IMG/VR virus record: IMGVR_UViG_3300005758_000043
From: a virus
Taxonomy: Duplodnaviria > Heunggongvirae > Uroviricota > Caudoviricetes
Reading direction: 5' to 3' (one strand)
Length of the DNA stretch: 64,000 nt
Shown here: positions 1 to 64,000 of the stretch, piece by piece
Layout of the letters: each line of letters starts with the position of its first letter
Position numbering within the stretch: the stretch's first letter is position 1
Translations under genes and position numbers: made by a program
Notes under the pieces: generated by a model
What the model saw: the letters and a program-made list of their open reading frames with translations, nothing else
Databases searched by the model: none
What the model was told of the DNA's origin: nothing

Positions 1-114
1 CGGTATTTGAAATTTTGGAAGTGCCAGTTCATGTTTGTATTATGCCCTCAATAGTTAAAATTGCAAGCAAAAAAATAAGGGCGGCAGCTTTCGCCGCCAC
101 CCCGTTTTTTTCAA

Positions 115-966
115 TTAAAATTGCGTTGCAACCTTGGCACGAATGCCAGCGAGTGTCTGCTCCTTGGTAATCACACCATCCTTGAACACCTGCTCAAAGG
201 CACAATTCTTAACTTCGTCCCAAGTAGCTTGGTCCTTCATAACAAAGTCACCATCCTTTTCATAGACAGCAATCAGTCCCTTGGCACTCTTCTTGAGTCC
301 GCTATCGGTCTTCGGGTCTTTGAAGATTTCAACACCCTGAGTCTTACCATCAACGGTCACTTCACCATAAGTGGACTTGACAGCGAAGCCATGAGTATCA
401 CGGGTAACGATGGCATCCATGTCGATAGCACCCTGATAAGTGAAGCTTCCGATACCATACACAAGGTTGGTCGAAGCAAAACCCTTGGCAGCGAGACGTT
501 CACAGATAGCGGTAGCACGATCAATGGTGATACTGTCTCCATAGATGGCTCCAATATGACTATCAAGCTGCTTGTAGCCTGTGCTGGTAATGGTGCCACC
601 GAAGATTTCCCAAAGACACTGGATCATGCCCTTAATTTCAAGTTCAGTGAGTTCTTTCTTCGTTACTTTACAACGATAGTAATGACCATGCATATCCATC
701 TTATAACGTTCAATTTCATCCTCTGTATATCCAGTAACAATCTTAACTGGATCACCCGAATCAGGACGAATGACAACCTTACCATCACGGGCCATGATCT
801 TGTCCTTGAGGATAGCAGCGATGCCACCATCAGGATTCACAACGTTCCAGAAGTCCCAAGTATCCGAAACGATACTCGCGATACCATCAGGGTAGGTTTC
901 AGTAATGAGGCGTTCGAAAAGAAGGAGTTCGCCAAGGCTTTGCTTTTGAGTTGCGTTTAGTTTCAT
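115..966 (-). CDS. C-terminal portion of a NAMPT-family nicotinamide phosphoribosyltransferase (NadV/Namat-like)
   Basis: The translation contains the RPDSGDP motif and aligns with the C-terminal half of nicotinamide phosphoribosyltransferases (SIVSDTWD ... GIGSF ... KSAKG). It has its own ATG. The N-terminal half is a separate ORF at 1699..2529. Confidence 0.7.
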   Translation of the reverse strand: MKLNATQKQSLGELLLFERLITETYPDGIASIVSDTWDFWNVVNPDGGIAAILKDKIMARDGKVVIRPDSGDPVKIVTGYTEDEIERYKMDMHGHYYRCKVTKKELTELEIKGMIQCLWEIFGGTITSTGYKQLDSHIGAIYGDSITIDRATAICERLAAKGFASTNLVYGIGSFTYQGAIDMDAIVTRDTHGFAVKSTYGEVTVDGKTQGVEIFKDPKTDSGLKKSAKGLIAVYEKDGDFVMKDQATWDEVKNCAFEQVFKDGVITKEQTLAGIRAKVATQF

Positions 967-1052
967 AGTGTTTGTAGTATGGGGCAGTGTTTTATATTTG
1001 AATTTATTATAACGTAGTTTTTATTGATTAAATTACAGCTTTAAGTGTAAAT

Positions 1053-1763
1053 ATGTATATGACTGAATGTTCAGAACGACCACAAGATACCAAATCATGC
1101 ACCAAATGTCAAGAAGAAAAACCATTGAACGAGTTTCCTAAGAGTTCTCGATTTAAATCTGGTTTTAATTCCCAATGCAAATATTGTTTAAATACCGCAT
1201 CTAAAAAATGGAGGGATGAGAATTCCGAAGACTTCAAAAACCGACGCAAGGAGCATTATTGGAAAAATGTTGATAAAATGCGAGAAGAAAAACGTCAATA
1301 TGTTGAAAGATCAAAGCCTCAAAAAATTGCTTATGATGCTGAGTATCGAAAGGCCAACAAAGATAAGATAGCAGCTTACAAAAAGAATTGGGAATCTAAA
1401 AAGAAAGACGATCCAATTTTTAAAATCAAAAGAAATTTAAGAAGACGAGTTCACCATGCTTTGATGGGAAGAACCAAATCGGATAATACGTTTAATCTTA
1501 TTGGCTGTTCAGCAGAAGAATTTAAAGCTCACATTGAAAGTCTTTGGTTGGAAGGTATGTCTTGGGATAACTATGGACCCTCTGGATGGCACGTTGACCA
1601 TATCAAAGAATGCCATACGTTTGATTTATCTGATCCAAAACAACAGAAAGAATGTTTCCATTATTCCAACCAAAGACCTCTGTGGGCTAAAGATAATCTT
1701 AGCCGTTCACGGCCATCACATAATCGTAATATTCGTAAGACTCATCAATCTCGTCAGGGATAG
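1053..1763 (+). CDS. HNH homing endonuclease inserted antisense between the two NAMPT halves
   Basis: N-terminal Cys4 zinc-binding motifs (CTKCQ ... CKYC). C-terminal HNH signature (GWHVDHI ... NQRPLWAKDN). Confidence 0.65.
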   Translation: MYMTECSERPQDTKSCTKCQEEKPLNEFPKSSRFKSGFNSQCKYCLNTASKKWRDENSEDFKNRRKEHYWKNVDKMREEKRQYVERSKPQKIAYDAEYRKANKDKIAAYKKNWESKKKDDPIFKIKRNLRRRVHHALMGRTKSDNTFNLIGCSAEEFKAHIESLWLEGMSWDNYGPSGWHVDHIKECHTFDLSDPKQQKECFHYSNQRPLWAKDNLSRSRPSHNRNIRKTHQSRQG

Positions 1764-2529
1764 ATTCAATCATAACGGCAGTTCCAAGGCACATGCAACT
1801 GTGTTCGGACGCTGCCACAGAAACACCAACCATTTCCTTGTCACTATCAGCATTGTAATACTCCTCAAGGAAGTCAATGGCAGGAAGCGTATCAGTTCCG
1901 ACAAAGCTAAGAAGGTGAGCAGCGCCACTCATGGTAGCAGCTTCAAGACCCATCATACCACGGAAAGAGAAATCGTGTCCTTGGAATTGGACGAAATCAA
2001 TCATTTCAGGATTGGTCTTCTTAGCCCACTCATTAAGAATCCTACGATAAATAAGAGCGGTAGTTGCACTGGTGCTACAAGCCCAAGTCGAGCAAGACAG
2101 AATGGTTTCAATGGCATTGGTAAGCCAGAAGAAACGAGCATCAGTATTGAACACAACGAACATCGGCACACGAAGGTCAACGTTGGAACCTTCAGGCAGA
2201 GCCCAAATTTCAAGCGGAAGATAACCAAGAGCGTGAAGATCACGAATATGCTGGTCGCCAATATTGTTGACGCCAAGGTAATTCAGAAGGCGACGACCAT
2301 ACTTCTTGGTAACTTCATCCAGAGGACGAGAGAAGAAAGTGCGTTCCCATTCATCAAGCAGATACTTCTTCATGAAGTATTGCAGACCGAAATTGATCAC
2401 CTTCTTGATTCCCTTGACGCGAGTGCCGCGTGCAGTAAGATTCGAAAAGACCAGTTCGCTATTGCTAGGATACTGGCGGCGATGATCGACTTTGTAACCA
2501 TCAACGAGGAGTGGAGCGAGTGTATTCAT
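1699..2529 (-). CDS. N-terminal portion of the NAMPT-family phosphoribosyltransferase
   Basis: YKVDHRRQYP, GTDT and AASEHS motifs match the NAMPT N-terminal half. The last ~32 aa (CMCLG...VNG, nt 1702-1797) have no NAMPT counterpart and are read-through into the insertion. A TTGACA/TATACT promoter lies at 2562-2589. Confidence 0.7.
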   Translation of the reverse strand: MNTLAPLLVDGYKVDHRRQYPSNSELVFSNLTARGTRVKGIKKVINFGLQYFMKKYLLDEWERTFFSRPLDEVTKKYGRRLLNYLGVNNIGDQHIRDLHALGYLPLEIWALPEGSNVDLRVPMFVVFNTDARFFWLTNAIETILSCSTWACSTSATTALIYRRILNEWAKKTNPEMIDFVQFQGHDFSFRGMMGLEAATMSGAAHLLSFVGTDTLPAIDFLEEYYNADSDKEMVGVSVAASEHSCMCLGTAVMIESIPDEIDESYEYYDYVMAVNG

Positions 2530-2561
2530 TATTGTTTAGAGTTCTTGCTGAACGTGAGAGC

Positions 2562-2589
2562 AGTATAGCGATTTTAGATGTTTTGTCAA
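2562..2589 (-). promoter_or_regulatory. sigma70-like promoter TTGACA-N16-TATACT for the NAMPT-family gene
   Basis: Minus-strand -35 at 2584-2589 and -10 at 2562-2567. Confidence 0.5.
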
Positions 2590-2595
2590 CAACTT

Positions 2596-3570
2596 TCAGA
2601 GCTTAATTTCAAAGCAGTTGATCTTGTCGTTCAATTTATTCCAGTTTTTCTTGGAGTTCGTGACGAACACATGATCGAAGTAATCAACCATTTTGTTTAG
2701 TCCTTCAATGCAATCTGCATGAGCAGTGAAAAGCATCAGTTTGCCGCAATTTTTTTGCTTTAAAACTTCGCCCAAACCAATGAATGTTCCGCCCATCGAA
2801 ACAATATCATCAAAGATGATAGTTGGATGGCCACCAAGGTCGTCTGCTTGCACATGAAATTCTTTCAGACTACCATCACGAACATCGCGCACCTTTTCGC
2901 AACGAATCAAATTGACCGTGTTATACGGAAACTTCTGCGAAAGATAGGAAGCGATTTTTCCAACTCGCTTGCCTGCTCCAGCGTCAGGGCAAACAACATT
3001 AATCACAGAATCTTTTGCATTTGGGCAAGAAATGCGAACCGCTTCTTCGACGTAGCTCAGTTCATCAAGAACCTCTACATTGTTAAGAAGAGCAGGAGTC
3101 ACCTCACTGTGAGGTGTGAGAATAAACACCTGATCAAAACCACACGAATTAATCATGTCAGCAAAGATCTTGACGGTCAGAGGTTCGCCCTCATTACAAA
3201 CACGATCTTGACGAGCAGCAGGGAAATAGGGAAGAATCAGTTTAATGTTTTTGAAACCAGCGCGACGAGCGGCGTCATTGGCCAAAATGATATTCATCAA
3301 ATCTGCAACACTGTTGTATCGCTGAGTGATGATGAGATTTTCGAGAATACCAGCAGAACTCAGTGTATCCATTTCAATTTGGAAGTGCGGTTCACCTCCA
3401 TAGAAAGTCATGGACTTATGCTTGAGAAAGAAAAGATTTTCAGAGCTTGCAAATGGATTGAATCCTGCGTCGAGATTCAAAACAAAAGTTTGATCGGTCT
3501 TTGGAGTCCAGCGAATGTATAGGTGTTGCTTCATGCGATGAAGTGTGTCAGATGTTAAAGATTTTGTCAA
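2596..3570 (-). CDS. Ribose-phosphate pyrophosphokinase family protein (Prs / ADPR-pyrophosphate synthetase-like)
   Basis: PRPP-synthetase motifs are present: VVCPDAGAGKRVGKIA and IIFDDIVSMGGT (PRPP-binding loop). The ORF-track start is a TTG; the likely true start is the internal ATG near 3534. Confidence 0.75.
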   Translation of the reverse strand: MTKSLTSDTLHRMKQHLYIRWTPKTDQTFVLNLDAGFNPFASSENLFFLKHKSMTFYGGEPHFQIEMDTLSSAGILENLIITQRYNSVADLMNIILANDAARRAGFKNIKLILPYFPAARQDRVCNEGEPLTVKIFADMINSCGFDQVFILTPHSEVTPALLNNVEVLDELSYVEEAVRISCPNAKDSVINVVCPDAGAGKRVGKIASYLSQKFPYNTVNLIRCEKVRDVRDGSLKEFHVQADDLGGHPTIIFDDIVSMGGTFIGLGEVLKQKNCGKLMLFTAHADCIEGLNKMVDYFDHVFVTNSKKNWNKLNDKINCFEIKL

Positions 3571-3802
3571 ATTATTTTTTTGCTTGCTGATTTTATAATT
3601 CTGCGATTAGAAATTGTGTGCCTTTAATAGCTATCTTTTCAAGATCAAAATCCAAAAGTTGATCAAATTCTTCTTCTGTAATCCTATTTGTTGGAACGCA
3701 GATGACGTTTTCATGATCGTTCCAATACTTTTCGCCAAAGATTTTTCGAAGAATATCCCAATCAACAACCAAACAATTTGATTCGTATATGTCCATTGTT
3801 TT

Positions 3803-4324
3803 TTAATCTTTAATTTGTGGCCTGAAAGAACGTTTTGCATCAAAACCGTGAGCAACGATTTTGTCTTTGTCTGTTTGCGTGTTTGGCGGCTCGGGATTAT
3901 CCTTCAGCCAACCCAAAAAATTGTAAATACTCTGATACATTTCATCAGGCTCGATAATAGAAGCGAACTTGAAATTGGCCAATAGAGGAATCGAATAAAA
4001 AATCTTGCCGTTGTGATCAGATGCATCCATCAAAACAGGCTGTCTAAATTTCTCATTTAGAGGAGACTTTTTGCCGCGATAACGACAAATAAAATTGTCT
4101 TCCCAATATGTAAGCTGCTTGTCGGATTCAAAAAATAATTTGCGTGTTTTATGATGAACGACAATCGGGTAGTAAGTCCCACAAATAGAAATCAAAAACT
4201 CATTCCAACCAGAAAAGGGATCATGAACGATTTTTCCACGACGATCATAAACACGACTTTCATCAAAGCCGTATTTAGAAACCATGTGATCGTAATAATC
4301 ACGATACTTGCTGATGATTTTCAT
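3803..4324 (-). CDS. hypothetical protein
   Basis: 173-aa ORF in the minus-strand gene train; no recognisable motif. Confidence 0.35.
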   Translation of the reverse strand: MKIISKYRDYYDHMVSKYGFDESRVYDRRGKIVHDPFSGWNEFLISICGTYYPIVVHHKTRKLFFESDKQLTYWEDNFICRYRGKKSPLNEKFRQPVLMDASDHNGKIFYSIPLLANFKFASIIEPDEMYQSIYNFLGWLKDNPEPPNTQTDKDKIVAHGFDAKRSFRPQIKD

Positions 4325-4328
4325 AAAC

Positions 4329-4847
4329 TTACTTCAACTTGTAAATGTGGAACTCAATGTTAGGAAAGTGACTTTCAATACTTTCGAGGATTGCTGAAAC
4401 GATGCGCCAGTCGCCACCTGCGAGAGCAGAAGCCATTCCGTGTGGGAATGCCAGAGTATATACCTGATCTTGTTTTGATGCAACCAAATTCTCACAAATT
4501 CTCCACACTCCATTGAAGACCGCATCGTAACGAGCATTTCGTTCCATAGGATGACCATTGTTGCCAATGCCAACTTGGCCATAAAGATTAAAAATCTCAA
4601 AAAAACGATTGTCCCGCTCGATCAATGCAACGGAGAATGTTCCTAGCTTGCCCGCGCCATCGGGCGTTGCACAATCTGCGGCGTATGCTTCTGGATACTG
4701 TTCCTTGATGATTCGTGCGATACCTCCACCCATCACATGATGAAGGTTCGCACAATGAACCATGCCGTTCCATTCTCCTTCGAAAATATTTCCGTCAAAC
4801 TGCTTCATATTTTTAAGATTTAAAATACTTAGCGGCACGCTTCTCAA
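4329..4847 (-). CDS. Macro domain protein (ADP-ribose binding/processing)
   Basis: HVMGGGIARII matches the macro-domain Gly-rich ADP-ribose loop, and overall layout is macro-domain-like. The likely start is the internal Met at ~4808, which avoids overlap with the upstream ORF. Confidence 0.5.
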   Translation of the reverse strand: MRSVPLSILNLKNMKQFDGNIFEGEWNGMVHCANLHHVMGGGIARIIKEQYPEAYAADCATPDGAGKLGTFSVALIERDNRFFEIFNLYGQVGIGNNGHPMERNARYDAVFNGVWRICENLVASKQDQVYTLAFPHGMASALAGGDWRIVSAILESIESHFPNIEFHIYKLK

Positions 4848-5097
4848 GATTCAAATAACCATGCAAAATTGTTTCGCGGCGATTTGGCACAAGAGGAGCA
4901 AGAGCCTGATTAATACCAAGATTCTTGGCCTTGGCTCGGTGAATGGCAATCTTGGTGCCAATTTCCTTGTCGAAGCGATCTTGCGGCGAGCAAAGAGAAT
5001 ATCCGAAACGATAAATTCCATTTTCTTTGATTACAACAACAACTCCAACAGGATTATTGCGAAGATCACGAATGTAGTTTTTGAGGATATTGGTCAT
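4813..5097 (-). CDS. hypothetical protein
   Basis: 94-aa ORF; no recognisable motif. Confidence 0.3.
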   Translation of the reverse strand: MTNILKNYIRDLRNNPVGVVVVIKENGIYRFGYSLCSPQDRFDKEIGTKIAIHRAKAKNLGINQALAPLVPNRRETILHGYLNLEKRAAKYFKS

Positions 5098-5120
5098 TTT
5101 GTTTGTATTTATGTTATTTA

Positions 5121-5630
5121 TTATAGATTGTAAAACTTTTTGAATTCAATGCTCTTTTTGTAAAGAGTTTCAATCGTAGCGTAGGAAAACGTCTGACAAC
5201 CGACATGAATGCCATCAGTTTCAAAAATTGCGGTGTGATTGTCGTTCAGCTTGTAGGAATTGTCAACCTTATTTTCAAGCCATTTGATCACTTCAAGAGT
5301 ATTGCTTTCCCAAAAGTAATCATAAAGACCATCACAGCCTTGCCACTCTTTATCTTTTCCACGAAACTCAATAGCAAGCCATGGATTCTTTTTGAAATCA
5401 TTAGTGTATTGTTCAACTGAACGATCATCAAAACACTTGTAGCCGAATTTCTCTGCAATAGTGAGCAGAGTGGAAATGTCTTTAGGCTTAACCTTTACAT
5501 TAATAGATGATGCCATATGTTTACTTGGTTGAGATATTGTCGTAGGTGGCGAGAGCTTCGCGAATCGCATCAACAGGAATGCTTTGGCATCCAACTTGAA
5601 TATATCCAGTATTGGCGGTGATATTGGCAA
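5121..5630 (-). CDS. hypothetical protein
   Basis: 169-aa ORF; the likely start is the internal Met near 5519. Confidence 0.35.
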   Translation of the reverse strand: MPISPPILDIFKLDAKAFLLMRFAKLSPPTTISQPSKHMASSINVKVKPKDISTLLTIAEKFGYKCFDDRSVEQYTNDFKKNPWLAIEFRGKDKEWQGCDGLYDYFWESNTLEVIKWLENKVDNSYKLNDNHTAIFETDGIHVGCQTFSYATIETLYKKSIEFKKFYNL

Positions 5631-6138
5631 CGTATGACTTGTTGAGCCTCACTTCAATTGGTTTTGGGGCAACCCTCAGATTGCTAAGAGCAGCACTAAC
5701 AACAGCCCACGGAAGCAGCGTGGTTTTGGAAGGAGCATGAAAACATGCATAAAATTTTGCTTGAGAAATACCAATATCGTGCAGGTGCCTATTGATTTGA
5801 TGTTCAGCTTCAAACAGAGTTTTCAGCTTCTTTTCAAGTTTACGTTCAACCGCATAAACTCCATCATCATCATTAATATTAAATGAGTAGAGTTGGTTCA
5901 AGTTCTCAAAAAACTTATCAGCTTCCTTTGAAGTTTTGTATTCCCAGAATTCCAAACAAAAACCATCATCGGGATCACTATTAAAAGGATGAAAAAAATT
6001 AAAGATATATTCAACATCATGCCCGAGAACATTTTGCGTAATACTCAGTTGATCATCAGGATTGGCAACCTTGACCTTGCTATAAGCATCATAAAGTTTC
6101 TTAGCAAGCTTGAGGTCGATTAGGCTTTCGTTTTTCAT
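5521..6138 (-). CDS. hypothetical protein
   Basis: 205-aa ORF. The ATG follows a TTGACA-N17-TAAACT promoter at 6151-6179. Confidence 0.45.
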   Translation of the reverse strand: MKNESLIDLKLAKKLYDAYSKVKVANPDDQLSITQNVLGHDVEYIFNFFHPFNSDPDDGFCLEFWEYKTSKEADKFFENLNQLYSFNINDDDGVYAVERKLEKKLKTLFEAEHQINRHLHDIGISQAKFYACFHAPSKTTLLPWAVVSAALSNLRVAPKPIEVRLNKSYVANITANTGYIQVGCQSIPVDAIREALATYDNISTK

Positions 6139-6150
6139 TGGAGTATTTGT

Positions 6151-6179
6151 AGTTTAGATGTTGTTGTTGTTTTTGTCAA
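6151..6179 (-). promoter_or_regulatory. promoter TTGACA-N17-TAAACT
   Basis: Upstream of the ATG at 6138. Confidence 0.45.
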
Positions 6180-6188
6180 GAGGTTTCT

Positions 6189-6539
6189 TCAAATCCATCC
6201 AAGATCGGGAATGATTTCGTCGCGCAAAATGTCGCGGCGAGCTTCGGCCCGATCATACTCGGCGTCAGTCCAATATTTAGTGGTTTTAAATTCCTCAATT
6301 TGGCCCTGATATTTTTCAATTAGGGCTTTAATTTTCTCTTTTACCACAGATCCTTCAGCTTTGCAAACGTCATATGGATAATGGTAAACTTTATTAATGA
6401 TGTTTCTATATTTGTAAGAAACAGTAACTTGCTTCTTACCAAAAGAAACGATTTCTCCAATTACCATACTTTTGCTGCCTGATCTGCGACAAGCTACAAT
6501 GTCACCAATTGCTAGAGGTCTATCGAAAATGTCTTTCAT
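6189..6539 (-). CDS. hypothetical protein
   Basis: 116-aa ORF. Confidence 0.4.
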   Translation of the reverse strand: MKDIFDRPLAIGDIVACRRSGSKSMVIGEIVSFGKKQVTVSYKYRNIINKVYHYPYDVCKAEGSVVKEKIKALIEKYQGQIEEFKTTKYWTDAEYDRAEARRDILRDEIIPDLGWI

Positions 6540-6826
6540 TTGATTAGTTCAAAATATTTTTCGTGCGTTCCAAAGATTTCGTCAATGTTTGGAGTTAAAG
6601 TGGACCAAGAATTTCCTACATATCGAGAAGACAAAGGAATAAGACCATACAAAATTTTGCCATTGTAGATATTTTTAGTCACTAAAAAAATAGTGCCATG
6701 CAAATGATTTTTTTCAGTATAACGATACTGTTGGCCCACTTGTGGAGAATTATTTGCGGATGATGTCATATTTGTCAAAAAAACTAATAGATTTGATGTC
6801 TTGCGTATGCGTCTTACCGCAAGCAT
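6536..6826 (-). CDS. hypothetical protein
   Basis: 96-aa ORF; the likely start is the internal Met near 6765. Confidence 0.3.
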   Translation of the reverse strand: MLAVRRIRKTSNLLVFLTNMTSSANNSPQVGQQYRYTEKNHLHGTIFLVTKNIYNGKILYGLIPLSSRYVGNSWSTLTPNIDEIFGTHEKYFELIK

Positions 6827-7016
6827 CTTTATAGCGAATCCTCATGGTTCCTTTTTGAAGATGCAAAGTCAATACTTCAGCGCTAGTTTCGTGGATAATA
6901 TAATAATCCTGCATCCTTTCTTCATAAGGAAGATTTGCATCCAAAATCCAATTTGGATTACGACAACGAACAGCAATAGGAATAATCGGAAGTTTCATAC
7001 TGTTCCATCGTTCCAA
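6750..7016 (-). CDS. hypothetical protein
   Basis: 88-aa ORF. Confidence 0.3.
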   Translation of the reverse strand: MERWNSMKLPIIPIAVRCRNPNWILDANLPYEERMQDYYIIHETSAEVLTLHLQKGTMRIRYKDACGKTHTQDIKSISFFDKYDIIRK

Positions 7017-7333
7017 AAACCAAGATAAATAAACACGTTCTCTGGGCGATCATCATCCCAAGCAGCAATTACATCATACTCACTTTCAGGAAAACCCCTA
7101 GTTACGAGGCGCACATTTTCGAAATTTTGTGGTTGCAACCTTGGATCTTCAAGTTCAGCATTAGTTCTATTGATGCAAGTGTTAATAAAGCGCACAAACT
7201 CAATTGGCTTGCTGCTCTTGCGCTCATTACTCTGTTCTGTGATTGGAGTGTCGATGATCTTTGTCTTCATGAGAGGATTTTGTAATGGATTGATGGTTTT
7301 GTCAAGATTTTTTTCACACTGCGAAAGGAACAT
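6995..7333 (-). CDS. hypothetical protein
   Basis: A promoter at 7274-7305 points to the true start at the MKTKIID Met (~7273). Confidence 0.35.
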   Translation of the reverse strand: MFLSQCEKNLDKTINPLQNPLMKTKIIDTPITEQSNERKSSKPIEFVRFINTCINRTNAELEDPRLQPQNFENVRLVTRGFPESEYDVIAAWDDDRPENVFIYLGFWNDGTV

Positions 7334-8231
7334 TTCCTTTTAAAACTTTAGCAATCGCACAATCTTTGCCTTTGAGTTCAAACTCCCATACACAGTCGGC
7401 ATTGTTTTGAACAACTAGCGGAATGCAAGATGCAAATTCTGCATGACTGCGAGGCTTGTCTGGAGTGCCTTCACTCCAATGCATCACTGGAACAAAATTA
7501 CCCCATGTGTTTTTAAAAAGATTAAAATGGCAGAATGAGGAAGGATTAACTGCGTCATGCAAATTGTCAAAAACCAAAGGAAATGGATTGAAATATTTGT
7601 AGAGATTTTCGCAATTCCAAAAACCTTTGTCTTCGTTCTCAAGCACTAGGCGGCGACGAACACCGACACTGCATTGATTAAAAGCATTTCGGAAACGAAT
7701 CAAATAATCCATCAGGCTATCTTTGGCAGGATCAATCGACAGATTAAGATGCAAACACATAGGCGCAGAATAATTCTGAGCGCAACCAAACAAATCAAGA
7801 ACGTATGATTGATGATTGAGTTCTGCGATGGTCTTGCGGACTGTGCTTGGATTGAGCGATGGCAATACGTTGAACTGATCAGGATGAGACGACAGCGTTA
7901 CGTTAAGGCGGCGAGCGTCATCACCAGCTTGTTGCAAAGCTTCTTGAATTTCGGCCCAATCAGGCAAATCACTATAAAGCAAATTCAGAGTTTCGTCTGT
8001 AATCAAAGGAAACAAACTGCTCGAAATGCGATAATGTTTGATGCCCGATTGAGCGCAGTGGCGAATAATCAAACCAGAAAGGCGTGCATTATGCAGAATT
8101 CTGCCAGAAAGTTGCTCAATTGCAGTTTGGCGAGGCAAAGCGTTGAAACGAGAACGAGTCATCGTTTGAAACGCCATTGCTTTGTTTTGCTTTTTGAGAA
8201 TTTCGCTGATGCAGACGAGGCCGATGTTCAT
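7314..8231 (-). CDS. uvdE: UV DNA damage endonuclease (UvdE/Uve1 family)
   Basis: The N-terminus MNIGLVCIS... and overall ~300-aa TIM-barrel-type pattern resemble UvdE. Judged by eye. Confidence 0.6.
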   Translation of the reverse strand: MNIGLVCISEILKKQNKAMAFQTMTRSRFNALPRQTAIEQLSGRILHNARLSGLIIRHCAQSGIKHYRISSSLFPLITDETLNLLYSDLPDWAEIQEALQQAGDDARRLNVTLSSHPDQFNVLPSLNPSTVRKTIAELNHQSYVLDLFGCAQNYSAPMCLHLNLSIDPAKDSLMDYLIRFRNAFNQCSVGVRRRLVLENEDKGFWNCENLYKYFNPFPLVFDNLHDAVNPSSFCHFNLFKNTWGNFVPVMHWSEGTPDKPRSHAEFASCIPLVVQNNADCVWEFELKGKDCAIAKVLKGNVPFAV

Positions 8232-8280
8232 AATGAAACTCTAGCCATGTTCCGCTAAAATGCAAGCCTTTTTTTGAATA

Positions 8281-8556
8281 TCATTCGTGGGCCACGAAAT
8301 GCATTCCCGCAGCAATGATTTTTGCATCTTCAATTCCATTGCTGTTGATATTCAATGATTCTGATCGACCAAAACAAGAAACAGTTCTATTGCCAAAGCT
8401 TACGAAACCTGCGCCAATGCATTTTGCTCGCGTATGATAATACGATGATTTTTCTGCTGTTCTGTGATGAATAGTTGGAGAGAAAACCATGAAGTTTCCA
8501 TTTTCATCTACGATGTATTTTAATTGTCCGAACATATTAAATATAATTAAAACCAA
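8281..8556 (-). CDS. hypothetical protein
   Basis: 91-aa ORF. Confidence 0.3.
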   Translation of the reverse strand: MVLIIFNMFGQLKYIVDENGNFMVFSPTIHHRTAEKSSYYHTRAKCIGAGFVSFGNRTVSCFGRSESLNINSNGIEDAKIIAAGMHFVAHE

Positions 8557-8708
8557 AATCCCATTCGTTGATCAGATATTCGATTGCATCATGCACCTCA
8601 TCAGCAAATTGATTCTTTTTTGGAAACATGATTACTGCTTCAGAAGAAACATTTATTCCGTGCTGTTCAAGCAAATCAATTGCTTCTTGTTCGTTTTGGA
8701 AGTTCATT

Positions 8709-9383
8709 TTAGTAGCCCCACACTTTCAACGTGTGTTCGAAAGGATTACCGTCGATATTCTTCACTAAGTCAAGCATTTTTGCGGCGACTTCTCGGATTT
8801 CTTTTTGAGCGTGTTCGCTGTTTCGAAGCTTGAGGAAATTGGCAAAGGATCGCATATTAAACATTACATCGCCTTGAATTTGGGAATTGTAAGTCTTGAA
8901 GAAACGAGCGCTTTCTTTTGAGCGTTTTCGGCCAAGAACAGGCTCAAGATCTTTCAAGCAAGCATGATAAAGTTCATTACCAAGCTCGGTGTATTCCTCA
9001 AGAATAGTTGCCCAATCTTCGCCATGAGTATCAATAGTAGTTCCAAATTTATCAGAAATAAATGAAGCTTTGATTCCCTTCCAGTCTTCAGGGATATAGA
9101 ACTTGTCTTCTTTTAATTCTTTATAACGCGCACTTTCAGCGTTCAAACTAGAAAGGCGATGTTTTAGGAGGTGAATATGACTAGCGATTTCGGTATCAAC
9201 AAGGAAATGCACGACGCCCTTTTCGAAAGGTGTTTCGTGTCCATTTGACCAAAGCATATTGATCAAATTAGGAATTCGCAATTTCTTATCTTCAGTCAAA
9301 TCGCGAGAAGTGCTGGTCCAAGCTGAACAAGCAATAATTTCGTCGCTTCCGTAGTGTCCAAGTAAGGTTACTTTGTTAGTCAT
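8709..9383 (-). CDS. thyX: Flavin-dependent thymidylate synthase ThyX
   Basis: ThyX signature HR-x7-S-x-RY is present as KHRLSSLNAESARY; length ~224 aa. Confidence 0.75.
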   Translation of the reverse strand: MTNKVTLLGHYGSDEIIACSAWTSTSRDLTEDKKLRIPNLINMLWSNGHETPFEKGVVHFLVDTEIASHIHLLKHRLSSLNAESARYKELKEDKFYIPEDWKGIKASFISDKFGTTIDTHGEDWATILEEYTELGNELYHACLKDLEPVLGRKRSKESARFFKTYNSQIQGDVMFNMRSFANFLKLRNSEHAQKEIREVAAKMLDLVKNIDGNPFEHTLKVWGY

Positions 9384-9545
9384 TATGAGAATCTCTAAGT
9401 TTCATGAGGCGCAAACGCTCATCAAGAAGGTCGTCCATTTTACGCTCCCATGTATGTTTTTTTACCAATGGAGCTTCAATCCATTCAGAACGAGCAAGCG
9501 TCAATAAGCTATCTAGTTGTTTGATTAAATTAACGTATTCACTTT

Positions 9546-9944
9546 TCATTTTTCAACTAAAGCTTCGACAATCTTTTCCGCGCATTCTGCGAACGATGGA
9601 TAATAAAGCATATTAAACTCTTTTCCATGTTTATCAACGAACCACTGCCAATCTTTGCGAGCTTGATCTGACATTGGAACACCATCTTTTGGGCGAGCTT
9701 CGGTGCATTCACGAATAACATCAATGATTTTGTCTTCTTTGTCTCGGATTGCTGCTTGCAGTTCTGCTTTAGCTGGAAAGACGCATGCACGCATGCTTTT
9801 AAAACCTTCTCCTACTTTTACAAGCCACCAACCTTCACGCAATCCATCGAGCGCATAAGGATCGCTGCAAGGAACGTATTTTTTCCCAACCTTTTTGTAG
9901 AGGCGATGATTTTCTTTTTCGTAAATCCGTGTTGAGGCGTTCAT
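9546..9944 (-). CDS. hypothetical protein
   Basis: 132-aa ORF. The ATG at 9944 is preceded by TTGACA ... TATAGA (9947-9986). Confidence 0.4.
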   Translation of the reverse strand: MNASTRIYEKENHRLYKKVGKKYVPCSDPYALDGLREGWWLVKVGEGFKSMRACVFPAKAELQAAIRDKEDKIIDVIRECTEARPKDGVPMSDQARKDWQWFVDKHGKEFNMLYYPSFAECAEKIVEALVEK

Positions 9945-10191
9945 ATTCTTTTTCTCTATACTGTATTAGATTTCTGATATTGTCAAGATCTTGTTTTTTT
10001 CCTCGCTTGTAAAGTGCCGCAATTCGATACGAATCAATCTCTGTATGAGCTTCTGGAGTAAGAAATAAATCTTGGCCATTGTCATGAACATCAATCATGA
10101 TTGTTTGGACAAACTCAGCATCCAAAGGATAACCTTGTTTATCAAATTTTGTCGCTGGCAAATAAATATCAAATGGAACTTTTTTTATCAT
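9835..10191 (-). CDS. hypothetical protein
   Basis: 118-aa ORF overlapping the next gene and its promoter. Confidence 0.3.
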   Translation of the reverse strand: MIKKVPFDIYLPATKFDKQGYPLDAEFVQTIMIDVHDNGQDLFLTPEAHTEIDSYRIAALYKRGKKQDLDNIRNLIQYREKEYERLNTDLRKRKSSPLQKGWEKIRSLQRSLCARWIA

Positions 10192-10875
10192 TTATCTATG
10201 TTCTTTGATTTCTTCGATAGAAAGAATTGTTGAATAGCAATCTCGGAAGTCAACCCAATGACTGCTGTGAAAATGACCGCAATAGTGTTTTCTTGGCTGG
10301 CACAGTTTAATCAATTCATCATGCTGTATTCTTTCTTTGTGGCATTCGTCCCAAAGAGTAGGATCTTTTTCGCACCACCCAGCGAGTCCTTCTTTGTCGA
10401 AAGGACCAATCCAATAAGGCGCGGAGTGAGTGATCAGAACGTCGCATTTGCCCGCCAATTCAGGTTTAAGAACAAACGTCTCATTTTCCCAATACGAGAC
10501 GCTTGGAACGCGATACAGGCGATCTATGGACGTTGCGCCACCAACAAACAAAAACTCTTCACCATTGATTGTTTCACGATGATAATCAGGCAGCAATTTA
10601 AAATTACTTAAATTAATACGATGCTGTGGATCGTTGAAATAAATTGGATCATCGTGGTTCCCTCTGATAGAAAGAAAAGTAATATCTCGCTTGGCAAAAA
10701 AATCATTTAGATCTTTGCAGCTTTGATGATCGTCTTTTCTAAATCCAATTCCCAAGTCTCCTACGCAAATCAGCCAACACTTTTCGATTTGTTGTTTCCA
10801 AACGAGATCTTTCAAGCGATTAAAAGCGCCATGAATATCGCCAATGATGATAACGGGTTTAATGCAGTTAGACAT
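10192..10875 (-). CDS. Calcineurin-like metallophosphoesterase
   Basis: Motifs GDIHG, GDLGIG and GNHD. Confidence 0.6.
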   Translation of the reverse strand: MSNCIKPVIIIGDIHGAFNRLKDLVWKQQIEKCWLICVGDLGIGFRKDDHQSCKDLNDFFAKRDITFLSIRGNHDDPIYFNDPQHRINLSNFKLLPDYHRETINGEEFLFVGGATSIDRLYRVPSVSYWENETFVLKPELAGKCDVLITHSAPYWIGPFDKEGLAGWCEKDPTLWDECHKERIQHDELIKLCQPRKHYCGHFHSSHWVDFRDCYSTILSIEEIKEHR

Positions 10876-11191
10876 TTTCTGTAATTTTTTCGAGTTTATA
10901 AATACTATTGTTGGTTGTGAAAAGCGAGAACTCCGCAGAGTCGTGAATTTCTACAACAGGACTGGTGCAAAGAATTCCATGTGCGCGAACTCCATTGCGA
11001 TTGTCTCTAGCCATCATAAACAATTCTCCTTTTTTGGGGAATGCCATAGGAAGACCTTCAGCGTAATAATCGACAGGCGGCGAGAATGAATATTTTCTAA
11101 ACAAGTGTTCTCTGTATTGTTCGACCGTATCTGCGCTTGGAGCTTTTGGTTCGGGCGCAGCGGCGATTTTTGTAAGTCGATAGCGTTGCAT
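10868..11191 (-). CDS. hypothetical protein
   Basis: 107-aa ORF downstream of a perfect TTGACA-N17-TATAAT promoter. Confidence 0.4.
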   Translation of the reverse strand: MQRYRLTKIAAAPEPKAPSADTVEQYREHLFRKYSFSPPVDYYAEGLPMAFPKKGELFMMARDNRNGVRAHGILCTSPVVEIHDSAEFSLFTTNNSIYKLEKITENV

Positions 11192-11207
11192 CTTATTAAA
11201 TGAATTT

Positions 11208-11249
11208 CGGATCGGGCAGCATTATACCCCCCGATCCGTGTTTTGTCAA
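11208..11249 (-). promoter_or_regulatory. promoter TTGACA-N17-TATAAT with 9-bp inverted repeat embracing the -10 (possible operator)
   Basis: Perfect consensus hexamers; the hairpin CGGATCGGG/CCCGATCCG flanks the -10. Confidence 0.55.
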
Positions 11250-11257
11250 TTGATTTC

Positions 11258-12487
11258 TTACTTGTTGATGAACTTGGTAGTGTCGAGCAGCGGCATTGCG
11301 CCATTGGTGACAGTTGGCAGCTTACCATCCCACTTTTCAATTTGCTTGCCTTGAACTTCAAGAGCCTTCAGATGCAGATAATTTTCGCCACCTTGAGCCA
11401 CCGCTTGAGTCAGAGAGGCAATGGCCTTAGCTTCGGCTTCTGCCTGAATCTTGCGCTGTTCTGCGACACCTTGAGCTTCCAGAATCACACGCTCATTTTC
11501 CTTCTTTTGCGCGTCAAACTTTGCAAGAGCAACATTCTTTTGCTGTTGTGCAACAAAAACATTGTCGATTGCCTTTTGAATCTCGGGATTTTCATAAGTC
11601 ATACCGCCAAACATGCCGACAGTTGTGATGGTGATGCCTCGTTCTTGGAAGAAAGGAACAATATCATTTCGAACAGCAAGCGCAATTTCATTCTTCTTAT
11701 CGCGCAGTTGGTCCAGCGGCAATTTGGCGCTTTCTTCTGCTGCAACTTGCTGAACGCGACCGCGAATTTCGCTGTCCATTACGCTTGCAAGACTGCCAGA
11801 ACTATACCAATACAGGAATGTCGCAGTATCTTCTTCTTTGATGAATGCGGTGCAATTAAAACCCATTGAAAATCCAACGCTGTCAGAAGATTCGACCCAA
11901 ATGGCAGTATCCTTTCCTTTACTGGAAGCTTCCCAATTTCGCGTAATCGGACTACGATCCACAACAATAACCGATACAGTAGGAATGTATTCACCATTTT
12001 CGGCATGTCGGCCAGTTTGATTCCATCGAGTAGGAATTTCAATTCGCTTGGTTGTTACTTTATGCTTTTCTAGCTGCTCTTTTGAATTGAGCTTGGCCTG
12101 ATTGCCAACGTCACCTTCCAGAGGAATAACAAACGCGGTTTCATTATTGCCAATTTCCTTATAAACAGGCTTCTGATACGGCTTACAAGACGCCAGAAAC
12201 GGAATCATGCACGCTGCAATCATGGCAACAGGGGTCTTTTTGAGCAAATCTCGGAATGAGAAAAGCGCAATAGCCGCCACAATAATTGACCAGATCAGTC
12301 CAATGTGCGACTGGATGAATCCAACGGAATGTTGAGCAATAAACTCGGCATTCCCGCCATTCACGGAATTGACTGCCAGTTGATTGTTCACAACGGTCGA
12401 AGCTCCACTATTAAAGTAGGCATTCAGGGTAATGTTGCCGATGACCCAAGCGAGTCCCAGCGCAATTGCTTTTGTAGTTTTAGTCAT
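11258..12487 (-). CDS. SPFH/band-7 (HflK/C-like) membrane protein
   Basis: N-terminal transmembrane segments. The C-terminal coiled region, rich in A/E/K/Q repeats, is typical of the SPFH family. Confidence 0.45.
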   Translation of the reverse strand: MTKTTKAIALGLAWVIGNITLNAYFNSGASTVVNNQLAVNSVNGGNAEFIAQHSVGFIQSHIGLIWSIIVAAIALFSFRDLLKKTPVAMIAACMIPFLASCKPYQKPVYKEIGNNETAFVIPLEGDVGNQAKLNSKEQLEKHKVTTKRIEIPTRWNQTGRHAENGEYIPTVSVIVVDRSPITRNWEASSKGKDTAIWVESSDSVGFSMGFNCTAFIKEEDTATFLYWYSSGSLASVMDSEIRGRVQQVAAEESAKLPLDQLRDKKNEIALAVRNDIVPFFQERGITITTVGMFGGMTYENPEIQKAIDNVFVAQQQKNVALAKFDAQKKENERVILEAQGVAEQRKIQAEAEAKAIASLTQAVAQGGENYLHLKALEVQGKQIEKWDGKLPTVTNGAMPLLDTTKFINK

Positions 12488-12962
12488 TTTTTGTTTTTTT
12501 GTTTTGATTGCCGTGAGGCGATTACGACCCCTTTATACAGCAGGTTTTGGAGAATGCAAGCGTTTTTTTGCGGAAATCAAAAAAGCCTGAGAGTTTTAAT
12601 GATTAAAATATATATTACCACGTAGGCAGCAATTACTAAAAACGCGCAGGCTGTAATGATGGTCAGCACCCAATCCCATAGCGGAAGTGATAGTATATAT
12701 TTACTCTATATCGTTTTTCAATATTTTCCATTTATTAATATAAACAAATTCTTGCCAAGCACGCTGGCAACTTTTTTGTAAAACATCTAATCTTTCTTCG
12801 TCAATTAATTTTTGTGAAACGATAATTGAACTCGATTCTCCTTTGCCTTTGGGTGGAGAAATTGTAATGACTGTATTCTCTTCTAAATTCATGTCTTTCA
12901 TTTATGATTGTATATTTTCTTTCCTTTGACGTAGTAGTAAATCGGTCCTCTAGCATAATTAC

Positions 12963-13382
12963 TTAGAGTAAGGGAAGATGGTCTGTGAGGTCTTCAAATT
13001 TATGACAAAAATGCGGACCAATCGCTAGCGCAGTAAATGTCTTCACTCCATTAAATTCGGTCGCTCCGTTGTCCTCAATGAGGTATGAGATAAGTCCATT
13101 GTCAAGAGCTTTTTGATGAAGTTCATGAAGTTCTTCTTCGCTGTTGACATAGACACAAATCTTACGAAAGGAGTTTTCGAGCCAATGAGTAATTTCCTCA
13201 GCTTGTTCGGTATTGTAGTGTCGAGTCTCAAAAACACCCAATGTGGTTGAATAGTCATGCGTGTAGCTGGCTCGCATACCTTTGGTTAGGAACGCCATAC
13301 TTGCATGTGACGCTTGCGCAGCGATCTTTCCAGTCCGCATGTTCAGGTCTTTGCGGATGACTATGACTTGTTTAGTGTTCAT
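12963..13382 (-). CDS. Peptidyl-tRNA hydrolase, PTH2 family
   Basis: KQVIVIRKDLNMRTGKIAAQASHAS matches the PTH2 core. Confidence 0.6.
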   Translation of the reverse strand: MNTKQVIVIRKDLNMRTGKIAAQASHASMAFLTKGMRASYTHDYSTTLGVFETRHYNTEQAEEITHWLENSFRKICVYVNSEEELHELHQKALDNGLISYLIEDNGATEFNGVKTFTALAIGPHFCHKFEDLTDHLPLL

Positions 13383-13864
13383 GCTATTTCCAAACTATAA
13401 GATGGACCTCTTTTACAAAAAGTAAATCTTCCTTCAATAATACCTTTATCCATAAAAGCAACAGCGTCATCAAAACGACTAGCAAACATAGAATAAGTCC
13501 TTTGATTAATTAAACTCTGGAAACTAAAAGAAACGGAATATCTGCTTTTGTGACAAGCAATGTATTTTATTTTATCGTCAAATTCGAAATTAGGAATATA
13601 AAGAAAACGCGGAATAGTAGCAATAACATCACGGCGATATGGCAACGGCTGATCCAAATAATTGATTTCAAAATCAGCAGGTGGATTATCAACAAGCTTC
13701 ATTACCCATTGTTTTTTAGTCTCGTCAAAAGTTGGCAGATGCAAAAGCCCATGTTGAAAATTATCTTTAGTAAGATAAATTGATTGATGAGCGGCGTCAT
13801 GATCAGAAGGATTGCCAAAATAATCAAATGGAATATTGCCAAGGAATTTTTTTGTTTTTTTCAT
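13379..13864 (-). CDS. hypothetical protein
   Basis: 161-aa ORF. Confidence 0.35.
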   Translation of the reverse strand: MKKTKKFLGNIPFDYFGNPSDHDAAHQSIYLTKDNFQHGLLHLPTFDETKKQWVMKLVDNPPADFEINYLDQPLPYRRDVIATIPRFLYIPNFEFDDKIKYIACHKSRYSVSFSFQSLINQRTYSMFASRFDDAVAFMDKGIIEGRFTFCKRGPSYSLEIA

Positions 13865-13867
13865 AAT

Positions 13868-14326
13868 TTAATTTCCAAATTTACAAGTAATAGGATTTAT
13901 CCAAGGAGAATTACAAACATGATCTTTTGCACTTACTGATACTTGCCCGCAAAGGCTGCACAGATACCATCCTCCATTTTTTATTGTTTTTGATTTTGGC
14001 CATAGCTCGCCGCTAGGCTTCTTTTTTAAAGCTTCTTCAAGAGCCTGCAAAGCTTTTTCTTGTTCTATTTGCTCTAGTTTTAGTTTAAGTTTTAAATTTT
14101 CTTCTACAAGCAATTCAATTTGCTGATCCATTTTATTCGGCCAACCCAAAGCTTGTTGGGCAATTTCTTTTGCGTATTTTGAGCCTTGAGCAATGGTCTG
14201 CAATGCCTCTGTTTTTTGTCTCTCAAGCCTGCAAATAACATCGTATTTATGACTCAAATCCGAGATCAGTTTTTCCGCATCTTCTAATTTTTCACCTATA
14301 CTTCTTCTTTCATCTTGAACACTCAT
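13868..14326 (-). CDS. hypothetical coiled-coil protein with C-terminal Cys4 zinc ribbon
   Basis: Heptad-like E/K/L-rich region; C-terminal CSLCG...CNSP...C. Confidence 0.35.
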   Translation of the reverse strand: MSVQDERRSIGEKLEDAEKLISDLSHKYDVICRLERQKTEALQTIAQGSKYAKEIAQQALGWPNKMDQQIELLVEENLKLKLKLEQIEQEKALQALEEALKKKPSGELWPKSKTIKNGGWYLCSLCGQVSVSAKDHVCNSPWINPITCKFGN

Positions 14327-14355
14327 AATTTTTTATATTTAAAACCAAAAACCAA

Positions 14356-14395
14356 ACGCTGCATTAGACGATGCAGCATATTTGGATAACGATAT
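14356..14395 (-). terminator. terminator-like hairpin downstream of the RlpA-like gene
   Basis: Stem GCTGCA/TGCAGC followed by GTTTGGTTTTTGGTTTT. Confidence 0.4.
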
Positions 14396-14408
14396 TGATC
14401 AGTTAGTA

Positions 14409-14855
14409 TCACCCTAAACCCATCGCAGACATCAAGCGTGAAACTTGGTTTCGGAGAAACAACATTGTTTTTTGAGTTTTTGACTGTATGATATTGCATT
14501 TTTGATTTGTTTGTTGCGACGAATTATCCACAACTTCAATTTTTACTTTAGCGATGCCCTGCTTATGGAAGCCAAGCTGTTTAGCAGCGGCCTGAGAAAC
14601 ATCCAAAATTCTTCCTTTGCAATAAGGTCCGCGATCTGTGATTTTGACCACGGCAGTTTTATTGTTTTTTAAATTGGTGACTTTAACCAAAGTTCCGAAT
14701 TTTAAAGTTTTGTGCGCGGCAGTTAATTTAGAATCCACAAGACGTTCGCCGCTGGCTGTTTTTGTGCCAGTTTTTGTAGAATAATGAGACGCAACGCCAA
14801 CCTCTGAACAGTTAGCAACTGCAATCATTGCAAGTAAAAAGAGTAGTTGTTTCAT
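14409..14855 (-). CDS. RlpA-like double-psi beta-barrel lytic transglycosylase domain protein, secreted
   Basis: Signal peptide, then ASHYS ... AAHKTLKFGT ... VTN ... ITDRGP ... ILDVSQAAA, the DPBB/RlpA pattern. Confidence 0.6.
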   Translation of the reverse strand: MKQLLFLLAMIAVANCSEVGVASHYSTKTGTKTASGERLVDSKLTAAHKTLKFGTLVKVTNLKNNKTAVVKITDRGPYCKGRILDVSQAAAKQLGFHKQGIAKVKIEVVDNSSQQTNQKCNIIQSKTQKTMLFLRNQVSRLMSAMGLG

Positions 14856-15348
14856 ATGTTTATTCTTTTTTAATCAAACGATAATCCCATGAATAATTTT
14901 GAAAATCAAATTTTCTTTCAATGGTTGTGAGCCATACAAAAGCGTTTTTAAATCTATCTTCAGTTTTCACAATTCGAGGCCGTAAACAAAAAAATTTATG
15001 CCATTTAGTTATTCTTTCGAGCCGTCCAGAATATGATTCGATTCGTATCTTCATAATTAATCTTCCCATTCGATCATCGGGCAATGATAGCTTTGTAAAA
15101 CTTAGCGTGCCAAGAAGTGCGTTTGATTTTCATTTGATTTTAGTTAAACAGTTTAGAAAAAGCCCAGAACAATCCAAAAAGAATTGCCGACATGAGAGAA
15201 ACAATAGTGCCGAGTGCAGCGACAAAGTATCTGACATTGAACCAACTTGCGCTGTCACTAACCCTAGTAAACATTAAATTGAGAACAAATAAAGTGATGA
15301 ACGCAAAAAAAGAAATTGTGGAAGTTAGAAAATAGTTAAGAATTGTCA

Positions 15349-15870
15349 TTATTTATCAGATGAATTTTTTTCAAGCAGAAATCTCTGAACATCTTTTTCA
15401 AAAGAATCGTCTGGAAAATTAACTCCATAATAATCTCTGATATGAAAGTAACGATCTTCGGTGATGCCAATCATGTCAATCTTCTTTGGATTGTCTCGGT
15501 AAGGAAGATTATCAATCAGAACATTTTTGATATTTGCCGTCTTATGAGGCACGACGCCAGTTCCAGCATAAGCAAGCGAATATGTATGATTGCGAATATC
15601 TTCGAGAGCAATGATATGATCATGTTCAAAACCCCAGTCAGCAAGACGATTTACTTCTCTTGCATAATCAGTGGTTGCAGTCGTTAGAATATAAACATTG
15701 TCTGCGCCAACAAGCTCACGGCTGAAATCAATCAATGCTTTAGCGCATGGCCGAATCATTGTGTAGTAATTAGCATCATCCAAAGCAAGGACAACATGTT
15801 CCTGATTTGGTGCACTCATTACGGTATGAATGAGCGTTTCATCAATATCCCAAAAAATTTTATTAATCAT
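15349..15870 (-). CDS. HAD-superfamily phosphatase
   Basis: N-terminal DxDxT motif (FWDIDETL). Confidence 0.5.
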   Translation of the reverse strand: MINKIFWDIDETLIHTVMSAPNQEHVVLALDDANYYTMIRPCAKALIDFSRELVGADNVYILTTATTDYAREVNRLADWGFEHDHIIALEDIRNHTYSLAYAGTGVVPHKTANIKNVLIDNLPYRDNPKKIDMIGITEDRYFHIRDYYGVNFPDDSFEKDVQRFLLEKNSSDK

Positions 15871-16309
15871 TGATTAGTGAGGTTAGTGTTTCCCTGATTT
15901 CTTTTGCTCCCCAGAAGTTCGCTGAGTGAACGAATGTTTTGATGTTCACATCATCGCCTAAATTCTTGAGTTTGTCAACCAAAAATTCCGCGCAATGCTT
16001 TCCTGTTTTGATCTTCAGTTCGTCGTAATGAATCTTTCCTGTTTTGGATGTTACGTCAAAATAGTGATCCAAATGTTCTTCTGATAAGTCATGATCGAAG
16101 CTGACCACATCTGGAATTCCATTCTTTTCAATCATCGCCACAAATTGATCATAGGAACGCACAATTTCCCAATTGTCGTTTGGAATACCCGAAATTTGTT
16201 CAAGCGATTGACCAGAAATAATTTGTTTCTGTTCGTTGCGTCTTGGATAAATCCAAGCGTCTTTTGGCATGCGAATATCATCCAAAAATAAATTGTAAGG
16301 TTGTTTCAT
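15863..16309 (-). CDS. hypothetical protein
   Basis: 148-aa ORF. Confidence 0.35.
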   Translation of the reverse strand: MKQPYNLFLDDIRMPKDAWIYPRRNEQKQIISGQSLEQISGIPNDNWEIVRSYDQFVAMIEKNGIPDVVSFDHDLSEEHLDHYFDVTSKTGKIHYDELKIKTGKHCAEFLVDKLKNLGDDVNIKTFVHSANFWGAKEIRETLTSLIND

Positions 16310-16337
16310 TGTTTTAATTTTAATTAAAAAATTTTAC

Positions 16338-16375
16338 GACTCTCCCAAGAAATTTCAGGAGAGCCGCAAATTGTA
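16338..16375 (-). terminator. terminator-like hairpin downstream of rtcB
   Basis: Stem CTCTCC/GGAGAG followed by a T-rich tract on the minus strand. Confidence 0.4.
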
Positions 16376-16382
16376 TTGATTT

Positions 16383-17591
16383 TTAATCCTTGTAAGGATC
16401 AAAGGTTTCTGAGCCAGCCATTGCTACTCCAATAGGAGTGAGAACATGGAGAATGCGAATAGTATCATGTTGAGCAAGCAAGACATCCCCCAGACGCTTG
16501 TAGCAATGTGGAGATTCGTCAACACCTGCTCCTCGCAAGACAACTCCTGCGCGATTAACCCATTCATCCATCATTGCCTGAGAAACCTTTCCTTCAGAAA
16601 TGCGAGTCTTTACTCCACCTTTCCACTTGACCTTGCCAGCCGCTTCATTTCGCGACATAACGCGACCTGCACCGTGAACGGTCGAATATAGAGAAGCAGA
16701 AGAAAATTCAGACTCAGCACCTTCAAGAATAACTGAGTTTTCTCCCATAGTGCCGCCGACAAAACCACGCTGATTAGGAAAAGCTGGAGTCGCTCCCTTG
16801 CGAACAACCCACAAATCTTCGCCACCATGATTTTCATACCAAGCAAAGTTATGATGATTATGAACTTCGTCCACAATATCCCCGCCAATGATGCGAGCAA
16901 CTTCGCGGCATACCCAATCGCGACCAGCGTAAGCATACTGACCAGCAAGATTCATTGCGGCGATGTATTCGCGGCCCAAATCAGAATTGGTGTCAAGCAC
17001 AACAGGATCTACAAACATTCCATCAGTTCCGCCACCAGCCTTGATATAATGCGATGCAATCTTATGACCAAGACCTCGCGATCCAAAGTGGACACCCACC
17101 CACACGCGACCCAATTCGTCATAAAAAATATCAACATAATGATTTCCAGAACCAACAGTCCCAAGCTGATTGCGAGCCATATCCTTTAGAGGCTTGATAG
17201 AATCAAGATCATTCCAAAGAGGATCGGAAAAAAGAGCATGATCTGAAACATCTTCTTGACCAGCGATATGTCGAGACTTTGAAACGCGACCAATACCGAA
17301 CGAAATATTTCTAGCTACTTCGTCCATGATGCGCTCCATATCCGATGCAATTTGTCCGTAATGAACATTCAATCGCACGGCCTTATTGCCACATCCAATA
17401 TCGAATCCAACTCCAGAAGGAGAAATACCGTTTCGATAAGCGACAACGCCACCGACAGGCACGCTATAGCCCAAGTGATGATCTGCCATTAGAGCAGCGC
17501 GAGCCGCACCCTTAGCAAGAACATTCTTCATTTGGTCAACGGCGTTCTGAATTGGTTCGCCAAAGATGGAGATGTTTTCAATCGTTTGCAT
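16383..17591 (-). CDS. rtcB: RNA 3'-phosphate/5'-OH ligase RtcB
   Basis: Motifs ADHHLGYSVPVGGV, GFDIGCGN and HGAGR. The ORF-track start (17615) lies inside the TTGACA/TATTGT promoter. The true start is the MQTIEN Met at ~17591, giving a leaderless mRNA. Confidence 0.8.
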   Translation of the reverse strand: MQTIENISIFGEPIQNAVDQMKNVLAKGAARAALMADHHLGYSVPVGGVVAYRNGISPSGVGFDIGCGNKAVRLNVHYGQIASDMERIMDEVARNISFGIGRVSKSRHIAGQEDVSDHALFSDPLWNDLDSIKPLKDMARNQLGTVGSGNHYVDIFYDELGRVWVGVHFGSRGLGHKIASHYIKAGGGTDGMFVDPVVLDTNSDLGREYIAAMNLAGQYAYAGRDWVCREVARIIGGDIVDEVHNHHNFAWYENHGGEDLWVVRKGATPAFPNQRGFVGGTMGENSVILEGAESEFSSASLYSTVHGAGRVMSRNEAAGKVKWKGGVKTRISEGKVSQAMMDEWVNRAGVVLRGAGVDESPHCYKRLGDVLLAQHDTIRILHVLTPIGVAMAGSETFDPYKD

Positions 17592-17597
17592 AAAGCG

Positions 17598-17626
17598 ACA
17601 ATACTCAAGATTCACTCAATTGTCAA
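17598..17626 (-). promoter_or_regulatory. promoter TTGACA-N17-TATTGT driving leaderless rtcB
   Basis: The -10 ends 6 nt before the ATG at 17591. Confidence 0.5.
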
Positions 17627-17882
17627 CAATTTTTGGTAAAATATTCAGAAACTTGAATTCTACCGACTTGTTAATTTACTTTGATTGTTTGTTTGCCGAT
17701 TTCATCAATCACTTGGCCATCACACAATAATCGGTATTCGTATCTTTGATTATAATAAGCTTTTAACATGGACCATGCTCCTTCAGCAAAAGATTTTCTC
17801 ATGCAGGAGAATCCTGCCAGTTTACTCCATTTGTCAATAGGAGGTGCCATGTAAAATTCAATATCGTAATACTTTTGAGCTT

Positions 17883-18248
17883 TCATGATTCTAATAGTTC
17901 TGGATTTTCAAAGATGTTGCCGATTACCTCTCCGTATAGACATGATCTATAAGTATCCATGAAATTTCCTCCGTATTTGCTGGTTAACATGAAAGAGCCG
18001 TATTGAAAATTAGCCTTTCCTAATGCCCCTTCATGTTCACCGTAGCCAACTTTCACAATATCCCCTTCGTAAATCTCCACTTCATTCTTGTCTTTTAGAC
18101 CTGTGTATTGTTGAATAACGCAATTCTCATCTTCAAAGTTCCATAAACAATCTTCTATGTCAATAATACTTCCTTTATTTGTAATAGCGAAATTATTATC
18201 GAGAAATTTATGTCCATTCCAAACTCTAAATTTAATTTCTCTACTCAT
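17883..18248 (-). CDS. YopX-family phage protein
   Basis: KFRVW ... YEGDIV ... GNIFENPELLE is typical of YopX. Confidence 0.55.
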   Translation of the reverse strand: MSREIKFRVWNGHKFLDNNFAITNKGSIIDIEDCLWNFEDENCVIQQYTGLKDKNEVEIYEGDIVKVGYGEHEGALGKANFQYGSFMLTSKYGGNFMDTYRSCLYGEVIGNIFENPELLES

Positions 18249-18622
18249 GATTCATAGTCTTCTTGATATTCATTTACGCCACATTCTTTACACTGATCCC
18301 AAAGTAAGCCCGATCCTCCACGCTGCCAATCTCCTCTTTTCAGGTAATGGCAATATCCGTTATCTTGTGTCGGAAAGTCAACAATCTTGTCCCAAAATGG
18401 GCAGACTTTGAATACGCCATTGACACGATTATAGCAATAGTTACCTTCAGGAATCAGTTTAGCACACTGTTCTTTCGTTAACTCAGCTTGATTGAGTTTA
18501 GCGCAATCTTTATGATCACACATCCTAGAAAACTCACTAATATCTTCATGGATTGAAGATTCATCTGCTCCGAGTTCAAGCAATTTTTGCTTTTCGGCGT
18601 ATGTAAGGTAAATTTCAGACAC
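18245..18622 (-). CDS. Cys-rich hypothetical protein
   Basis: Multiple CxxC pairs. Confidence 0.3.
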   Translation of the reverse strand: MSEIYLTYAEKQKLLELGADESSIHEDISEFSRMCDHKDCAKLNQAELTKEQCAKLIPEGNYCYNRVNGVFKVCPFWDKIVDFPTQDNGYCHYLKRGDWQRGGSGLLWDQCKECGVNEYQEDYES

Positions 18623-19279
18623 GACAAATAACTTTTCGATTCAGATTTAAAGTAAATGGACTACAGCTTGGACACGGACAACTCAATGCATGAATACAAT
18701 AGCTGCCGTCTGCTTTACGTCCAGTTCCATGACAGGCTGAACATGTTTTATGCAAGCATGTTGGTCCTTGCTCATCAATTTTGCTTAGATCTATTGTGAT
18801 TGTGTATGTCATGATTATCGAAATTCTGGATTTTCAAATGTAATTGAATGTGGACCGTCGATACACTTCAACCAATCAGGATAACTTCCATACATGGGAT
18901 TATCATAATCGTCTCCGTATTGAATGTCAATCCATTTCTGGAATTCGTCCCTCATTTCAAGAGGGAAATAATACCAGTGACCGTCATCGTCACAATCAAT
19001 GATATATTTTTGCCTATTAGTCATTTATCACCCCCATTACTGTGCTTTGAACAAGTCGTTTTTGAAATTCTTTATAAGAAATTAGCGTATCCATAGTCAC
19101 GCCATCATCATAACGCCATCCATCAGGATCGAGCATTCTGACGCTTTCATCTTTTAACCATTCATGCGCACTTTTCTTTGCAAAAATACGATCATGATTT
19201 TTCCTACCTTCTGATGAAAGAGTTTTTGATTTAATTTCGTCTCCTGTAATTGAATTGCGAGAAGCCATTTTTTTATATT

Positions 19280-19318
19280 TTTTTTAAAAAAAAGGGGAGG
19301 AGTTTCCCCCTCCCCTTT
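19280..19318 (-). terminator. rho-independent terminator
   Basis: GC-rich hairpin GGGGAGGGGG-AAACT-CCTCCCC followed by a T9 run on the minus strand. Confidence 0.6.
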
Positions 19319-19335
19319 CCTATACTCAACAACAG

Positions 19336-20322
19336 TTATAGAATAACTACATAACCTTCATCACTTTCTTCCCAGCAATATCCCAAATCAGAGAGCGCGG
19401 AAAGAACACGGACACGCGATGGATATTCTGGCGAGAACGAATTCTGAATAGAGCGCACAGAAACAGCACCAAGTCCTTGATTGGCCTTATTTGTGAGGTA
19501 AGCGTCAATACGATCAAGGAACTTGGAATTTTCCTTGCGATCTTCAGATTCAATTTCAACTGCATTTTCATCAGTTACTGATGCAACAATTTCCTTTTCG
19601 AAATCATCCACGACCTTGTAAGCAGACACTCGGCACTTTTGGCAAGAGTAGTCAGTAGGAACACTAACGACATCTTTCGGATTTACCTTGACAACAACCA
19701 ATCGTCCCTGAGCAAAGTCCTTCGCGTAATCAAGTGAACCGACATGAAGACCGAATGAGCAGTGAACATTGCGATTGTCGTCAACATCAAAACGACGAAC
19801 TTCAATTTCCTCACCAATACCGTTAAAGATGCGCCCAGAGGCATCTACAGTGCCTTTAGTAACTTTGGTCTTGGTGTTGCCAGAGATAGACCAATAATCG
19901 CTTGAGAGTCCCTTGTAGGCGAGGAAACAGCCATCTTCAGTGATTGGCAGTTCCTTGTAAGCGAGGAATTCATAAAGTTCGCGAACAGACGAAGCAGAAG
20001 GATTCTTTTGAAGATTTTCCCAAAATTTTCCGAATAGAGAGATTGGAAGACCTTCATTGACAATAGCGCGAATCTTAGCCGCAAGAACACTTGGGAGAGT
20101 TTCGCCTTGATAAGAAACTTCTTCTTCAGTTACGACGAAACCATCACGCTCGAAAACTCCAACCTTCTCATTCAAAATATCATGAATTGCAGACTCTTGT
20201 TCATCTGGATCAAGGTCGAATGCACGAATAATACGAATGTATTGAGGAGAAGACTTTTCCACCTTGATAGGCTTGCGCCCGTGAAAAAATACGATACTGT
20301 TGTTGTTGATAATGTATTTCAT
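19336..20322 (-). CDS. hypothetical protein (rIIB-like by position and size)
   Basis: 328 aa, directly downstream of the GHKL-ATPase ORF. A leaderless promoter lies at 20330-20357 and a terminator at 19280-19318. Confidence 0.3.
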   Translation of the reverse strand: MKYIINNNSIVFFHGRKPIKVEKSSPQYIRIIRAFDLDPDEQESAIHDILNEKVGVFERDGFVVTEEEVSYQGETLPSVLAAKIRAIVNEGLPISLFGKFWENLQKNPSASSVRELYEFLAYKELPITEDGCFLAYKGLSSDYWSISGNTKTKVTKGTVDASGRIFNGIGEEIEVRRFDVDDNRNVHCSFGLHVGSLDYAKDFAQGRLVVVKVNPKDVVSVPTDYSCQKCRVSAYKVVDDFEKEIVASVTDENAVEIESEDRKENSKFLDRIDAYLTNKANQGLGAVSVRSIQNSFSPEYPSRVRVLSALSDLGYCWEESDEGYVVIL

Positions 20323-20329
20323 TGTTTAT

Positions 20330-20357
20330 ATTTTACAGTTATTGTTGTTTTTGTCAA
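20330..20357 (-). promoter_or_regulatory. promoter TTGACA-N16-TAAAAT (leaderless)
   Basis: The -10 ends 7 nt before the ATG at 20322. Confidence 0.5.
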
Positions 20358-20360
20358 TCA

Positions 20361-22292
20361 TTATTTCATCTTCAAGATCCTGCGAAATTCTGATCGCGTA
20401 TATACAGGACATACATAACCAGCATGCTCAAGAGTTTTGATAATTTTTGCTCTGAATGAAGATTCTTGGCGAACATTCTGCCAAAACTTAACGATGCGCA
20501 AAGCATTTTTAGGATTTTTTTCAATCAAACGACGAGTGCGGCTATTCATATCCAACCATCGGCGGCGGGAATTAGCAATCGCATTGTTAATTTCTTCCTT
20601 TTCTTTGTCTTTTTTGATCAAGCTATCGCGCAAAGTTCTATATTCATCGCTTCCATATTCCAGCCAACCAAGCTCTTTGCACATTTCCTGCAAGAATTTT
20701 TCAGAAGATGTATAAAAAGTAATTGTCGAGGTGTTTTTAGACGTATTATTACGATTAGCGATTACATAACGCTGCAAATCGCGAGCGCTAGAAGCGTTAT
20801 CAAGATAATCTTTGATTTGCTTGCTTGCTTCTTTTGTAGTTGACGCTTCTGGCATATTTGTTGCCTTGCGCCAATAATTATGCAATTCCAACGGCGAGAA
20901 AGTTCCGCAATTACCATGATTAGAATAAATTGCATATCTCTTGCTATCTTTCGCGACTTTTGGGAAAGGGAGTTTTTTGACAGCGACGAATTCAAAATGA
21001 TCGGACAAATCAGTATTAGGATAAATCCTGACAAATGCGGCACTAATATAATAATAATTATGATTAACGCTTTTGCTAAAATCAAGCATCTTTCGTTGCC
21101 AATATTTTTCCGCATAATTGTCGGGGATGACCACTACGACAGTTTTATTTTTCTTATTTTGCAAAGTGCCATTAATATTCGATTGGCGAATATTGCTCAA
21201 AAATGGCCAATAATCCTTATGAATGCGAGCTTTTGGAGCAGAGAATACTTCTCCAATATAATTCAATTTCGAAAATGGATCAGCAAGATACTCTATTACT
21301 GCCTGAGATACATCTTTGGCTTTAAATTGAGCCAAATCTTCTTCTATCAAATCGGTAAGAATCTTGCGAATTTGATCGTGAATTCTCTTATTGCTTGGAG
21401 TATCTTCAAAAGATTCTCGGCTGATAGGAATAGACATCATTCCAACAGGAATATCAACAACAAGAATATGATTTGGTTTGACGCGAATAGATGCGTCGAG
21501 ATCAATAGATCCATAACAAACGCCACCCATCTGCAAAATCGCGTGATCATGCATGGTATAGCGATCAATATGAGACGACGAAGGAAGTTGACCAATCCAT
21601 TCAATCAATCGGACGCCAAATCCATCAATGCTTTTAGAAAAAGCAGGATCTTTCTTTTTAAAAATAGTTTTATCTAATTTGTAAAACTCAATTTCTGCTG
21701 GCGAAAAAGCAACAAAAAATTCAATCTCTTTTTCAAACTCAGCAGCATCAGCACGATTGATTGGCATGGAGATTTCCAATCCTTGTTCTGTTGTATCGCA
21801 CTGACCAATTTCGTAAATATGACCCACTGGAACACCAGAATCGCCCCCCAGCATACAAGTGTAAGTGGTTTTTTGATTTTCAAAGAACGAAGTAACAAAA
21901 AAAGTATCAGTGTAACAATGACCCGCTTTCGAGCCAATACCGAATCCACCGATTAGCTCATTACTCTTTGATTTGGTGCTTCGGAAATACATTCCAAAAA
22001 CATTACGAACATCATGTCCACTGAGTCCATGAGCAAAATCTCGCACAAAAAATACAAGATCATTTCCTTCTGAACGAAAACCAACTTCAACAGGTTTTAC
22101 GATTCCATGCTTTTTATGCTCATCAATAGCATTGCACAGATATTCGCGCACTACTGCAAGAATTTTATTGGAGTAAATTTTATCTCGCAGGAAATAAGTC
22201 GCCTGACTGATTCCAGCGGAATCCATTCCCATGATCGAGCTTTCGAGATTTTCAGAAGCAATGAGAGGAGAAGCAATAGCTGCGGTTTTCAT
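20361..22292 (-). CDS. GHKL-type ATPase domain protein, rIIA-like
   Basis: N-box EYLCNAIDE, G1 RDFAHGLSG and G2 GGFGIGSKAG. Size 643 aa; arrangement with a ~320-aa partner as for T4 rIIA/rIIB. Confidence 0.5.
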   Translation of the reverse strand: MKTAAIASPLIASENLESSIMGMDSAGISQATYFLRDKIYSNKILAVVREYLCNAIDEHKKHGIVKPVEVGFRSEGNDLVFFVRDFAHGLSGHDVRNVFGMYFRSTKSKSNELIGGFGIGSKAGHCYTDTFFVTSFFENQKTTYTCMLGGDSGVPVGHIYEIGQCDTTEQGLEISMPINRADAAEFEKEIEFFVAFSPAEIEFYKLDKTIFKKKDPAFSKSIDGFGVRLIEWIGQLPSSSHIDRYTMHDHAILQMGGVCYGSIDLDASIRVKPNHILVVDIPVGMMSIPISRESFEDTPSNKRIHDQIRKILTDLIEEDLAQFKAKDVSQAVIEYLADPFSKLNYIGEVFSAPKARIHKDYWPFLSNIRQSNINGTLQNKKNKTVVVVIPDNYAEKYWQRKMLDFSKSVNHNYYYISAAFVRIYPNTDLSDHFEFVAVKKLPFPKVAKDSKRYAIYSNHGNCGTFSPLELHNYWRKATNMPEASTTKEASKQIKDYLDNASSARDLQRYVIANRNNTSKNTSTITFYTSSEKFLQEMCKELGWLEYGSDEYRTLRDSLIKKDKEKEEINNAIANSRRRWLDMNSRTRRLIEKNPKNALRIVKFWQNVRQESSFRAKIIKTLEHAGYVCPVYTRSEFRRILKMK

Positions 22293-22344
22293 ATGCGCTC
22301 ACTGTAGCGTATTTTGAAGAAAAGTCAACGTTTTTTTGAAAAAT

Positions 22345-22569
22345 TCACCCAAGCGGAAGAAGAGATTGACGAAGATCTTCAGATTCAGCGATTACCTCGG
22401 TGAGCGTTTCTTCACGCACGACCAAAAATTTAGAATTAGGCTTGCTTTCGCACATTACTTGATAAAGGTCCAAAACACTTTTCTTCGATTTGCTTTCGAG
22501 CAAAACGATTTTTTCTTTATCGCTTGATTCTTGGACCAAAAAAAACTGGGTCGAAATGGTTTTATTCAT
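22345..22569 (-). CDS. hypothetical protein
   Basis: 74-aa ORF with a TTGACA-N16-TATACT promoter and the ATG 8 nt downstream. Confidence 0.4.
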   Translation of the reverse strand: MNKTISTQFFLVQESSDKEKIVLLESKSKKSVLDLYQVMCESKPNSKFLVVREETLTEVIAESEDLRQSLLPLG

Positions 22570-22577
22570 TGCGACCC

Positions 22578-22605
22578 AGTATAGTTAGTTTCGTTTATTT
22601 GTCAA
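22578..22605 (-). promoter_or_regulatory. promoter TTGACA-N16-TATACT (leaderless)
   Basis: The -10 ends 8 nt before the ATG at 22569. Confidence 0.5.
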
Positions 22606-22808
22606 GATTATTTCTGCTTGGCGTTGCCAATATTAATTGCGAGAAAATCGACAACCTTATATACTTTTGATAATGTGCTGCCTGCTTTTGGGGTAGGAGT
22701 AACAGCAGCAATAGCAGAAGCTAAAGTAACGGTTGCGGTTACAACCGAAAACCAAGGAGTTGCTTGTAGAAGTTGAACAATTGTATTCATATTATATTTT
22801 ACACTTAA

Positions 22809-23069
22809 TTAAGCGCTCTTGATTCTTTTATTTTTTTTAAAAGGTCTGAATTGGCTAACTATAGATACAATTAAACCAGCAAACAAATACAAAAAATACT
22901 CAAAATGCTCTATTTGCTTACAAAATAAATCCAAATTTTCTTGAGAAAAATTACGATGCAAATGAATAGTTTCATCAATTGATTCAATTTGATAAATTAA
23001 AAAAGATCCTCTTAATAAAAAGGCTAATATAATTATCATTAGAAAAAAAATTGACATTTCTCGTTTCAT
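22809..23069 (-). CDS. small membrane protein
   Basis: Two hydrophobic segments. Confidence 0.3.
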   Translation of the reverse strand: MKREMSIFFLMIIILAFLLRGSFLIYQIESIDETIHLHRNFSQENLDLFCKQIEHFEYFLYLFAGLIVSIVSQFRPFKKNKRIKSA

Positions 23070-23383
23070 TTTTTTAAAAATTTTTCAGGAGAGGATTGAA
23101 ATTTTTTACCAAGTTTAACGATGCCGTTAATAATTTCTGGACTAATTACACCAATTACGCCATATGTAATTGCTTTATACAAACTAGGAACATCTATCTG
23201 TTCTAATACAAACCATGAAATTCCAGCTAAAATAGCTGCGCTCAATATTTTTTTAAGCTGTTCTTTAATCGTCATGTTTTGCTCCGACGATAGCAATCGC
23301 GCCGACATAGCGACTGCTCCAATCAAAGGAATTACCCATCCGCCCTCAATAAATTCTTTGAAAAGAGACTTTTCTGTTTCCAT
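23066..23383 (-). CDS. holin-like membrane protein
   Basis: Two to three transmembrane segments and a charged C-terminus; adjacent to the endolysin. Confidence 0.35.
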   Translation of the reverse strand: METEKSLFKEFIEGGWVIPLIGAVAMSARLLSSEQNMTIKEQLKKILSAAILAGISWFVLEQIDVPSLYKAITYGVIGVISPEIINGIVKLGKKFQSSPEKFLKK

Positions 23384-23400
23384 GTTTTTGTTTACACTTT

Positions 23401-24186
23401 TTAGGCGCAGGATTCAATAATTTTCGCTTCTTCTTCTCTTCTTTTTAAAAGTCCATCTAACCCTTTGCCAACCCAAAGTCTTTTCATTGATCTTACTTCA
23501 TTGGCAATTGCTTTATAATTTTTAGAAGGAACAAGTGTTCTAATATTCCACATCTCTCTACGGCTTTCTCCAGTAACAGAAGAGCCTCTATTGAAGACAA
23601 TGCTGACAAGTGCGCCAAAAGCATCTGGATGCAATTGATCAGCTTGTGGGAAAGCTTTTAGAGTTTGATCTATAAAGCGCGGAATAGTAGATTGTTGAAA
23701 TACTTCAAATGCAGCTTCCCAAGGAATAAAAATATCTTTGACATCATTAACTGCATTTGCCGCTGTAGAACTTTTTTTGCCAAGCATTTGAGATAAACGA
23801 GCAAAATCTACAGGGCTGATTTTATCTTTCCAGTCTTTAGAAAATTGAATCAAATCATTGTATCCCAGATCATAACCAATACCAATTGTTACTCCGCTTG
23901 CGCCTTTTGGCCAAGTTGGATTTTTAAGATATTTAGAATAATAAGATTTGCCGCCACCGACTTCATATTCCAGAATTAAATCAATAGATTTTGGAGAAAG
24001 TTGAGTGACAGCATCGGTAATTTGAGGATTGACTGGGGACTCAGATACTTTTAATCCTTTTAAAATAGCATTCCATGTATTAGGTCCGTCAATTCCATCT
24101 GCACTTAATCCATAAAAGTTTTGAACTTTTTTTATCAATTCTTTTTTACCTGTAAATTCCATGAGGATATTTACACTCAAAATCAA
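23401..24186 (-). CDS. Endolysin: peptidoglycan-binding domain plus lysozyme-like catalytic domain
   Basis: YGLSADGIDGPNTWNAI is a PG_binding_1-like repeat. EYEVGGG...GVTIGIGYDL resembles the lysozyme E...D...T motif. Confidence 0.5.
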   Translation of the reverse strand: MILSVNILMEFTGKKELIKKVQNFYGLSADGIDGPNTWNAILKGLKVSESPVNPQITDAVTQLSPKSIDLILEYEVGGGKSYYSKYLKNPTWPKGASGVTIGIGYDLGYNDLIQFSKDWKDKISPVDFARLSQMLGKKSSTAANAVNDVKDIFIPWEAAFEVFQQSTIPRFIDQTLKAFPQADQLHPDAFGALVSIVFNRGSSVTGESRREMWNIRTLVPSKNYKAIANEVRSMKRLWVGKGLDGLLKRREEEAKIIESCA

Positions 24187-25373
24187 ACAAGAGGAATATT
24201 AACATTTCCCAATAAACCAATAAATCTTTCGAGTCTATTAGTATCTTGCGCGGAAACTGGAGTATCTCCTGCCGTCAAAATAACAGCGGTTAAATCGCTA
24301 GGATTAGAAGTGTTCGCTAATGCTCCGACGCTTCTGTTTAGATACATGATATTGTTTTGATTAGCAGCCAATCCAGTGCCGCCCAAAGTGCCTGATACGT
24401 TGCTAGAGCCATTAATTCGCAAATCAATAGTTCCATCATTATAAGCTGCAACAGCATTATATACAACATATCCTGTTGAGGCGGCAGATCCTGTATAAGT
24501 ATAATTATCGCCTGTAGCAGTAGATGCTGTCACAAAATAATTTCGGCTACTATTGTATAAGGGTCCGAAAGATAGAATATTTTCTTGCGCAGTGCTGCCG
24601 CTGCTAGTAGAGAATAAATAATGGTTATTGCTTGCTGCCCCAGTCGATCTTGCTCCCATAAATACATTAAAGTATTTTTGATTCAAAGGAATATCTTCTG
24701 GAGGAGGATCAATGTTAAAATAAGCTGAATCTGGCATTTGAATACATGCTGTATCCAATAATCCTGTTTTATAATAAGCTGGTGATCCTGCGGCAATACC
24801 TGATTCCAAATTAATCAAGCCAACAAAATTTCCAACTACGTCTCCATCTACAGCTACATTGGAAGTTCCTGATTTATAAACACTATTATTAGCAGCAGCC
24901 CACCAAAATGCTTTTACCGCAGAAATTTGATTTGGGTGCCATACAGTAGTGAAATAAGCAGTATTGTCAACTATACAAGATATAGTTTTACCAATATCAT
25001 AAACCGTAGGAGTGAATGTAGATCCCGTTCCTCTAAGAGTTCCATCAATACTCCAAGCATAAGAAGCTCCTGTAGGAGAAGAAAGCGTTTCATTTGGAAA
25101 CGCAAAACCGCTGATGGTATCAATACCAACAGGCGGTAAAATCTGAGTGCCAATAAATCTATATCCGCCATCAAACGGATAAATAAACAAGCCCGTAGCT
25201 TGATTTAGATTTTTGATTTTTTTATTATACTCCCTAATTAAGTGATCAGGATAATCATCTTTTCTTGAAGAACTCGCATATAAACCTGTAATGCCAGTTC
25301 TATACGCCACCCATGTATCTGATACGTTAGAATAATCAGAATGGATTTGTGATTGAAGCTGTCTTGGACCCAT
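24183..25373 (-). CDS. Ser/Thr/Gly/Asn-rich structural (fibre-like) protein
   Basis: Low-complexity beta-rich composition typical of fibres. Confidence 0.3.
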   Translation of the reverse strand: MGPRQLQSQIHSDYSNVSDTWVAYRTGITGLYASSSRKDDYPDHLIREYNKKIKNLNQATGLFIYPFDGGYRFIGTQILPPVGIDTISGFAFPNETLSSPTGASYAWSIDGTLRGTGSTFTPTVYDIGKTISCIVDNTAYFTTVWHPNQISAVKAFWWAAANNSVYKSGTSNVAVDGDVVGNFVGLINLESGIAAGSPAYYKTGLLDTACIQMPDSAYFNIDPPPEDIPLNQKYFNVFMGARSTGAASNNHYLFSTSSGSTAQENILSFGPLYNSSRNYFVTASTATGDNYTYTGSAASTGYVVYNAVAAYNDGTIDLRINGSSNVSGTLGGTGLAANQNNIMYLNRSVGALANTSNPSDLTAVILTAGDTPVSAQDTNRLERFIGLLGNVNIPLV

Positions 25374-25414
25374 ACTTCATATTACACAAAAATGGATTTT
25401 AAATACAAAAAATT

Positions 25415-25509
25415 TGGAGGAAGGTAAGGGATTCGAACCCTTGGACCCCGTTATTCACGACATCTTCTCTTTAGCAAAGAGATACGTTAGACCGCTCTGA
25501 CAACCTTCC
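25415..25509 (-). tRNA. tRNA-Ser (anticodon GCU), class II
   Basis: Manual fold: acceptor GGAAGGT/ACCTTCC, anticodon loop UUGCUAA, long variable arm, T-loop TTCGAAT, CCA encoded. Confidence 0.7.
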
Positions 25510-25515
25510 ATAAAA

Positions 25516-25590
25516 TGGTCCGCGAGTCAGGGATCGAACCTGATTAGCTAGATTCACAGTCTAGGACATTACCAAATATGTTACTCTCGG
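25516..25590 (-). tRNA. tRNA-His-like (anticodon GUG)
   Basis: Anticodon stem CTAGA/TCTAG with loop CUGUGAA and a good T-arm; one A.G mismatch in the acceptor. Confidence 0.5.
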
Positions 25591-25598
25591 ATGAAAAT

Positions 25599-25672
25599 TG
25601 GCAGGTCCAGAGGGAATCGAACCCCCACTCGCTGATTCAAAGTCAGTTTTGCTACCATTACAACATGGACCA
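25599..25672 (-). tRNA. tRNA-Gln (UUG)
   Basis: Anticodon loop CUUUGAA, T-loop TTCGATT, weak pair at positions 1:72 as in bacterial tRNA-Gln. Confidence 0.65.
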
Positions 25673-25675
25673 ATT

Positions 25676-25750
25676 TGGTGCGGGATGAGAGAATCGAACT
25701 CTCAGCCTCTACTTGGAAGGAAGATATGTTAGCCATTACACCAATCCCGC
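25676..25750 (-). tRNA. tRNA-Gly (UCC)
   Basis: Acceptor GCGGGAT/ATCCCGC, anticodon loop CUUCCAA. Confidence 0.7.
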
Positions 25751-25793
25751 AATTTGAGGGGGCTTTCACCCCTCTGCTTTTATTATACACTTT

Positions 25794-27290
25794 TTATTGA
25801 CCTTTTTCAAGAGCAATAATGTAATCAACCACAGATTCGCTCCAGCCATCCACATGTGTCCACTTTCCATAGCCTACACCATTTCTGTAAGAGGCCACAT
25901 TGATCATGTAAGCCTTATCAAAAACGGGATCAGGAACTCGGTCAGCAGATTGTTCATCTGTGATGACAATGAGGCGATCACCAGATCGAAGATTCATCTT
26001 CTTAACTGATTCACCAAGATAGGTGCCTTGGTGCTTCTGAGACTTGCTGATTGCTTCGGCAAGGGCGAAGCCCCTACGAGAAGGAACAAGCTTTGTTTCA
26101 TAAGAGAAGCTGTGGACTTCGACAGTGCTGCAAATTTCACGAAGAAGCATTGCAACACCACATGCAGCATCGAGACGAGAAATGTCGCTCTTGCCAGAAA
26201 CCTTGCTATGCATCGAAACCGAAATATCAACAAGGATAATAGTCTTGCCAGAAAGCTTTTCGTGCTTATCCAAGCTCTTCAGCATGGACTCTTCAAGTTC
26301 AGCTTCATACTTAGGCGCATTACGCGCAGCAGAAATAAAACGGAAAGGAAGAACACGATCAGTCTTCATGTTTACCAAACTTTCGCGGATCAACTTTTCA
26401 TTGACGCCAGCTTGTTCCATGTTGCGCAGATTTCGAAGAAGAGCCAAAGCTCCAAGCTTCTTCTCATTGAGAAGGCGAGTCCAAGAAGCCTTTTTATCCT
26501 TAGAAGCTGAGAGTTCAACTTCCCAAGTATCAGGAGTCTTGAGTTCATCGTTAACCAGACGCTTCCAAAGATCTTCCTGCGCCTTAGAATTTGGGCGAGC
26601 ATGAACCATGAAAAGAACATCCTTCAACTTAACGGCACCATCTCGATTGTATTTTGCCAAGGCATATTCATCGAACTTAGTGAAAGCAGTCGCAAGACCC
26701 TTCTTGACTTGATTAGCAATTGGACACTTTCCTTCCTTCCAATAAATAGAAAGAAATTCAGAAAGCTCATCTGCACGCTGGATGATGCGAGACAGAGTAT
26801 CAGCAACATATTCACGCTGCTTTGGATTTTGAGCCATGAGTCGCGCAATATACAAAGGAGTATGACGGAGCTTCATGTTTTCGCGAGCTTCAATAGCAAT
26901 TTCCATTGCTTCTTTGCCACTAACTTTTGCTACGAGATCCTTGATACGATCTGCGATAGTCACGCCAGATTCATAAAAAGAATTTTCCCACAACATACAA
27001 GCCATAACAGAACGTCGAAGTTCTTCAAGAGGCTTGATTCTTTTCGCTACCGCGCCTTCGTGAGTGCGAATTGGCTTCGGAGTATTTTTTACGTTGGTCT
27101 TCATGTCGTTAATTGTATCTATATTTTCCTCGTAGTCAAGGATTTCTTCGGAGATTTTTTGTTTAGCGGTTTTTCGCGCTGTTGTTTTTGATTTTTTCCA
27201 ATTATAAGTATTGCAAGTTTCACAACCGCAATGGTCGCTGGCATGAATGCCCAAGCGAGATTTTGAAAGTTTTTGTCCGTAAGGTTTCAT
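25794..27290 (-). CDS. rsr: Ro60 / TROVE-domain ribonucleoprotein with C-terminal vWA domain (Rsr orthologue)
   Basis: AKYNRDGAVKLKDVLFMVHARP aligns with the Ro60 TKYKQRNGWSHKDLLRLSH region. C-terminal vWA MIDAS motif ILVDISVSM. The ORF-track start (27344) overlaps tRNA-mimic element Y1, so the likely start is MKPYGQ at ~27290. Confidence 0.75.
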   Translation of the reverse strand: MKPYGQKLSKSRLGIHASDHCGCETCNTYNWKKSKTTARKTAKQKISEEILDYEENIDTINDMKTNVKNTPKPIRTHEGAVAKRIKPLEELRRSVMACMLWENSFYESGVTIADRIKDLVAKVSGKEAMEIAIEARENMKLRHTPLYIARLMAQNPKQREYVADTLSRIIQRADELSEFLSIYWKEGKCPIANQVKKGLATAFTKFDEYALAKYNRDGAVKLKDVLFMVHARPNSKAQEDLWKRLVNDELKTPDTWEVELSASKDKKASWTRLLNEKKLGALALLRNLRNMEQAGVNEKLIRESLVNMKTDRVLPFRFISAARNAPKYEAELEESMLKSLDKHEKLSGKTIILVDISVSMHSKVSGKSDISRLDAACGVAMLLREICSTVEVHSFSYETKLVPSRRGFALAEAISKSQKHQGTYLGESVKKMNLRSGDRLIVITDEQSADRVPDPVFDKAYMINVASYRNGVGYGKWTHVDGWSESVVDYIIALEKGQ

Positions 27291-27337
27291 AGAAAAAATA
27301 GGGAAATAATTAATTACAGGCTTTTTGAACAGGAGTG

Positions 27338-27420
27338 CTACCATTACACCATACTCGGAATCGAACCGAACCGCCCGTGGGATTATGAAGTAACTGCAAT
27401 TTGCGCCACCTAAAGAGAAG
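27338..27420 (-). ncRNA. tRNA-mimic module Y1 (candidate Y-RNA-like ncRNA) immediately upstream of the Ro60 start
   Basis: Read on the minus strand: conserved leader GTGGCGCAAATTGCAGTTACTTCATAATCC. Then a T-arm (TTCGG TTCGATT CCGAG). Then directly a tRNA 5'-half-like D-arm (TG GTGT AATGGTAG CAC). There is no anticodon arm, and T and D are permuted relative to a tRNA. Confidence 0.35.
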
Positions 27421-27439
27421 AATTTCAGGGAATAGGTAA

Positions 27440-27560
27440 AAACGGATAGTTTTTGATGCTACCATTACACCACAAGGCATCTACGCCCAGCTTGGATTCG
27501 AACCAAGACCTTTTATTTACCATAATAAAGAAGTAGCCGTTTAAAATCGCCACTGAAAAA
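27440..27560 (-). ncRNA. tRNA-mimic module Y2, paralogue of Y1
   Basis: Leader CAGTGGCGATTTTAAACGGCTACTTCTTTATTATGG. Then T-arm CTTGG TTCGAAT CCAAG, a small hairpin GGGCGTAGATGCC, and a D-arm-like TG GTGT AATGGTAG CA. Confidence 0.35.
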
Positions 27561-27689
27561 GTTTTTTATATCATTCCAACCTTCGATCAGGTCGCTTGCA
27601 TACTTCCAACACCTTCAACAAGGTCATAGGCCGAAGCCTCTCAAGCATACTACGAGTCTTTTCTGCACCCTCATTGCGAAAGCTGGAAT

Positions 27690-27800
27690 GATACAAAAAG
27701 TTTGAGGCAACACAGTTGAAACGGTGGTTTTTCCGAGTAATGAAGTAACCGTTTCATTCAGCACTCAAATCTGTATCTATTATGCCGATATTCTGGCGAA
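27690..27800 (-). ncRNA. third paralogous unit, Y3 (shares the leader motif)
   Basis: Minus-strand GAGTGCTGAATGAAACGGTTACTTCATTACTCGG aligns with the Y1/Y2 leaders. A C(UUCG)G tetraloop hairpin (GGCTTCGGCC) and an ATCGAAGG motif lie downstream. Confidence 0.25.
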
Positions 27801-27894
27801 AGTCAATCGGTTTTTGAGAAAATTTGGTGGGTTCCAGACTCGCAGCGACCGTTTCAGGCTACGATCCTGAATGCATGTCGATCTTTCCCCCATT

Positions 27895-28045
27895 AATTGG
27901 TGGACATGTTGGGAATCGAACCCAAAGAGTGCCGCCGCACTACTACCATTCAGCCCGTCGAGTGGACCGAGAGGGAATCGAACCCTCACCTACACCATGT
28001 CATGCCCAAAATTGGTGGACCGCAGGAGAGTCGAACTCCTGTCCT
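27895..28045 (-). pseudogene. Three tandem pseudo-tRNA 3'-end units (T-arm + acceptor 3' strand + A-CCA) lacking 5' halves
   Basis: Minus strand: TTGGG TTCGATT CCCAA CATGTCC A CCA; GAGGG TTCGATT CCCTC TCGGTCC A; AGGAG TTCGACT CTCCT GCGGTCC A CCA. No complementary 5' acceptor strands within 120 nt, even allowing G.U pairs. Confidence 0.4.
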
Positions 28046-28561
28046 CAACAAATTTGTATTAACCTTCAAACATGCTTATATTTGATTCGTCAAAGTGAAT
28101 CACTCTCAGGGACATTCGGTTCTTGGTAGTTCCTACTTTGTCCTCCACCAGTTAATTTTTAAACTGAAAAAATTAACAAACCCAGTTTTTGCTCGATTTG
28201 ATACTCAGAAAAGAGCGAGCGTTCTTCTGAGCGTGATACTTACGCAGCAGCGAGAGAAGCCTTGCGGGCAACTTTTGCAGACTTACGGAAGGTGACAACT
28301 TTGTTTTTGCCGTTTGTTTTTTTGAGCGGATTTTTAAGGAGCCATCCGATCAACTCCTACATGCTAGTTAATATTTCACTTATCAAGTCGAAACCAGAAG
28401 CGGCCCATTAATCTTTTAAAATAAGCATTTCATCATTACCGAGATCTACGACACCATCTGCTGATGCTTTTGCTTCTTTGAATTGATTGTAGCAAATTGC
28501 TACTGCTTGCTTATTATCTTTGTATTCTGAAGAAATCTGCGATACGCAGCGACTTACAAAT

Positions 28562-29191
28562 TCATTTCTTTTTTCTTTGTTTTTTGGAGTGGGAATTGGA
28601 GGCATTTTTATGTTCTTTCTTATGACAAATTACACATAATGTCAAGCCATTTTCTAAATTAAAACGCAAATCAGGATATTTAGACCATGGCTTTATATGA
28701 TGAGCATTCAATTTTCCACCTTTTTGTTCACAAAATTGACATGTATATTGATCTCTTTCAAAAACGTCTTTACGCCATGCAGAATATGGTCCTGATCGTG
28801 ATTGACTTTCATATCTTCCTATTTTTACTTTAGAACGATCTTGAATCCAATTAGGATGGTTTTCTCCTCTGATTTTTAATCCGCCTTTTTGTCGGGATTC
28901 TTTGGTTGCTTTTGGAGGTTTAGGAATTAAACCTTCGGCCATTTTTCGAGACAAACTAATGCCTGCTTTTTCGCGACTTTCTTTTGTCGGTATTGGGGGT
29001 ATAAAATTATTAATTTCTGCATTTTTAATTCCCATGCAAGTCCGAGAACAAAATCTTTTTCTTTCTAAATCTCTATTCAAATAGATTAATATTTTTTCAC
29101 CGCAATTTTCGCACTCTTTTTCTCCTTTAATTTTGTATCCTCGCGATGCGAAGTAATTTTCTGATTTATTTTTAGGAGATGGAATTGGCAT
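28562..29191 (-). CDS. HNH endonuclease
   Basis: C-terminal YTCQFCEQ ... AHHIKPWS ... NGLTLCVICH. Confidence 0.65.
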   Translation of the reverse strand: MPIPSPKNKSENYFASRGYKIKGEKECENCGEKILIYLNRDLERKRFCSRTCMGIKNAEINNFIPPIPTKESREKAGISLSRKMAEGLIPKPPKATKESRQKGGLKIRGENHPNWIQDRSKVKIGRYESQSRSGPYSAWRKDVFERDQYTCQFCEQKGGKLNAHHIKPWSKYPDLRFNLENGLTLCVICHKKEHKNASNSHSKKQRKKK

Positions 29192-29199
29192 ATTTTATA

Positions 29200-29712
29200 T
29201 TACACCAAACTCTTCAAATAATCAAGTGTTAAAAAACAAGTCCCAAATTTAGGGTAAACCACATCAACACAAGTATTCACATAACGAGGATCTTCTTTAC
29301 GCCACGGCCCCCAACCTTTCATGATTGTATGCATATGAACATGACCGTGAACGTTCAGTTTGCACTTGCGCAATTCATCAGGATGAATCGGGCAATGACT
29401 GAGCCACATTCCTTTGTATTTGATGATTCCGTGAATTTCTTCGAAAACATTCAATTGATCGCGCGTGTCAACCAAGTCATCATGATTGCCTTTAATCAAA
29501 ATCTTACGACCCTTCAAATTGCCAAACAAAGCTAAAGAATGGGAATCGAATGCTGCATCGCCAAGAACATAAACGACATCATTTTTGTTGATGCGCTTAG
29601 TCCAATCTTCTTGGATGAGGCGAGTATTATCTTCCGAAGAAGATACAAACTTGCGATATTTAGCAATGTTTTGATGTCCAAGATGTGGATCGCCAATGAC
29701 GTAAACGCTCAT
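29200..29712 (-). CDS. Calcineurin-like metallophosphoesterase
   Basis: Motifs GDPHLG, GDAAFD, GNHD and HGHVH. Confidence 0.6.
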   Translation of the reverse strand: MSVYVIGDPHLGHQNIAKYRKFVSSSEDNTRLIQEDWTKRINKNDVVYVLGDAAFDSHSLALFGNLKGRKILIKGNHDDLVDTRDQLNVFEEIHGIIKYKGMWLSHCPIHPDELRKCKLNVHGHVHMHTIMKGWGPWRKEDPRYVNTCVDVVYPKFGTCFLTLDYLKSLV

Positions 29713-29719
29713 GCACTTA

Positions 29720-30370
29720 TTATAGCTTCAATTTATTCCATGTAAAGCCTTTTTTGTAGAATTTTCCCTTTTTTTCAAGGCATTCGTCAAATAATGCCAT
29801 CAGAGGCATATTAATTGAATTAAAAGACGAAAGAGGAGCAATCTTTTTGGGCATTTTCCCCAAGAGAATTGGATGATAGATGGAGGTCGAGTCGATCCAT
29901 TTTTGTTTTAAATAAACGTATTGATAATAAAACAAATAAAGATTAGCTTGCTGCGCATACTTTTCGGTATCGAAAAGTTTCCATTTTTTACCAAACGCTA
30001 AAGATCTCTTTTCGCAATCATGTTCTAAAGCTATAACCTCCATTACTGCCGCCCAATTTTTGGGGCAAAGATTTTGCTTGTCTAAATGCTTCCAAAACTC
30101 ATATTCATCTTTCCAGACGGCATGCTTTTCGATGCATTGAGTCATGTGAGAAAATTCATGACAATAAACCTGCTCAAATAATGGATTTTTTTTGGCGACG
30201 GTAATTGTTTCTCCGTCGCACCATCCTGAACATTTAGAATCTCCGAGATCTATGTTTCGGCTATTGGCGATTACAATTTTCTTTTTATGTTGACAGAGAT
30301 AATCAACAGTCCAATCAAAGAACTTGCAAAAATTCTCACCACAATCTTTAAGAAAATTGAATTTCATCAA
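29720..30370 (-). CDS. hypothetical protein with HExxH motif
   Basis: YCHEFSHMTQ may be a zinc-metallopeptidase motif. Confidence 0.25.
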   Translation of the reverse strand: MMKFNFLKDCGENFCKFFDWTVDYLCQHKKKIVIANSRNIDLGDSKCSGWCDGETITVAKKNPLFEQVYCHEFSHMTQCIEKHAVWKDEYEFWKHLDKQNLCPKNWAAVMEVIALEHDCEKRSLAFGKKWKLFDTEKYAQQANLYLFYYQYVYLKQKWIDSTSIYHPILLGKMPKKIAPLSSFNSINMPLMALFDECLEKKGKFYKKGFTWNKLKL

Positions 30371-30658
30371 ATGATAGTAATGTTAATCTCGAATAAATCA
30401 AGGCAATTTATTAATCAATTTGATGATTCCAGCCACGAAATAATCATCTTCTTGAGCTTCCCGCACAAATTCTTCATCTGTCCAACGATGAGAAGTAGAA
30501 TATTCTACATCTTCCATCACTTGACCATTTTTAATAAAATAATCTTTTTTCCATTTAAATTTAGAATAAAAATACTCCAGAACAATTCTTTTCTGCTCTT
30601 GATCTGAAATTTGAACTTTTAAATGTTGCGTTGCATGTATTTCCATGATGTTTGAAAG

Positions 30659-30762
30659 TGGTAGGAGTGGTGGGAATCGAACCCACGTTACTAACGGCTT
30701 ATCTAGCCGTTGCTCTACGAGATTATAAGTTTCGCCCTATGGCCAACATTAGCAACACTCCC
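30659..30762 (-). ncRNA. Aberrant 104-nt tRNA-like gene with ~26-nt insertion in the D region
   Basis: Acceptor GGGAGTG/CACTCCT + A + CCA and T-arm GTGGG TTCGATT CCCAC are good. The anticodon-like hairpin ACGGC-UAGAUAA-GCCGT has A at position 33. The D region is 45 nt. Confidence 0.3.
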
Positions 30763-30808
30763 ATTATTTAATAGTTCACAAGTTGTTATGAATTGTGTAA
30801 TAATATAT

Positions 30809-31345
30809 ATGAACTATGAAAAATTGCAAGATTTAATTTCAAAAAATTTATCTACTTACCAAATAGCAAAAGAAATGGATTGTTCTCAAACAACTATTAG
30901 ATATTGGTTGAGAAAATTGGGGTTAAATACCAACAATCCTCCTCAAGCAAAAGATTTAAAAACATTATTAAATGGAAGAAGCTGCAAGTGCTGCTCAAAA
31001 CAATTAATTGGTCAACAAAAGTTTTATTGCTCAATTGAGTGTAAATCAAAAAATACTTATTATAGCCAGCCTAATACAAATGAACGTCAAAAAAACAAAG
31101 CACTTAGTAGAAAATTAGAATTAATAAAAATGGCTGGAGGAAAATGCTCCAATTGCGGTTACAAAAAAAATTCTTCTGCCCTGCAATTTCATCATAATGA
31201 CCCACAAAACAAATCTTTTTCATTAGACTCAAGAATTCTCTCCAATACAAATTGGGAATCAATTTTAAAAGAATTTAGAAAATGTAAATTACTATGCGCT
31301 AATTGCCATTTTGAAATTCATAATCCAGATAAAAATATGAAATAG
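30809..31345 (+). CDS. HNH endonuclease with N-terminal HTH
   Basis: STYQIAKEMDCSQTTIRYWLRKLGL is a helix-turn-helix. C-terminal FHHNDP ... CKLLCANCHFEIH is the HNH motif. Confidence 0.65.
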   Translation: MNYEKLQDLISKNLSTYQIAKEMDCSQTTIRYWLRKLGLNTNNPPQAKDLKTLLNGRSCKCCSKQLIGQQKFYCSIECKSKNTYYSQPNTNERQKNKALSRKLELIKMAGGKCSNCGYKKNSSALQFHHNDPQNKSFSLDSRILSNTNWESILKEFRKCKLLCANCHFEIHNPDKNMK

Positions 31346-31415
31346 GGGCGATGGGAGTTGAACCCATTATCTAACCTTTATGAGAGGCCCGCATTAACCG
31401 TTCTGCTACACCCCT
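31343..31415 (-). tRNA. tRNA-Met/Ile2 (CAU), CCA not encoded
   Basis: Acceptor AGGGGTG/CGCCCCT, anticodon loop CUCAUAA, T-loop TTCAACT. Confidence 0.55.
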
Positions 31416-31433
31416 TTTAATTATAATGAAAGT

Positions 31434-31511
31434 TGGTAGCTCCAGTGGGATTCGAACCCACACTTTACAGATTTTAAGTCTGTTGCCTGCTGCCAGTTGG
31501 GCTATGGAGCC
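31434..31511 (-). tRNA. class-I tRNA with anticodon UAA (Leu codon UUA)
   Basis: G1.U72 pair, A73, 3-bp D-stem with large D-loop, anticodon stem ACAGA/TCTGT with loop CUUAAAA, 5-nt variable loop. Confidence 0.55.
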
Positions 31512-31594
31512 GTTTATGAAATCATTCTACACCATTTTGCGTCATAGTCAATACAAATCTGTAGAATTTGACAGAAAAAAGTGTAACATATTTT

Positions 31595-32002
31595 ATGAAT
31601 AAAAAATCACTTGAACTAGACTTTTCTGAGTCTATCGCCGCAATGGGTCAATCTGGAATTGTTTCCAAGTTGATTCAATTACAGATTCAATTTAAAATTT
31701 TCCATTGGCAAACTTACTCATTTGCCCAGCATCATGCTTTTGGCGAGCTTTACAGCGCTTTGAGCGAGTCTATTGACGAGTTTGTGGAAACTTACCAAGG
31801 AGCTTATGGACGCTTCGATTTCAGCGGTGCTGGAATGGGTTTCGTCAACCTTGATTCTGCGGCATTCGTTTCGTTTTTAAATGATAATATTTCAGTGCTT
31901 CAATCTTGGGAGCGTTATTTTTCCAATACTGATCTTTTAAATATTAGGGATGAAATTCTTGGCTCTCTTAATAAGACCAAGTATCTTTTGACTTTAAACT
32001 GA
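31595..32002 (+). CDS. Dps/ferritin-like four-helix-bundle protein (putative)
   Basis: IFHWQTYSFAQHHAFGELY...E.IDEF resembles the Dps HW...H...E...D ferroxidase pattern. TTGACA-N15-TATTTT lies directly before the ATG, and a terminator lies at 32025-32060. Confidence 0.4.
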   Translation: MNKKSLELDFSESIAAMGQSGIVSKLIQLQIQFKIFHWQTYSFAQHHAFGELYSALSESIDEFVETYQGAYGRFDFSGAGMGFVNLDSAAFVSFLNDNISVLQSWERYFSNTDLLNIRDEILGSLNKTKYLLTLN

Positions 32003-32024
32003 TATTGACAATCAATCTATATAA

Positions 32025-32060
32025 AAAGACCGCCTTTTACAAGACGGTCTTTTTTTTATT
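32025..32060 (+). terminator. rho-independent terminator after the Dps-like gene
   Basis: Stem AAGACCG/CGGTCTT followed by T9. Confidence 0.65.
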
Positions 32061-32065
32061 TTAAA

Positions 32066-32142
32066 TGGTAGCTCGTTTCAGATTCGAACTGAAAACCACA
32101 ATATTTTGAGTATTGCCGCACTGCCAATTAGCGTAACGAGCC
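32066..32142 (-). tRNA. class-I tRNA with anticodon CAA (Leu codon UUG)
   Basis: Same architecture as 31434..31511; anticodon loop CUCAAAA; short variable loop. Confidence 0.55.
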
Positions 32143-32475
32143 ATTATTATTTTCGAAGATAATTTGAAGAGATTCAAGACGAGCGAGTTCTTCCTTTTTT
32201 TTAGTGATAGTTTTTGCTAGTTCTTGTTTAACATGGCGGCAAAAGCTCGCATCACATTCTTTAGTAATAGAGCTTCTTTTTGCAAGCGTGCCATCAGCTT
32301 TAGCAACAAGAACATATGTAAATAATGGAACGCGAGGACTGCCGCCTATTTCGTAGCGTGGGGTTATCTCTGTAATTTTATGATACCCACTGTGATAAGC
32401 GGTAACAATATCACCAACATTGATTGTTTCATCATAAGTTAACTCAACGCCATTTGAATCCTTGATTGTCGTCAT
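32128..32475 (-). CDS. hypothetical protein
   Basis: ORF between two tRNA genes. The track start (32547) overlaps a tRNA, so the internal Met is likely. Confidence 0.25.
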   Translation of the reverse strand: MTTIKDSNGVELTYDETINVGDIVTAYHSGYHKITEITPRYEIGGSPRVPLFTYVLVAKADGTLAKRSSITKECDASFCRHVKQELAKTITKKKEELARLESLQIIFENNNGSLR

Positions 32476-32517
32476 GCTTTGATCATGCCAAAAATAATTT
32501 ACAAAGCAAGCGAAAAA

Positions 32518-32595
32518 TGGTAGCTGCGGTCGGATTCGAACCGACACTGTTTTGATTCTAAGTCAAACGTCTCCTACCAGTTGGACTACGCAGCC
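32518..32595 (-). tRNA. class-I tRNA with anticodon UAG (Leu codon CUA)
   Basis: Anticodon stem TTTGA/TCAAA with loop CUUAGAA; G1.U72; A73. Confidence 0.55.
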
Positions 32596-32765
32596 ATTAT
32601 AAAATACAAAAAAATCAGATCAGTCTGGGATTTCACGCCGTTCCTAGAAAATGCATACTCACCAGAGCCTGTTGGGAATCGAACCTTACATCTTCCGTTG
32701 TCTATCCAAACACTCACGGTTAATTACTCCGTCAAAGTTGATCCTATTTCATGAAAAGTTTCTCT

Positions 32766-32990
32766 TTAAGAGAGAGTTAAAAGGTAATCAATAATATCTT
32801 TTGCGCCAGTCAAGCGCTTATCATCCGCAATTAAAGTTGGAACTGTTCTTACGTTATTGTCTTTACAATACTCTTGATTTTCATCTGCGTCAATCAAAAT
32901 AATATCTTTTGGATTTTTCGCTAAAAAGTCTTTGATTATTTTGCACGGTCCACACCATGAGGTGGTTATTAATGTGTTTTTATTTGCCAT
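32766..32990 (-). CDS. Thioredoxin-fold protein (CGPC active site)
   Basis: WCGPCK active-site motif; the likely start is MANKNT, which avoids the neighbouring tRNA. Confidence 0.55.
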   Translation of the reverse strand: MANKNTLITTSWCGPCKIIKDFLAKNPKDIILIDADENQEYCKDNNVRTVPTLIADDKRLTGAKDIIDYLLTLS

Positions 32991-33004
32991 TTGAATTTGT
33001 AGAT

Positions 33005-33082
33005 TGGTGCGTCTGGTGGGATTCGAACCCACACTGTATAGACCCTTAATCTATTGCCTGCTGCCAGTTGGGCTACAGACGC
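33005..33082 (-). tRNA. class-I tRNA with anticodon AAG (Leu codon CUU)
   Basis: Close paralogue of 31434..31511 (shared D-arm TTGCCTGCTGCCAGTTGGGCTA); anticodon loop UUAAGGG. Confidence 0.5.
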
Positions 33083-33090
33083 ATGAAAAT

Positions 33091-33165
33091 TGGTAGGGAA
33101 TAACGGATTCGAACCGCTGATCTCCTCGGTGTAAACGAGTTGCTTTACCACTCAGCTAATTCCCC
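33091..33165 (-). tRNA. tRNA-Val (UAC)
   Basis: Anticodon loop UUUACAC; acceptor AGGGAAT with its complement. Confidence 0.55.
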
Positions 33166-33209
33166 TTTGTAAAATTTCTATTTTCATTACAACAAGTGTA
33201 ATTACTTTT

Positions 33210-33671
33210 ATGGATTTAAAATACGATTTATCAGAAATGCAAAGACTTAAAAATCTCGGTCACAATCATAAAGAAATCTCCGAAATAATAGGATGTTCTT
33301 ATTATACTGTTATCTATCATTTAAACCCTGAACGAAAAACCAAACAGAGAGCGTGGTTTAAAGATAGCTATCATAATCAGCACTTATTAAGTAAAATGAC
33401 AGCTTTCAAAAAATACGGCAACACGATTGACTTTTCTTTAGCTGATTTGTTGGAGCATATCGGAGATAATCCGACATGTTACTTTACAAGTCAACCAATA
33501 AATTTATCTATTCCCTCTTCTTATTCACTAGACCATAAGATTCCAAAGAGCCGAGGAGGATCTTCAAATCTAGATAACTTAGTCTTGACAACTTCCGCCG
33601 TGAATAAAGCCAAACATAATCTGTTGCCAGATGAATTTATTCAGCTTTGTCGCAGCGTAGCCCAAAATTAA
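33210..33671 (+). CDS. HNH endonuclease with HTH
   Basis: LDHKIPKSRGGSSNLDNL ... N is the HNH motif. Confidence 0.6.
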   Translation: MDLKYDLSEMQRLKNLGHNHKEISEIIGCSYYTVIYHLNPERKTKQRAWFKDSYHNQHLLSKMTAFKKYGNTIDFSLADLLEHIGDNPTCYFTSQPINLSIPSSYSLDHKIPKSRGGSSNLDNLVLTTSAVNKAKHNLLPDEFIQLCRSVAQN

Positions 33672-33867
33672 AAATAAATCAAAAGTGTGCTACTACGCCA
33701 AAAGGAGAATATGCCTTACCGTTTCGGGGGTGCCTTATCACTATCCACATTTTCCCCACAGCACATCACTAATATATGCCACTTTACGGCCCGACATTAT
33801 TTAGCATTTCGCACGGATTGGGTGCTTCGTCCTACTCTTTAAAGGTCACGATAAATCGTGAGGATTC

Positions 33868-34287
33868 TCAATCCGTGGCTGCTTCTAAGCCAACCTCCTT
33901 TTGATTTTGAGAATGTCTTATCCTGTGACAGTTTGCACAAAGAAGAACACATTTGTCGAGTTCTTTCTTCACAGAATCAAATTTTTTTGCTTGTTTGCCA
34001 ATTGAAAAATCTTTTTTGCTAGGATCTAAATGGTGAAAATCATAAATAGATGGAATATCTCTTGATTCTCCACAATCAGCGCATTTTCCACCAAGATATT
34101 CTATAGCTTTTCTTTTTAAAGCCCTTCTTCGCTCGGCTGAAGTTTCTAATCTACAAGATTTGCAATAGCAATCCCAAGTATCATAAACTATACCATTATT
34201 ATAAGCTTTTTGAGGATAGAAGTCTTTAGTAGATTTCACCTCTCCACAATTCTTGCATTTTTTTTCTTTTAAGTCTTTTTTTGACAT
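33868..34287 (-). CDS. HNH endonuclease
   Basis: CKNCG ... YDFHHLDPSKKDF ... CVLLCANCHRIRH. Paralogous to 37879..38238 and 30809..31345. Confidence 0.65.
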   Translation of the reverse strand: MSKKDLKEKKCKNCGEVKSTKDFYPQKAYNNGIVYDTWDCYCKSCRLETSAERRRALKRKAIEYLGGKCADCGESRDIPSIYDFHHLDPSKKDFSIGKQAKKFDSVKKELDKCVLLCANCHRIRHSQNQKEVGLEAATD

Positions 34288-34325
34288 ATACTCATTATTA
34301 CACGAATTTCATGAGTAATAGAAAT

Positions 34326-34401
34326 TGGACGCGCCGACTGGACTTGAACCAGCATGAATCTGCTTTGCAGGCAGTGAGATAGCCATTCTCCCCACGACGC
34401 G
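34326..34401 (-). tRNA. tRNA-Cys (GCA)
   Basis: Acceptor CGCGTCG/CGGCGCG, D-stem GGGA/TCTC, anticodon loop CUGCAAA, T-loop TTCAAGT. Confidence 0.6.
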
Positions 34402-34409
34402 ATAAAAAT

Positions 34410-34483
34410 TGGCATACCGTGCAGGAATCGAACCCGCGTTTTCTGTTTTGGAGGCAGTAGTCTTACCATTAGACGAACGGCAT
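34410..34483 (-). tRNA. tRNA-Trp (CCA)
   Basis: Anticodon loop CUCCAAA; D-arm GTCT/AGAC; the anticodon stem has mismatches. Confidence 0.5.
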
Positions 34484-34626
34484 GTTTGAAATTGGTGCGG
34501 TGGCGAATCGTCACTTACGCCTTTGCTGGGGACTCCGAATTACCCCGTAATCTCCTTCTTCTTGGGCATTCCGAGATTTAATGCCTTTTAATTCGGTTTT
34601 ATTTTGACTAGACCGCATTGAAAATT

Positions 34627-34701
34627 TGGTGGAGCTAGAGAGATTCGAACTCTCAACCTTATCCTTGCAAAGGATCTGCGCTACCATTGCGCCATAGCCC
34701 C
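34627..34701 (-). tRNA. tRNA-Ala (UGC)
   Basis: Acceptor GGGGCTA/TAGCTCC, anticodon loop UUUGCAA. Confidence 0.65.
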
Positions 34702-34908
34702 AAATTAGACAGTTGGTTACTCCGAAGAGTAGAGCATATGATCTACGTTTTGTCAAACAAAAAACTCCCATATATTCACCAATAACGCTACTGCTATCGC
34801 GGGGATTACCCACAGTGTTTTGCGGAACAACCCGCTACTCTTCGCCTATTTTATTCACCTATGGCTAGTTGGTTGCCACTCCAACACGGCTTTTTAAAGT
34901 AAAAAAAA

Positions 34909-34984
34909 TGGTGGACACAACGAGAATTGAACTCGCCACATCGTCATTGCAAGTGACAATCGCCCCCAAGGAACATGTGCGCCC
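34909..34984 (-). tRNA. tRNA-Ala (UGC), second copy with G.U-rich acceptor
   Basis: Anticodon stem TGTCA/TGACG with loop CUUGCAA, T-loop TTCAATT, acceptor GGGCGCA/TGTGTCC (two G.U pairs), weak D-stem. Confidence 0.45.
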
Positions 34985-35074
34985 ATATATTGCCGTGAGA
35001 ACCCTAAGCCCGATCTCTCGCATCATAATCAGTAATCAGGCGCGTTACTAACCTCTTGTGCTTTACGGCGAAAT

Positions 35075-35153
35075 TGGCGGTCCATAGGGGGAACGATCCC
35101 CTTCCTCAAGATTGACAATCTAGTGATGCTTCCTTTACACTAATGGACCTTAA
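35075..35153 (-). tRNA. tRNA-Asp-like (GUC) with A54 T-loop
   Basis: Acceptor GGTCCAT/ATGGACC is perfect. The anticodon loop UUGUCAA sits in an imperfect stem. The T-loop is ATCGTTC. Confidence 0.4.
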
Positions 35154-35166
35154 AATTTATTAAAAC

Positions 35167-35241
35167 TGGTAGGCAGTGGGGGAATTGAACCCGCCGTCTC
35201 TTGATTCGTATTCAAGTATTCTTCCGTTATACTAACCGCCC
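35167..35241 (-). tRNA. tRNA-Arg (ACG)
   Basis: Anticodon stem CTTGA/TCAAG with loop AUACGAA; acceptor with two G.U pairs. Confidence 0.5.
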
Positions 35242-35254
35242 ATTGAAAATTGTT

Positions 35255-35329
35255 TGGAGGCCCGATGGAGAGTCGAACTCCAGTATCACCCATACCAAGG
35301 GTGCATAATAACCGTTATATGATCAGGCC
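35255..35329 (-). tRNA. tRNA-Thr (GGU)
   Basis: Anticodon stem CACCC/GGGTG with loop UUGGUAU; T-arm TGGAG/CTCCA. Confidence 0.65.
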
Positions 35330-35343
35330 GTTTTTTTGAAATC

Positions 35344-35407
35344 TGGTGCCTAGCTGCGGATTCGAACCGCATTAACATTTCCGCGATTAGCGCGTGGATC
35401 ACCAAGC
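35344..35407 (-). ncRNA. Minimal 64-nt tRNA-like element without a D-arm
   Basis: T-arm TGCGG TTCGAAT CCGCA, acceptor 3' strand GCTAGGC-A-CCA pairing with GCTTGGT (three G.U pairs), hairpin CGCG-CUAAU-CGCG with a 5-nt loop. Confidence 0.2.
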
Positions 35408-35430
35408 ATCCGATGCCGAGGCAAATAAAT

Positions 35431-35508
35431 TGGTTAGGTATATGGGATTTGAACCCATAATCTCTACATCCCAAATGTAGCGCGATAGCCAAGTTACGCT
35501 AATACCTA
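35431..35508 (-). tRNA. tRNA-Pro (UGG), class I
   Basis: Anticodon stem CTACA/TGTAG with loop UUUGGGA; acceptor ATACCTA/TAGGTAT. Confidence 0.65.
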
Positions 35509-35516
35509 TTTAAAAT

Positions 35517-35614
35517 TGGTCGCGCAGGTGGGATTCGAACCCACGACGGTAAACACTCTTGTCCCCGCTACCTGATTCCAAGTCAGGCTCCTTACCAAGC
35601 TAGGCAACTGCACG
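35517..35614 (-). tRNA. class-II (long variable arm, ~98 nt) tRNA carrying anticodon UGG
   Basis: Perfect anticodon stem CCTGA/TCAGG with loop CUUGGAA, A73, ~26-nt variable region, Ser/Leu-like D-arm. Confidence 0.45.
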
Positions 35615-35624
35615 ATATGAAAAT

Positions 35625-35699
35625 TGGTGCGTGTAGTCAGAATCGAACTGACATATCAACGTTGGCAACGTTGTATAATAACCATTATACGATACACGC
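35625..35699 (-). tRNA. tRNA-Gly (GCC)
   Basis: Anticodon stem CAACG/CGTTG with loop UUGCCAA; acceptor GCGTGTA with its complement. Confidence 0.7.
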
Positions 35700-36099
35700 T
35701 TTAAAAACACTTCCCGAATTACGCTTGCATCAGAGGCGCGGGAAGTCAATCGAAAATTGTTATCTAAGCCCTGAGATTACAGGCTAGGGCGACCAGTCTT
35801 TCATAAGATTATTAAGCAGCATTCCAAGCCACTATTTCCTTACTTATCCACTACCTCTCGATAGTATCCAGTCATCGACGCCATTTTATGAATCGCTGGC
35901 ATTTGCGATTTACCGTTTACTCTACTCGATCATTTCTAGAACCTCGGAGGATGGCCGTCCTGCAAGATTTCCTTCTCTGATCAAACGCCTTGTGCTTTGC
36001 GAGCCAAGGTTCGCACAGAATTGCTTTCGCTTCTGTCTTAGTCGATTTTCGAGCGTTCGGGGTTACGTCTTTTGCTTTTAATATTTATACGTTGTTTAA

Positions 36100-36200
36100 T
36101 ATGCAACTGCCTTTACCCATTTGGCTACTCCCCCCGTCAAAGCATAAGCTGGATGCTCTGATGGCGGGGGAGGCTGGACTCGAACCAGCAAAATAAATGG
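36100..36200 (-). ncRNA. Permuted tRNA-like element with closed acceptor stem (Y-RNA-type tRNA mimic?)
   Basis: Minus-strand order: T-arm GCTGG TTCGAGT CCAGC, then acceptor 3' strand CTCCCCC-G-CCA. A 26-nt linker with hairpin GCAT-CCAGCTT-ATGC follows. Then the perfectly complementary acceptor 5' strand GGGGGAG, TA, and D-arm GCC-AAATGGGTAAA-GGC. It ends with AGTTGC ATATTAA ACAAC. Confidence 0.35.
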
Positions 36201-36230
36201 AAACCTACGTCAATGTGCGCAACCACGCTG

Positions 36231-36250
36231 CTCTCAAAATCTCTCAAAAT
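36231..36250. repeat. 10-bp tandem direct repeat CTCTCAAAAT x2
   Basis: Exact duplication in the 1-kb non-coding region. Confidence 0.5.
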
Positions 36251-36727
36251 CAAGAATACAACACATCAACTAGAATCAGTATCGCTACTTTTTCATCGCA
36301 GTCAAGACTACCCTCGATTTGACTCTCAGGCAACCTCTCAGCATGCCATTCGCCTTTGTATCTCTACTCTGACTTATGACTACCCTTTGAGATTCATGCT
36401 TTCAGACCCATTTGAGTTTTCCTTTCAGAACCAGCTACATCGTTGACCTCACTGTTTTACTCTCTTCGACCCGTAGGCTTCAACAACATAAGTTTTAATG
36501 GCTTATATTGTCGTATCTCTCGGCTTGCTTGGTGGGCTAACTTAGCGAACTAAATTAGTGGGCGGTGTAGGAACCTTATCCCTTTCCCAGAATCGCTTCT
36601 GGATTATCCTGTAATGCCCCCAAGCGGGCAAATTTTTTATGATATTAAAGAACTTTTTACGAAGGAAACTCTTTGTTTTCCCAAGATCGCTTTGAAGAAC
36701 TCTTAGTTCGTCGCGGCGATGTGATTG

Positions 36728-36755
36728 ATTATGCAGATATTTCTGATTTTGTCAA
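36728..36755 (-). promoter_or_regulatory. promoter TTGACA-N16-CATAAT firing into the 1-kb non-coding region and downstream tRNAs
   Basis: No ORF downstream; it reads into 35700-36714. Confidence 0.45.
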
Positions 36756-36772
36756 CCTGTTTTTTGAAAATT

Positions 36773-36847
36773 TGGTAGGCGCGGCAGGGATTGAACCTGC
36801 GTCTCCACCTTATCAAGGAGGTGCTACAACCACTCAGCTACGCGCCT
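36773..36847 (-). tRNA. tRNA-Ile (GAU)
   Basis: Acceptor AGGCGCG/CGCGCCT, D-arm GCTGAGTGGTTGTAGC, anticodon loop UUGAUAA. Confidence 0.65.
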
Positions 36848-36906
36848 ATTAAGCACCAAACTGGTTCGCATATTAAGAGGCGTTTTGGTGACTGTCAAGA
36901 AAAAAT

Positions 36907-36981
36907 TGGTTGGACTAGAGAATTTCGAAATCTCGACTTCACGCTTATCGGGCGTGCGCTCTGCCTCTGAGCTATAGTCCA
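36907..36981 (-). tRNA. tRNA with anticodon GAU and C33 (Ile-like variant)
   Basis: Good cloverleaf (acceptor TGGACTA/TAGTCCA, D GCTC/GAGC, anticodon stem CACGC/GCGTG); the loop CCGAUAA lacks U33. Confidence 0.45.
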
Positions 36982-37052
36982 ATTATTATAGGGAATGTTC
37001 TGATTTGGTATTTTTCGCGCTCTAACCACTGAGCTACGCTCTCACCTATGGG

Positions 37053-37130
37053 CAGTTGCGGCAGGATTCGAACCTGCGCCTCGTCTTTAGAATAGAAGTA
37101 ACCAACTCATGTCACCACTATAAATCTTTT
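37053..37130 (-). pseudogene. tRNA-Arg (UCU)-like fragment without a matching 5' acceptor/D-arm
   Basis: T-arm GCAGG TTCGAAT CCTGC, 3' end CGCAACT-G-CC, anticodon stem CTTCT/AGACG with loop AUUCUAA. Immediately downstream on the minus strand is an orphan tRNA 5' half (GAGCG TA GCTC AGTGGTTA GAGC). Confidence 0.3.
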
Positions 37131-37135
37131 AAAAA

Positions 37136-37209
37136 TGGAGGCCCATGTCAGAATCGAACTGACATCTCCCACTTACAAGGAGGGTGCATCGCCATAATGC
37201 TTATGGACC
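37136..37209 (-). tRNA. tRNA-Thr (UGU)
   Basis: Acceptor GGTCCAT/ATGGGCC, D GCAT/ATGC, anticodon loop CUUGUAA. Confidence 0.6.
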
Positions 37210-37305
37210 GTAAAAATTGGCTGTGAGACAGGGACTTTCACCACTCCGATCATTCTTGCAAGAGAAATTGTTGATCGTGCTATAATTCGCTTCCCACAAT
37301 TAAAT

Positions 37306-37381
37306 TGGCTCCCAAGGGTGGGATCGAACCACCGACATACTGGTTAACAGCCAGTCGCAACTACCGCTGTGCTACTTGGGA
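37306..37381 (-). tRNA. tRNA-Asn (GUU)
   Basis: Anticodon stem ACTGG/CCAGT with loop CUGUUAA, T-loop TTCGATC, perfect acceptor. Confidence 0.7.
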
Positions 37382-37389
37382 TTTGAAAA

Positions 37390-37466
37390 TGGTGCAACAA
37401 GTGGGAGTTGAACCCACACGATAGCTGAGTAAGAGTCAGATGCCCGTCCGCTGTGGCTTTTGTTGC
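37390..37466 (-). tRNA. tRNA-Lys (CUU)
   Basis: Anticodon loop CUCUUAC; acceptor GCAACAA with its complement. Confidence 0.6.
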
Positions 37467-37657
37467 ATAAAAATTGGTCAGGGCGCTGGGTAACGATCCC
37501 AGTTCTGCAAGTTAAAAGCCTGCTGCTTCACCATTAAAGCTTCACCCCGTTTGATATTCATCACATGTGATTTGCCCGCTATCATAGTCTGCCGAAGCAT
37601 GTGACTTACTGTTGCGTTCACTATAGGCTCTTTTCAGATGAATGTCAATTGAAAAAT

Positions 37658-37734
37658 TGGCCCCTGTCGCCCGTTTCGATCAGGCATCCTACTCGTCTTC
37701 AGCGAATCGTGCAGACCACTTACACCAGACAGGG
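37658..37734 (-). tRNA. tRNA-Phe (GAA) with A54 T-loop
   Basis: Perfect 7-bp acceptor CCCTGTC/GACAGGG, anticodon loop CUGAAGA, T-loop ATCGAAA. Confidence 0.55.
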
Positions 37735-37743
37735 ATTGAAAAT

Positions 37744-37833
37744 TGGCGGGTGCGGTAGGATTTGAACCCACGGGCAGCTTTCACCACCTTCGGTTTTCAA
37801 GACCGACGCCATAAACCACTCGACCACACACCC
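37744..37833 (-). tRNA. tRNA-Ser (UGA), class II
   Basis: Anticodon stem TCGGT/ACCGA with loop CUUGAAA, long variable arm, T-loop TTCAAAT. Confidence 0.65.
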
Positions 37834-37878
37834 ATAAAAAATTAGTCTTTTTGCTACTAAGCAAGTGTAAATACTTAT

Positions 37879-38238
37879 ATGAAAATTTGTAGCACTTGTA
37901 AAGAAGAAAAATCAGATAATTGCTTCTACAGCAAAGGAAAAGAAAATCGAACTAATTCTCTTTGTAAAAAATGTTTTAATAACTACTGCCGCGACCGCTG
38001 GATTCAGCGCAAACTCGACATGATCGACCATAAGGGATCTGAATGCGAAGATTGTAAATTGGTTGCGACAAATCAAAATTATTATCTTTTCGATTTCCAC
38101 CACAAAGATCCGAAACAAAAAGATATGGTTTGGGAAAGAATGAGAAAGATTTCTTTATCAAGTTGTATTGAAGAAGTAAATAAATGCGCTTTGCTTTGTT
38201 GCATGTGTCATAGAACAAGGCATTTTTTTGAAAAATAA
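37879..38238 (+). CDS. HNH endonuclease
   Basis: CSTCK ... FDFHHKDPKQKD ... CALLCCMCHRTRH. Confidence 0.65.
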   Translation: MKICSTCKEEKSDNCFYSKGKENRTNSLCKKCFNNYCRDRWIQRKLDMIDHKGSECEDCKLVATNQNYYLFDFHHKDPKQKDMVWERMRKISLSSCIEEVNKCALLCCMCHRTRHFFEK

Positions 38239-38239
38239 A

Positions 38240-38317
38240 TGGCGGGGCTGGCAGGATTCGAACCTGCATCGTTCCCTTACGGTGCCACTGCTTAGAAGGC
38301 AGTTCCGATACAGCCCC
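38240..38317 (-). ncRNA. tRNA-like gene with perfect acceptor and T-arm but aberrant core (anticodon-like UCU hairpin displaced)
   Basis: Acceptor GGGGCTG/CAGCCCC-G-CCA; T-arm GCAGG TTCGAAT CCTGC. A perfect hairpin ACTGC-CUUCUAA-GCAGT lies only 7 nt after the acceptor, followed by 19 extra nt before the T-arm. Confidence 0.3.
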
Positions 38318-38328
38318 ATTAAAAAAAT

Positions 38329-38420
38329 TGGCGGAAGCGGTAGGATTTGAACCTACGGGCCACCATTTGGCGACCTCTATCTTTCCAAGATAGTGCAATT
38401 GACCGCTCTGCCACACTTCC
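38329..38420 (-). tRNA. tRNA-Ser (GGA), class II
   Basis: The 5' half GGAAGTGTGGCAGAGCGGT is nearly identical to bacterial tRNA-Ser. Anticodon stem CTATC/GATAG with loop UUGGAAA. Confidence 0.7.
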
Positions 38421-38429
38421 ATAAAAAAT

Positions 38430-38521
38430 TGGTGGGTTCTAGGCAGAATCGAACTCCTTGCCCTAATGGGAGGAAGGTTACAGCTTCCTAACAGCACCAG
38501 CTATTCTTATTGTTAGAACCC
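38430..38521 (-). tRNA. tRNA-Tyr (GUA), class II
   Basis: Perfect acceptor GGGTTCT/AGAACCC, anticodon stem GGAAG/CTTCC with loop CUGUAAC, variable-arm hairpin CCCATTAGGG. Confidence 0.5.
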
Positions 38522-38522
38522 T

Positions 38523-38897
38523 TTAAATTTTAAATTTTTCAAATTTAGTTCCCAAGTTAATAGTATTTTTATTGCATTCGCAACTAGGTATTAAATAACT
38601 ATTATTTGTATTTAAAACATAAACGAAAATATAATCGCAAGAATTTTTGTCAAAGTATTTCGCATAGTTTCTACTTTGATTTCCACCAGTAGATCGCAAT
38701 CCAACCGAGGGTATGCCATATTGAGAAACAAATGATGTTGTTTTTACTTGAATTTTTTGAAGACTTTTATCTTCAAATTCGACAACTAAATCATAAGGTT
38801 GGGAATCGTTAATTGGAATAGAAACTGTTAATAAACGATTAGTAAAATATGCAATTGCAACTCCAAGCCCAATATTTCCTTTTTGTTTTGTATTCAC
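38523..38897 (-). CDS. hypothetical protein (possible PD-(D/E)xK-like nuclease)
   Basis: DLVVEFEDK...K resembles a D-x(n)-E-x-K motif; weak evidence. Confidence 0.25.
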   Translation of the reverse strand: MNTKQKGNIGLGVAIAYFTNRLLTVSIPINDSQPYDLVVEFEDKSLQKIQVKTTSFVSQYGIPSVGLRSTGGNQSRNYAKYFDKNSCDYIFVYVLNTNNSYLIPSCECNKNTINLGTKFEKFKI

Positions 38898-39192
38898 AAC
38901 AGTATATTACACCGTTTTAATAAAAAATCAAATAAAACTACAAACAAAACGCTTTTAACGACATTTAAGCTATCAGCCCTGTTAGATAGGCGGGCCTTCC
39001 ACGACCAGCCCTGCGGAAGCTGGATCTTTTTGTTTATAAATTGGTCGCTCGCCTTTGGTTTTTCACCTGTAGGCTACCCGTGATCGCGACATGCACAGGC
39101 TCCAACGAGCGTTTGAAATTGCACGGTCTTTTCTTTTACATCAGGCGACCGAAACCCTGATCTTCATGGTTATGTTTACACTAACAATAAAT

Positions 39193-39268
39193 TGGTAGGA
39201 GGGCTGGGAGTCGAACCCAGACAATCGAGCTTATGAGACTCGCGCAGCACCACTACTGCATGCCCGCC
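39193..39268 (-). tRNA. tRNA-Met/Ile2 (CAU)
   Basis: Anticodon stem CGAGT/GCTCG with loop CUCAUAA, D GCAG/CTGC; imperfect acceptor. Confidence 0.45.
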
Positions 39269-39362
39269 AATTGAAAATCATTTGAGGCAACAAGCGACAA
39301 GGGGTTTATTGGTTTCAAGTAATAGTTGAAGAAGTATCCCTTATCTAACAGCACTCAAAAAT

Positions 39363-39439
39363 TGGTTGCGGGTGGGGCGCTTGAATCCCCCAGAAGAGAG
39401 CTTATGAGACTCCTGACTAACCATCTTGTCCTACCCACG
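39363..39439 (-). tRNA. Initiator tRNA-fMet (CAU)
   Basis: C1.A72 mismatch, the hallmark of bacterial initiator tRNA; anticodon loop CUCAUAA. Confidence 0.55.
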
Positions 39440-39585
39440 ATTGAAAATTTAGCAAGCTGACAGGTATAAATAGCTGTCTCTGCGTCTTTGCAGACTTAGT
39501 TGGGGCTTGCAAGCTCCAAACTGTATAGAATATCCTATCACAAACTCAACTCATTGTCAATGAGGAATTTTTAGATATTCTAAAT

Positions 39586-39662
39586 TGGCACTCCCAGCGG
39601 GAATCGAACCCTGCGTTTCATGATTGAAAGTCATGTGTCCTGCCCGACTAGACGATGAGAGC
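39586..39662 (-). tRNA. tRNA-Glu (UUC)
   Basis: D-arm GTCTAGTCGGGCAGGAC matches the tRNA-Glu consensus. Anticodon stem CATGA/TCATG with loop CUUUCAA. Acceptor has two G.U pairs. Confidence 0.6.
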
Positions 39663-39815
39663 ATTTGAAAAATGATCAGTTACGCTTACTTAAAAACGTT
39701 CACAGAGGGACTGATCACTCCTCTTTTAGATTTTTTGTATTTAGTAGGTTTGTTTCACCCTAATCTCCCTCTCGGACTTTAGCGGCTTCAGGCGCTCGCT
39801 GCCGTTGATGTTTTG

Positions 39816-39843
39816 ACTATACCAGACGTTCTGAATTTGTCAA
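39816..39843 (-). promoter_or_regulatory. promoter TTGACA-N16-TATAGT at the head of the tRNA array
   Basis: Located between a minus-strand terminator and tRNA-Glu. Confidence 0.5.
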
Positions 39844-39871
39844 CGTCTTTTTTTGAGAAACTTTTTTTTTA

Positions 39872-39899
39872 CAAAAAAAAACCAGCTTTTGACGGCTGG
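39872..39899 (-). terminator. rho-independent terminator (hairpin CCAGCCGTCAAAAGCTGG + U9)
   Basis: Seen on the minus strand just upstream of the tRNA-array promoter. Confidence 0.6.
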
Positions 39900-40056
39900 G
39901 TTGGGAAGGTCAATGATCTTTTTACCCCAACGTCATGCCGCATTCCACTCGCGATTTGCGAGTGACACGGTTTTTGTTGATGGAATAAAATATCTCATTT
40001 AAAGTTCTTACACCAAATTATAAATATTGGATGTATTTTTTCCAATTTTTTTTCAA

Positions 40057-40623
40057 TTAATGTATAAACCCTTCCCATTCCTTTCGAATCTTTGGAGCAT
40101 TCAGCATTAAAGCTGGAATTGCTGGAGCCGTAGGAATTTTCCCGTTTACGTCAAACCAAGGAGAGTGAGAACTTTTCTTGGTATTGCAAGGGCGACAAGC
40201 GAGAACACGATTTTCGTGATCATCTGTGCCACCTTTGCTTTTTGGCTTAACATGATCAATTGTCAAATCAGACAAAGGAGTTTTGGTAAGACAATACTGA
40301 CAAACATAGCCGTGAATTTTCGCAAGATCAAAAAGACTCAATTTCTTCTTTTTAGGACGGCGAAAAAACTTGCTCGTAACAACGATAATTGTTGGAATTG
40401 GCCAACAAGCTTTAGCACTTCGCAGCACTGGCTGGTCATCGTAAAATTCTGCGGATGAATTCCATGAATTTAGAGTATGAAACAATGCTCCATTTTTATC
40501 CAACGCGGTTGCATGGCCCTTCAGAAGATGGGTAAATGCGGTTCTAGCAGTAACCGTATTGATTGGCTGCCAAGCATTATTTAAAAGCAAAGTTGTTTTA
40601 TGATCTGAAGTTACAATATTCAT
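40057..40623 (-). CDS. HNH endonuclease
   Basis: CQYC ... DHVKPKSKGGTDDHENRVLACRPCNTKKS. Confidence 0.65.
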   Translation of the reverse strand: MNIVTSDHKTTLLLNNAWQPINTVTARTAFTHLLKGHATALDKNGALFHTLNSWNSSAEFYDDQPVLRSAKACWPIPTIIVVTSKFFRRPKKKKLSLFDLAKIHGYVCQYCLTKTPLSDLTIDHVKPKSKGGTDDHENRVLACRPCNTKKSSHSPWFDVNGKIPTAPAIPALMLNAPKIRKEWEGFIH

Positions 40624-41156
40624 CGCAGTTCTTGTTTAAATAATCTCCATCTATCGGAGTCAATTGATTTAATACCAGAATCAATATTTGTCAAGACTTT
40701 TTTTACTTCTTCAAAAGAATCGTAAATGTATTTATGAGGCAACATTCCTAATACCCAAAGAGGCGTATTCACTTTGCCGCCCTCGACAACAATAAAAACT
40801 GGCCTTTTCATGCGAACAGCCCAAGAAAGTTCTTCGACGGTTCCATAAGTTGGAATTTTTGGATTTAAATAGCAAATAATAAAATCGCTGCGATCAACCA
40901 TTGACAAATCAAAGGATCTAACTTGCTTAAAATGTTGAGCGACTTCATCGTATTCTCCACTTTTCATCAATTCAAACATTCGGTCATGAATGTTCTCGTC
41001 TTCTTCTGGAGCATTAATAAATGGTTTTTTATAAGGATCAAAATACGTTACGCCAATATTTTTCAAGAAATCAGCAATATCTTCACGCCACAATCGACCA
41101 TCGCCGTATTGCATTGGACCGATCAAATATGTTTTAGTTCCTTTTAATATGTTCAT
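40620..41156 (-). CDS. Nucleoside 2-deoxyribosyltransferase-like protein
   Basis: YLIGPMQ ... DFIICYLNP ... GTVEELSWAVRMKRPVFIV resembles the NDT/Rcl fold signature. Confidence 0.4.
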   Translation of the reverse strand: MNILKGTKTYLIGPMQYGDGRLWREDIADFLKNIGVTYFDPYKKPFINAPEEDENIHDRMFELMKSGEYDEVAQHFKQVRSFDLSMVDRSDFIICYLNPKIPTYGTVEELSWAVRMKRPVFIVVEGGKVNTPLWVLGMLPHKYIYDSFEEVKKVLTNIDSGIKSIDSDRWRLFKQELR

Positions 41157-41803
41157 AGGTATTCTGCGCAGTTTTTATCTCCTGCGTCATAGAGAGTTTT
41201 CTCTGATTTTGGATAATCAGAAATTTGAGAATATGCAAGCGCAGATTTCATGATCTTTTGCTCTTTTTTATTGCCAAGAAAATAAAAGTATCTATGCTTT
41301 GGTTTTGGAGAGATTCGTTCAATGCCGTTTTGAGTTGCCCATTGAGCAGGATTTGTTATGCCCAATTTATCACGAAGAGTAATTGGGTGGGTAGGAATGC
41401 CATCGACAACATAAAGTTTGTCATGCGATAAAGTAGCGCCTGTATATATCCAATTTGTTGCTTGATAGACAACGCCAGAATGACCATGAGCCGAATCTGC
41501 ATAGCTTACAATTGCGCAGGGCTTTGCAGAAAGAAGTTTGAAAGATTGAGAAATCAAAAAAGAAGCTGCGTTCTTATGACCAGAATCAACAACAAGACGA
41601 GTCAACTCGTAAAGACGGAAATCTCTATTTTTAAAAGCGTGTTTTTGAATTGCCGCAGAGGGCTGACCAAAACAACAAACTCCAATTAAAACATCATCTT
41701 TATAAAGACCAAATCCTTCCCAAAAGATTCCAAGCCTCCTAGAATAATGTTTATTTGATACAACTGCGTTTGCGATTTTTTTTGAAATTGGTTTGACAAT
41801 CAT
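41153..41803 (-). CDS. hypothetical protein (possibly GNAT/Mom-like modification enzyme)
   Basis: Conserved-looking blocks ELTRLVV and IVSYADSAHGHSGVVYQATNW; weak similarity only. Confidence 0.25.
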   Translation of the reverse strand: MIVKPISKKIANAVVSNKHYSRRLGIFWEGFGLYKDDVLIGVCCFGQPSAAIQKHAFKNRDFRLYELTRLVVDSGHKNAASFLISQSFKLLSAKPCAIVSYADSAHGHSGVVYQATNWIYTGATLSHDKLYVVDGIPTHPITLRDKLGITNPAQWATQNGIERISPKPKHRYFYFLGNKKEQKIMKSALAYSQISDYPKSEKTLYDAGDKNCAEYL

Positions 41804-42603
41804 TGCAATAGATATTCTTCGTCCAAGATGGTGCCATTATAGATCTTTCTAAAAAAGATGCAATCACTTTTTTCGCGAAAAACGTCAATTGTTCGATTGG
41901 TTATTTTGCAATATGTTTTTGGCTTTTCTCGATGCCCAGAATTTACCAAATATTTTGATGATTTTAAATACCAATTAAAATGGCAATTATTTTTATACTG
42001 AACTGGCAAATTAAAATGCCGAGCCATCAAATGAAAATAAATTTCATCGGGGAAACATAATTTATCAAGATTAAAAAATTTGCGAAATTTGATTTCGTTT
42101 TTTACAAAAACTTCTGCCGATTTTCTATCACAAACGAACCACTGAGAAACAAATTTGGCGTGAGATTTATCGAATGGATTTCTGCCCTTATCTTTTATAA
42201 GAGCATCAAGCCTAGATAAAGACCAAGATTCTTCCTTGGGTTGATTGCTAAAAGACAAAATAGGATAGCGATCAAAAATAATAGAATGCATTTTCTGCAT
42301 TCCGTAAAGAGGACAGTGGCTTTCACTGATTAAAACAAATTTTTCATTTTCTGGATTTTGTAAAGCAAACATTAAAAGCCTGACGGTAGCCAACACTAAA
42401 GAATATTTGCCCCATTGGGTTTCGACTTTGTATTCACTTGGTATCTCAAACTTTTTGAAAAAATCGCTGAGAATAGGATTTTTATTATGAATATAAAGAT
42501 TATATTTATCAGAATGCTCTTTAGAAAAGAAGCGCTCCATCAAATTTTCTTTATTAAAAGAAGAATTTGTCAAAGCAATGAAAGCCACTTTTTTATTCAT
42601 CAA
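41800..42603 (-). CDS. putative glycosyltransferase-like protein
   Basis: 267 aa; composition and neighbourhood only. Confidence 0.25.
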   Translation of the reverse strand: MMNKKVAFIALTNSSFNKENLMERFFSKEHSDKYNLYIHNKNPILSDFFKKFEIPSEYKVETQWGKYSLVLATVRLLMFALQNPENEKFVLISESHCPLYGMQKMHSIIFDRYPILSFSNQPKEESWSLSRLDALIKDKGRNPFDKSHAKFVSQWFVCDRKSAEVFVKNEIKFRKFFNLDKLCFPDEIYFHLMARHFNLPVQYKNNCHFNWYLKSSKYLVNSGHREKPKTYCKITNRTIDVFREKSDCIFFRKIYNGTILDEEYLLQ

Positions 42604-43436
42604 CCCAAATCAACATCAATCTTCATTTTTGAAAGTTCTTCACAACGATCAACAATAAATTGCCGAGCTAAAGATTCAGACATTTTACGAAGATTAGAAA
42701 TCTTCTTTGAAAAATTTACGAAATCTTTCGACTGGTTAATTTTAGTTTTGGATTCGTGATCGTATATAAACTCATCAAAAACTTCGTAACGCTTATTGAT
42801 TTGAGCCTCAATAGGATCAATAGTAGTATTTCCAACTACATACCGAAAAATATCATTCGGGTCAATCTTTACTAATGGCATCACTTATTTCGAAGATCAA
42901 ATACGATTTCGGAAGAAATCTCCTTATCATTTTCGAGCAGATGCTCGACAACGTAACCATTGGTTCGCTTTGCGCAATCTTTGGCCCAACCAAAACCGCC
43001 TGACAGTTCATTACTGTAAGACTGCTGATAATTGCCGCGAGAGTCATAAACCCGATACCTAGCCTTTTGCTTCATGTTTTTTGTTATTTATTTTTTTTTG
43101 TTTAATTGATCGGTGAGCAGTTGCTCTTTGATCGTGACGAATTCAGAATACTCAGAATCAGTAAAAATGTCAAGAGAAAAAATCTTCTAAATTAAAAATT
43201 AATTTCAATTGCAATTTTGCCTACGTTTACGTTATCGCTGATCAAACCTTTGATGATGATTGTTTTATTATTTACAAAAAAAGTTTCAGAGATTTCGATA
43301 ATATGTTTTTTCTCGTCAATAAAAAGTTCGTGAATTTTCTGCTCTAAATGTTTAATCGAAATGTCGATTGATTGAGACAAAGAAAAATGAGTAAAGTTTT
43401 CGCTGATGCCAATGATTTTTGCTTTCATTTTATATA

Positions 43437-44096
43437 TTAAAAAGTATATTTAAATTTTTCAATATCACGATAAAATATTTGCTCGACAAGTTTTCGCGAT
43501 TTGTCATTGTAATATTGTTTATAGTAATCGTGTTTGCTAGAATTGATATGAGGCAATTGAGCAGGAATATGCTGCACCGCCAAATCTTTCAACATCTGTT
43601 CAAAAGATATTTGAAGATTTTCAAATCGTAAAATTTGTTTTGGTTCAAATGGTCCCCGCAACCATTCAGTTTGATCTTGCACTGGAAAAAAATCGCTGGC
43701 TTTATTTTCAAATTTTTCTTTTGTAATTTCGCAAAAGCGCTCAAATGAAGGTTCTTCTTTTAAACCAAATAGTTTCCATAATTGCATTTTATTGCCAAAG
43801 GAATACATAGACACAAAACGATCCCAAGGATTTCTAACAATAGCAAAAGAATGATAGTCAGAACATCTAACAGGAAGAATATTTGCAATCTCAGCAGGTT
43901 TGGCATGAGTAGGATCAAACCATCCTTTATACAAAGGCTTATTCAGGTTCTTATGAAACAAAGAACTATATTTATTAACTAAATTGAAAGCCCCCAAATG
44001 CTGATAAACAGAGGTGCTTGCATTTTTAGGAATGCGAATGAAAATTAAATGAAAGACCCACCTTTGCTGTAAAGGTGGGATAAGAAACTCGTTCAT
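43437..44096 (-). CDS. Sulfotransferase-family protein
   Basis: IPKNASTSV matches the 5'-PSB PKxGTT loop, and RNPWDRFVSMY matches the 3'-PB RNPxDRxxSxY motif. Confidence 0.55.
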   Translation of the reverse strand: MNEFLIPPLQQRWVFHLIFIRIPKNASTSVYQHLGAFNLVNKYSSLFHKNLNKPLYKGWFDPTHAKPAEIANILPVRCSDYHSFAIVRNPWDRFVSMYSFGNKMQLWKLFGLKEEPSFERFCEITKEKFENKASDFFPVQDQTEWLRGPFEPKQILRFENLQISFEQMLKDLAVQHIPAQLPHINSSKHDYYKQYYNDKSRKLVEQIFYRDIEKFKYTF

Positions 44097-44620
44097 TTTT
44101 TGATTAATGTATATCTGATGTTGTCTAAAATATCAGACATCTTAATCAAAGATAACATGTCAAGTCTTCCTCTGCGTTGATAGCCAGTGTATAGAGGCAT
44201 AGAAACATCAGTATTTAACTTTGTCAAATCACAAAGCTTTTCGCAAAGTCTCGCCAATGATTTTCGATTAACCATAACGAAATCATTTTCACGCTCAAAT
44301 GCAATTAGATCTGCGGCTCCATAAAGCCAACCTCTTTTGCCCGCGACATTCTTGAATTCGATCCAGATCAAGTCATCATTAACCTTATCATCTTTACGTT
44401 TCACCTTCTTTCGAGACTTAACCTCTACAGAGAACTTTAGATTGTCGAAAGTCTCAATGTAGAAGTCAATGTGTTTGAATTGATCTTGCTTAGATGACTC
44501 CGTAATTTTCGATCCGCCTTTTTGAATAGCAGCAACGAAGCTAGACTCTGCATTTTGTCCTAAAGCGAACGAAGATCCTGTTGTGTCATATTTATTTCTA
44601 TAAGCCATTATGTATTCCAT
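44093..44620 (-). CDS. hypothetical protein
   Basis: 175-aa ORF; promoter TTGACA-N15-TATTAT at 44610-44645. Confidence 0.35.
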   Translation of the reverse strand: MEYIMAYRNKYDTTGSSFALGQNAESSFVAAIQKGGSKITESSKQDQFKHIDFYIETFDNLKFSVEVKSRKKVKRKDDKVNDDLIWIEFKNVAGKRGWLYGAADLIAFERENDFVMVNRKSLARLCEKLCDLTKLNTDVSMPLYTGYQRRGRLDMLSLIKMSDILDNIRYTLIKK

Positions 44621-45063
44621 AATACAACAATTTCTTGATTGTCAAGAATAATTTGCATATTTCGGTCTTTTTTGCTCAAAAAGTTCATAAAATGTTTTAA
44701 TTTATGCTTTCTGGTTATTTGAGCGCGAAATGTTCGTATTTCGGGGTGTAAACTGCAAAAGAAAAAACGAAACTTTTTAAAGTTTTCGAGGAATCCAAAA
44801 TGGTCGCCAAAAATGAATTCTATTTCTGCATTTTGATTATCTCTTTTGACAGCAACAAATAGCTTTATTTGACCTGCGACAGTTCCTAAATACACTTCGC
44901 AAATCTTGAATAAAAATTCAATATATTCTTTGATTTTAATTATTGAGGTTATGCGAGACGGTAAATGACAAAAATCATAAGGTTTAGATTTGATGCAATA
45001 AGATATGATCTTTTGTTTTATTTGATCAGTCGCTTGGTTTATTCGTTGAAACTGCATAGGCAT
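44608..45063 (-). CDS. hypothetical protein
   Basis: 151-aa ORF. Confidence 0.3.
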   Translation of the reverse strand: MPMQFQRINQATDQIKQKIISYCIKSKPYDFCHLPSRITSIIKIKEYIEFLFKICEVYLGTVAGQIKLFVAVKRDNQNAEIEFIFGDHFGFLENFKKFRFFFCSLHPEIRTFRAQITRKHKLKHFMNFLSKKDRNMQIILDNQEIVVLWNT

Positions 45064-45074
45064 TTAATTATAAT
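45046..45074 (+). promoter_or_regulatory. promoter TTGAAA-N17-TATAAT for the plus-strand tail operon
   Basis: 17 nt upstream of the ATG at 45092; no SD. Confidence 0.5.
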
Positions 45075-45091
45075 ATGGTGTAAAATAAAAC

Positions 45092-47428
45092 ATGGGACAA
45101 GGACAAGACAAGATTGCCGCAAGCTTATTAGACTTACAGCCTACAGCTATTATAGAATTATTTTTGCTATATTTCAATACTGTTGATAAAGAAGGCGTTT
45201 ATATTGCATTTCATGGCGGATCTATTTTTTCTAAAAGCGTAAAATGGCAAGGAATTGAATATTTGCCTGTTCCAGTCGAATCTGAAGGTTTTGAGGTGAA
45301 CGCCAATGGCCAAATGGCTCGCCCAAAAATTAGAATCTCTAATAAGGATTATTTCATGACTGATTTATTATTAAACAATCATGATTTGCAATTTGCGAAA
45401 ATTATACGCAAAAGAACTTTTGTTAAATATTTAGACGATGTAAACTTCGACGGAGGTAATCCTTGGGGTCAAGCAGATTCAACAGCCGAAATCAGCAATG
45501 ATACTTTTGTTGTAAGTCAGAAGACGGCGGAAAATAAAGTATTTGTTGAGCTAGAATTAACATCACCACTCGATTTAGACAATTTCGATATTAATAATCG
45601 CTTAATTTTATCTCGCTATTGTTCATGGTATTATCGCGGCAATGGATGCCGATACGCTGGCCCTCCAATCGAAACCGAAGATGGAAGAAAAATAAATTAC
45701 AGCGGATTATGGCACCAAACGCAAAAATGGCAAACTGGCAAATCATTTAATAGTGGAGATTTAACTTATATCGAAAATCCTAAAATTATTGTAGATAATT
45801 CTCCAGTAAAAATTTGGTATGTATCTCAAACAGGTCATATTTCATCAAATCAGAATCAACCTGGTGCTAATGAAACATATTGGATGCGAGATGGGTGCAA
45901 TAAAAAACTTGATGGCTGTAAAAAAAGATTTCAGAATTCTTTTATATGGACAGCTAATGTAACTCCCCAATCTATTTCTAATAACTATTTAAGCTTCGCT
46001 CATAAGAATGGATTTAATGGATACAATAATATTGCCCCTTTAGCGTCGGCAACTGCATCTAGCTACTTATCGGACGAATATTTGCCATCTAATGCAATCA
46101 ATTGCAAAACTGGAGGCTCCTATTATTGGGCTAGCGATAGCATTGCTGCTCCCGATCCTTGGATAAATTTAGAATGGAGTTCTGCTAAAACTATCAATAG
46201 AATTGATTTGTATGATAGATCAGAAACTTCTACAAACTTTAACGCTGCTTATATTTCATTTTATAGTGGATTGAATCTTGTCGCGTCTGGTGTTCTATCA
46301 GGCATTCCTACTGATGGTTCTAAAATTACTTCTGGATTTGCTCCTAGAACTGTAACTTCGATCAAAATTAGTGGTAGTGGATGCAATGGATATTATCCAG
46401 GATTATCAGAAATTTGTGTATTTGAACCTACTGGCCTTGGACTATATAGTGATAACTTTTTAAGTGATAATATTTGCTCAAAAGATTATTGGCAAATCTC
46501 TAGTTGGATTCAATTTCCAAGTGGCATTTCGAAATCAAAACAGCCATTCAATGTATTGCATAATGTCAAATCAAATTGCCAATACAGCGGTATCAATTTA
46601 TATGTTTCTGGGGCTGGGTCAAATCAAGAATTAGTTTTAAATTTTGCTACAGCTAGCCTAACTGGAACATTTTTAGCAACAGGATATGCTGTAACTCCAA
46701 AACAACTATCAATAAAATGGTCTGCTCAAAATATGGCTCCATTTCATATTATTTGTTCGGGCGGAACTTCTACTGGGTCACAACCAACATCATTTACAAA
46801 CGGATTTATTTCTTTATCTGGCGCAGACCAAATAAGAACTTTTTCTCTTGCGCCTCCTAGTGGGAAAATCAAAGGATCAATTGTTTCGGGAGAATTCTTT
46901 GTTTTTAAAAATTCTTCATTCGATAATGGAATGAGTGATTTAAAATTTGGCATTAATGACTGGCAATTTTCCGAATCTCTTTCTACTCCAAGTTTAAACG
47001 ATGGAACACCAGAATCAAATCTAAAAGTAACTAGTAATATAGTTTTTGGATCGACTGCAATATGGACTGGGAGTTTGGCTTATGATCGAAGCGCGTTCTT
47101 TGAAAGAAAAGATGATGCAAGTGATTTTACAAATGCCGCTAATATTGGATTAAAACCTAGAAAATACAGCGAATTATTTGATAGACATAAAAGCGGATTG
47201 TATGCTTGGTGGGATATGGACTTATCAAATACCTCTCCATATAAAGTTACTGGATCAAATAACTCCTCTAAGACTTTAACATTGAGCGGATCATATACAA
47301 ATAGTATGGATGTTTTAGATACAGTTATTTATTATCAAAACAATAATACTGGAGCAGATTCTCCAAGAAGCTCTTTTTCTTATTTGCCTTTTGGAGGATT
47401 TCCTGGAACTGAAAAATATGGAAGATAA
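45092..47428 (+). CDS. Tail-tip/baseplate protein (lambda gpL-like N-terminus) with discoidin-like carbohydrate-binding domain
   Basis: The N-terminal QPTAIIELF region is typical of minor tail protein L-like proteins. A central F5/8 type C-like segment follows (NAINCKTGGSYYWASD ... WINLEWS). It is first gene of the plus-strand operon, behind the TTGAAA-N17-TATAAT promoter. Confidence 0.45.
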   Translation: MGQGQDKIAASLLDLQPTAIIELFLLYFNTVDKEGVYIAFHGGSIFSKSVKWQGIEYLPVPVESEGFEVNANGQMARPKIRISNKDYFMTDLLLNNHDLQFAKIIRKRTFVKYLDDVNFDGGNPWGQADSTAEISNDTFVVSQKTAENKVFVELELTSPLDLDNFDINNRLILSRYCSWYYRGNGCRYAGPPIETEDGRKINYSGLWHQTQKWQTGKSFNSGDLTYIENPKIIVDNSPVKIWYVSQTGHISSNQNQPGANETYWMRDGCNKKLDGCKKRFQNSFIWTANVTPQSISNNYLSFAHKNGFNGYNNIAPLASATASSYLSDEYLPSNAINCKTGGSYYWASDSIAAPDPWINLEWSSAKTINRIDLYDRSETSTNFNAAYISFYSGLNLVASGVLSGIPTDGSKITSGFAPRTVTSIKISGSGCNGYYPGLSEICVFEPTGLGLYSDNFLSDNICSKDYWQISSWIQFPSGISKSKQPFNVLHNVKSNCQYSGINLYVSGAGSNQELVLNFATASLTGTFLATGYAVTPKQLSIKWSAQNMAPFHIICSGGTSTGSQPTSFTNGFISLSGADQIRTFSLAPPSGKIKGSIVSGEFFVFKNSSFDNGMSDLKFGINDWQFSESLSTPSLNDGTPESNLKVTSNIVFGSTAIWTGSLAYDRSAFFERKDDASDFTNAANIGLKPRKYSELFDRHKSGLYAWWDMDLSNTSPYKVTGSNNSSKTLTLSGSYTNSMDVLDTVIYYQNNNTGADSPRSSFSYLPFGGFPGTEKYGR

Positions 47429-47828
47429 AATCGTATCTAAATCTATTGGTGAAATAAAAGATTTCATCATCAATCATTCTATGCGCAATTTCAATAATGA
47501 AATTTGTGGATTCATCGGGTTTGATAAAAAGCAGGAAAATTTTATAGCGACTATTGAAAAAAATGAATCTTCTGACCCTCGTTCTTTTTTTGTTATCAAT
47601 CCAGCGAATTATTTAAAATTCAAAAATCAATATTCTTTATTGGGAGTTTTTCATAGTCATGTTGTAGGTGATGAAAATCCATCTGAATTTGATATTAAAA
47701 TGTCCGAAGCTGCATGCCTATCATTTATTATTTTTTCAATTAATTCTCGCAAATTTTATGTTTATGATCCTAAAAACAAAGATTATGATGTAAAGATATT
47801 AACAAGGATAAAGGATAAGATTTTATGA
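47391..47828 (+). CDS. JAB/MPN (JAMM) domain tail assembly protein, lambda gpK-like
   Basis: JAMM motif HSHVVGDENPSEFD (H-x-H-x7-S-x2-D). Confidence 0.6.
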   Translation: MEDFLELKNMEDKIVSKSIGEIKDFIINHSMRNFNNEICGFIGFDKKQENFIATIEKNESSDPRSFFVINPANYLKFKNQYSLLGVFHSHVVGDENPSEFDIKMSEAACLSFIIFSINSRKFYVYDPKNKDYDVKILTRIKDKIL

Positions 47829-48481
47829 CATTAGTTAATTTACATGGCATTCTTGCTCAAGAATTTCAAAACTCTATGTTTTTTGAAATTAAAAAGCCAA
47901 AAGAAATTTTGGAGGCTATTAGTTCCAAATTTAATTCATTTAGAAAAAGAATGAACGAATTATCTGAACAAGGAATACATTATGGTATTTTAGTTAATGG
48001 CGAAAAAATGGAGCATATCGAACAATTGGACGTATGCAATAGCCCCGAACAAATAGATTTAGTTCCTATTATTTGTGGAAGTGGCGCGGTGGCTTTAGCG
48101 GTAGTCGGCACAGGATTAGCTTACGCAGGAACTACTGGAGCTATTTTAGGATTTTCACTTGGAACGGCTGCTAGTTTTGTTTCTAGCCTTGGGATGATGA
48201 TGATAAGCATGGCCCTCCAAATGATGCTTGCTCCAAAGCCTGATAATAAACCTACAGAAGCAACTATTAGCGGAGCTAAACAATCGTTTTTAATAAGCTC
48301 AAAAGCCAATTTAGCAGAACAAGGAAGTCCTGTTCCAGTTGGATATGGAAGATTACGAGCGGGATCAAATGTAATCCAAACCACAATAAAATCTTATCCT
48401 CAAAGATACGATACAAAAGATGCTCTCGTCGGCTCCAAGAATAATAAAGCAGCATTAATAACAAATACCAAGGGTTCATGA
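47825..48481 (+). CDS. Tail assembly protein I-like
   Basis: Size, position after the JAB protein, and a Gly/Ala-rich hydrophobic C-terminal half, as in lambda gpI. Confidence 0.45.
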   Translation: MTLVNLHGILAQEFQNSMFFEIKKPKEILEAISSKFNSFRKRMNELSEQGIHYGILVNGEKMEHIEQLDVCNSPEQIDLVPIICGSGAVALAVVGTGLAYAGTTGAILGFSLGTAASFVSSLGMMMISMALQMMLAPKPDNKPTEATISGAKQSFLISSKANLAEQGSPVPVGYGRLRAGSNVIQTTIKSYPQRYDTKDALVGSKNNKAALITNTKGS

Positions 48482-51400
48482 AACACATATTTAATAAAAA
48501 AATCTTACAAGGTGGTGGCAAAAGCAAGCCAAAACCACAACCAGCAGTTTTAAGACCACCTGAAATTGGTAATTTTCAAGTTCTTAATTCTTATAGCGTA
48601 GTAGAAATTGTTGATTTGATTTCAGATGGACCTATTGAAGGATTAGTTAATCAAAATGGACAAGTTTTAGGTGCTGGCAAAAGTGTTTTACAAGGCGTTT
48701 ATTTAGACAATACTCCAATCCAAGTAACGGATAAAAATTCTGAACAGCCGCCAAATACAGACAAAATTTTTGATATTAATATTGATAGCTTACTGAATCA
48801 ATTAGGGTCTAGATTTTACGATACTGATAAAGAGTCGTATAAATATTATCAATTTTCACCTCCTAATGGATGGACTCCTAAAATGAATTTGAGAGCGCAG
48901 CAATCTAACTTGCTGATGTCTAAATATGTTCAAAAAGGAAGTAATAATTATTTTTATTCTTCTTTAACCGAAAAAAGTATCGGCCTTAGCGGTAAAGGAT
49001 GGCAATGGATAGGAGATAAAAACAATCTATCTAAATTGTCTTATTTTTCATCGACAGATGTTAATGTTCCTGTAGAGATACACTATAGAAAAGACTCTTT
49101 ATTTGCTTCGGGAACAATACTAAATCAGTTTTCTTCAGAATTATCTACAGAAATAAATTCTTCCGTAAATAATATTTTACAAAGAGATATTTGTTCTAAA
49201 GCTCAAGTAAATTTAGAAAATTTCAAATCACAATATTTTAATTCTCGCGACAGCTCATTTAATTGGAAATCGAAAAATGATGTATTCTTAGTTATTAAAC
49301 TAGGTTCTTCATCCAATAAGAAAACAGTTAATTGGGGGCAGGCATCTTCATATGCAGCGGAAACTGCGAACGATAAAAAATTAAGTAATACTTTTTTTAA
49401 CTTAGGAGATTTTGAAAAATCATTTGCATCTTCCAATATACAAGAATTTCTAGTTCCATATGTTGATTTGGCAACTAAAAATTATAAAAATCAAATATTT
49501 GGATGTTTGGTATTCAAGTTGAATGCGTATTCAAGTTATTACATAAATCCTAGCGATCCTAGCGAGCAATATTATAAAATATATCTAGACAACACTATAC
49601 CATTTGCTAAATCAGGAACAAATTTAAACTTATACAAAGGAATAGAGCCAAATAGTTCGTCAAAAACAAGTAAATACAATTTCTTGAATATTTCTTGTGA
49701 ATTTAAAGATGGAGACGAGCAGCAAGAACCTCTTGAACATTTCAAAAATATTTTTGTAGATCATGATTATAACACTAAATTGTTAGGCCCATTTAAAACA
49801 GCGTTTCAAGTGCAAAGAATCACTGATTTAAAAGCTGGAGATACAAGCAAGGCTAATTTAAATATACCGCTTGCAGACGCAATCAACTCAGAAGCAGAAG
49901 GCTCTCTTGATACTAGGGCTATTTTATTAGGCAAACAAGGAGGAACTCAAAATCAAGACTACTCTGATTGGAATGCTAAAAACTCTATTGATGAAGATGC
50001 AACAGCGGTAACTCATACTATTGAAAATCCAAATGTTAACGCTGTTTATTTAACGCTTGGCCTTTCGGCGCTGAGTGATACAGTTGAAATTGACAAACCA
50101 GCTTCCTTTACCTCTGACAATAAACCTGTTAAAGCAGGATCAAAAATACCATCTATTGTCAATATTAAAGTTGAATATGGAAAGATTACTAATGGACAAA
50201 TTGATGAAACCACTAAAACAATTAGAGTATTTTCGATTTTGGCTTTGGTAGAAGGGCAAATGTTAATTGATTTAGGATGTCCAGATTCTAAAATATCATC
50301 TGATTTAAAATCAACAGTAAAAGAATTCGATTCTTCCAATAATGCTTTGCAAGAAATCGGAGAAGACGTTTTATTTAAATTGCCCGCTCTTCAAGAAGGC
50401 GAAAACTCTACTTCTACTAAAAGATATTTAAAAGTAACTAAACTATCCGCAGAAACAAACTCTATCTTAATCAACAAGGAAGTTTATTTGAATAAAGTTA
50501 CCGAAATTATTCAAAATGATTTATCATATCCTTTTTCTTCATTAGTAGGAGTAAAAATTGACGCCAGATCTTTTTCATCCGTTCCAGAAAGAAGTTACGA
50601 CTGTAGATTAAAGAAAATTCAAATACCCAAAAACTACAATCCATTAAATATCGACGGTTCAGATAAAAGGTATATTTCTAAATCAACAGATTATAATGGA
50701 GATAGTAAAATTTACGAAGGAGATTGGGACGGTCAATTTAAAGAAGGCTGGACAGATAATCCTGCATGGATCATATACGATCTCTTGACAAGCAAAAGAT
50801 ACGGTTTAGGCTCTTATATAGACGCTTCACAAATTAATAAATGGGAGCTTTATAAAATTGCTCGTTTTTGTGATGCAGTTGACGATGACGGATTTTTTGT
50901 TGGAGTCTCTGATGGAGTAGGAGGATTAGAGCCTCGATATTCATGCAATATCATTTTCAGAGAACAAACTAAAATATTTGATGCTATTAATGTCGTAGCT
51001 AGTCTTTTCAGAGGAATAGTATTTTTCAGTAACTCAGAAATTCACTTTTTAGATGATAGACCAAGAACTCCTATTGCTATTTTTACAAATAGCAATGTAA
51101 AAGATGGAGCGTTCAATTATACCAATATGCGCAGAGATCAGCAGTTTAATACTGTAGAAGTGGCATATTTAGATAGATTTGATAACTATCAAAGTAAAAT
51201 TGAATACGTCCAAGATGAATCAGATATTAGAAAAAGAGGAATATTCAAAACAACAATAAATACTTTAGGAGTTACATCAAGAGCTATGGCCCGCAGAATA
51301 GGCCAGCATATCATTTATCAAACCATTAAAGAAAATCAAACGATTGAGTTTTTAGCTGGTTTGGAATCTTTATTGTGCCGACCTGGTGATCTAATCATAG

Positions 51401-52704
51401 TAGAAGATGAATTGAAGACAAGACAAGTAAATTATGGTCGAATTCTAGATATTAATTTGCCGCAAAAATATTTAACTATTGATAATTCATTCATATCAGG
51501 ATCTTTTGATAATACAATTACTGTATATACGCCAACTGGATATTCAACAAATAAAGAACTAAATGATTTAAGCAATATTCAAAGAAATAGAACTGATTAT
51601 TTTGACATCACAACTGGATTAATCAATTCAAGCTATAATTATTTGACAGGAAGATACTACTTTTCTGGATATGCGGATAAAATAATCAATGTAGATTATC
51701 CTTCTGGAATTCAATATCCTATATATACTGGCAAAAACTATTCTAATAATCAAAATCTGTATTGCTACTATTCAACAGGAGCCACTGGATTTATTTTCTC
51801 AACTGGGAAAATCTATCAAAATAATACACTGTATGATAAAATTATTACCCAAACTGGAATGTTAGATATTTTTAATGTAGTCGATGAATCGTCTTTATTC
51901 TCTACTGGGTTTGTTTATTCATCAGTTGGAAATTACAGATCAGCGCCTTCAGGCTCTATTTCAGGCTCTTTCAAATTTGATCAGAGCGAAGGTTACAAAG
52001 GGGCGCTTTCATCAGAAATTGAACAGTTGAATCATTCTCAAATTACCAAATTTGCGCTTACTGGCTATACCAATTTAGATTTTGGCTCGAAAGTGTATAT
52101 TGACCAAAATGATATTAATGCAAATTTAGTTTCTAAAATTGCTCTCGGAAGTCCATATAGATTAGAAAGAAAAAATGCAACCGATCAAATCTATAAGATA
52201 ATTTCAATCCGCGAACAAAATCAAAACGAATATACTGTAGTCGCTAGCAAATATAATACAGGAAAGTTTGAAGAAATTGAAAACTTTATTGCCGAAGATT
52301 TTCTTCCTAATACTTATTCTTCATCCCCAACGATCATCAACAATGTCGAAGTAAAAGAATTAGCCGCTCCAAATATTTTATCTTTTTCAGGAACCAATTT
52401 AACTTCAACTGGATTCTCATTGACTGCATCGTGGGAGAATCCAATTGGATTAACTGGAACTCAAATTAAATTTTATAATACTATTTCGAGTGAATATTAT
52501 TCTGATATAGTCAACTCATCGACAAGTAATTATTTGCTAACAGGTCTTTCTTCATTAGGGCAATGGAAATTAAACCTAATTAGCTTAGGCGACGGAAGCT
52601 ATTATTTGAATTCTATTCCAAAAGAAACAGGCGCTTTTGTAGCTTACTCTGGTCAATTAACTTCAATTGACAAACCTATTGTTTCTAACTTTTCAATTAT
52701 TTAA
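48478..52704 (+). CDS. Host-specificity / central tail fibre protein (lambda gpJ-like)
   Basis: 1408 aa immediately after the L-K-I homologues; large beta-rich protein. Confidence 0.55.
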   Translation: MKHIFNKKILQGGGKSKPKPQPAVLRPPEIGNFQVLNSYSVVEIVDLISDGPIEGLVNQNGQVLGAGKSVLQGVYLDNTPIQVTDKNSEQPPNTDKIFDINIDSLLNQLGSRFYDTDKESYKYYQFSPPNGWTPKMNLRAQQSNLLMSKYVQKGSNNYFYSSLTEKSIGLSGKGWQWIGDKNNLSKLSYFSSTDVNVPVEIHYRKDSLFASGTILNQFSSELSTEINSSVNNILQRDICSKAQVNLENFKSQYFNSRDSSFNWKSKNDVFLVIKLGSSSNKKTVNWGQASSYAAETANDKKLSNTFFNLGDFEKSFASSNIQEFLVPYVDLATKNYKNQIFGCLVFKLNAYSSYYINPSDPSEQYYKIYLDNTIPFAKSGTNLNLYKGIEPNSSSKTSKYNFLNISCEFKDGDEQQEPLEHFKNIFVDHDYNTKLLGPFKTAFQVQRITDLKAGDTSKANLNIPLADAINSEAEGSLDTRAILLGKQGGTQNQDYSDWNAKNSIDEDATAVTHTIENPNVNAVYLTLGLSALSDTVEIDKPASFTSDNKPVKAGSKIPSIVNIKVEYGKITNGQIDETTKTIRVFSILALVEGQMLIDLGCPDSKISSDLKSTVKEFDSSNNALQEIGEDVLFKLPALQEGENSTSTKRYLKVTKLSAETNSILINKEVYLNKVTEIIQNDLSYPFSSLVGVKIDARSFSSVPERSYDCRLKKIQIPKNYNPLNIDGSDKRYISKSTDYNGDSKIYEGDWDGQFKEGWTDNPAWIIYDLLTSKRYGLGSYIDASQINKWELYKIARFCDAVDDDGFFVGVSDGVGGLEPRYSCNIIFREQTKIFDAINVVASLFRGIVFFSNSEIHFLDDRPRTPIAIFTNSNVKDGAFNYTNMRRDQQFNTVEVAYLDRFDNYQSKIEYVQDESDIRKRGIFKTTINTLGVTSRAMARRIGQHIIYQTIKENQTIEFLAGLESLLCRPGDLIIVEDELKTRQVNYGRILDINLPQKYLTIDNSFISGSFDNTITVYTPTGYSTNKELNDLSNIQRNRTDYFDITTGLINSSYNYLTGRYYFSGYADKIINVDYPSGIQYPIYTGKNYSNNQNLYCYYSTGATGFIFSTGKIYQNNTLYDKIITQTGMLDIFNVVDESSLFSTGFVYSSVGNYRSAPSGSISGSFKFDQSEGYKGALSSEIEQLNHSQITKFALTGYTNLDFGSKVYIDQNDINANLVSKIALGSPYRLERKNATDQIYKIISIREQNQNEYTVVASKYNTGKFEEIENFIAEDFLPNTYSSSPTIINNVEVKELAAPNILSFSGTNLTSTGFSLTASWENPIGLTGTQIKFYNTISSEYYSDIVNSSTSNYLLTGLSSLGQWKLNLISLGDGSYYLNSIPKETGAFVAYSGQLTSIDKPIVSNFSII

Positions 52705-52707
52705 ATT

Positions 52708-53838
52708 ATGTATGAATTTGATACCTATTTCAATCTAAATACTGGCGATCTTAATAATGTGTTTTCTGGTAGTGGAGTGCATCTTGAAAAAGATGTAACA
52801 TTATCATTTTCTTTATTAGATCACCAGCTTAATGCCGTAGAAAATGATCAACAACTCATTGAAAATCCTTTGATTAATAATTTATCTTTTGATATTTTAG
52901 ATATAAGCGGCAATTTAGTATTCCCAAATTATCTTTCTGGTGGAACAAGTAGATCTTTTTATTTTTCAGAAACAACGAATAGAAGTGTTTTTGGAGCTTA
53001 TACCAAAGATTTTGGAGTGCGTTTAAAAATATCTAATTTTTTAGATAATAAAATATTTACTGGAGAATTTTATGTTTATGGAAATGTTCCTTCTATAAAT
53101 GAGCCAGAATGTGTTGTATCTGATGGACAAGAGCCTTCTGGGTCAGATTCATCTGCTACTCAAGTATTTGACGAGATTGTTGTTGACTTAAAATTCGATA
53201 ATAATTTTAAATATGTAAATTTTGAAAGATATGATATTTACGCTTCTACTGGAGATAACATTATTCTGTATGAAGATGCATCTATTCCTCCAAAAACAAA
53301 TATTGATTTTTTATATTCCCAGAATATTCAGAATTTTGATAATCTTTTGTCCTTAAGAATTAAACCGTTTGGCCTTAATTATGATACTCCATATTATTTC
53401 AAAATTGTTCCATATTCATCATTAGGATCTGGCAAAGCTTTGTCCTTTGGCCCAAAAATATTTGCGAAAGAAAATCCCGCTATACAAACATCTATAGTTT
53501 CTAGTAATCAATTTGAACTATTCGATGGCCTTGAATCAATGAATTTGGATTATAAAACTGGACAAATTATTGGATCAAGTGCTTATCCAATTGATTTTAT
53601 TGAAAGTGGATTATATCATACGCTAGCTTACACAGTCGAAGTTCAACAAGGTTCCGATTTTACTTCTTCAGAATTGAAATTAGTTTTGAATGAAACGGGC
53701 AATACTTTTGTTCAGAACGATATAAACAATATTGGCCAACTGACTTACTCAGTTGACCAATCTGGATTGTATTACGTCTTGAAAGTGGCAGGAGTTGATC
53801 CTACTGGGCTATACAAGATATATAAAACATCAATTTAA
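52708..53838 (+). CDS. structural protein (fibre/baseplate associated)
   Basis: 376 aa in the structural operon. Confidence 0.35.
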   Translation: MYEFDTYFNLNTGDLNNVFSGSGVHLEKDVTLSFSLLDHQLNAVENDQQLIENPLINNLSFDILDISGNLVFPNYLSGGTSRSFYFSETTNRSVFGAYTKDFGVRLKISNFLDNKIFTGEFYVYGNVPSINEPECVVSDGQEPSGSDSSATQVFDEIVVDLKFDNNFKYVNFERYDIYASTGDNIILYEDASIPPKTNIDFLYSQNIQNFDNLLSLRIKPFGLNYDTPYYFKIVPYSSLGSGKALSFGPKIFAKENPAIQTSIVSSNQFELFDGLESMNLDYKTGQIIGSSAYPIDFIESGLYHTLAYTVEVQQGSDFTSSELKLVLNETGNTFVQNDINNIGQLTYSVDQSGLYYVLKVAGVDPTGLYKIYKTSI

Positions 53839-53987
53839 TTCCATAATTTTCTTGAGAGATTCTAGGAATACTGGCTTTGCGTCTTTGGACAGCCTGCTAT
53901 AAACCTTTTTGGCTCTTCGGTAATTACGGCGACTAATTTTGTCGGTAGGAGGGATAATTTTGCGGATTTTTTTTGCAGTTTTGTTGT

Positions 53988-54446
53988 TCATAATTTTCCT
54001 ATATATGTAATGCAGTCTTCTAATAAACCGATTTTCTCATAAAATGATTTTACTTTTTCATGTTTTGGATGAGACTTGACAGTGGACATGCTGATAAATT
54101 TGAAGCCATTTTTTTTAGCAAAGCTTACTGCCTGTCTGAATAAGGCATATCCAACTTTTGGATTTTTAGATAGCCATAAATATTCAGAAAATATAAGCTC
54201 TCCAAACTTAACGCTTTTCTCATTAAAAAACATAATGCAAGAATCAAATTTTCCATCTTCCTTGTTAGCCCAAACAAATAAGTCCCAAGCTAATATAGAA
54301 GGATGGCCAAAGGCCGCTTTAATTGTTTCCGCGTTATGCTTTAACAATTTGTGGCCTTGGCTTTGATTCTCGTATTCAAAAAGAGAATCTAAATCGTCAA
54401 TCAATTCATTGAATTCGATTGGATTAGTTATTCTTTTGATGTTCAT
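53988..54446 (-). CDS. GNAT-family N-acetyltransferase (putative)
   Basis: 152 aa; AVSFAKKNGFK is a CoA-binding-like segment. Confidence 0.35.
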   Translation of the reverse strand: MNIKRITNPIEFNELIDDLDSLFEYENQSQGHKLLKHNAETIKAAFGHPSILAWDLFVWANKEDGKFDSCIMFFNEKSVKFGELIFSEYLWLSKNPKVGYALFRQAVSFAKKNGFKFISMSTVKSHPKHEKVKSFYEKIGLLEDCITYIGKL

Positions 54447-55251
54447 TCACTATCTTGAGCAAAACGCGAGAGGTTTTTGCCGAAATGTCTTTGAACTCTT
54501 TCCAATTCTTTGCTTCTTCAAGAAGCTCCAGCACAGGCTTGTCTTGTTCATCATTAGCTTTCTTCCAAAGCGTTCTAAGAAATGCCTTGAACTCTTCAAA
54601 GGATAGCAGCTTCAACTTCTCGTTGACGGCTTTTTCAAGGGTTCCTTGCGCACTAATTGGAAGAGCATTAGAGACAATCAAATCTCCAATATCTGCCACT
54701 CTGTTTTTTGATTTGTCGATTTCGTCGGCTCCCACAATATGAATATTTAAAAAGTTTCTAACGCAGCGAACAAATGCTCTATTGCATGCGATAGTTTCGA
54801 GGAATTTAATGCAAAAGTCGTCGGTATTATCAGCGGTAGCATTACCGACATCCTGATAAATCAATTCTTCATTATTTGTTTCGTAGTTTTTCGCCCATTG
54901 AATTTCACATTTCGCGACGACATAAGAAGGCGAAGGATGAGAAATATCGTAATTGACAGAAAGAAATCCTCTCAATTTGGCCAACTCCTTGAGTCCACCC
55001 AACATAATAAGCAATTGCTTATCATCGAGTCCTTCAATAGAATCTGGAACAGCCTTCTTGCGAATTTCAAACCAATCTTTATTCGCATAAAGAAACTCTG
55101 GCTTGATCATAGCCCTCCAATTAATTGAGCCGTCGTCGTTAAAAACATACGATACTGAATCAATTAACCCATATGAATTGCGCTTATATTTATCCATTGG
55201 TCTTTGAGGATAAGCGACTAAAGAATCCACTTTATTATTTTGTTCTTGCAT
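54424..55251 (-). CDS. hypothetical protein
   Basis: 275-aa ORF. Confidence 0.35.
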   Translation of the reverse strand: MQEQNNKVDSLVAYPQRPMDKYKRNSYGLIDSVSYVFNDDGSINWRAMIKPEFLYANKDWFEIRKKAVPDSIEGLDDKQLLIMLGGLKELAKLRGFLSVNYDISHPSPSYVVAKCEIQWAKNYETNNEELIYQDVGNATADNTDDFCIKFLETIACNRAFVRCVRNFLNIHIVGADEIDKSKNRVADIGDLIVSNALPISAQGTLEKAVNEKLKLLSFEEFKAFLRTLWKKANDEQDKPVLELLEEAKNWKEFKDISAKTSRVLLKIVNEHQKNN

Positions 55252-56401
55252 AAATATAAAAATGATTTAGCTCTTCTAAGAGCAACTCATTATCTTCTAA
55301 ATTGAAGTTTTTGTCAATAAGATTCTTTCTTTGCTGCCAGTGATATTTGCTAGGGTATGTTTTGCCGTTTGCAAAAATAATCTTTGAAGAATTAAAGTAT
55401 AGCTTAGAAAAATCTTTACAATCTTCAGGCAACATATTTTTATTTGATTTAAAATATAAATGCACAGAATGATCAAAAAACTTTTCTCTGATTTTTGGAA
55501 GATCTGATTCATTTTCCACTAATAAAGTAACTGATATATTCAAAGACGACAATTGTTCTAAATATTCTTCTGACACAGGAGAATCCTCAGAGACAATAAA
55601 AGAAATACTTTTAATTTTATTGGCAAATGAACGGCAAAACTGCAAAGGAAGGAGTTGCTTCGAAAAAATCGAGTAAGTATTCAAGAAATTGCACCAGTTG
55701 GAAAAACAATTCGAATCATATTCATAATCCAATCGAATAAACACAATTTGATTTTTTAATTCTTCAATAGGCTGAAAAAAATTTGGAATCAATTCTGTGA
55801 CTTTATTAGAGTAGTAATCTCCAATGAATTTTGTTTCCAAAGGAATCTCTGCGTGAATAGAAAGCTGTTTTAGTATTGCAGAAGCAATTGTTTCGGGTTT
55901 GATTTTATTGATGGAATCATTAGAATCTGCCGCATTTAAACTTGGCTTTACTTTCCATGGAGCTTCAATATTTATAGATTTTTTACTCCAATAACCTTTT
56001 GAGACATTAGCGTAAACATTTCCGAAAATATTAACTAACGGGATATCAATAGAGCTTGCATAATGAGAGAAAATGTTATCTACGCCAATATGAAGTTTTG
56101 ATTTTGAAATGATATATGCTGCATTTTTAAAATTCAAATCCAAAATTCTTGCATCTACATTATTTAATTTTGGGCTTTTAGAAGATCCTATTTGGAGTAT
56201 TTTGATATCCTGTTTATTTAAAAATCCCCTGATCATATCTATTACGATTTCGTAATATTTATAGCTTTTTGATGGAGATTGATCTTCTAAACAAATAGTG
56301 ATATAATTATCATAAATCAAAGGCCAAAAATGTTTTGACACCATTGGTTTAGAAATTTTTACTCCAAGATTTTTTGCGTATTCTTCGATTAAATGGCTCA
56401 T
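55235..56401 (-). CDS. putative glycosyltransferase (GT9/heptosyltransferase-like fold)
   Basis: 388 aa with two Rossmann-like halves; weak evidence. Confidence 0.3.
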   Translation of the reverse strand: MSHLIEEYAKNLGVKISKPMVSKHFWPLIYDNYITICLEDQSPSKSYKYYEIVIDMIRGFLNKQDIKILQIGSSKSPKLNNVDARILDLNFKNAAYIISKSKLHIGVDNIFSHYASSIDIPLVNIFGNVYANVSKGYWSKKSINIEAPWKVKPSLNAADSNDSINKIKPETIASAILKQLSIHAEIPLETKFIGDYYSNKVTELIPNFFQPIEELKNQIVFIRLDYEYDSNCFSNWCNFLNTYSIFSKQLLPLQFCRSFANKIKSISFIVSEDSPVSEEYLEQLSSLNISVTLLVENESDLPKIREKFFDHSVHLYFKSNKNMLPEDCKDFSKLYFNSSKIIFANGKTYPSKYHWQQRKNLIDKNFNLEDNELLLEELNHFYIYARTK

Positions 56402-58284
56402 TGTAAATTAAATTGAATTTTGTCTTTTCCGTTGTGGATATAAGTAACATTCTTTTGAGTTGCGACTGTCGGGAAAAATGCCAAATCAAAATATCCCTCA
56501 TGATCATGAATGCCCTCTAAAATAGCGGGGCTATCAATTGATTCAGAATAAGCAATGCACTTATGAATATATAAATTGTCTTCAATCAATTCAAAGTATT
56601 GAGGCTTGGTAATAATATAGATATTATGATTAGGGTATTCTTTTTTTAAATTTTTAACCAAAGAATTAATCATCAATACATCTGTAGCCGACTCTGGAAC
56701 AACTATAGCGATTCTTTTTCCTTTATCCTCTTTATCTAAAACATCTTCAAATTCGACAGGCTTATTTAATTGCGAATTCAAACAAATATTTTTGATGTGA
56801 TTAAAAAACTGTTCTTTAGACAGCCCTTTTGACATTTCAGAAAGCCAATGCTTGGTGATCGTGCTATTTTTGTCAATAGATTCATACAGCATATTTTTAT
56901 GCAAATCAATAATAAAATCTTGATTGCTCAATGTCATAATAGGCTCATAAAATGCATTTAATTTTTTAGGCTCCATCGAAAAATCGTAATCGACTGTTGG
57001 CATTGAATCAATGATTTCTTCTAGCTGTTTACCAATAGCTTCAATCGAGCATTTATCAATTACAAATTGGCGAGCTTTTAAACCCCACGCAGCTTTTTCA
57101 ATAGAAGACATTTGATAAACTTTCATCAATTGTTTAAAAATACTTGTTGGGTCAGTAGATGCTTTAATAAACTGAGTTCCAGGTTCTCTATATTCCGCCC
57201 AATCAAGCGGCAATGCACCGCTTTCATCATCACAGTAATCTACTCCACAGGAATAATTTGTGACAAGTGTGATAAGCTCTGCAAGTTTAGCTTCTTGGAT
57301 GGGGATTTCTTGACCTCCGCTAGTGAAAGGGTGACAATAGACATCCATAAGATTGTAGATTTGATTAAGTTGTTTCTCATTGACTCCTTGGTTAATGTTT
57401 GTTGTATTTACGGTTTTTTTAGATCCGCAGAATTTGCAATCTTGTTCTTGGCCAGAGAAAGGTCTTATTTCATATTGTTTGCATTTTGAGCAAAAGTATG
57501 TAGTAAGAATATCGTTTGGATTGATACCTTTCTCTTCTATAAGCTTTGGAATATCCCATCCTTCTGACCAATGAGTATGAAGCAAAAGTTTAGCTTCTGG
57601 AACTTCGTTTTTAAAAAGCTTAAAGCCATCCAACATATTTGGCACACTTTTTCTAAGCTGATTCCTAAAAACAAATCCAATAATAAACTCATTAGAAAGC
57701 CCGAATCTCTTTCTCAAAGACTCTCTTTTATCATCATCGAATCTATAGAACTGATTTACGTCGAGACTTCCACGCAACGTCTTAACATGATCATAACCCA
57801 TGTTATTCATCGCTTTTTCAGCGAATGACGCCCACACATAATAATTTTTGACTTTTGGCGCTGCATCAATAGCAGACTGAAGAATAGGAAGACTGTCTAA
57901 TGTTGTCCAAATCATTGTATTGATTTTGTTCCACCAAGGTTTTTGATAAAATCCATCAAAGGCCCAAATATCTTCAATACCAATATAAACATCTGGCTTA
58001 AATTCTTTGATTGCTTTGTCGATCATCAATGCGCCATATCCAGCGGCTCTTTGTTGATTAGGATCTTTGATCTGCATAAAAGTGGCAGCATCTGGTAAAG
58101 ACCCAACACACTTCCAAGGCATTCTTTCCATTTCTGGATCTTGCCAGTGGCGACCATTAGCCAATTCTACAATATTGTATTTACCAGTTTTAAACAAGTA
58201 GCGCAAGATATTTTTCTTGTGCTTGCCAAATCCAGTAAAGGCTTTGCAAAAATTACTATGTATGAGTATCGTTTTTTTATTCAT
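56398..58284 (-). CDS. Glycosyltransferase (GT4-like) with inserted Cys4 zinc ribbon
   Basis: SGGQEIPIQEAKLAELITLV resembles the GT4 E-x7-E/nucleotide-sugar motif. CSKCK...CKFCGSKK forms a zinc ribbon. Confidence 0.45.
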   Translation of the reverse strand: MNKKTILIHSNFCKAFTGFGKHKKNILRYLFKTGKYNIVELANGRHWQDPEMERMPWKCVGSLPDAATFMQIKDPNQQRAAGYGALMIDKAIKEFKPDVYIGIEDIWAFDGFYQKPWWNKINTMIWTTLDSLPILQSAIDAAPKVKNYYVWASFAEKAMNNMGYDHVKTLRGSLDVNQFYRFDDDKRESLRKRFGLSNEFIIGFVFRNQLRKSVPNMLDGFKLFKNEVPEAKLLLHTHWSEGWDIPKLIEEKGINPNDILTTYFCSKCKQYEIRPFSGQEQDCKFCGSKKTVNTTNINQGVNEKQLNQIYNLMDVYCHPFTSGGQEIPIQEAKLAELITLVTNYSCGVDYCDDESGALPLDWAEYREPGTQFIKASTDPTSIFKQLMKVYQMSSIEKAAWGLKARQFVIDKCSIEAIGKQLEEIIDSMPTVDYDFSMEPKKLNAFYEPIMTLSNQDFIIDLHKNMLYESIDKNSTITKHWLSEMSKGLSKEQFFNHIKNICLNSQLNKPVEFEDVLDKEDKGKRIAIVVPESATDVLMINSLVKNLKKEYPNHNIYIITKPQYFELIEDNLYIHKCIAYSESIDSPAILEGIHDHEGYFDLAFFPTVATQKNVTYIHNGKDKIQFNLQ

Positions 58285-58762
58285 TCGGCTTTGCTGAATT
58301 GTAACTATTTACCGCTCTGAAATCAAAAGTTTTTCCAAGCATTCCTTTGAAAAACTCTCTTACAGCATAAGCTTCACCCATTTCCATGCCGATGCCAAAT
58401 TTTGCGGCAGAGTTTTTAGTTACAGTTAAAGAAAACGCCTTTGTGCCATTTTGTTTGGTATAAGGCTTAAATGAGATGGTAGTCTTATTGTCTTCAAAAG
58501 TATGAAATGCACTATATTCAAGATAGTTTTCAATAGCATAAATAAATCCACCAAGTTCAAATTCGTTCAATTTAACGATAATTGTCTTTTCTGGATTTTT
58601 TGCGTTTTCTGCAAAAGAGCCATTCTTGGTCTTTTCATTCCAAGAGTGCTGCATAATAGCATTGATATATACACAAGGCTCTTTTTCTTTTCCAGTTCTG
58701 CCAACGTTAAATGAAAACGCGCAGCCAGTGTTTTTAGAATTCGGTTTGTAGAGTTGAATCAT
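58277..58762 (-). CDS. hypothetical protein
   Basis: 161-aa ORF. Confidence 0.35.
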   Translation of the reverse strand: MIQLYKPNSKNTGCAFSFNVGRTGKEKEPCVYINAIMQHSWNEKTKNGSFAENAKNPEKTIIVKLNEFELGGFIYAIENYLEYSAFHTFEDNKTTISFKPYTKQNGTKAFSLTVTKNSAAKFGIGMEMGEAYAVREFFKGMLGKTFDFRAVNSYNSAKPNE

Positions 58763-58818
58763 GGTTGATTCTAATTATAATTTATTGATTTTCTATTGTT
58801 TTTTAAGTGTAATATTGT

Positions 58819-59160
58819 TTGATGAGTGCGGCATATACAGGCATAAGTATTGAACAAAGATCGTGTTTTAATTTGACATTGACTATCCAAAAAAATGGAT
58901 CAGTTTATAATTTAAGTGGAGTTTCACTTACAGGTCAAATCAGAAGAGATTTTGATAACGAATTGCAAGCTGTATTCACAGCAGAAATTTTGAGCATTCC
59001 AAGCGGTATAGCCAAAATCAGTTTAAATGGCTCTCAAACAGAAGCTATTGATTTAGCTCCTTGTAGCTGGGATTTATTCGCGGATAAAGAAAATGAATGC
59101 CCAGATAGACTTATGTATGGACCTGTTTATTTAACTAAAAATATCACCAAAAATACATGA
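58819..59160 (+). CDS. hypothetical structural protein
   Basis: 113-aa ORF preceding the repeat fibre. Confidence 0.3.
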   Translation: MMSAAYTGISIEQRSCFNLTLTIQKNGSVYNLSGVSLTGQIRRDFDNELQAVFTAEILSIPSGIAKISLNGSQTEAIDLAPCSWDLFADKENECPDRLMYGPVYLTKNITKNT

Positions 59161-61163
59161 GCGATCAAATTGTCATAAATGTAATTCAAGAAGCGCCTAT
59201 CAATCTCGGTATTAATGATACTGGTGAAAACATTAATTTAAATCCTTTGACTTTAAATCAAGGGGTTATTAATCACTCAGTCACTCACCAATCTGGCGCA
59301 AGTGATGAGCTTTTACATAATTTGCTTGGCGGATTGAATGGCGGGCAATCGGGACAATATTATCACCTTTCTTCTGGGCAGTATTTTAATTTGGTTACTG
59401 GTAGTGTAGTTCGTCCATCTGAAACTGGCAACTTCATCACTACAAGCCAAACAGGAGCTTTTTACCCGCTCTCTAACCCTTCTGGGTTCATCACTGGCGT
59501 AGATCTGTCTGGATACGTCACAGGCGACGTTGTGCGCCCATCTCAGACAGGAAATTTCATTACCACAAGTCAGACTGGAGCATTTTATCCACGCTCAAAT
59601 CCAAGCGGATTCATCACTGGGGTTGATTTGTCTAATTATGTAACAGGAGCAGTAGTTCGTCCATCTGAAACAGGCAGCTTTGTCACTGCAAGTCAGACTG
59701 GTGATTTTTATCCATCTTCCAATCCATCGGGTTTTATCACTGGAGTTGATTTGTCTGGATACATTACAGGTGATGTAGTGCGACCATCTCAAACAGGGAA
59801 CTTTGTTACTATAAGTCAAACTGGCGATTTTTATGCAGCATCTAATCCTTCTGGCTTTATTACTGGAATGGATTTATCAGCATATGTCACAGGTCAAGTT
59901 GTTCGTCCATCTGAAACGGGCAATTTCATTACCACAAGTCAAACAGGTGGATTTTACGCTGCATCTAATCCCTCTGGATTCATAACGGGCGTTGATTTGT
60001 CTTCTTATGCTACTAAAGCTTATGTTACTGGCGCGAGCGGCTCTTTGCAAATTCAAATTAATAGTTTGAATGGCCAAACAGGCTCATATGTTTTAGCTTC
60101 TCAGACTGGTAACTTTATTACAGTAGATCAAACTGGAGCGTTTTATCCGCGCTCTAATCCATCTGGATTTATAACAGGTGTTGATTTGTCAAATTATAGC
60201 ACAATCTCTTATACTACTGGTATAAGCGGAAGTTTGCAATTGCAAATCAATAACCTTGCCTCTCAAACTGGATCTTATGTTTTAAAAAATCAAACTGGCG
60301 ATTTTATCACTTCTTCGCAAACTGGAGCATTTTATCCCGCTAGTAATCCATCTGGATTTATAACTGGAATACCTGACATCGTTTATACGACTGGTAATCA
60401 AGATATTAGCGGTTTAAAAGATTTCCAGACAAGACCGACTGTAACTGATATTCCAGTTTTAATTAGTGGAGATCCTGTAGATATAATTCATTTGTATGGC
60501 AAAAATGATCAAGGTCAAACAATTTACAAAGGCCAACCTGTTTATATCAATGGGGCAAATGGAGCAAATCCTTTGATTTCTTTAGCTTCCAATACTGGAG
60601 AAAGAACTTCATCAAAAACAATTGGATTATTGGCTCAAGATTTAGCAATTAACGAATTTGGCTATATTATTACAGAAGGAACACTAGAAGGCTTTAATAC
60701 AAGCTCTGGCGCGGCTGGAGATCCAATGTGGCTTGGAACAGGGGGCAATATCATCTATGGAACTGGAAATAAGCCTTATGGAAATAATCACTTAGTTTAT
60801 TTGGGGATAGTGCTTCGCTCTAGTAGCAACAATGGAAAAGTGTATATTAAAGTCCAAAATGGATTTGAAATAGAAGAATTGCACAACGTATATGCAAAAA
60901 ATGCACAAAACAAAGATTCTTTAATTTATAATTCTGCAAGTGGAGCATGGATAGCTAGACAAATTAATACTGAAGATGTTTCTGGTTTATCAAATTATGT
61001 AACTGGCGTCAGCGGTTATTTACAAAATCAAATATCAGATCTAAACAATGCAACAGGCTCTTATGCCACAATAAATTATGTTTCAGGAATAAGTGGAAAT
61101 TTGCAAAACCAACTTGATGATTTAAGTGTAAAAGCAATAGCTTACGCGATAGCGCTCGGATAA
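59157..61163 (+). CDS. Tail fibre protein with 41-aa tandem repeats
   Basis: At least five tandem copies of VVRPSETGNFITTSQTGAFYP(L/R)SNPSGFITGVDLS(G/N)YVTG(D/A), then degenerate copies. The C-terminal globular domain probably binds the receptor. Confidence 0.55.
   Translation: MSDQIVINVIQEAPINLGINDTGENINLNPLTLNQGVINHSVTHQSGASDELLHNLLGGLNGGQSGQYYHLSSGQYFNLVTGSVVRPSETGNFITTSQTGAFYPLSNPSGFITGVDLSGYVTGDVVRPSQTGNFITTSQTGAFYPRSNPSGFITGVDLSNYVTGAVVRPSETGSFVTASQTGDFYPSSNPSGFITGVDLSGYITGDVVRPSQTGNFVTISQTGDFYAASNPSGFITGMDLSAYVTGQVVRPSETGNFITTSQTGGFYAASNPSGFITGVDLSSYATKAYVTGASGSLQIQINSLNGQTGSYVLASQTGNFITVDQTGAFYPRSNPSGFITGVDLSNYSTISYTTGISGSLQLQINNLASQTGSYVLKNQTGDFITSSQTGAFYPASNPSGFITGIPDIVYTTGNQDISGLKDFQTRPTVTDIPVLISGDPVDIIHLYGKNDQGQTIYKGQPVYINGANGANPLISLASNTGERTSSKTIGLLAQDLAINEFGYIITEGTLEGFNTSSGAAGDPMWLGTGGNIIYGTGNKPYGNNHLVYLGIVLRSSSNNGKVYIKVQNGFEIEELHNVYAKNAQNKDSLIYNSASGAWIARQINTEDVSGLSNYVTGVSGYLQNQISDLNNATGSYATINYVSGISGNLQNQLDDLSVKAIAYAIALG
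59406..60380 (+). repeat. ~123-nt tandem coding repeats (41-aa fibre repeats)
   Basis: Five near-identical units and about three degenerate ones inside CDS 59157..61163. Confidence 0.6.
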
Positions 61164-61166
61164 AAA

Positions 61167-61724
61167 ATGAAAAAATTAATTACAAATTATCAATTTAATT
61201 CAGCCAATGGACAAATCACATTTGTTGATTATTTGTCTATAAATTTATCTAGCGTATTATTGATTACCAATACAACCGATAATATCATCATTTATAATTT
61301 CGCTTCGCCACCTTTAGGCGCGACTGTATCTGGCAATGTATTAGATTTGAATTTTGATACATCAAGTATGTCTGATACTGATTCATTACAAATTTATTAT
61401 GATGATACGGAAATTAATGCTGCTACAGAAGAGACTTTGAGCGCTTTGCAAGAGCAAAATATTTTGATGCGCCGTTTACTAAAAATGAGCGAATCATTAT
61501 CAGTAGTTGATACAAACCAAAGACAGCGTGTAATTGTTGAAGGGACGGTAACAACATCTACATCAAGTGTAGTTAGACCTGTCGATTCTACAAGCAATGC
61601 TATTTACATAACAAACGGAAATGCGGTAACTTCATATATCGCTATACCTGAATTTTGGAAATATGTAGATACCTCCCGCCTTAATTATCAACAAGCCATC
61701 AGATCAAATTTATCTTTTTCTTAA
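61167..61724 (+). CDS. hypothetical structural protein
   Basis: 185-aa ORF. Confidence 0.35.
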   Translation: MKKLITNYQFNSANGQITFVDYLSINLSSVLLITNTTDNIIIYNFASPPLGATVSGNVLDLNFDTSSMSDTDSLQIYYDDTEINAATEETLSALQEQNILMRRLLKMSESLSVVDTNQRQRVIVEGTVTTSTSSVVRPVDSTSNAIYITNGNAVTSYIAIPEFWKYVDTSRLNYQQAIRSNLSFS

Positions 61725-61727
61725 TAT

Positions 61728-64000
61728 ATGAGTGTAACAAATAATCTCAAAAAACAAGTTGACTTGCCAATTTTTGAATGGCTTCGTCCTTTACCTACCG
61801 CAGTTAGTGCGATTTCGGCTTTAACCAAATCAACTTTAGATAGCGATAAAAGTATTTATTATTTAGTTGGAAGCACTTTTTATAAATATGATACAATTGG
61901 AGATTCATGGCAGCAATTAGCAAGTCCAGTTATTGGTCCATCAGTATTATTAGAATTAGGTTACTCTCCATCTGTAGGGCATTATGGAAGAGCTATTTCA
62001 AATGGAGGAGCAGCTAATACTATAGAATTAGCATGTTTCAATAACAATGCCGCGATCGGCAAAAAAATAAGAATTATTTCTGGAACTGGCGCTGGACAAG
62101 AAAGAACTATTACATCAGTTTCTGCGCCAATTGTAAAAGATAGAGGTATGACAACAGCGGCTTCTACTTCGCAGATAATTGATGCGACCGCTTCTCCATA
62201 TATTAAACAATGGAAAATAAATCAATATCGAGATTATCAAGCCAGAGTTGATTTTGGTGGCGGTGCTACCCAAATTAGAAGTGTATTATGGAATAATAAT
62301 AACACGCTTACTTTATCAGATCCAGCTTTTCATACTTTAAATACATGGTGGGGTGGAGTTTTAGCAACTTCTACCGCAGCGGGGACAAGTTTTTATCAAA
62401 TTGAATCTAATATAGTAACTGTAGATACTAATTGGTCAGTTCAGCCTGATTCAACTTCCCAATTTGTTATTTTAAGTGGAGGGATCTGGTGTATAACAGT
62501 GTTAGGAACTACTTCTTATGCACTTCAATATTATGATATATTAGCTGATATGTGGTATATTAAAAGCTCTCAATCAGTGGTGCTTCCAACTGCATTGTCA
62601 ACTGACGTATCATTTGAAAAATTTACTGAAGAAGGAGGATCTTTAATTTCTGGAACAGCAACAGGAGGATCTGCAAGAACTTTAATAAATACATCTGCAT
62701 CATTAACTCCATTGAAATACAATAATTTTCAATTAAGAATCACTGGAGGAACTGGAATCGGACAAGTAAGAACAATATTAGCTAATACTGCTACAACATT
62801 TTATTTGACAAGAGATTGGAGTGTTGCGCCAGATAACACATCTACTTACGCTGTTTATCGAGATTGCGACAAATTAATGATTATTGGAGATTCCAGATCA
62901 ACAATGTATCAATATAGTATTGAAACAGATCAAGCGTCCTCATCCAAGCAATTTGATTTCGGAGTTCCAAGATCAGCTAGCGCAACACAGTCTGGATTAG
63001 AACCAATTGGTATCAGTTCTATAGCCAAAACAACTGGTGGTATTGCTTCATTAAATAGCACGCCAACAGCAGGCGGAACTGGTTATTTAGTTGATCAAAT
63101 TTTAACAATTACTACAGGTGGATCATCTGGAACAGCGAGAGTAACATCAGTTAATCCTGCAAATGGCGCTGTATTATCAGTTGCATTAGAAACTGCTGGT
63201 CAAAGTTATACTACTGGAACTGGTAAAGCTACAACTGTAAGCCCTAGCGGTGGAACTGGATGCACGTTAGAAATTTTATCTATAAGCGATATTACAACAG
63301 TTACAACTGGTGCAGTTCATAATTTTAAAATAGGAGATACTATTACAATAGCTGGTATAACTCAATCAGAGTTTAATGGATCAAAAACAATTATTGGTAT
63401 AGGAAGCTCATTAACTTTTCAATATGCAATCACAAGTTCTAATTCTCCGACAGTTGCATTATCGCAATCGGCCACAGCATTAGTTGATATTAGTAAAAAC
63501 TGGGTAACAAATGAGCATGCTGGTAAAATTCTTCAATTATGCTTGACTCCATCATCGGGAAATGGCGGCGCAACCACAACAGCAAGACGTATTTTATCAA
63601 ACACATCAAATACATTGACGCTGGTAAGTGGAACTGTCCCAATTAATGGACAAATGCGATATGTTATTTTAGACTCAAAAGCATTTGGCATTGAGCAATC
63701 AATTGGAGCTAAAATTGGCAATGGCACTTCTGGATTTGCTACATCTGGAACTACAACTTCATTAACCGATTCTAGTAAAAACTGGCCAATAAATTATTGG
63801 TCTAACCTGCCAACTCAATCAGCATTAACAATATCTTCTTTTGCAAATGGTGGAACAGGATTAACTACAGTTACTGTAACAGGAACTCATAACCTAAATG
63901 TTGGGCAAAATATTACTATAGCAGGAACTACAAATTATAATGGAACTTATGCAGTGACATCTGTAACTTCATCAACTGTATTCACTATAAGCAAATCTTA
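61728..64000 (+). CDS. Large fibre/structural protein, 5' partial (runs off the window end)
   Basis: ATG at 61728; the reading frame stays open to the window end (>750 aa). Gly/Thr/Ser-rich with internal repeats (ITIAGITQSEFNGSKTIIG / ITIAGTTNYNGTYAVTSV). Confidence 0.5.
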   Translation, partial: MSVTNNLKKQVDLPIFEWLRPLPTAVSAISALTKSTLDSDKSIYYLVGSTFYKYDTIGDSWQQLASPVIGPSVLLELGYSPSVGHYGRAISNGGAANTIELACFNNNAAIGKKIRIISGTGAGQERTITSVSAPIVKDRGMTTAASTSQIIDATASPYIKQWKINQYRDYQARVDFGGGATQIRSVLWNNNNTLTLSDPAFHTLNTWWGGVLATSTAAGTSFYQIESNIVTVDTNWSVQPDSTSQFVILSGGIWCITVLGTTSYALQYYDILADMWYIKSSQSVVLPTALSTDVSFEKFTEEGGSLISGTATGGSARTLINTSASLTPLKYNNFQLRITGGTGIGQVRTILANTATTFYLTRDWSVAPDNTSTYAVYRDCDKLMIIGDSRSTMYQYSIETDQASSSKQFDFGVPRSASATQSGLEPIGISSIAKTTGGIASLNSTPTAGGTGYLVDQILTITTGGSSGTARVTSVNPANGAVLSVALETAGQSYTTGTGKATTVSPSGGTGCTLEILSISDITTVTTGAVHNFKIGDTITIAGITQSEFNGSKTIIGIGSSLTFQYAITSSNSPTVALSQSATALVDISKNWVTNEHAGKILQLCLTPSSGNGGATTTARRILSNTSNTLTLVSGTVPINGQMRYVILDSKAFGIEQSIGAKIGNGTSGFATSGTTTSLTDSSKNWPINYWSNLPTQSALTISSFANGGTGLTTVTVTGTHNLNVGQNITIAGTTNYNGTYAVTSVTSSTVFTISKS

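Follow-up and report, generated by a model that had tools for sequence, protein, structure and literature searches.

NAD+ reconstitution by NARP1 has been described in Bacillus phage SPbetaL1 and Vibrio phage ICP1, and by NARP1-AP (Adps, Adpp and Namat) in Vibrio phage Gary (Osterman et al. 2024 and 2026; Lan et al. 2026; Liu et al. 2026). Adpp, an ADPR-1''-phosphate phosphatase, defines the extended pathway NARP1-AP, described in 2026; the operational criterion of the describing paper is a macro gene at most two genes distant from those of NARP1 (bioRxiv 10.64898/2026.01.28.702374). Namat enzymes keep PRPP-dependent NMN synthesis in vitro (PMC12774641). Two other precedents concern genes in pieces. 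In Aeromonas phage Aeh1, NrdA is split by the free-standing mobE, and two-piece assembly was shown experimentally (Crona et al. 2010, PMC3045599). Fractured genes with split inteins and a free-standing endonuclease were reported mainly from environmental phage-like sequence (Dassa et al. 2009, PMC2677866).

The pathway that we describe here is known; what is new is that the gene of its key enzyme, Namat, is cut in two by a selfish endonuclease gene. The stretch of DNA analyzed (the window) covers 64 kb of a genome of possibly about 200 kb, with a phage context of rIIA/rIIB and tail genes plus 30 tRNA genes. The span of interest, 115–4847, coincides with true ORF limits. On its minus strand, a macro-domain gene is followed by two small ORFs, a Prs-family gene and then a NAMPT-family gene. 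All genes from the Adpp-like to the Adps-like gene share this strand, with intergenic gaps of 4–58 nt, and the Prs- and NAMPT-family genes lie close together on one strand in a phage genome, which is the NARP1 layout. The two intervening ORFs, orf173 (3803–4324, minus strand; phrog_4243) and orf67 (3593–3796, minus strand), have no assigned function; in L019, the closest unsplit relative, orf173 is 87% conserved, orf67 is 91% identical and the gene order Adpp-orf173-orf67-Adps is the same. Counting these two ORFs, the macro gene comes third from the Prs-like gene; the preliminary description, which placed it two genes away, was right about the macro protein but not about its distance. The same description had a NAMPT gene adjoining a Prs-family gene: both families are present, but the NAMPT gene consists of two ORFs with an antisense HNH ORF between them. 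A sigma-70-like promoter match (TTGACA-16-TATACT, 11/12 matches; 2562–2589, minus strand) separates the Adps gene from the first Namat ORF; it is a match to the consensus only, and promoters of the host may be of a different type. Directly 3' of the last Namat ORF, an intrinsic-terminator-like hairpin (78–103, minus strand) has an 11-bp stem with 8 GC pairs, followed by a T-run, TATTTTTTTG.

The macro ORF reaches a TTG at 4847, and its likely true start is M14 (4808), from where homologues begin, giving a protein of 159 aa (4329–4808, minus strand). Homologues are also ~159 aa long, and distant members carry PF01661. The ORF itself (4329–4847) had no Pfam match at E<=0.01 and matched phrog_335, annotated “phosphatase”, with 110 bits. 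Its AF2 model (pLDDT 93) had as best Foldseek matches TARG1, Poa1p (6LFT/6LFR/6LFQ) and the DarG macro domain, with Poa1p and TARG1 at about 1e-9. Compared with the validated Adpp of Vibrio phage Gary, the protein aligned over its full length (hhalign probability 99.9, E 3e-32). We predict from sequence and model that it is an ADPR-1''-phosphate phosphatase homologous to Adpp, in line with the earlier proposal that the macro protein fits ADPR metabolism.

The Prs-family ORF reaches a TTG at 3570; homologues begin at M13 (3534), the likely true start of a 312-aa protein (2596–3534, minus strand). It matches Pfam Pribosyltran_N/Pribosyltran and phrog_619 (222 bits). With TIGR01251 it scores 117 bits, compared with 98 for ICP1 Adps, 106 for SPbetaL1 Adps and 423 for E. 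coli Prs, and it falls far under the cut-off of every Prs equivalog model, as do validated Adps. By BLASTP, it matches ICP1 Adps with 140 bits vs 75 for E. coli Prs. The protein lacks the C-terminal helices of PRPS (alpha11-alpha12) and the Asp-Thr of the ribose-5-phosphate loop, and its K226 aligns with the catalytic K185 of ICP1 Adps. Its PP loop, DDIVSMGGTF, resembles that of SPbetaL1 (DDLSSFGGTF), unlike that of Prs (DDMIDTGGTL). The choice between Adps and Prs, left undecided earlier, thus falls on the side of Adps by both model scores and missing helices.

The NAMPT homologue matches SPbetaL1 Namat (9W5X/9W5W) with 493 bits and 9KE8 with 368, vs about 178 for mammalian NAMPT; judged by these bit scores, it sides with validated Namat and is much nearer to it than to mammalian NAMPT. 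Of 21 ligand contacts mapped from SPbetaL1 Namat, 19 are identical, Ser replaces A362, as it does in ICP1, and Ile lies opposite Y396. The contacts are distributed over both ORFs: D10, Y12, R37, F187, S188, R190, D213 and A240 in the first (hereafter the N-fragment), and R67, D69, G143, D144, S145, G173-S174-F175, Y177 and T188-R189-D190 in the second (the C-fragment). R37, aligned with the SPbetaL1 clamp residue R40, is kept as stacking residue, together with core residues D10, Y12, F187, R190, D213, R67 and D69 and with His243, which occupies the catalytic-His position of the N-fragment as read from the printed alignment. The clamp helix motif GSxФxФxФTRD here reads GSFTYQ-[GAIDMDA]-IVTRD: it keeps the first two aromatics and TRD, a 7-residue insert occurs throughout the clade, in a loop of low AF2 confidence, and Ile stands where SPbetaL1 has Tyr396. 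The search for NatV found no NMNAT (CTP_transf_like) or Nudix family in 41 other large ORFs of the 64-kb window, among the 25 displayed of 26 families found. NARP2 is defined by an NMNAT, with or without Nudix, and no Adps partner, whereas here an Adps-like gene adjoins. These comparisons favor the reading put forward in the preliminary description, Adps and Namat rather than canonical Prs/NadV.

By sequence comparison, the Namat gene is truly in two pieces. The N-fragment (1699–2529, minus strand; 276 aa) matches Pfam NAMPT_N, the start of NAPRTase and phrog_448; residues 1–249 form the homologous core, which ends ...SEHSCMCLG, just past catalytic H243, and residues 250–276 are an element-derived acidic/aromatic tail of 27 aa, TAVMIESIPDEIDESYEYYDYVMAVNG. 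The C-fragment (115–966, minus strand; 283 aa) matches the remainder of NAPRTase and phrog_448, with an element-derived head (residues 1–12, MKLNATQKQSLG) and a homologous core (13–283) that contains the adenine-clamp helix motif. In both Pfam and PHROG profiles, the two ORFs cover complementary stretches. The halves are separated by an inserted cassette of ~852 nt (about 931–1782, no strand assigned), which comprises the tail codons of the N-fragment, an HNH gene, an AT-rich spacer, and the new ATG and 12-codon head of the C-fragment. The HNH homing endonuclease gene (1053–1763, plus strand; 236 aa; phrog_1035, phrog_2340 and phrog_2255) is antisense to Namat, encodes the motif WHVDH...NQRPLWAKDN, and overlaps the N-fragment tail with its last 21 codons (1699–1763). 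Eleven unsplit IMG/VR relatives (L007–L015, L017 and L019) read through the site, where 4 codons stand instead of the insert, as N(1–249) + 4 codons + C(13–283), which fixes the insertion point. The locus therefore shows the features of a gene in pieces: an endonuclease ORF between the halves, stop and start codons of their own, unsplit homologues and tails found only in split forms. The preliminary description mentioned neither the split nor the homing endonuclease.

Judging from alignments, the cassette is mobile, with identity that decays away from the endonuclease gene. Positions 901–1800 are 100% identical in nucleotides in L006, an otherwise divergent phage whose Adps shares only 59% identity with that of the window; most flanking 100-nt bins show 86–99%, the bin 601–700 shows 65%, and identity outside the gene is 39%. 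One split allele (P0046) and unsplit L019 have N-cores with 99% identity. HNH homologues lie inside or beside Namat in 9 IMG/VR loci, counting L086 (same contig as L006): seven further loci carry related genes within Namat, in both orientations (L087–L091, L093 and L094), and L092 has one beside an intact Namat. The HNH gene has a dN/dS of 0.15 against L087.

The split arrangement recurs in many uncultured phages and, from its sequence conservation, looks functional. Among the best 120 matches of the N-fragment, 34 are 255–300 aa long; nearly all of these end 25–45 residues past EHS, with the tail motif PDEIDESYEYYDY common to about two-thirds of them. For the C-fragment, about 60 of the best 119 matches are half-size, with the head MKLxxxQKQRLGELLLF. 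These best matches include dozens of metagenomic half-size clusters with conserved tail and head. Both halves are full-length and free of frameshifts in every split locus examined (the window, L006, L087, L088, L090, L091, L167, L168 and L169). Against L087, the N-fragment has a dN/dS of 0.12 and the C-fragment one of 0.17. Because split alleles are interleaved with unsplit ones, much of this divergence of the cores may predate insertion; for tail and head themselves, pN was below pS in 6/6 pairs compared. Both extensions are ordered in AF2 models (pLDDT about 84), and the ATG context of the C-fragment is like that of other genes of the window without Shine-Dalgarno sites. In L168 the HNH gene is gone, and the split, tail and head are kept across a 30-nt gap with a stop codon and a new ATG. 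The best reading is a working two-subunit Namat, by analogy with the NrdA of Aeh1 split by mobE.

We consider it probable that the locus encodes a NARP1-AP pathway of NAD+ reconstitution whose Namat is made as separately translated, non-covalently assembling halves, spread by homing of the cassette. Enzymes were assigned by homology and conserved residues, and the chemistry follows by inference. The macro-domain enzyme Adpp would remove the 1''-phosphate from ADPR-1''-phosphate, the Prs homologue Adps would pyrophosphorylate ADP-ribose to ADPR-PP, and the NAMPT homologue Namat would combine nicotinamide and ADPR-PP into NAD+; jointly, the three enzymes would counter NAD+-cleaving defences. The cassette, with its HNH gene on the opposite strand, inserted a few codons past the catalytic histidine and supplied the N-fragment with a stop codon and the 27-residue tail, and the C-fragment with a new ATG and the 12-residue head. 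Separate translation and non-covalent assembly into an active enzyme are most likely because the active site draws residues from both fragments; tail and head may help this assembly. Homing, with co-converted flanks, would carry the cassette from one phage Namat allele to another.

Canonical salvage appears unlikely. Here the Prs-like protein would make PRPP and the NAMPT homologue NMN, which would be adenylylated by an NMNAT, either that of the host or one that the phage encodes outside the window, in a NARP2-like or NadV/Prs-type pathway. The NMN synthesis retained by Namat in vitro (PMC12774641) would allow it, as would the interrupted clamp motif with its missing third aromatic and the fact that the window is only part of the genome. 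Further support comes from the nearest cellular homologues, chromosomal genes of Flavobacteriia with 60% identity to the Namat N-fragment, which are labelled nicotinate phosphoribosyltransferase in source records and lie beside a Nudix-type NrtR regulator, in NrtR/Prs-like/NAMPT operons such as that of Cellulophaga lytica (L166). Such operons are traditionally read as PRPP-dependent salvage. However, these same homologues match the Namat motif exactly (GSFTYQYNTRD), and their partner, of 280 aa, is the size of Adps. The Prs-like protein of the window scores like validated Adps, far from any Prs equivalog, and lacks the helices and the Asp-Thr noted above; the NAMPT homologue is far nearer to Namat than to mammalian NAMPT, an Adpp homologue stands in the same gene string, and no NMNAT or Nudix gene was found among 41 other ORFs of the window.

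The two other alternatives concern the split. It is quite unlikely that the cassette inactivated a dispensable gene, with halves that are recent pseudogene remnants kept by re-invasion of intact alleles. A homing element can spread at a cost, even while harming a non-essential gene, which counts against a functional reading; near-identical alleles exist with and without the insert, and the copies in the window and L006 are so alike that little time has elapsed. Yet both halves are intact in all nine split loci examined, tail and head are conserved as protein despite many synonymous changes, conservation of the head is unexplained unless the C-fragment is translated, and L168 keeps split, tail and head after loss of the endonuclease gene. 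Removal of the interruption, by a group I/II intron, a split intein or translational bypassing, to give one full-length Namat is highly improbable. Phage genes broken near active-site codons often host introns or inteins, and L168 has a true intein elsewhere in its Namat gene. We rejected a group I or II intron: no Rfam intron-family match was obtained at E<=1 in positions 1–6000, only ~140 nt of the insert lie outside the antisense ORF, and the gap in L168 spans 30 nt, with a stop codon and a fresh start codon (ATG). Where relatives have the sense orientation, the three ORFs do not share a reading frame, as the coordinates of L091 show. A split-intein fractured gene was rejected as well. Intein halves are far longer than a 27-aa tail or a 12-aa head; tail and head total 39 residues, too few for the halves of a split intein, and protein trans-splicing is therefore unexpected. 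The gap in the window, about 730 nt, exceeds bypassing length.

The favored reading, a NARP1-AP locus with a two-piece Namat, places the window close to the described NARP1-AP and NARP1 systems. It shares with them three protein families in one co-directional gene string, a Namat that keeps the catalytic and most adenine-clamp residues, a short, C-terminally truncated PRPS-like Adps with the catalytic Lys, and a full-length Adpp homologue with a Poa1p/TARG1-like macro fold. It differs in that its Namat is two polypeptides with an antisense HNH gene between them, its clamp helix has a 7-residue insert and Ile for the third aromatic, two unassigned ORFs separate Adpp from Adps, and its genome is without Shine-Dalgarno sites and has its nearest cellular homologues in Flavobacteriia; its enzymes are only 28–47% identical to the validated ones. 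The Flavobacteriia operons are alike in their Adps-sized Prs homologue and Namat clamp motif, but are chromosomal, with an unsplit gene, a Nudix-type regulator beside it and no adjacent macro gene. As in nrdA::mobE of Aeh1, a free-standing homing endonuclease gene divides a conserved enzyme gene, the two halves have stop or start codons of their own and unique insertion-derived C- or N-terminal tails, and both contribute to the active site. Here, however, the enzyme is another one and the endonuclease is of the HNH family, whereas mobE belongs to GIY-YIG; the HNH gene is antisense and overlaps the N-fragment tail, and the split Namat occurs in dozens of metagenomic clusters, with the endonuclease gene in both orientations and once without it. 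The fractured genes of Dassa et al. likewise have a conserved enzyme gene in two parts with an endonuclease gene between, but carry split-intein halves, which the window lacks.

The genes read from position 6138 to position 115 of the window all lie on the minus strand. In transcription order, the first of those relevant here is a macro-like ORF resembling Adpp, the macro-domain ADPR-1''-phosphate phosphatase (4329-4847, -). It is followed by two ORFs of unassigned function, orf173 (3803-4324, -; phrog_4243) and orf67 (3593-3796, -), and by a Prs-like ORF resembling Adps, the pyrophosphokinase converting ADPR to ADPR-PP (2596-3570, -). Both unassigned ORFs (3593-4324) are kept in the closest relative, L019, and may be additional accessories of the pathway. 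The preliminary description had placed a NAMPT-family gene in this set; the set is real, but what was taken for a single gene is in two pieces. The N-fragment (276 aa; 1699-2529, -) matches NAMPT_N and positions 1-56 of the NAPRTase profile, the C-fragment (283 aa; 115-966, -) matches positions 72-226, and in PHROGs the two complement each other along phrog_448, the phage NAMPT family (positions 17-266 and 260-496, respectively). Between the halves sits an HNH/endonuclease VII-like ORF of 236 aa, recognized through PHROGs (1053-1763, +). A strong sigma-70-like promoter match, by consensus only, lies 5' of the N-fragment (2562-2589, -), and a terminator-like hairpin lies 3' of the last ORF, the C-fragment (78-103, -).

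To compare the NAMPT homologue with solved structures, both fragments were joined at the homologous junction. The joined protein scored 493 bits to PDB 9W5X/9W5W, which is SPbetaL1 Namat according to the depositors' paper; the score was 368 bits for 9KE8 and about 178 for mammalian NAMPT. The motif GAQTYQRNTRD of 9KE8/9KEO served as a comparator only. The window matches SPbetaL1 Namat at 19 of the 21 ligand contacts that were mapped, and the catalytic His is kept too. These positions are split over both fragments (D10, Y12, R37, F187, S188, R190, D213, A240 and H243 in the N-fragment; R67, D69, G143-D144-S145, G173-S174-F175, Y177 and T188-R189-D190 in the C-fragment). The two non-identical contacts are A362, which is Ser here as in ICP1, and Y396, which aligns to Ile. 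The latter belongs to the sole real departure, in the clamp helix: the motif GSxФxФxФTRD reads GSFTYQ-GAIDMDA-IVTRD in the window and its whole clade, with a 7-residue insert and Ile at the SPbetaL1 Tyr396 position. This clade-wide insert in the adenine clamp may alter donor preference.

The Prs-like protein scored 117 bits on TIGR01251 and 47-97 bits on other Prs-family models (cut-offs 296-536); on TIGR01251, the validated Adps of ICP1 and SPbetaL1 scored 98 and 106, and E. coli Prs 423. The PDB matches were canonical PRPS chains only, without the Adps structure of the 2026 paper, so Adps was compared through phage genome records. By BLASTP the protein is closer to ICP1 Adps (140 bits) than to E. 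coli Prs (75 bits). It is without the C-terminal alpha11-alpha12 region, a loss that is a hallmark of Adps, and keeps the catalytic Lys (K226, equivalent to K185 in the alignment) and the lid Phe. Its PP loop, DDIVSMGGTF, is like that of SPbetaL1 Adps (DDLSSFGGTF) and unlike that of Prs (DDMIDTGGTL). The macro protein gave no direct Pfam match; its homologues are about 159 aa long, and distant members carry PF01661. Its AF2 model (pLDDT 93) matched TARG1, Poa1p and the DarG macro domain at about 1e-9, and the family profile aligned end to end (probability 99.9, E 3e-32) with the Adpp of Vibrio phage Gary, an enzyme demonstrated to make ADPR from ADPR-1''-phosphate. A search of the 41 other window ORFs for NatV, as called for in the preliminary description, showed no member of an NMNAT or Nudix family. 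From the Namat, Adps and Adpp matches and this absence, we conclude that the locus encodes a predicted NARP1-AP type set; the NARP1 reading proposed earlier is thus supported, under a more precise name. NARP1, NARP1-AP, NARP2 and NARP3 are all already in the literature, with NARP1 present in 4.3% of sequenced phages and Adpp also in 15% of these. The pathway adds one more example to a known, common system, and its assignment alone is routine annotation.

Where the Namat gene was split is apparent from 11 IMG/VR relatives (L007-L015, L017 and L019) in which Namat is a single uninterrupted protein, with 62-93% identity to the window in the N-part and 70-76% in the C-part. Unsplit Namat consists of the counterparts of N-fragment residues 1-249 and C-fragment residues 13-283 with four codons in between, and reads ...EHSVMCLG-GMED-EVETFRRLI... 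at the site; in L019, the putative HNH target site lies around GAACACAGCGTTATGTCTTTGGGTGGTATGAAGGATGAAG. The four-codon site is occupied in the window by an insert of about 852 nt (931-1782), which provides a 27-residue tail and stop codon for the N-fragment, an antisense HNH gene that overlaps the tail by its last 21 codons, an AT-rich spacer, and a new ATG with a 12-residue head for the C-fragment. The cassette site tolerates insertions: the unsplit Namat of another relative (L024, 4924-6777; IMGVR_UViG_3300044987_001050) has a 95-residue in-frame insertion exactly there.

Other kinds of insert fit poorly. For an intron, the Rfam search of 1-6000 returned no relevant match; a split intein would need halves much longer than the tail and head. 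Both readings also conflict with relatives carrying a sense-oriented HNH gene, in which the three ORFs differ in frame (L091 coordinates). GCCTTGG, repeated directly at both insert edges (7 nt; about 1781-1787 and 932-938), would agree with a target duplication, but its N-side copy is missing in two relatives, L167 and L168, so the repeat may be due to chance. A canonical intein of about 295 aa is present in the C-fragment of L168 (6862-8595; Logan SRR33375187 contig, 136.7 kb), at the conserved RPD/SGDP motif (...VVIRPD-CYSEDT...VCGN-SGDPVKIV). With the HNH cassette, at least two kinds of selfish element therefore strike Namat in this phage group.

We then return to the HNH cassette and its mobility. 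The 197.7-kb IMG/VR contig L006 has the same N-fragment, HNH gene and C-fragment, with an Adps only 59% identical. The window and L006 are 100% identical from 1800 to 901, 86-99% identical in most 100-nt bins of the flanks (65% at 601-700 and 80% at 101-200), and 39% identical just beyond the gene. This decay is the pattern expected of homing with co-conversion of the flanks and, at the level of sequence, a clear sign of recent homing. The split allele P0046 and the unsplit L019 share 99% identity in the N-core. Related HNH genes (45-80% identity) split Namat in antisense orientation in L087-L090 and in sense orientation in L091, L093 and L094, and in L092 such a gene adjoins an intact Namat. 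Among cultured phages, the best identity to the HNH protein was 37%, and the 40 matches listed there include none lying over a NAMPT annotation. No isolate with the split came to light by name, although PHROGs includes half-size NAMPT families (phrog_16547 and phrog_15800). A tblastn search of the window with the HNH protein returned only the self-match; the window has three other HNH endonuclease ORFs, none of them paralogous to it.

Several observations bear on whether two-piece Namat is active. Both halves are full-length ORFs in every inspected split locus. Among the best 120 database matches of the N-fragment, 34 are 255-300 aa long and nearly all of these stop 25-45 residues past EHS; about two-thirds carry the tail motif (I/L)PDEIDESYEYYDY, and a second tail class reads vEExxNExtGxWexI. 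Similarly, about 60 of the best 119 C-fragment matches are half-size, starting MKLxxxQKQRLGELLLF. Core dN/dS relative to L087 is 0.12 for the N-fragment and 0.17 for the C-fragment, values that say less about selection since the split than they first suggest, given that alleles of the two kinds are interleaved and the signal may partly predate the insertion. The tail and head appear more telling and, with L168, take its place: non-synonymous change is lower than synonymous change in 6 of 6 pairs (pN 0.05-0.36, pS 0.42-1.0+), and L168 keeps the stop codon, tail, a 30-nt gap, ATG and head without the endonuclease gene, so that its tail is free of overlapping-ORF constraint. The AF2 model of the concatenated fragments has a NAMPT fold (pTM 0.87), in which tail and head are predicted to form a helix-loop-helix (pLDDT about 84), the head prolonging the following helix. 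A core Shine-Dalgarno motif precedes only 1 of 46 window gene starts, upstream regions being A-rich (16/30 and 8/8 starts have the motif in two Vibrio phages, 0/8 at a Cellulophaga chromosome locus); with its A-rich surroundings, the C-fragment ATG is thus a typical start for this genome. Collectively, we infer that two-piece Namat is functional.

No cultured relative of the phage was found: a near-identity DNA search with 1-6000 gave no match among cultured phages, and rIIA is at most 32% identical to that of any isolate. Among cellular proteins, the nearest Namat homologues, with about 60% identity, are encoded on Flavobacteriia chromosomes; these and the missing Shine-Dalgarno sites suggest a Bacteroidota host. 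In a chromosomal operon of Cellulophaga lytica (L166, 3376-6449), genes for an NrtR-like Nudix regulator and a Prs-like protein of 280 aa precede that for a NAMPT homologue of 482 aa, in which the Namat clamp motif is found exactly, as GSFTYQYNTRD. ADP-ribose is the signal to which NrtR regulators respond. This operon looks like a bacterial NARP1, homologues of which have been reported previously in bacteria. The window also has a dense array of 30 tRNA genes covering nearly all amino acids (25415-39662), a phage-encoded tmRNA (28013-28406; tag peptide GKNKVVTFRKSAKVARKASLAAA), and an RNA-repair and translation-related set (16383-17615 and other ORFs) comprising RtcB ligase, cREC_REC (a cyclic-phosphate-processing receiver domain) and the peptidyl-tRNA hydrolase PTH2. 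Further families are Mom, UvdE, ThyX and a nucleoside 2-deoxyribosyltransferase-like protein.

No paper that came up in the literature search connects gene splitting or homing endonucleases with Namat or NAMPT, and the searchable literature yielded no Namat variant split by an HNH cassette and keeping a conserved tail and head derived from it. What is new, as judged from these genomes, is the form of a central enzyme, apparently made as two polypeptides through a mobile endonuclease cassette in a sizeable uncultured phage group. We see about an even chance that the cassette is a self-contained gene-splitting module rather than a scar, one that brings along an endonuclease, a stop and a start codon of its own, and two extensions, an acidic tail and a basic head, by which the halves can reassemble. 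If so, it could therefore invade intact Namat genes across a large, probably Bacteroidota-infecting uncultured phage group without loss of the anti-defence pathway. Reassembly of the halves would also mean that selfish elements colonise anti-defence genes at catalytic codons, and that pipelines requiring full-length Namat undercount NARP1 by missing split loci. Split Namat also supplies, ready-made in nature, a system in which the assembly of split enzymes can be tested. A direct precedent exists in Aeh1 NrdA, which is split by mobE and for whose activity the tails that came with the insertion proved essential (PMC3045599). Were the module reading true, Namat would be a second enzyme in which nature has solved gene fragmentation by 'tails', far more widespread than the first and without precedent among counter-defence enzymes, and reassembly would turn the sole experimentally known example, Aeh1 NrdA, into a widespread natural family.

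Follow-up and report, generated by a model that had tools for sequence, protein, structure and literature searches.

A phage NAMPT-family gene divided into two conserved open reading frames by an antisense endonuclease gene of predicted HNH type

To our knowledge, enzyme genes that homing endonucleases have cut into working pieces are represented by few phage cases, and only the ribonucleotide reductase of Aeh1 has been studied in depth. The Aeh1 arrangement is said to have been described by Friedrich and colleagues in 2007 as well, and in T4-related phages the DNA polymerase gp43 is a similar endonuclease-split enzyme.

In the 'genes in pieces' of Aeh1 (nrdA-a, mobE, nrdA-b; Crona et al. 2011, PMC3045599), the gene for a free-standing HNH-type endonuclease lies within that of an alpha/beta-barrel enzyme, between elements of the active site; the enzyme is translated as two separate pieces, each with a unique terminal tail and the two tails opposite in charge, and relatives of the endonuclease are intergenic, adjoining an intact target gene. 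In the topoisomerase of T4, a homing endonuclease cassette (gene 39, mobA, gene 60) also splits an enzyme gene of a large T4-like phage, giving subunits that are made separately and have tail-like extensions (PMC3045599). Here we describe a locus that resembles Aeh1 in each of these respects, located in a 64,000-nt stretch of a Caudoviricetes genome (IMG/VR record IMGVR_UViG_3300005758_000043), hereafter the window. Unlike in Aeh1, the target is a NAMPT/Namat-family gene rather than a ribonucleotide reductase gene, and the endonuclease gene is antisense, with its 3' end overlapping the tail of the N piece. The charge polarity, as predicted from sequence, is reversed (acidic N piece, basic C piece), and whereas Aeh1 is a single phage, the present arrangement occurs in a deep, widespread set of lineages and in both orientations. 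The locus differs from T4 gene 39/mobA/gene 60 in having no ribosomal bypass element, and in both the enzyme and the endonuclease lineage.

The enzyme itself is best compared with Namat of NARP1, which is a two-gene pair or operon (Osterman et al., bioRxiv 10.1101/2024.02.11.579819); structures of Namat SPbetaL1 are available (9W5X/9W5W; PMC12774641). Of the solved structures, those of Namat match best by sequence, and the locus shares with Namat an adjacent Prs-like gene and the motifs of the catalytic centre. However, the Namat enzymes described are single polypeptides, whereas in the split enzyme both catalytic centre and selectivity clamp would span two chains, and the words 'split' and 'endonuclease' are absent from both Namat papers (PMC12774641; bioRxiv 10.1101/2024.02.11.579819). 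We consider it probable (roughly 0.8) that a free-standing homing endonuclease gene inserted in reverse into the phage gene and that the enzyme now functions in two pieces.

Layout of the divided gene

In the window, a minus-strand NAMPT-family gene consists of an N piece (1699..2529, 276 aa plus stop) and a C piece that begins at an ATG of its own (115..966, 283 aa plus stop), and an open reading frame (ORF) for the endonuclease lies between them on the plus strand (1053..1763, 236 aa), antisense to the split gene. The N piece was assigned from the ORF list, Pfam (NAMPT_N and NAPRTase), PHROG 448 (E = 1.8e-90) and alignment to the homologues P0001–P0012; the C piece matches NAPRTase and PHROG 448 (E = 5.3e-85). 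Residues 1–249 of the N piece (nt 1783–2529) share homology with intact enzymes and contain the histidine of the catalytic EHS motif, and the C piece carries the catalytic arginine of IRPDSGD and the remainder of the barrel.

Alignment with uninterrupted homologues located the junction; the reference was P0001 (525 aa, 82% identity). The intact sequence there reads EHSVMCMG/GMED/EVETFRRLI. The N piece is homologous up to G249 (nt 1783) and the C piece from about G12/E13 (nt 931) onward, which gives a single break point in one loop directly after the EHS motif, with 4 residues missing relative to intact homologues and about 849 nt of DNA foreign to the NAMPT gene. A sequence-only reading of the window had proposed that an antisense endonuclease split a NAMPT-family gene into two ORFs, and the intact homologues of 82% identity bear this out and define the break. 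Two ways of explaining the split away, also raised in that reading, do not hold: the gap is not a native NAMPT linker, as intact homologues have only the 4 residues there, and it is not a sequencing frameshift, as the 849-nt insert carries a conserved gene. A 7-nt direct repeat, GCCTTGG on the minus strand (1784–1790 and 932–938), flanks the insert and encodes an LG shared by both sides; it may be due to chance.

The C piece and the endonuclease have divergent start codons, with an AT-rich spacer between them (967..1052). A consensus scan found, upstream of the N piece, a sigma-70-like match on the minus strand (2562..2589; TTGACA-16-TATACT, 11/12), a candidate promoter for a predicted transcript through both pieces, and a sequence scan placed an intrinsic-terminator-like hairpin with a T run directly after the C piece (78..103, minus strand). 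The region upstream of the C piece resembles that of other gene starts of the genome, where Shine-Dalgarno motifs precede 2 of 70 starts. In a Megablast search, no cultured phage genome matched the region.

The catalytic motifs DFSFRG, GTDT, EHS and IRPDSGD are all intact. The best PDB matches, obtained via P0001, were the Namat structures 9W5X/9W5W (E = 6.5e-152), compared with about 1e-55 for canonical NAMPT. Aligned to 9W5X, the equivalents of F189, D215 and H245 fall on the N piece and that of R306 (IRPDSGD) on the C piece; of the selectivity clamp, R40 would fall on the N piece and F392/Y396 on the C piece. The neighbouring minus-strand gene (2596..3570) is Prs-like, of the ribose-phosphate pyrophosphokinase family (Pfam Pribosyltran_N; PHROG 619, E = 2e-65), and is likely the Adps partner of a NARP1 pair. 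With Namat as its closest match and a Prs-like gene next to it, the enzyme probably belongs to the NARP1 anti-defence pathway. By these sequence criteria, the split enzyme is probably a Namat, an NAD+-rebuilding enzyme of NARP1 counter-defence.

The endonuclease gene and the question of an intron

The endonuclease matches PHROG families 1035, 2340 and 2255, annotated as endonuclease VII or HNH endonuclease (E = 9e-16 to 2e-7), and its relatives share invariant W-H-x-D-H…N-x-R-P-L…N motifs and four Cys pairs; the protein has an N-terminal CxxC…CxxC zinc finger. An AlphaFold (AF2) model had a pLDDT of 84, with residues 223–236 below 50, and its fold matched viral HNH endonucleases in BFVD (E down to 1e-15); PDB matches to Hpy99I, colicin E7 and PtuB were weak. 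The HNH label given by the sequence-only reading thus stands on PHROG families, invariant motifs and fold matches of the model, which together predict a nuclease of the HNH-type (beta-beta-alpha-Me) superfamily, but it drew no support from Pfam, as neither Pfam nor PDB sequence searches returned an HNH match. A second ATG of the ORF lies at 1059. In tblastn searches, relatives align only up to about residue 219 (nt 1709), and nt 1710–1760 encode a C-terminal extension that is poorly conserved and modelled at low confidence.

Relatives of at least 45% identity form over 120 clusters and, judged on the loci examined among them, almost all are tied to NAMPT genes. They occur in three placements: antisense within the NAMPT gene, in sense within the gene (L011/13/14/96), where the three ORFs abut or overlap, and in intergenic DNA beside an intact gene (L012, L094). 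Phages that carry this endonuclease lineage at the NAMPT gene came from freshwater, marine and gut samples.

Like intron-encoded HNH endonucleases of the I-HmuI type, the predicted nuclease belongs to the HNH superfamily and occupies a conserved site in a phage metabolic gene. The sequence-only reading had left room for a group I intron with a reverse-oriented endonuclease. A self-splicing group I (or other) intron would fill the 830-nt interval, with the endonuclease on the opposite strand, and splicing would restore the NAMPT frame. The insertion site is highly conserved and catalytically important, as introns often choose, phage HNH endonucleases are often intron-encoded, and one fold match bears the label 'intron encoded endonuclease'. 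However, in searches of both strands, the Rfam 15 covariance models for Intron_gpI, group II and other ribozymes matched nothing, either at E ≤ 10 in positions 1–3000 of the window or at E ≤ 1 in 8 related loci; the sub-threshold matches in the window were all to the hairpin at 78..103. In five lineages the poorly conserved spacer has lengths of 86, 82, 65, 44 and 40 nt, with about 20 nt more outside ORFs, and because it is too short and too variable, 967..1052 cannot hold an intron core. Furthermore, the N-piece ORF overlaps the endonuclease ORF, and the sequence that follows the junction is conserved at protein level, at invariant length in the N tail, as are the ATG and head of the C piece. 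Unlike the I-HmuI type, the gene has no intron RNA, is antisense, and is flanked by pieces with their own stop and start codons. We therefore regard an intron as very unlikely. With its own ORF on the strand opposite the host gene, no intron RNA and intergenic relatives, the endonuclease gene is free-standing. The other option of the sequence-only reading, a free-standing endonuclease that divided the gene into two polypeptides, is the one that agrees with the conserved stop and ATG, the three placements and the purifying selection on both halves described below.

Recurrence, selection and mosaic alleles

The window derives from a metagenome-type assembly, in which a chimeric contig or a frameshift could imitate a split gene. 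An independent JGI contig (L001, 99.7% identical, 20 SNPs) nevertheless has the identical layout, and at least 10 further, independent assemblies (JGI, ENA, NCBI, Logan) contain the same three ORFs; we give an assembly or sequencing artefact next to no credence. The order of N piece, antisense endonuclease and C piece was found in L001, L006, L007, L086, L087, L089, L090 and L091, and also in lineages of only about 50% identity (L008/9, L010, L092/3). The site is polymorphic for presence and absence of the insert, with intact alleles at 82–93% identity (P0001–P0003, L002–L005, L171–L178) alongside the split ones, and close NAMPT relatives in IMG/VR are mostly intact. A literature search for split phage NAMPT found none. 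PHROGs has separate families for N-half and C-half NAMPT proteins (16547 and 15800), and split forms therefore occur in sequenced phages without having been remarked upon.

Purifying selection acts on all three genes: dN/dS was 0.04–0.2 for the N core, 0.09–0.28 for the C piece and 0.09–0.27 for the endonuclease, with dS often above 1. If the element invaded lineages separately, the flank divergence between endonuclease-bearing lineages could be partly older than the insertion, which would weaken this argument. In the pair L007/L090, dS was similar in all three genes (0.7–0.95), and the three therefore diverged together in the split state.

These data bear on the idea that the insertion killed the gene, in which case the two ORFs would be what is left of a dispensable accessory gene in decay, and an enzyme in two pieces would not be made. 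NAD-salvage genes are indeed accessory and absent from many phages, and a 1-nt deletion within the endonuclease gene of L091 shows some decay at the locus. However, across all of the more than 10 diverged loci both halves are full-length, with no frameshift or stop in either half at any locus examined. Their dN/dS of 0.04–0.28 at saturating dS, the intact catalytic motifs, and the retention of N-piece length, C-piece start codon and head even in lineages of about 50% identity all argue against decay, which we judge unlikely, though less so than an intron.

Identity along the locus is mosaic. Compared with L006, the window is 100% identical over about 900–1800 and 92–99% identical in the flanks, with no identity outside the gene. 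Compared with L086, the N-piece backbone is 93–98% identical, whereas identity is only 52–80% in the 5' half of the endonuclease and over the initial 300 nt of the C piece. Mosaics centred on the endonuclease are consistent with homing-type exchange that included adjacent host-gene sequence; they could also have arisen by ordinary recombination. An extra 239-aa ORF in L086 and a 100-aa in-frame insert in P0004 matched no family.

Terminal extensions and a proposed two-piece enzyme

The N piece ends in an acidic tail, TAVMIESIPDEIDESYEYYDYVMAVNG (1702..1782, minus strand; 27 aa, net charge −7), without counterpart in intact homologues. It has 27 codons, not the 32 that had been reported as appended. 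Those codons had also been described as antisense to the endonuclease gene, and the 3' ends of the two ORFs do overlap by 65 nt (1699..1763; about 74 nt in L086, L087 and L089), but only about 3 N-piece codons reach the part of the endonuclease that is common to relatives. The N piece is 276 aa long in every antisense-type relative, its tail is invariant in length, and the motif [IL]PDE[IV]DES[YH][EP][YF] is kept in 6 lineages. The tail charge is −5 to −7 in close lineages, and the sign is the same in distant lineages with different tails. Mean identity of the tail region was 0.57 in the N-tail frame and 0.52 in the endonuclease frame, a comparison that is confounded because the tail is antisense to the endonuclease 3' end.

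The tail showed no significant similarity to NAMPT sequence by alignment or by a profile of intact enzymes. We also considered that it might have arisen by duplication, followed by decay, of the NAMPT segment beyond the break, where MAFFT and Smith-Waterman place it; the score was no better than that of shuffles (p about 0.4), the profile matched no tail significantly, and this origin was not supported.

The C piece begins with a basic head, MKLNATQKQSLG (931..966, minus strand; 12 aa, net charge +2), conserved as MKLxxxQ[KR]x[SR]LG in 6 lineages with 77% mean identity. Homologous heads are present in distant lineages (RKLNESEKVALGD in L092, RKLSEEERLTRGE in L008), and the charge is +2 to +3 in close lineages and of the same sign in distant ones. 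Every relative keeps both the stop of the N piece and the ATG of the C piece, in line with the earlier suggestion that the C piece has a start codon of its own.

Such extensions bring to mind a split intein ('fractured gene') that would join the halves after translation, and metagenomic phage genes with a free-standing endonuclease between split-intein halves are known (PMC2677866). The present extensions, however, comprise only 27 and 12 aa and have no block A/B pattern; there is no terminal His-Asn and no Cys, Ser or Thr at +1 before ELLLF, the head ending LG/E. Protein splicing can hardly be considered a serious candidate. We return, then, to a free-standing endonuclease and an enzyme in two pieces.

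Following this logic, an HNH-type homing-endonuclease gene would have entered a phage NAMPT-family gene in reverse orientation, at a surface loop, and, without splicing, would have made of it two cistrons, with the N piece reading on for 27 codons beyond the break to a stop and the C piece starting from an ATG 12 codons ahead of the resumed homology. The two predicted polypeptides (about 31 and 32 kDa) would associate non-covalently into an active enzyme with a composite catalytic centre; conservation of both halves suggests that they most likely assemble into a working enzyme. By analogy with the tails of Aeh1 NrdA-a and NrdA-b, the acidic N tail and basic C head probably aid assembly. When the N and C pieces were joined and modelled with AF2, pLDDT was below 50 for tail and head and across residues 236–271, and the model therefore lends no structural support to a defined tail–head interaction. 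The endonuclease would cut endonuclease-free alleles, for example the P0001/L002 sequence around GAACACAGCGTTATGTGTATGGGTGGCATGGAAGATGAAG, and repair would then copy it in along with adjacent exon sequence, tail and head included.

A tentative extension of this scheme, to which we give somewhat less than even odds, is that the endonuclease moves as a cassette with both extensions, acidic on the N piece and basic on the C piece, which would act as protein-level 'healing' tags for reassembly of the invaded enzyme. If true, a selfish element would have, in addition to introns and inteins, a third way of occupying an essential catalytic site at little cost. It would be old, widespread and independent of orientation, and would provide a comparative series for an idea drawn from the single Aeh1 case.

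The locus adds a different enzyme to the endonuclease-divided genes of phages, a NAMPT/Namat-family, NAD+-rebuilding enzyme of the kind used by phages against NAD+-depleting defences. The split is no one-off: a dedicated endonuclease lineage accompanies the gene across phages, in three configurations and with conserved charged extensions, and the many natural variants offer material to test whether the tails drive reassembly. For annotators, two adjacent 'partial' NAMPT ORFs in a phage genome probably represent one functional enzyme, and such pairs matter for counts of NARP1 and NARP2 counter-defence genes in viromes.

The split gene and the open reading frame within it

Three open reading frames (ORFs) occupy the first 2.6 kb of the window. 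The N piece (1699..2529, minus strand, 276 aa) is the N-terminal half of a nicotinamide phosphoribosyltransferase, with Pfam NAMPT_N, the start of NAPRTase and a match to positions 17-266 of 500 in PHROG 448 (E=1.8e-90). The C piece (115..966, minus strand, 283 aa) is the NAMPT C-terminal half (PHROG 448 positions 260-496, E=5.3e-85), and a 236-aa ORF lies between them on the opposite strand (1053..1763, plus strand). Searching with the joined halves, we found single-chain homologues in the thousands, the nearest being a 525-aa protein (P0001) at 82% identity. Intact enzymes read ...AATEHSVMCMG-GMED-EVETFRRLIEDIYP... across the break. The N piece tracks them to ...SEHSCMCLG and continues for 27 unrelated residues (TAVMIESIPDEIDESYEYYDYVMAVNG) to a stop, and the C piece opens with 12 unrelated residues (MKLNATQKQSLG) before homology returns at ELLLFERLITETYP. 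Because the two pieces leave and rejoin the alignment there, the gene is, on this alignment, interrupted at a single point, the loop immediately after the catalytic EHS motif, by ~849 nt of foreign DNA (931-1782).

The ORF list and the alignment agree with the sequence-only reading that a NAMPT-family gene lies in two ORFs with an antisense ORF between, and the alignment with uninterrupted homologues that it proposed places the insertion directly after EHS; its 32 appended N-piece codons become 27. It also took the end of the N piece to be antisense to the endonuclease gene. The ORFs do overlap by 65 nt, but only ~3 codons fall in the part of the endonuclease shared with its relatives, whose alignments stop at residue ~219 (nt 1709).

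Two further features touch the break. A 7-nt direct repeat, GCCTTGG (1784-1790 and 932-938, minus strand), flanks the inserted DNA and codes for the LG closing both the N-piece homology and the C-piece extension; it may be microhomology left by the original insertion, or chance. Single-chain relatives P0004 and P0029 (columns 254-353 of the alignment of intact relatives) and locus L179 (3786-4078) carry an in-frame insert of ~100 aa, without Pfam or PHROG match, in the exact loop that is split here, which could be a native insertion domain or the healed scar of an older insertion.

Pfam returned no HNH match for the middle ORF, only a sub-threshold Stc1 zinc-finger match, and no PDB sequence matched a 28-sequence profile of its family. 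It does match PHROGs families of endonuclease VII and HNH endonuclease (E=9e-16, 5e-12, 2e-7), and the invariant columns of the family alignment read CxxC...CxxC, W-H-x-D-H ... N-x-R-P-L ... N. An AlphaFold model made from that alignment (pLDDT 84, below 50 for the final 14 residues) resembles predicted viral proteins whose annotations include HNHc-domain protein, HNH endonuclease and, once, 'intron encoded endonuclease' (E down to 1e-15). Weak matches in PDB were beta-beta-alpha-Me nucleases (Hpy99I, colicin E7, PtuB, SspE). We accept the ORF as a predicted member of the HNH superfamily by fold and motif, as the sequence-only reading had it, with Pfam silent and no curated domain match.

Recurrence and probable mobility of the endonuclease

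An independent JGI contig (L001) encodes the exact N-piece protein and the same three ORFs, at 99.67% identity to the window across 6.1 kb (20 SNPs, none in nt 347-1818); the split layout is neither an artefact nor unique to the window. Endonuclease relatives at 67-86% identity (P0122-P0142) were traced to contigs from JGI, ENA, NCBI and Logan. All of these loci (L007, L086, L087, L089, L090, L091) have a 276-aa N piece whose 3' end is overlapped by the endonuclease on the opposite strand, and a C piece of 281-295 aa. When the three window proteins were compared by tblastn with all 169 loci gathered by endonuclease search, endonucleases of at least 45% identity were almost all at a NAMPT-family gene and those below 45% were not. 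The antisense layout recurs in L008/9, L010 and L092/3, where the three proteins are only ~50% identical to the window's; the endonuclease lies in sense within the gene in human-gut samples (L011, L013, L014, L096), and is intergenic beside an intact gene in L012 and L094, in the latter with an NMNAT-Nudix gene on one side and a canonical NAMPT of 465 aa on the other. The nearest NAMPT relatives in IMG/VR are mostly intact. Such a distribution fits a lineage of free-standing homing endonucleases that keeps to a single target gene.

The mosaic structure of the loci is consistent with homing. The window and L006 are 100% identical over ~nt 900-1800, the endonuclease and its immediate junctions, 92-99% identical in the remaining gene and unrelated beyond it. 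L086 has an N-piece backbone 93-98% identical to the window's, against only 52-80% in the endonuclease 5' half and first 300 nt of the C piece. Mosaics centred in this way on an endonuclease would be the expected product of homing co-conversion; ordinary recombination could also produce them.

Several loci show variations. L086 has an additional 239-aa ORF without family match (2273-2992, minus strand) between endonuclease and C piece, widening the gap to 858 nt. Three human-gut contigs keep two in-frame TAG codons in the sense-oriented endonuclease (L011 4028/4541, L014 4031/4514, L096 3531/4014) where relatives have E or Q, suggesting that these phages recode TAG, or alternatively that the three share a pseudogene. 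The L091 endonuclease equals that of L007 except for a 1-nt deletion at 783 (column 264 of the endonuclease gene alignment) that frameshifts the zinc-finger region, either early decay or sequencing error. L173 (4636-5578) and L174 have an uninterrupted NAMPT gene with a GIY-YIG-like ORF of 275 aa behind it on the opposite strand; beyond that ORF, the last 32 aa of NAMPT are encoded a second time. The arrangement resembles the work of another type of homing endonuclease, one aimed at the gene's 3' end.

Intron, or two separate cistrons

The sequence-only reading left two possibilities, a group I intron with a reverse-oriented endonuclease, whose splicing would rejoin the gene, and a free-standing endonuclease leaving two polypeptides. 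The intron-element search that it proposed, run with Rfam 15 on either strand, found no intron or ribozyme, whether in nt 1-3000 of the window (E<=10) or across eight related loci (E<=1). Non-coding DNA is confined to the spacer that separates the two divergent start codons, 86 nt in the window and 82, 65, 44 and 40 nt in relatives, with poor conservation, and in sense-oriented relatives the ORFs abut or overlap. What is conserved just beyond the break is instead protein sequence: all six close lineages have a 276-aa N piece with an indel-free tail, and the ATG and first residues of the C piece are kept. Together these make the intron very unlikely. A split intein was ruled out by extension length and motifs. 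The free-standing endonuclease fits the intergenic, sense and antisense relatives and the conserved C-piece ATG.

As for expression, a strong sigma-70-like match upstream of the N piece is a candidate promoter, and a terminator-like hairpin lies downstream of the C piece. Shine-Dalgarno motifs are rare in this phage (2/70 genes), and the DNA preceding the C-piece ATG resembles its other gene starts. The simplest reading is that one transcript would span both pieces, with the C piece initiated independently.

A probable two-chain enzyme and its setting

Aligned to Namat crystal structures 9W5X/9W5W, the N piece carries catalytic-centre F189, D215, the catalytic histidine and clamp residue R40, and on the C piece lie R306 and the clamp positions F392/Y396; an active enzyme would therefore need both chains together. 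Both halves are free of frameshifts and stops in every locus, and catalytic motifs are intact. Pairwise Nei-Gojobori dN/dS among seven split loci was 0.04-0.2 for the N core, 0.09-0.28 for the C piece and 0.09-0.27 for the endonuclease, with dS often above 1 and flank divergence that might predate separate invasions. For pairs like L007/L090, dS is similar across the three genes (0.71, 0.75, 0.95), which fits joint divergence in split form, and features found only in the split state are conserved across deep divergence.

The N-piece tail has a conserved core, [IL]PDE[IV]DES[YH][EP][YF], with net charge -5 to -7, and no significant similarity to NAMPT sequence; the C-piece head reads MKLxxxQ[KR]x[SR]LG (+2 to +3). 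In distant lineages the tails are different and longer, yet acidic (-2 to -7), and the heads, likewise basic, can still be recognised as homologues (RKLNESEKVALGD, RKLSEEERLTRGE). In sense-oriented loci the tail does not lie opposite the endonuclease 3' end, which shows that tails occur without that overlap. Aeh1 NrdA-a and NrdA-b likewise have unique, oppositely charged tails, which came with mobE and are essential for activity (Crona et al., PMC3045599). The likeness, known here from sequence, is tempered by a tail frame scarcely better conserved than the overlapping endonuclease frame in window-type loci (0.57 vs 0.52), and by low confidence at the extensions when AlphaFold models the two halves as one chain.

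Among solved structures, Namat of phage SPbetaL1 scores best (E=6.5e-152), with canonical NAMPT far behind (~1e-55). The adjoining gene is Prs-like, a pairing like that of the two-gene NARP1 operon, which rebuilds NAD+ from ADPR and nicotinamide against NAD+-depleting defences (bioRxiv 10.1101/2024.02.11.579819; PMC12774641). The words 'split' and 'endonuclease' are absent from both papers, and our literature searches turned up no phage NAMPT described as split by an endonuclease; in PHROGs, N halves and C halves of NAMPT do form distinct families. Two genes from the Prs-like gene is a macro-domain/phosphatase-like gene (4329-4847, minus strand; PHROG 335 E=4e-31, weak Pfam Macro), and in relatives the neighbourhood includes NADAR and nucleoside deoxyribosyltransferase-like genes, suggesting that the locus belongs to a larger ADP-ribose/NAD island. 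In 25415-39662 (minus strand) ARAGORN placed 30 tRNA genes together with a tmRNA encoded by the phage (28013-28406; tag peptide GKNKVVTFRKSAKVARKASLAAA*), near an RtcB-like ligase (16383-17615) and a RIIA-like gene (20361-22292); this content points to a large T4-like phage.

Most likely, then, a free-standing HNH-type homing endonuclease has divided a Namat/NAMPT-family gene into two cistrons, with the enzyme now made as two polypeptides. The kind is already known from Aeh1 nrdA/mobE, where mobE lies within nrdA and in most T-even phages is intergenic beside it (PMC3045599), much as the endonuclease relatives here occur both inside and beside one target gene. Unlike that case, this locus brings a new target, the Namat/NAMPT family, an antisense orientation and an unusually wide phylogenetic spread.

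What the first reader, a model, noticed from the sequence alone, without database searches (positions are those of the whole stretch)
25794..27830. Phage-encoded Ro60 (TROVE+vWA) gene preceded by three paralogous tRNA-mimic ncRNA modules: candidate Y RNAs
Ro60 orthologues act together with Y RNAs. Bacterial Y RNAs such as YrlA carry a tRNA-like domain in which a T-arm, a closed acceptor-like stem and a D-arm follow one another, and the Ro60-binding stem replaces the anticodon arm.

Immediately upstream of rsr on the same strand are three related units (Y1 27338-27420, Y2 27440-27560, Y3 ~27690-27800). They share a leader motif (GUGGCG...ACGG.UACUUC.U.A). In Y1 and Y2 a canonical T-arm is followed by a tRNA 5'-half-like D-arm, with no anticodon arm. 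A standard tRNA gene cannot give this order; a Y-RNA-type tRNA mimic can.

With RtcB 8 kb away, this recalls the Salmonella rsr-yrlBA-rtcBA arrangement, here inside a phage tRNA array.
Basis: partly seen in the sequence, partly recalled or inferred. Interest (0 to 1): 0.8.

Follow-up and report, generated by a model that had tools for sequence, protein, structure and literature searches.

The report
Phage Ro60 gene with Y RNAs
A phage carries a Ro60 RNA-binding protein gene preceded by three small non-coding Y RNA genes, two of them tRNA mimics, plus two more in its tRNA gene cluster; this pairing is already known in bacteria and some phages, so it is a correct but fairly ordinary find with a few unusual details.

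Summary
On the minus strand, between a tmRNA gene and a Ro60 gene (TROVE, E 1e-17), lie three modules: Y3 27769-27699, Y2 27558-27421 and Y1 27414-27295.

Fifteen distinct related viral loci all carry one or more similar modules just upstream of their Ro60 gene, on the same strand. These modules share a two-helix bulged stem (GG-YG-A/U-AG ... YUACUUC ... CGYUUGUUCC) with strong compensatory changes.

Covariance models built only from those loci find the window modules at E 1e-12 to 1e-16. They also find two more Y genes inside the tRNA array, at 37123-36984 and 39359-39279. The same models find modules upstream of Ro60 in Caulobacter phage CcrColossus, a published Y RNA host. There Rfam YrlA also scores, below its cut-off.

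Y2 is a YrlA-type permuted tRNA mimic (T-arm, closed acceptor hairpin, D-arm). Y1 is the same without the acceptor hairpin. Y3 is a plain hairpin of the YrlB type, not a tRNA mimic. Rfam YrlA itself misses Y1 to Y3.

RtcB is confirmed 8.2 kb downstream. Phage Ro60 and Y RNA pairs are already described (Chen 2014; Thermus phage phiLo 2025). This is a new member of a known kind.

The parts
27779..27806 (-). Sigma-70-like promoter (TTGACT-16-CATAAT) about 10 nt upstream of Y3
   Evidence: 10/12 match. The count of such sites in the region is not above shuffles. However, a TTGACA-type box sits upstream of the first Y module in L001, L002, L004, L006, L012 and L013.
27699..27769 (-). Y3: a simple Y RNA of the YrlB type. 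It has a lower stem UGAG/CUCA, a bulged U, the pair GC/GC, a GCUGAAUG motif and an upper stem GAAACGG/CCGUUUC. The apical loop starts with UUACUUC.
   Evidence: R1 scores 55.1 bits (E 1e-12) and R2 scores 36.7 bits. The minimum-energy fold reproduces the model structure (z -2.2).
27563..27699 (-). Very stable long hairpin between Y3 and Y2. Its closing helix is about 23 bp. It is not a Y RNA. It may be an RNase III-type processing site.
   Evidence: Folding energy is -53.6 kcal/mol, z -5.5, and 0 of 200 shuffles fold as well. It is unique in the window and the loci. There is no Rfam hit.
27421..27558 (-). Y2: a YrlA-type Y RNA. Reading 5' to 3': Ro60-binding stem, CUACUUC, V hairpin, T-arm CUUGG-UUCGAAU-CCAAG, a closed acceptor-like hairpin of 6 bp with one U.U mismatch, UG, D-arm GUGU-AAUGGUA-GCAU, and the 3' strand CCGUUU..CUAUUCC-CUG.
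   Evidence: R2 scores 68.0 bits (E 1e-16). The centroid fold gives the same helices. A15:U48 can be read from the sequence.
27295..27414 (-). Y1: a YrlA-type Y RNA without the acceptor hairpin. The T-arm UUCGG-UUCGAUU-CCGAG is followed by UAUG and then the D-arm GUGU-AAUGGUA-GCAC. The upper stem is AAUUGCAG/CUGUAAUU.
   Evidence: R2 scores 59.6 bits (E 2e-14), with the 16 acceptor-hairpin model positions deleted. R1 scores 33.6 bits. Single-sequence folding does not recover the stem.
27112..27139 (-). Second sigma-70-like promoter (TTGACT-16-TACAAT). It ends 8 nt before the conserved Ro60 start codon.
   Evidence: L001 has TTGACA-17-TATGAT in the equivalent place.
25794..27104 (-). Ro60 (rsr) gene of 436 aa, with a TROVE ring and a vWA domain. 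An in-frame 62-codon upstream extension (27290-27105) is absent from homologues.
   Evidence: The start was chosen by alignment with homologues, which begin MKTN/MRTN.
36984..37123 (-). Y4: the most canonical YrlA-like RNA of the window. Its D-arm is GCUC-AGUGGUUA-GAGC, and G15:C48 is possible. It lies between tRNA-Thr and tRNA-Ile in the tRNA array, 9.9 kb upstream of rsr.
   Evidence: R2 scores 90.5 bits (E 7e-23). Rfam YrlA scores 24.4 bits on the T-AS-D core (E 0.002).
39279..39359 (-). Y5: a second simple Y RNA, paralogous to Y3 (UGAG-U-GC ... GC-CUCA). It lies between tRNA-Glu and tRNA-Met.
   Evidence: R1 scores 44.7 bits (E 7e-10). The fold matches the model (z -3.0).
16383..17615 (-). 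RtcB RNA ligase. It is followed by a cREC_REC protein (16309-15863) and a NIF/HAD phosphatase (15870-15349).
   Evidence: Pfam RtcB at 3e-64. cREC_REC at 1e-17 and NIF at 4e-8.

Best explanation
Y1, Y2 and Y3 are genes for Y RNAs, the small non-coding partners of the phage-encoded Ro60 protein. They belong to a five-member family in this phage. Y4 and Y5 sit among the tRNA genes.

Proposed mechanism, with the status of each step:

1. A sigma-70-type promoter at about 27806 probably drives one precursor, Y3-hairpin-Y2-Y1. This precursor is cut into RNAs of roughly 70, 135 and 120 nt. This step is inferred. The spacers are 6 nt or less between Y2 and Y1. Y4 and Y5 abut tRNA genes, so tRNA-processing enzymes could define their ends.

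2. In each RNA the 5' and 3' ends pair into a bulged two-helix stem. The stem presents a GNCGAA-like motif, which is the published Ro60 docking site. The structure is shown by covariation. Binding is inferred.

3. In Y2, Y1 and Y4 the tip of the stem carries a circularly permuted tRNA core. The T-loop and D-loop can form the tRNA elbow. Y3 and Y5 carry only a loop.

4. By analogy with D. radiodurans, Salmonella and Thermus phage phiLo, the RNA would tether Ro60 to a second factor. That factor could be host PNPase or a tRNA-elbow-binding protein, which would direct handling of structured or damaged RNA during infection.

5. The genomic setting is 31 genes called by ARAGORN (30 tRNAs and a tmRNA) plus an RtcB-cREC-phosphatase cassette. 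This setting suggests a role in keeping the translation apparatus working when host nucleases attack tRNAs. This last point is inference only.
For: Ro60 identity rests.

Related loci:
- Seventeen related viral loci were found, of which 15 are distinct.
- All 15 carry Y-type modules.
- Of 39 R2 hits in 120 kb scanned on both strands, 37 are full-length modules. All 37 lie upstream of rsr on its strand, within about 1.2 kb. The other two are partial hits at tRNA junctions.

Covariation:
- In 17 simple modules, 94% of cells are paired and 12 of 14 pairs show compensatory change. The score is 0.82, against 0.25 or less when partners are slid.
- In 10 YrlA-type modules, 27 pairs are 97.7% paired and 23 are compensatory.
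- The five window paralogues are 95.7% paired, with 11 of 14 pairs compensatory.

Models built without window data detect Y3, Y2, Y1, Y4 and Y5 at E 1e-12, 1e-16, 2e-14, 7e-23 and 7e-10.

The same models find 8 modules upstream of CcrColossus Ro60, 5 in Xanthomonas phage Olaya and 1-2 in Bacillus phage G. Y RNAs are published for CcrColossus and phage G (PMC4201824; PMC12135203).

Rfam YrlA hits the same elements and my training sequences at 25-50 bits, E down to 3e-8.

The published hallmarks are the GNCGAAN0-1G motif, YUAY opening the V loop, the T-AS-D order and the Levitt 15:48 pair (PMC4201824). They can be read in the sequences.
Against: - Rfam YrlA (RF02553, cut-off 69 bits) gives no hit on Y1 to Y3 and only 24.4 bits on Y4.
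- The GNCGAA motif is degenerate in the window: GGCGAU in Y2, GGCGCAA in Y1 and GCUGAAUG in Y3.
- Y1 and Y2 have a D-stem GUGU/GCAY instead of the nearly invariant GCUC/GAGC of published YrlAs.
- Thermodynamic folding alone does not favour the model fold for Y1 (z +0.6) or Y2 (z -0.3).
- There are no expression, processing or binding data.
- E-values from the short calibration are rough.
Confidence: 0.85

Rival explanations
1. The modules are cis-acting parts of the rsr 5' leader. They would be Ro60-binding sites that autoregulate rsr translation or mRNA stability, not stable trans-acting RNAs.
For: Y1 ends 5 nt before an in-frame ATG at 27290, with no terminator-like site between the modules and rsr. 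In every related locus the modules lie directly upstream of rsr.
Against: Y4 and Y5 have the same stem but lie 9.9 and 12.2 kb from rsr, wedged between tRNA genes. A relative has one between two tRNA-Met genes. The conserved rsr start (27104) has its own promoter-like site downstream of Y1. In M. smegmatis, Y RNAs upstream of rsr are processed from a precursor and bound in trans (PMC4201824).
Confidence: 0.06
2. The units are decayed or rearranged tRNA genes, that is, debris of recombination inside a tRNA island with no function of their own.
For: They lie in a phage tRNA region. The T-arm to D-arm order also arises at every tRNA-tRNA junction, which R2 picks up weakly at 17-23 bits. The Y1/Y2 D-arm resembles the phage's own tRNA-Gln and tRNA-Gly D-arms.
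Against: ARAGORN and Rfam tRNA do not call them. The best tRNA alignment scores 14.7 bits. The non-tRNA flanking stem is conserved with compensatory changes across 15 distinct loci and 5 paralogues. The modules track the Ro60 gene.
Confidence: 0.03
3. The tRNA-elbow parts of Y1 and Y2 act independently of Ro60. They would be decoys or sponges for tRNA-binding host factors such as defence nucleases or modification and processing enzymes. The flanking stem would serve only for stability.
For: An acceptor-less T-arm/D-arm core almost identical to that of Y1 occurs on a different scaffold in six other viral contigs. That scaffold is closed by a GGAUGC/GCAUCC stem and has no Y motif. The elements lie next to tRNA genes, with no Ro60 gene in the fetched +-5 kb. 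A similar permuted module sits in the GOLLD RNA linker of this phage.
Against: Y1 and Y2 keep the full Ro60-type stem, with the same covarying helices as Y3 and Y5. They lie next to rsr. Only short stretches of the other contigs were fetched, so Ro60 may lie elsewhere on them.
Confidence: 0.06

Closest known systems
YrlA RNAs (Rfam RF02553; Salmonella, M. smegmatis, more than 250 bacteria and 22 phages; Chen et al. 2014, PMC4201824; structure in bioRxiv 10.1101/312249)
   Same: They are encoded next to rsr on the same strand. The 5'/3' stem carries a GNCGAA-type motif, and YUAY opens the V region. The T-arm, closed acceptor-like hairpin and D-arm follow in that order, as a permuted tRNA. The elbow nucleotides and the Levitt 15:48 pair are kept (Y2, Y4).
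   Different: All window modules score below the Rfam cut-off. Y1 lacks the acceptor hairpin. Y1 and Y2 use a GUGU/GCAY D-stem with a short AAUGGUA loop instead of the nearly invariant GCUC-AGUUGGUA-GAGC. The Ro60-motif strand is degenerate. Two family members lie 10-12 kb from rsr, inside the tRNA array.
YrlB / Yrn2-type simple Y RNAs (Salmonella, M. smegmatis, D. radiodurans)
   Same: Y3 and Y5 are long hairpins with the Ro60-type bulged stem and a small loop. They are encoded beside a tRNA-like Y RNA. D. radiodurans Yrn2 is co-transcribed with a tRNA, much as Y5 sits between tRNAs.
   Different: There is no sequence similarity beyond the stem motif. The apical loop carries the conserved UUACUUC ... 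AAAAA of this phage lineage.
Thermus phage phiLo Ro60 with Yrl1 and Yrl2 (PMC12135203; PDB 9KOP, 9L5Y)
   Same: It is a phage-encoded Ro60 and the best solved-structure match (E 1e-26). Y RNA-like genes lie upstream. The published model is that phage Ro60 and Y RNA capture host PNPase.
   Different: As described in that paper, the phiLo Yrls are stem-bulge-stem RNAs with a CGAA motif. The passages I read do not mention a tRNA-like domain. phiLo is not reported to combine these with a tRNA array, a tmRNA or RtcB.
Salmonella rsr-yrlBA-rtcBA RNA repair operon
   Same: The components are shared: Ro60, a simple Y RNA, a tRNA-like Y RNA and the RtcB ligase in one genome region on one strand.
   Different: It is not one operon here. 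RtcB is 8.2 kb downstream, beyond tRNA genes, lysozyme and RIIA genes. No RtcA or RtcR was seen among the ORFs scanned with Pfam. The promoters are sigma-70-like, not sigma-54-like. RtcB is paired with cREC and a HAD phosphatase instead.

Membership tests
Bacterial/phage Y RNA (Ro60 partner RNA) | Encoded close to the Ro60 gene (typically within 4 kb) on the same strand | tested here: met
   Y1 to Y3 lie 190-665 nt upstream of rsr ATG 27104, on the same strand. Y4 and Y5 are on the same strand but 9.9 and 12.2 kb away.
Bacterial/phage Y RNA (Ro60 partner RNA) | 5' and 3' ends pair into a bulged stem that is conserved in relatives | tested here: met
   Covariation in 17 and 10 related modules and in the 5 window paralogues. 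Bulged U between the two lower helices.
Bacterial/phage Y RNA (Ro60 partner RNA) | GNCGAAN0-1G motif on the 5' strand (Ro60 contact site) | tested here: inconclusive
   Related loci carry GGCGAAG, GGUGAAG or GCCGUAG. The window has GGCGAUU (Y2), GGCGCAA (Y1), GCUGAAUG (Y3), GGUGACA (Y4) and GCUGUUAG (Y5). All are recognisable but none is an exact match.
Bacterial/phage Y RNA (Ro60 partner RNA) | Bound and stabilised by Ro60 in vivo | not testable with these tools
   Needs RIP-seq or EMSA.
YrlA (RF02553) | Score at or above the Rfam gathering cut-off (69 bits) | tested here: not met
   No hit on Y1 to Y3 at E<=10. Y4 scores 24.4 bits. As a control, related and published phage loci also score only 25-50 bits.
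YrlA (RF02553) | T-arm, closed acceptor-like hairpin and D-arm in that order, with the Ro60 stem in place of the anticodon arm | tested here: met
   Met for Y2 and Y4 (alignments). Y1 has the T-arm and D-arm but no acceptor hairpin. Y3 and Y5 have none of these.
YrlA (RF02553) | tRNA elbow nucleotides (U54 U55 C56 A58, G53-C61, G18 G19, A14, U8) and the 15:48 Levitt pair | tested here: met
   Read from the sequence. The T-loops are UUCGAAU and UUCGAUU. The D-loops are AAUGGUA and AGUGGUUA. A15:U48 fits Y2 and G15:C48 fits Y4. The pair is ambiguous in Y1.
YrlA (RF02553) | Nearly invariant D-stem and T-stem sequences (GCUC/GAGC D-stem) | tested here: not met
   Y4 has GCUC/GAGC. Y1 and Y2 have GUGU/GCAC and GUGU/GCAU. 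The same variant occurs in L001 and L010 and in at least 10 further contigs.
tRNA gene or pseudogene | Cloverleaf order: acceptor 5' strand, D-arm, anticodon arm, T-arm, acceptor 3' strand | tested here: not met
   ARAGORN and Rfam tRNA do not call them. The order is permuted. The best tRNA alignment scores 14.7 bits.
Ro60 / TROVE protein | TROVE HEAT-repeat ring followed by a vWA domain with a MIDAS motif | tested here: met
   TROVE at 64.9 bits against a cut-off of 23. vWA_Ro60 at 17.9 bits, below its cut-off of 27.7. Full-length match to phiLo Ro60, 9KOP. DISVS motif in the translation. No 3D model was made.
rsr-yrlBA-rtcBA operon | Contiguous rsr, Y RNAs, rtcB and rtcA under RtcR and sigma-54 control | tested here: not met
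   RtcB is 8.2 kb away, with lysozyme, RIIA and tRNA genes between. No RtcA or RtcR was found among the ORFs scanned with Pfam; not all ORFs of the window were scanned. The promoters are sigma-70-like.

The most novel reading that the evidence does not exclude
This phage may use the permuted tRNA 'elbow' (T-arm followed by D-arm, with or without a closed acceptor hairpin) as a portable module grafted onto several unrelated RNA scaffolds.

The scaffolds seen here are:
- the Ro60-binding stems of Y1, Y2 and Y4;
- the linker of a GOLLD RNA (36189-36106);
- a double tRNA-like element behind the tmRNA (28008-27895).

The acceptor-less form of Y1 also recurs in other phages on a non-Y scaffold. If so, elbow mimicry would be a general phage device for recruiting or titrating one tRNA-binding host factor, and Ro60 would be only one of its platforms.
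Probability: 0.15. Interest if true: 0.6.

Novelty: new member of a known kind. Interest (0 to 1): 0.35.

Why it matters
Ro60 and Y RNA particles are well studied in animals and in a few bacteria. What the tRNA-like domain of bacterial Y RNAs binds is still unknown.

This phage lineage offers natural variants side by side in one genome:
- canonical YrlA-like (Y4);
- altered D-stem (Y2);
- acceptor-less (Y1);
- domain-less (Y3, Y5).

These could serve as ready-made probes for that unknown partner.

It also shows that current annotation misses such genes. Rfam's YrlA model finds none of the three. The five GenBank phage records inspected, out of 91 with a Ro60 homologue, annotate no Y RNA, although the new models find 1-8 modules in four of the five (none in Ralstonia phage RsoM2USA).

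Biologically it adds Ro60 and Y RNA to the tRNA, tmRNA and RtcB toolkit of a tailed phage.

Tried and rejected
- **Rfam at gathering thresholds.** The window gave only tRNAs and the tmRNA. Six related loci gave only tRNAs.
- **Rfam at E<=10.** Neither 27200-28450 nor 27280-27580 gave a YrlA or Y_RNA hit.
- **DNA similarity to GenBank phages.** Only tRNA-sized matches appeared, so there is no close relative.
- **Exact-protein look-ups of Ro60.** Three alternative starts were tried and none is on record, so the source sample is unknown.
- **Single-sequence folding.** It was uninformative for Y1, Y2 and Y4, with z between -0.7 and +0.6, as is usual for tRNA-like RNAs.
- **Further Y copies.** R1 with filters off found nothing beyond the five.
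- **Homologues of the double T-arm element.** One pattern found nothing. A looser one found only the contig already known as L001.
- **The 141-nt hairpin.** No copy was found anywhere else.
- **Decayed tRNA genes.** I considered and rejected this reading (see the rival explanations).
- **ATG 27344 or 27290 as the Ro60 start.** I rejected both, because homologues start at MKTN, which is ATG 27104.
Full report
**Setting**

The window is part of a tailed phage genome. It encodes a J-like central tail fibre, minor tail proteins, RIIA and a lysozyme. ARAGORN genes on the minus strand, 30 tRNAs and a tmRNA. The tmRNA (28406-28013) scores 113 bits in Rfam. No close relative exists among 50,697 GenBank phage records.

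**The protein**

The ORF ending at 25794 matches several Ro60 references.
- Pfam TROVE: E 1e-17, 64.9 bits against a cut-off of 23.
- Ro60 vWA domain: 17.9 bits, below its cut-off.
- PHROG 850 'RNA-binding protein': 5e-48.
- Solved Ro60 of Thermus phage phiLo: E 1e-26 over nearly its whole length.

A DISVS MIDAS-like motif is visible in the translation. Homologues in 17 IMG/VR loci (47-82% identity) and in GenBank phages start at MKTN or MRTN. This puts the start at ATG 27104. The mechanical ORF start at 27344 lies inside Y1. A 62-codon in-frame extension back to ATG 27290 has no counterpart in relatives.

**The three units**

Reading the minus strand, a T-loop (GGTTCGAWTCC) is followed by a D-loop (GTGTAATGGTAGCA) at 27366/27346 and at 27503/27467. 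No tRNA gene has this order. ARAGORN and Rfam tRNA do not call these units.

**Comparative evidence**

Upstream of rsr, almost every related locus shows one to five modules built the same way. The plan, reading 5' to 3', is:
- N4, a bulged U, then GG-YG-(A/U)AG;
- a 7-8 nt stem strand;
- (G/C)UUACUUC;
- a variable insert;
- the complementary stem strand;
- CGYUUGUUCC;
- N4', complementary to N4.

I aligned 17 short modules (A1) and counted pairs for the two helices. 94.1% of cells are paired, and 12 of 14 pairs show changes on both sides. The covariation score is 0.82. Column shuffles average 0.20, and versions with partners slid by one to three columns score 0.25 or less. The GG/CC pair next to the bulge switches to GC/GC, GU/AC, AG/CU and AC/GU in different loci.

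Ten long modules with a tRNA-like insert (A3) gave 27 pairs. These cover the two stem helices, the T-stem, the outer acceptor-like stem and the D-stem. They are 97.7% paired, and 23 pairs are compensatory.

**Independent detection in the window**

I built two covariance models from these alignments, with no window sequence in either. R1 models the short modules. R2 models the long ones. The best score for each window module was:

| Module | Coordinates | Model | Bits | E-value |
|---|---|---|---|---|
| Y3 | 27769-27699 | R1 | 55.1 | 1e-12 |
| Y2 | 27558-27421 | R2 | 68.0 | 1e-16 |
| Y1 | 27414-27295 | R2 | 59.6 | 2e-14 |
| Y4 | 37123-36984 | R2 | 90.5 | 7e-23 |
| Y5 | 39359-39279 | R1 | 44.7 | 7e-10 |

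R1 also hit Y1 at 33.6 bits, spanning a 64-nt insert. R2 aligned Y1 with the 16 acceptor-hairpin positions deleted, and also hit Y3 at 36.7 bits. Y4 and Y5 lie outside the finding.

Weaker partial R2 hits (23 bits or less) fall mainly on junctions between adjacent tRNA genes, which naturally show the T-arm to D-arm order. Running R1 with filters off added nothing.

The five window paralogues keep both stem helices with different sequences. They are 95.7% paired, and 11 of 14 pairs are compensatory.

**Specificity**

In 120 kb from the 15 distinct related loci, searched on both strands, R2 gave 39 hits. 37 are full-length modules, and all 37 lie upstream of rsr on its strand, within about 1.2 kb. 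The other two are partial tRNA-junction hits.

**Link to published Y RNAs**

Chen et al. 2014 (PMC4201824) define YrlA by these features:
- a position near rsr on the same strand;
- a 5' GNCGAAN0-1G motif;
- YUAY opening the V loop;
- T, AS (closed acceptor-like) and D stem-loops;
- a covarying 15:48 pair.

They reported such RNAs in 254 bacteria and 22 phages. According to PMC12135203, these include mycobacteriophages, CcrColossus and Bacillus phage G.

My models behave consistently on those phages. R2 and R1 find 8 modules in the 760-nt gap upstream of CcrColossus gp139. They find 5 upstream of the Xanthomonas phage Olaya homologue, 1-2 in phage G, and one downstream of the gene in a crAss-like phage.

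Rfam does contain YrlA (RF02553, cut-off 69 bits). Run at E-value thresholds, it hits those same elements and three of my training sequences at 25-50 bits, with E down to 3e-8. So the family I modelled is the YrlA family, seen through a model that is too narrow for these phages.

In the window, RF02553 reaches only 24.4 bits on the T-AS-D core of Y4. It reaches nothing on Y1 to Y3. The control shows that this failure is uninformative.

**Anatomy**

- **Y3 and Y5** are plain hairpins. Their minimum-energy folds reproduce the model, with z -2.2 and -3.0.
- **Y2** has a V hairpin, the T-arm CUUGG-UUCGAAU-CCAAG, a 6-bp acceptor-like hairpin with one U.U mismatch, UG, and the D-arm GUGU-AAUGGUA-GCAU. 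A15:U48 is possible.
- **Y4** has the canonical D-arm GCUC-AGUGGUUA-GAGC, and G15:C48 is possible.
- **Y1** goes from the T-arm through UAUG straight into the D-arm. It has no acceptor hairpin.

The GUGU/GCAY D-stem of Y1 and Y2 departs from the 'nearly invariant' YrlA D-stem stressed in both Wolin-lab papers. It recurs in L001 and L010 and in at least ten further viral contigs that give full-length R2 hits. It is therefore a subclass, not decay.

**Expression signals**

A TTGACT-16-CATAAT site lies about 10 nt upstream of Y3. A TTGACT-16-TACAAT site ends 8 nt before ATG 27104. The number of such sites is not above shuffles. The position of the first is nonetheless mirrored in several relatives.

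A 137-nt hairpin lies between Y3 and Y2. Its folding energy is -53.6 kcal/mol, with z -5.5. It is unique to this genome. A processing site is my guess only.

Y4 and Y5 lie within 3-14 nt of flanking tRNA genes. A relative has a YrlA-like gene exactly filling the gap between two tRNA-Met genes. tRNA-processing enzymes could therefore define their ends, as in the D. radiodurans Yrn2-tRNA-Yrn1 precursor.

**Mechanism**

The conserved, covarying architecture and its association with rsr are shown. Ro60 binding to the stem is inferred. Tethering of a second factor through the elbow or loop is also inferred. Host PNPase is the documented partner in D. radiodurans, in Salmonella and for phage phiLo Ro60.

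RtcB lies 8.2 kb downstream. It is followed by a cyclic-phosphate-processing receiver (cREC) protein and a HAD phosphatase. This fits the view, published for jumbo phages, that TROVE proteins accompany RNA repair genes (PMC7824862). It is not the Salmonella operon.

**Verdict**

The finding is correct and its interpretation is essentially right. The kind of system is already known in phages. The unusual points are these:
- five Y genes in one phage;
- two of them dispersed in the tRNA array;
- an acceptor-less tRNA-elbow variant;
- a variant D-stem subclass;
- invisibility to Rfam and to GenBank annotation.

Noticed in passing
window 35768-36271 (-), with a promoter-like TTGACA..CATAAT near 36755-36727: A GOLLD RNA scores 138.2 bits in Rfam RF02032 (E 3e-38). 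This is just under the 150-bit cut-off, so the default scan missed it. It lies in an ORF-poor 1-kb stretch of the tRNA array.
   Followed up: partly
window 36080-36200 (-), inside the GOLLD linker: A permuted tRNA-like module. Its parts, in order, are: T-arm, acceptor 3' strand CUCCCCC followed by GCCA, a 26-nt hairpin loop, acceptor 5' strand GGGGGAG, a D-arm and an anticodon-arm-like hairpin. An AUUUAU/AUAAAU stem closes it. The T to acceptor to D order is the same as in YrlA (Rfam YrlA 21.7 bits, R2 21.7 bits; fold z -2.2). GOLLD linkers are known to hold tRNAs. The papers I read do not mention a permuted one.
   Followed up: partly
window 27895-28008 (-), directly after the tmRNA; also L001 2621-2730: An element with two T-arms. 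It has an outer stem GGGCAUG/CAUGUCC-ACCA and an inner hairpin UCGGUCC-A-CUCGAC-GGGCUGA. Both stems have G1-C72, G2-C71, G3.U70 and A73, the alanine and tmRNA acceptor identity. The phage tmRNA acceptor stem is GGGCCGC/GCGGUCC-ACCA. A D-loop-like AUGGUGUAG or AAUGGUAGU precedes each T-arm. The element is 86% conserved in the one close relative, with some compensatory changes, and was found nowhere else.
   Followed up: partly
window 27815-27894 (-): An extra 80 nt that the relative L001 lacks. It contains the hairpin UUCAGG-AUCGUAG-CCUGAA, which has anticodon-arm dimensions, and ends in CCCACCA. It is not called as a tRNA and its folding is not above shuffles (z -0.6).
   Followed up: no
window 27563-27699 (-): An exceptionally stable hairpin between Y3 and Y2 (-53.6 kcal/mol, z -5.5). 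It has an approximately 23-bp closing helix and UUCG and GUUG loops. It is unique in the window and all loci, and has no Rfam hit.
   Followed up: partly
window 27105-27290 (-): 62 codons run in frame with Ro60 with no stop. The peptide is MKPYGQ...HCGCETC...TIND. No homologue has this extension. A promoter-like site lies inside it. It may be a fused small ORF, an N-terminal extension or non-coding sequence.
   Followed up: no
L048 3437-3620 (+), L051, L069, L076, L084, L147 (IMG/VR contigs): A recurrent small RNA-like element beside tRNA genes. A GGAUGC/GCAUCC stem closes it, with compensatory variants. It has a 5' CAGCAA..UUUAACUUUAAGCCAAAC segment. Its acceptor-less core, CCGGUUCGAUUCCGG-cuugug-GUGUAAUGGUAGCAC, is nearly the same as that of Y1. 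It has no Y-RNA motif, and no Ro60 gene lies in the fetched flanks.
   Followed up: partly
L018 1720-2915 (Caulobacter phage CcrColossus), L020 1308-1921 (Xanthomonas phage Olaya), L022 729-886 (Bacillus phage G), L021 3452-3608 (crAss-like cr106_1): These GenBank phage records have Ro60 homologues but annotate no Y RNAs. The models find 8, 5, 1-2 and 1 modules respectively. In CcrColossus, a feature annotated as tRNA-Gln (2131-2198) falls inside one YrlA-like module (2127-2293).
   Followed up: partly
window 15349-17615 (-): RtcB is followed by a cREC_REC (cyclic-phosphate processing receiver) protein and a NIF/HAD-type phosphatase. Together they form a compact RNA-repair cassette without RtcA.
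   Followed up: partly
L006/L009 3886-3980, L017 3669-3772: These Y-type stems carry a different conserved insert, ACGGAAGCGGG-hairpin-GCAGCGCACGA, instead of a tRNA-like domain. It may be another effector module of phage Y RNAs.
   Followed up: no
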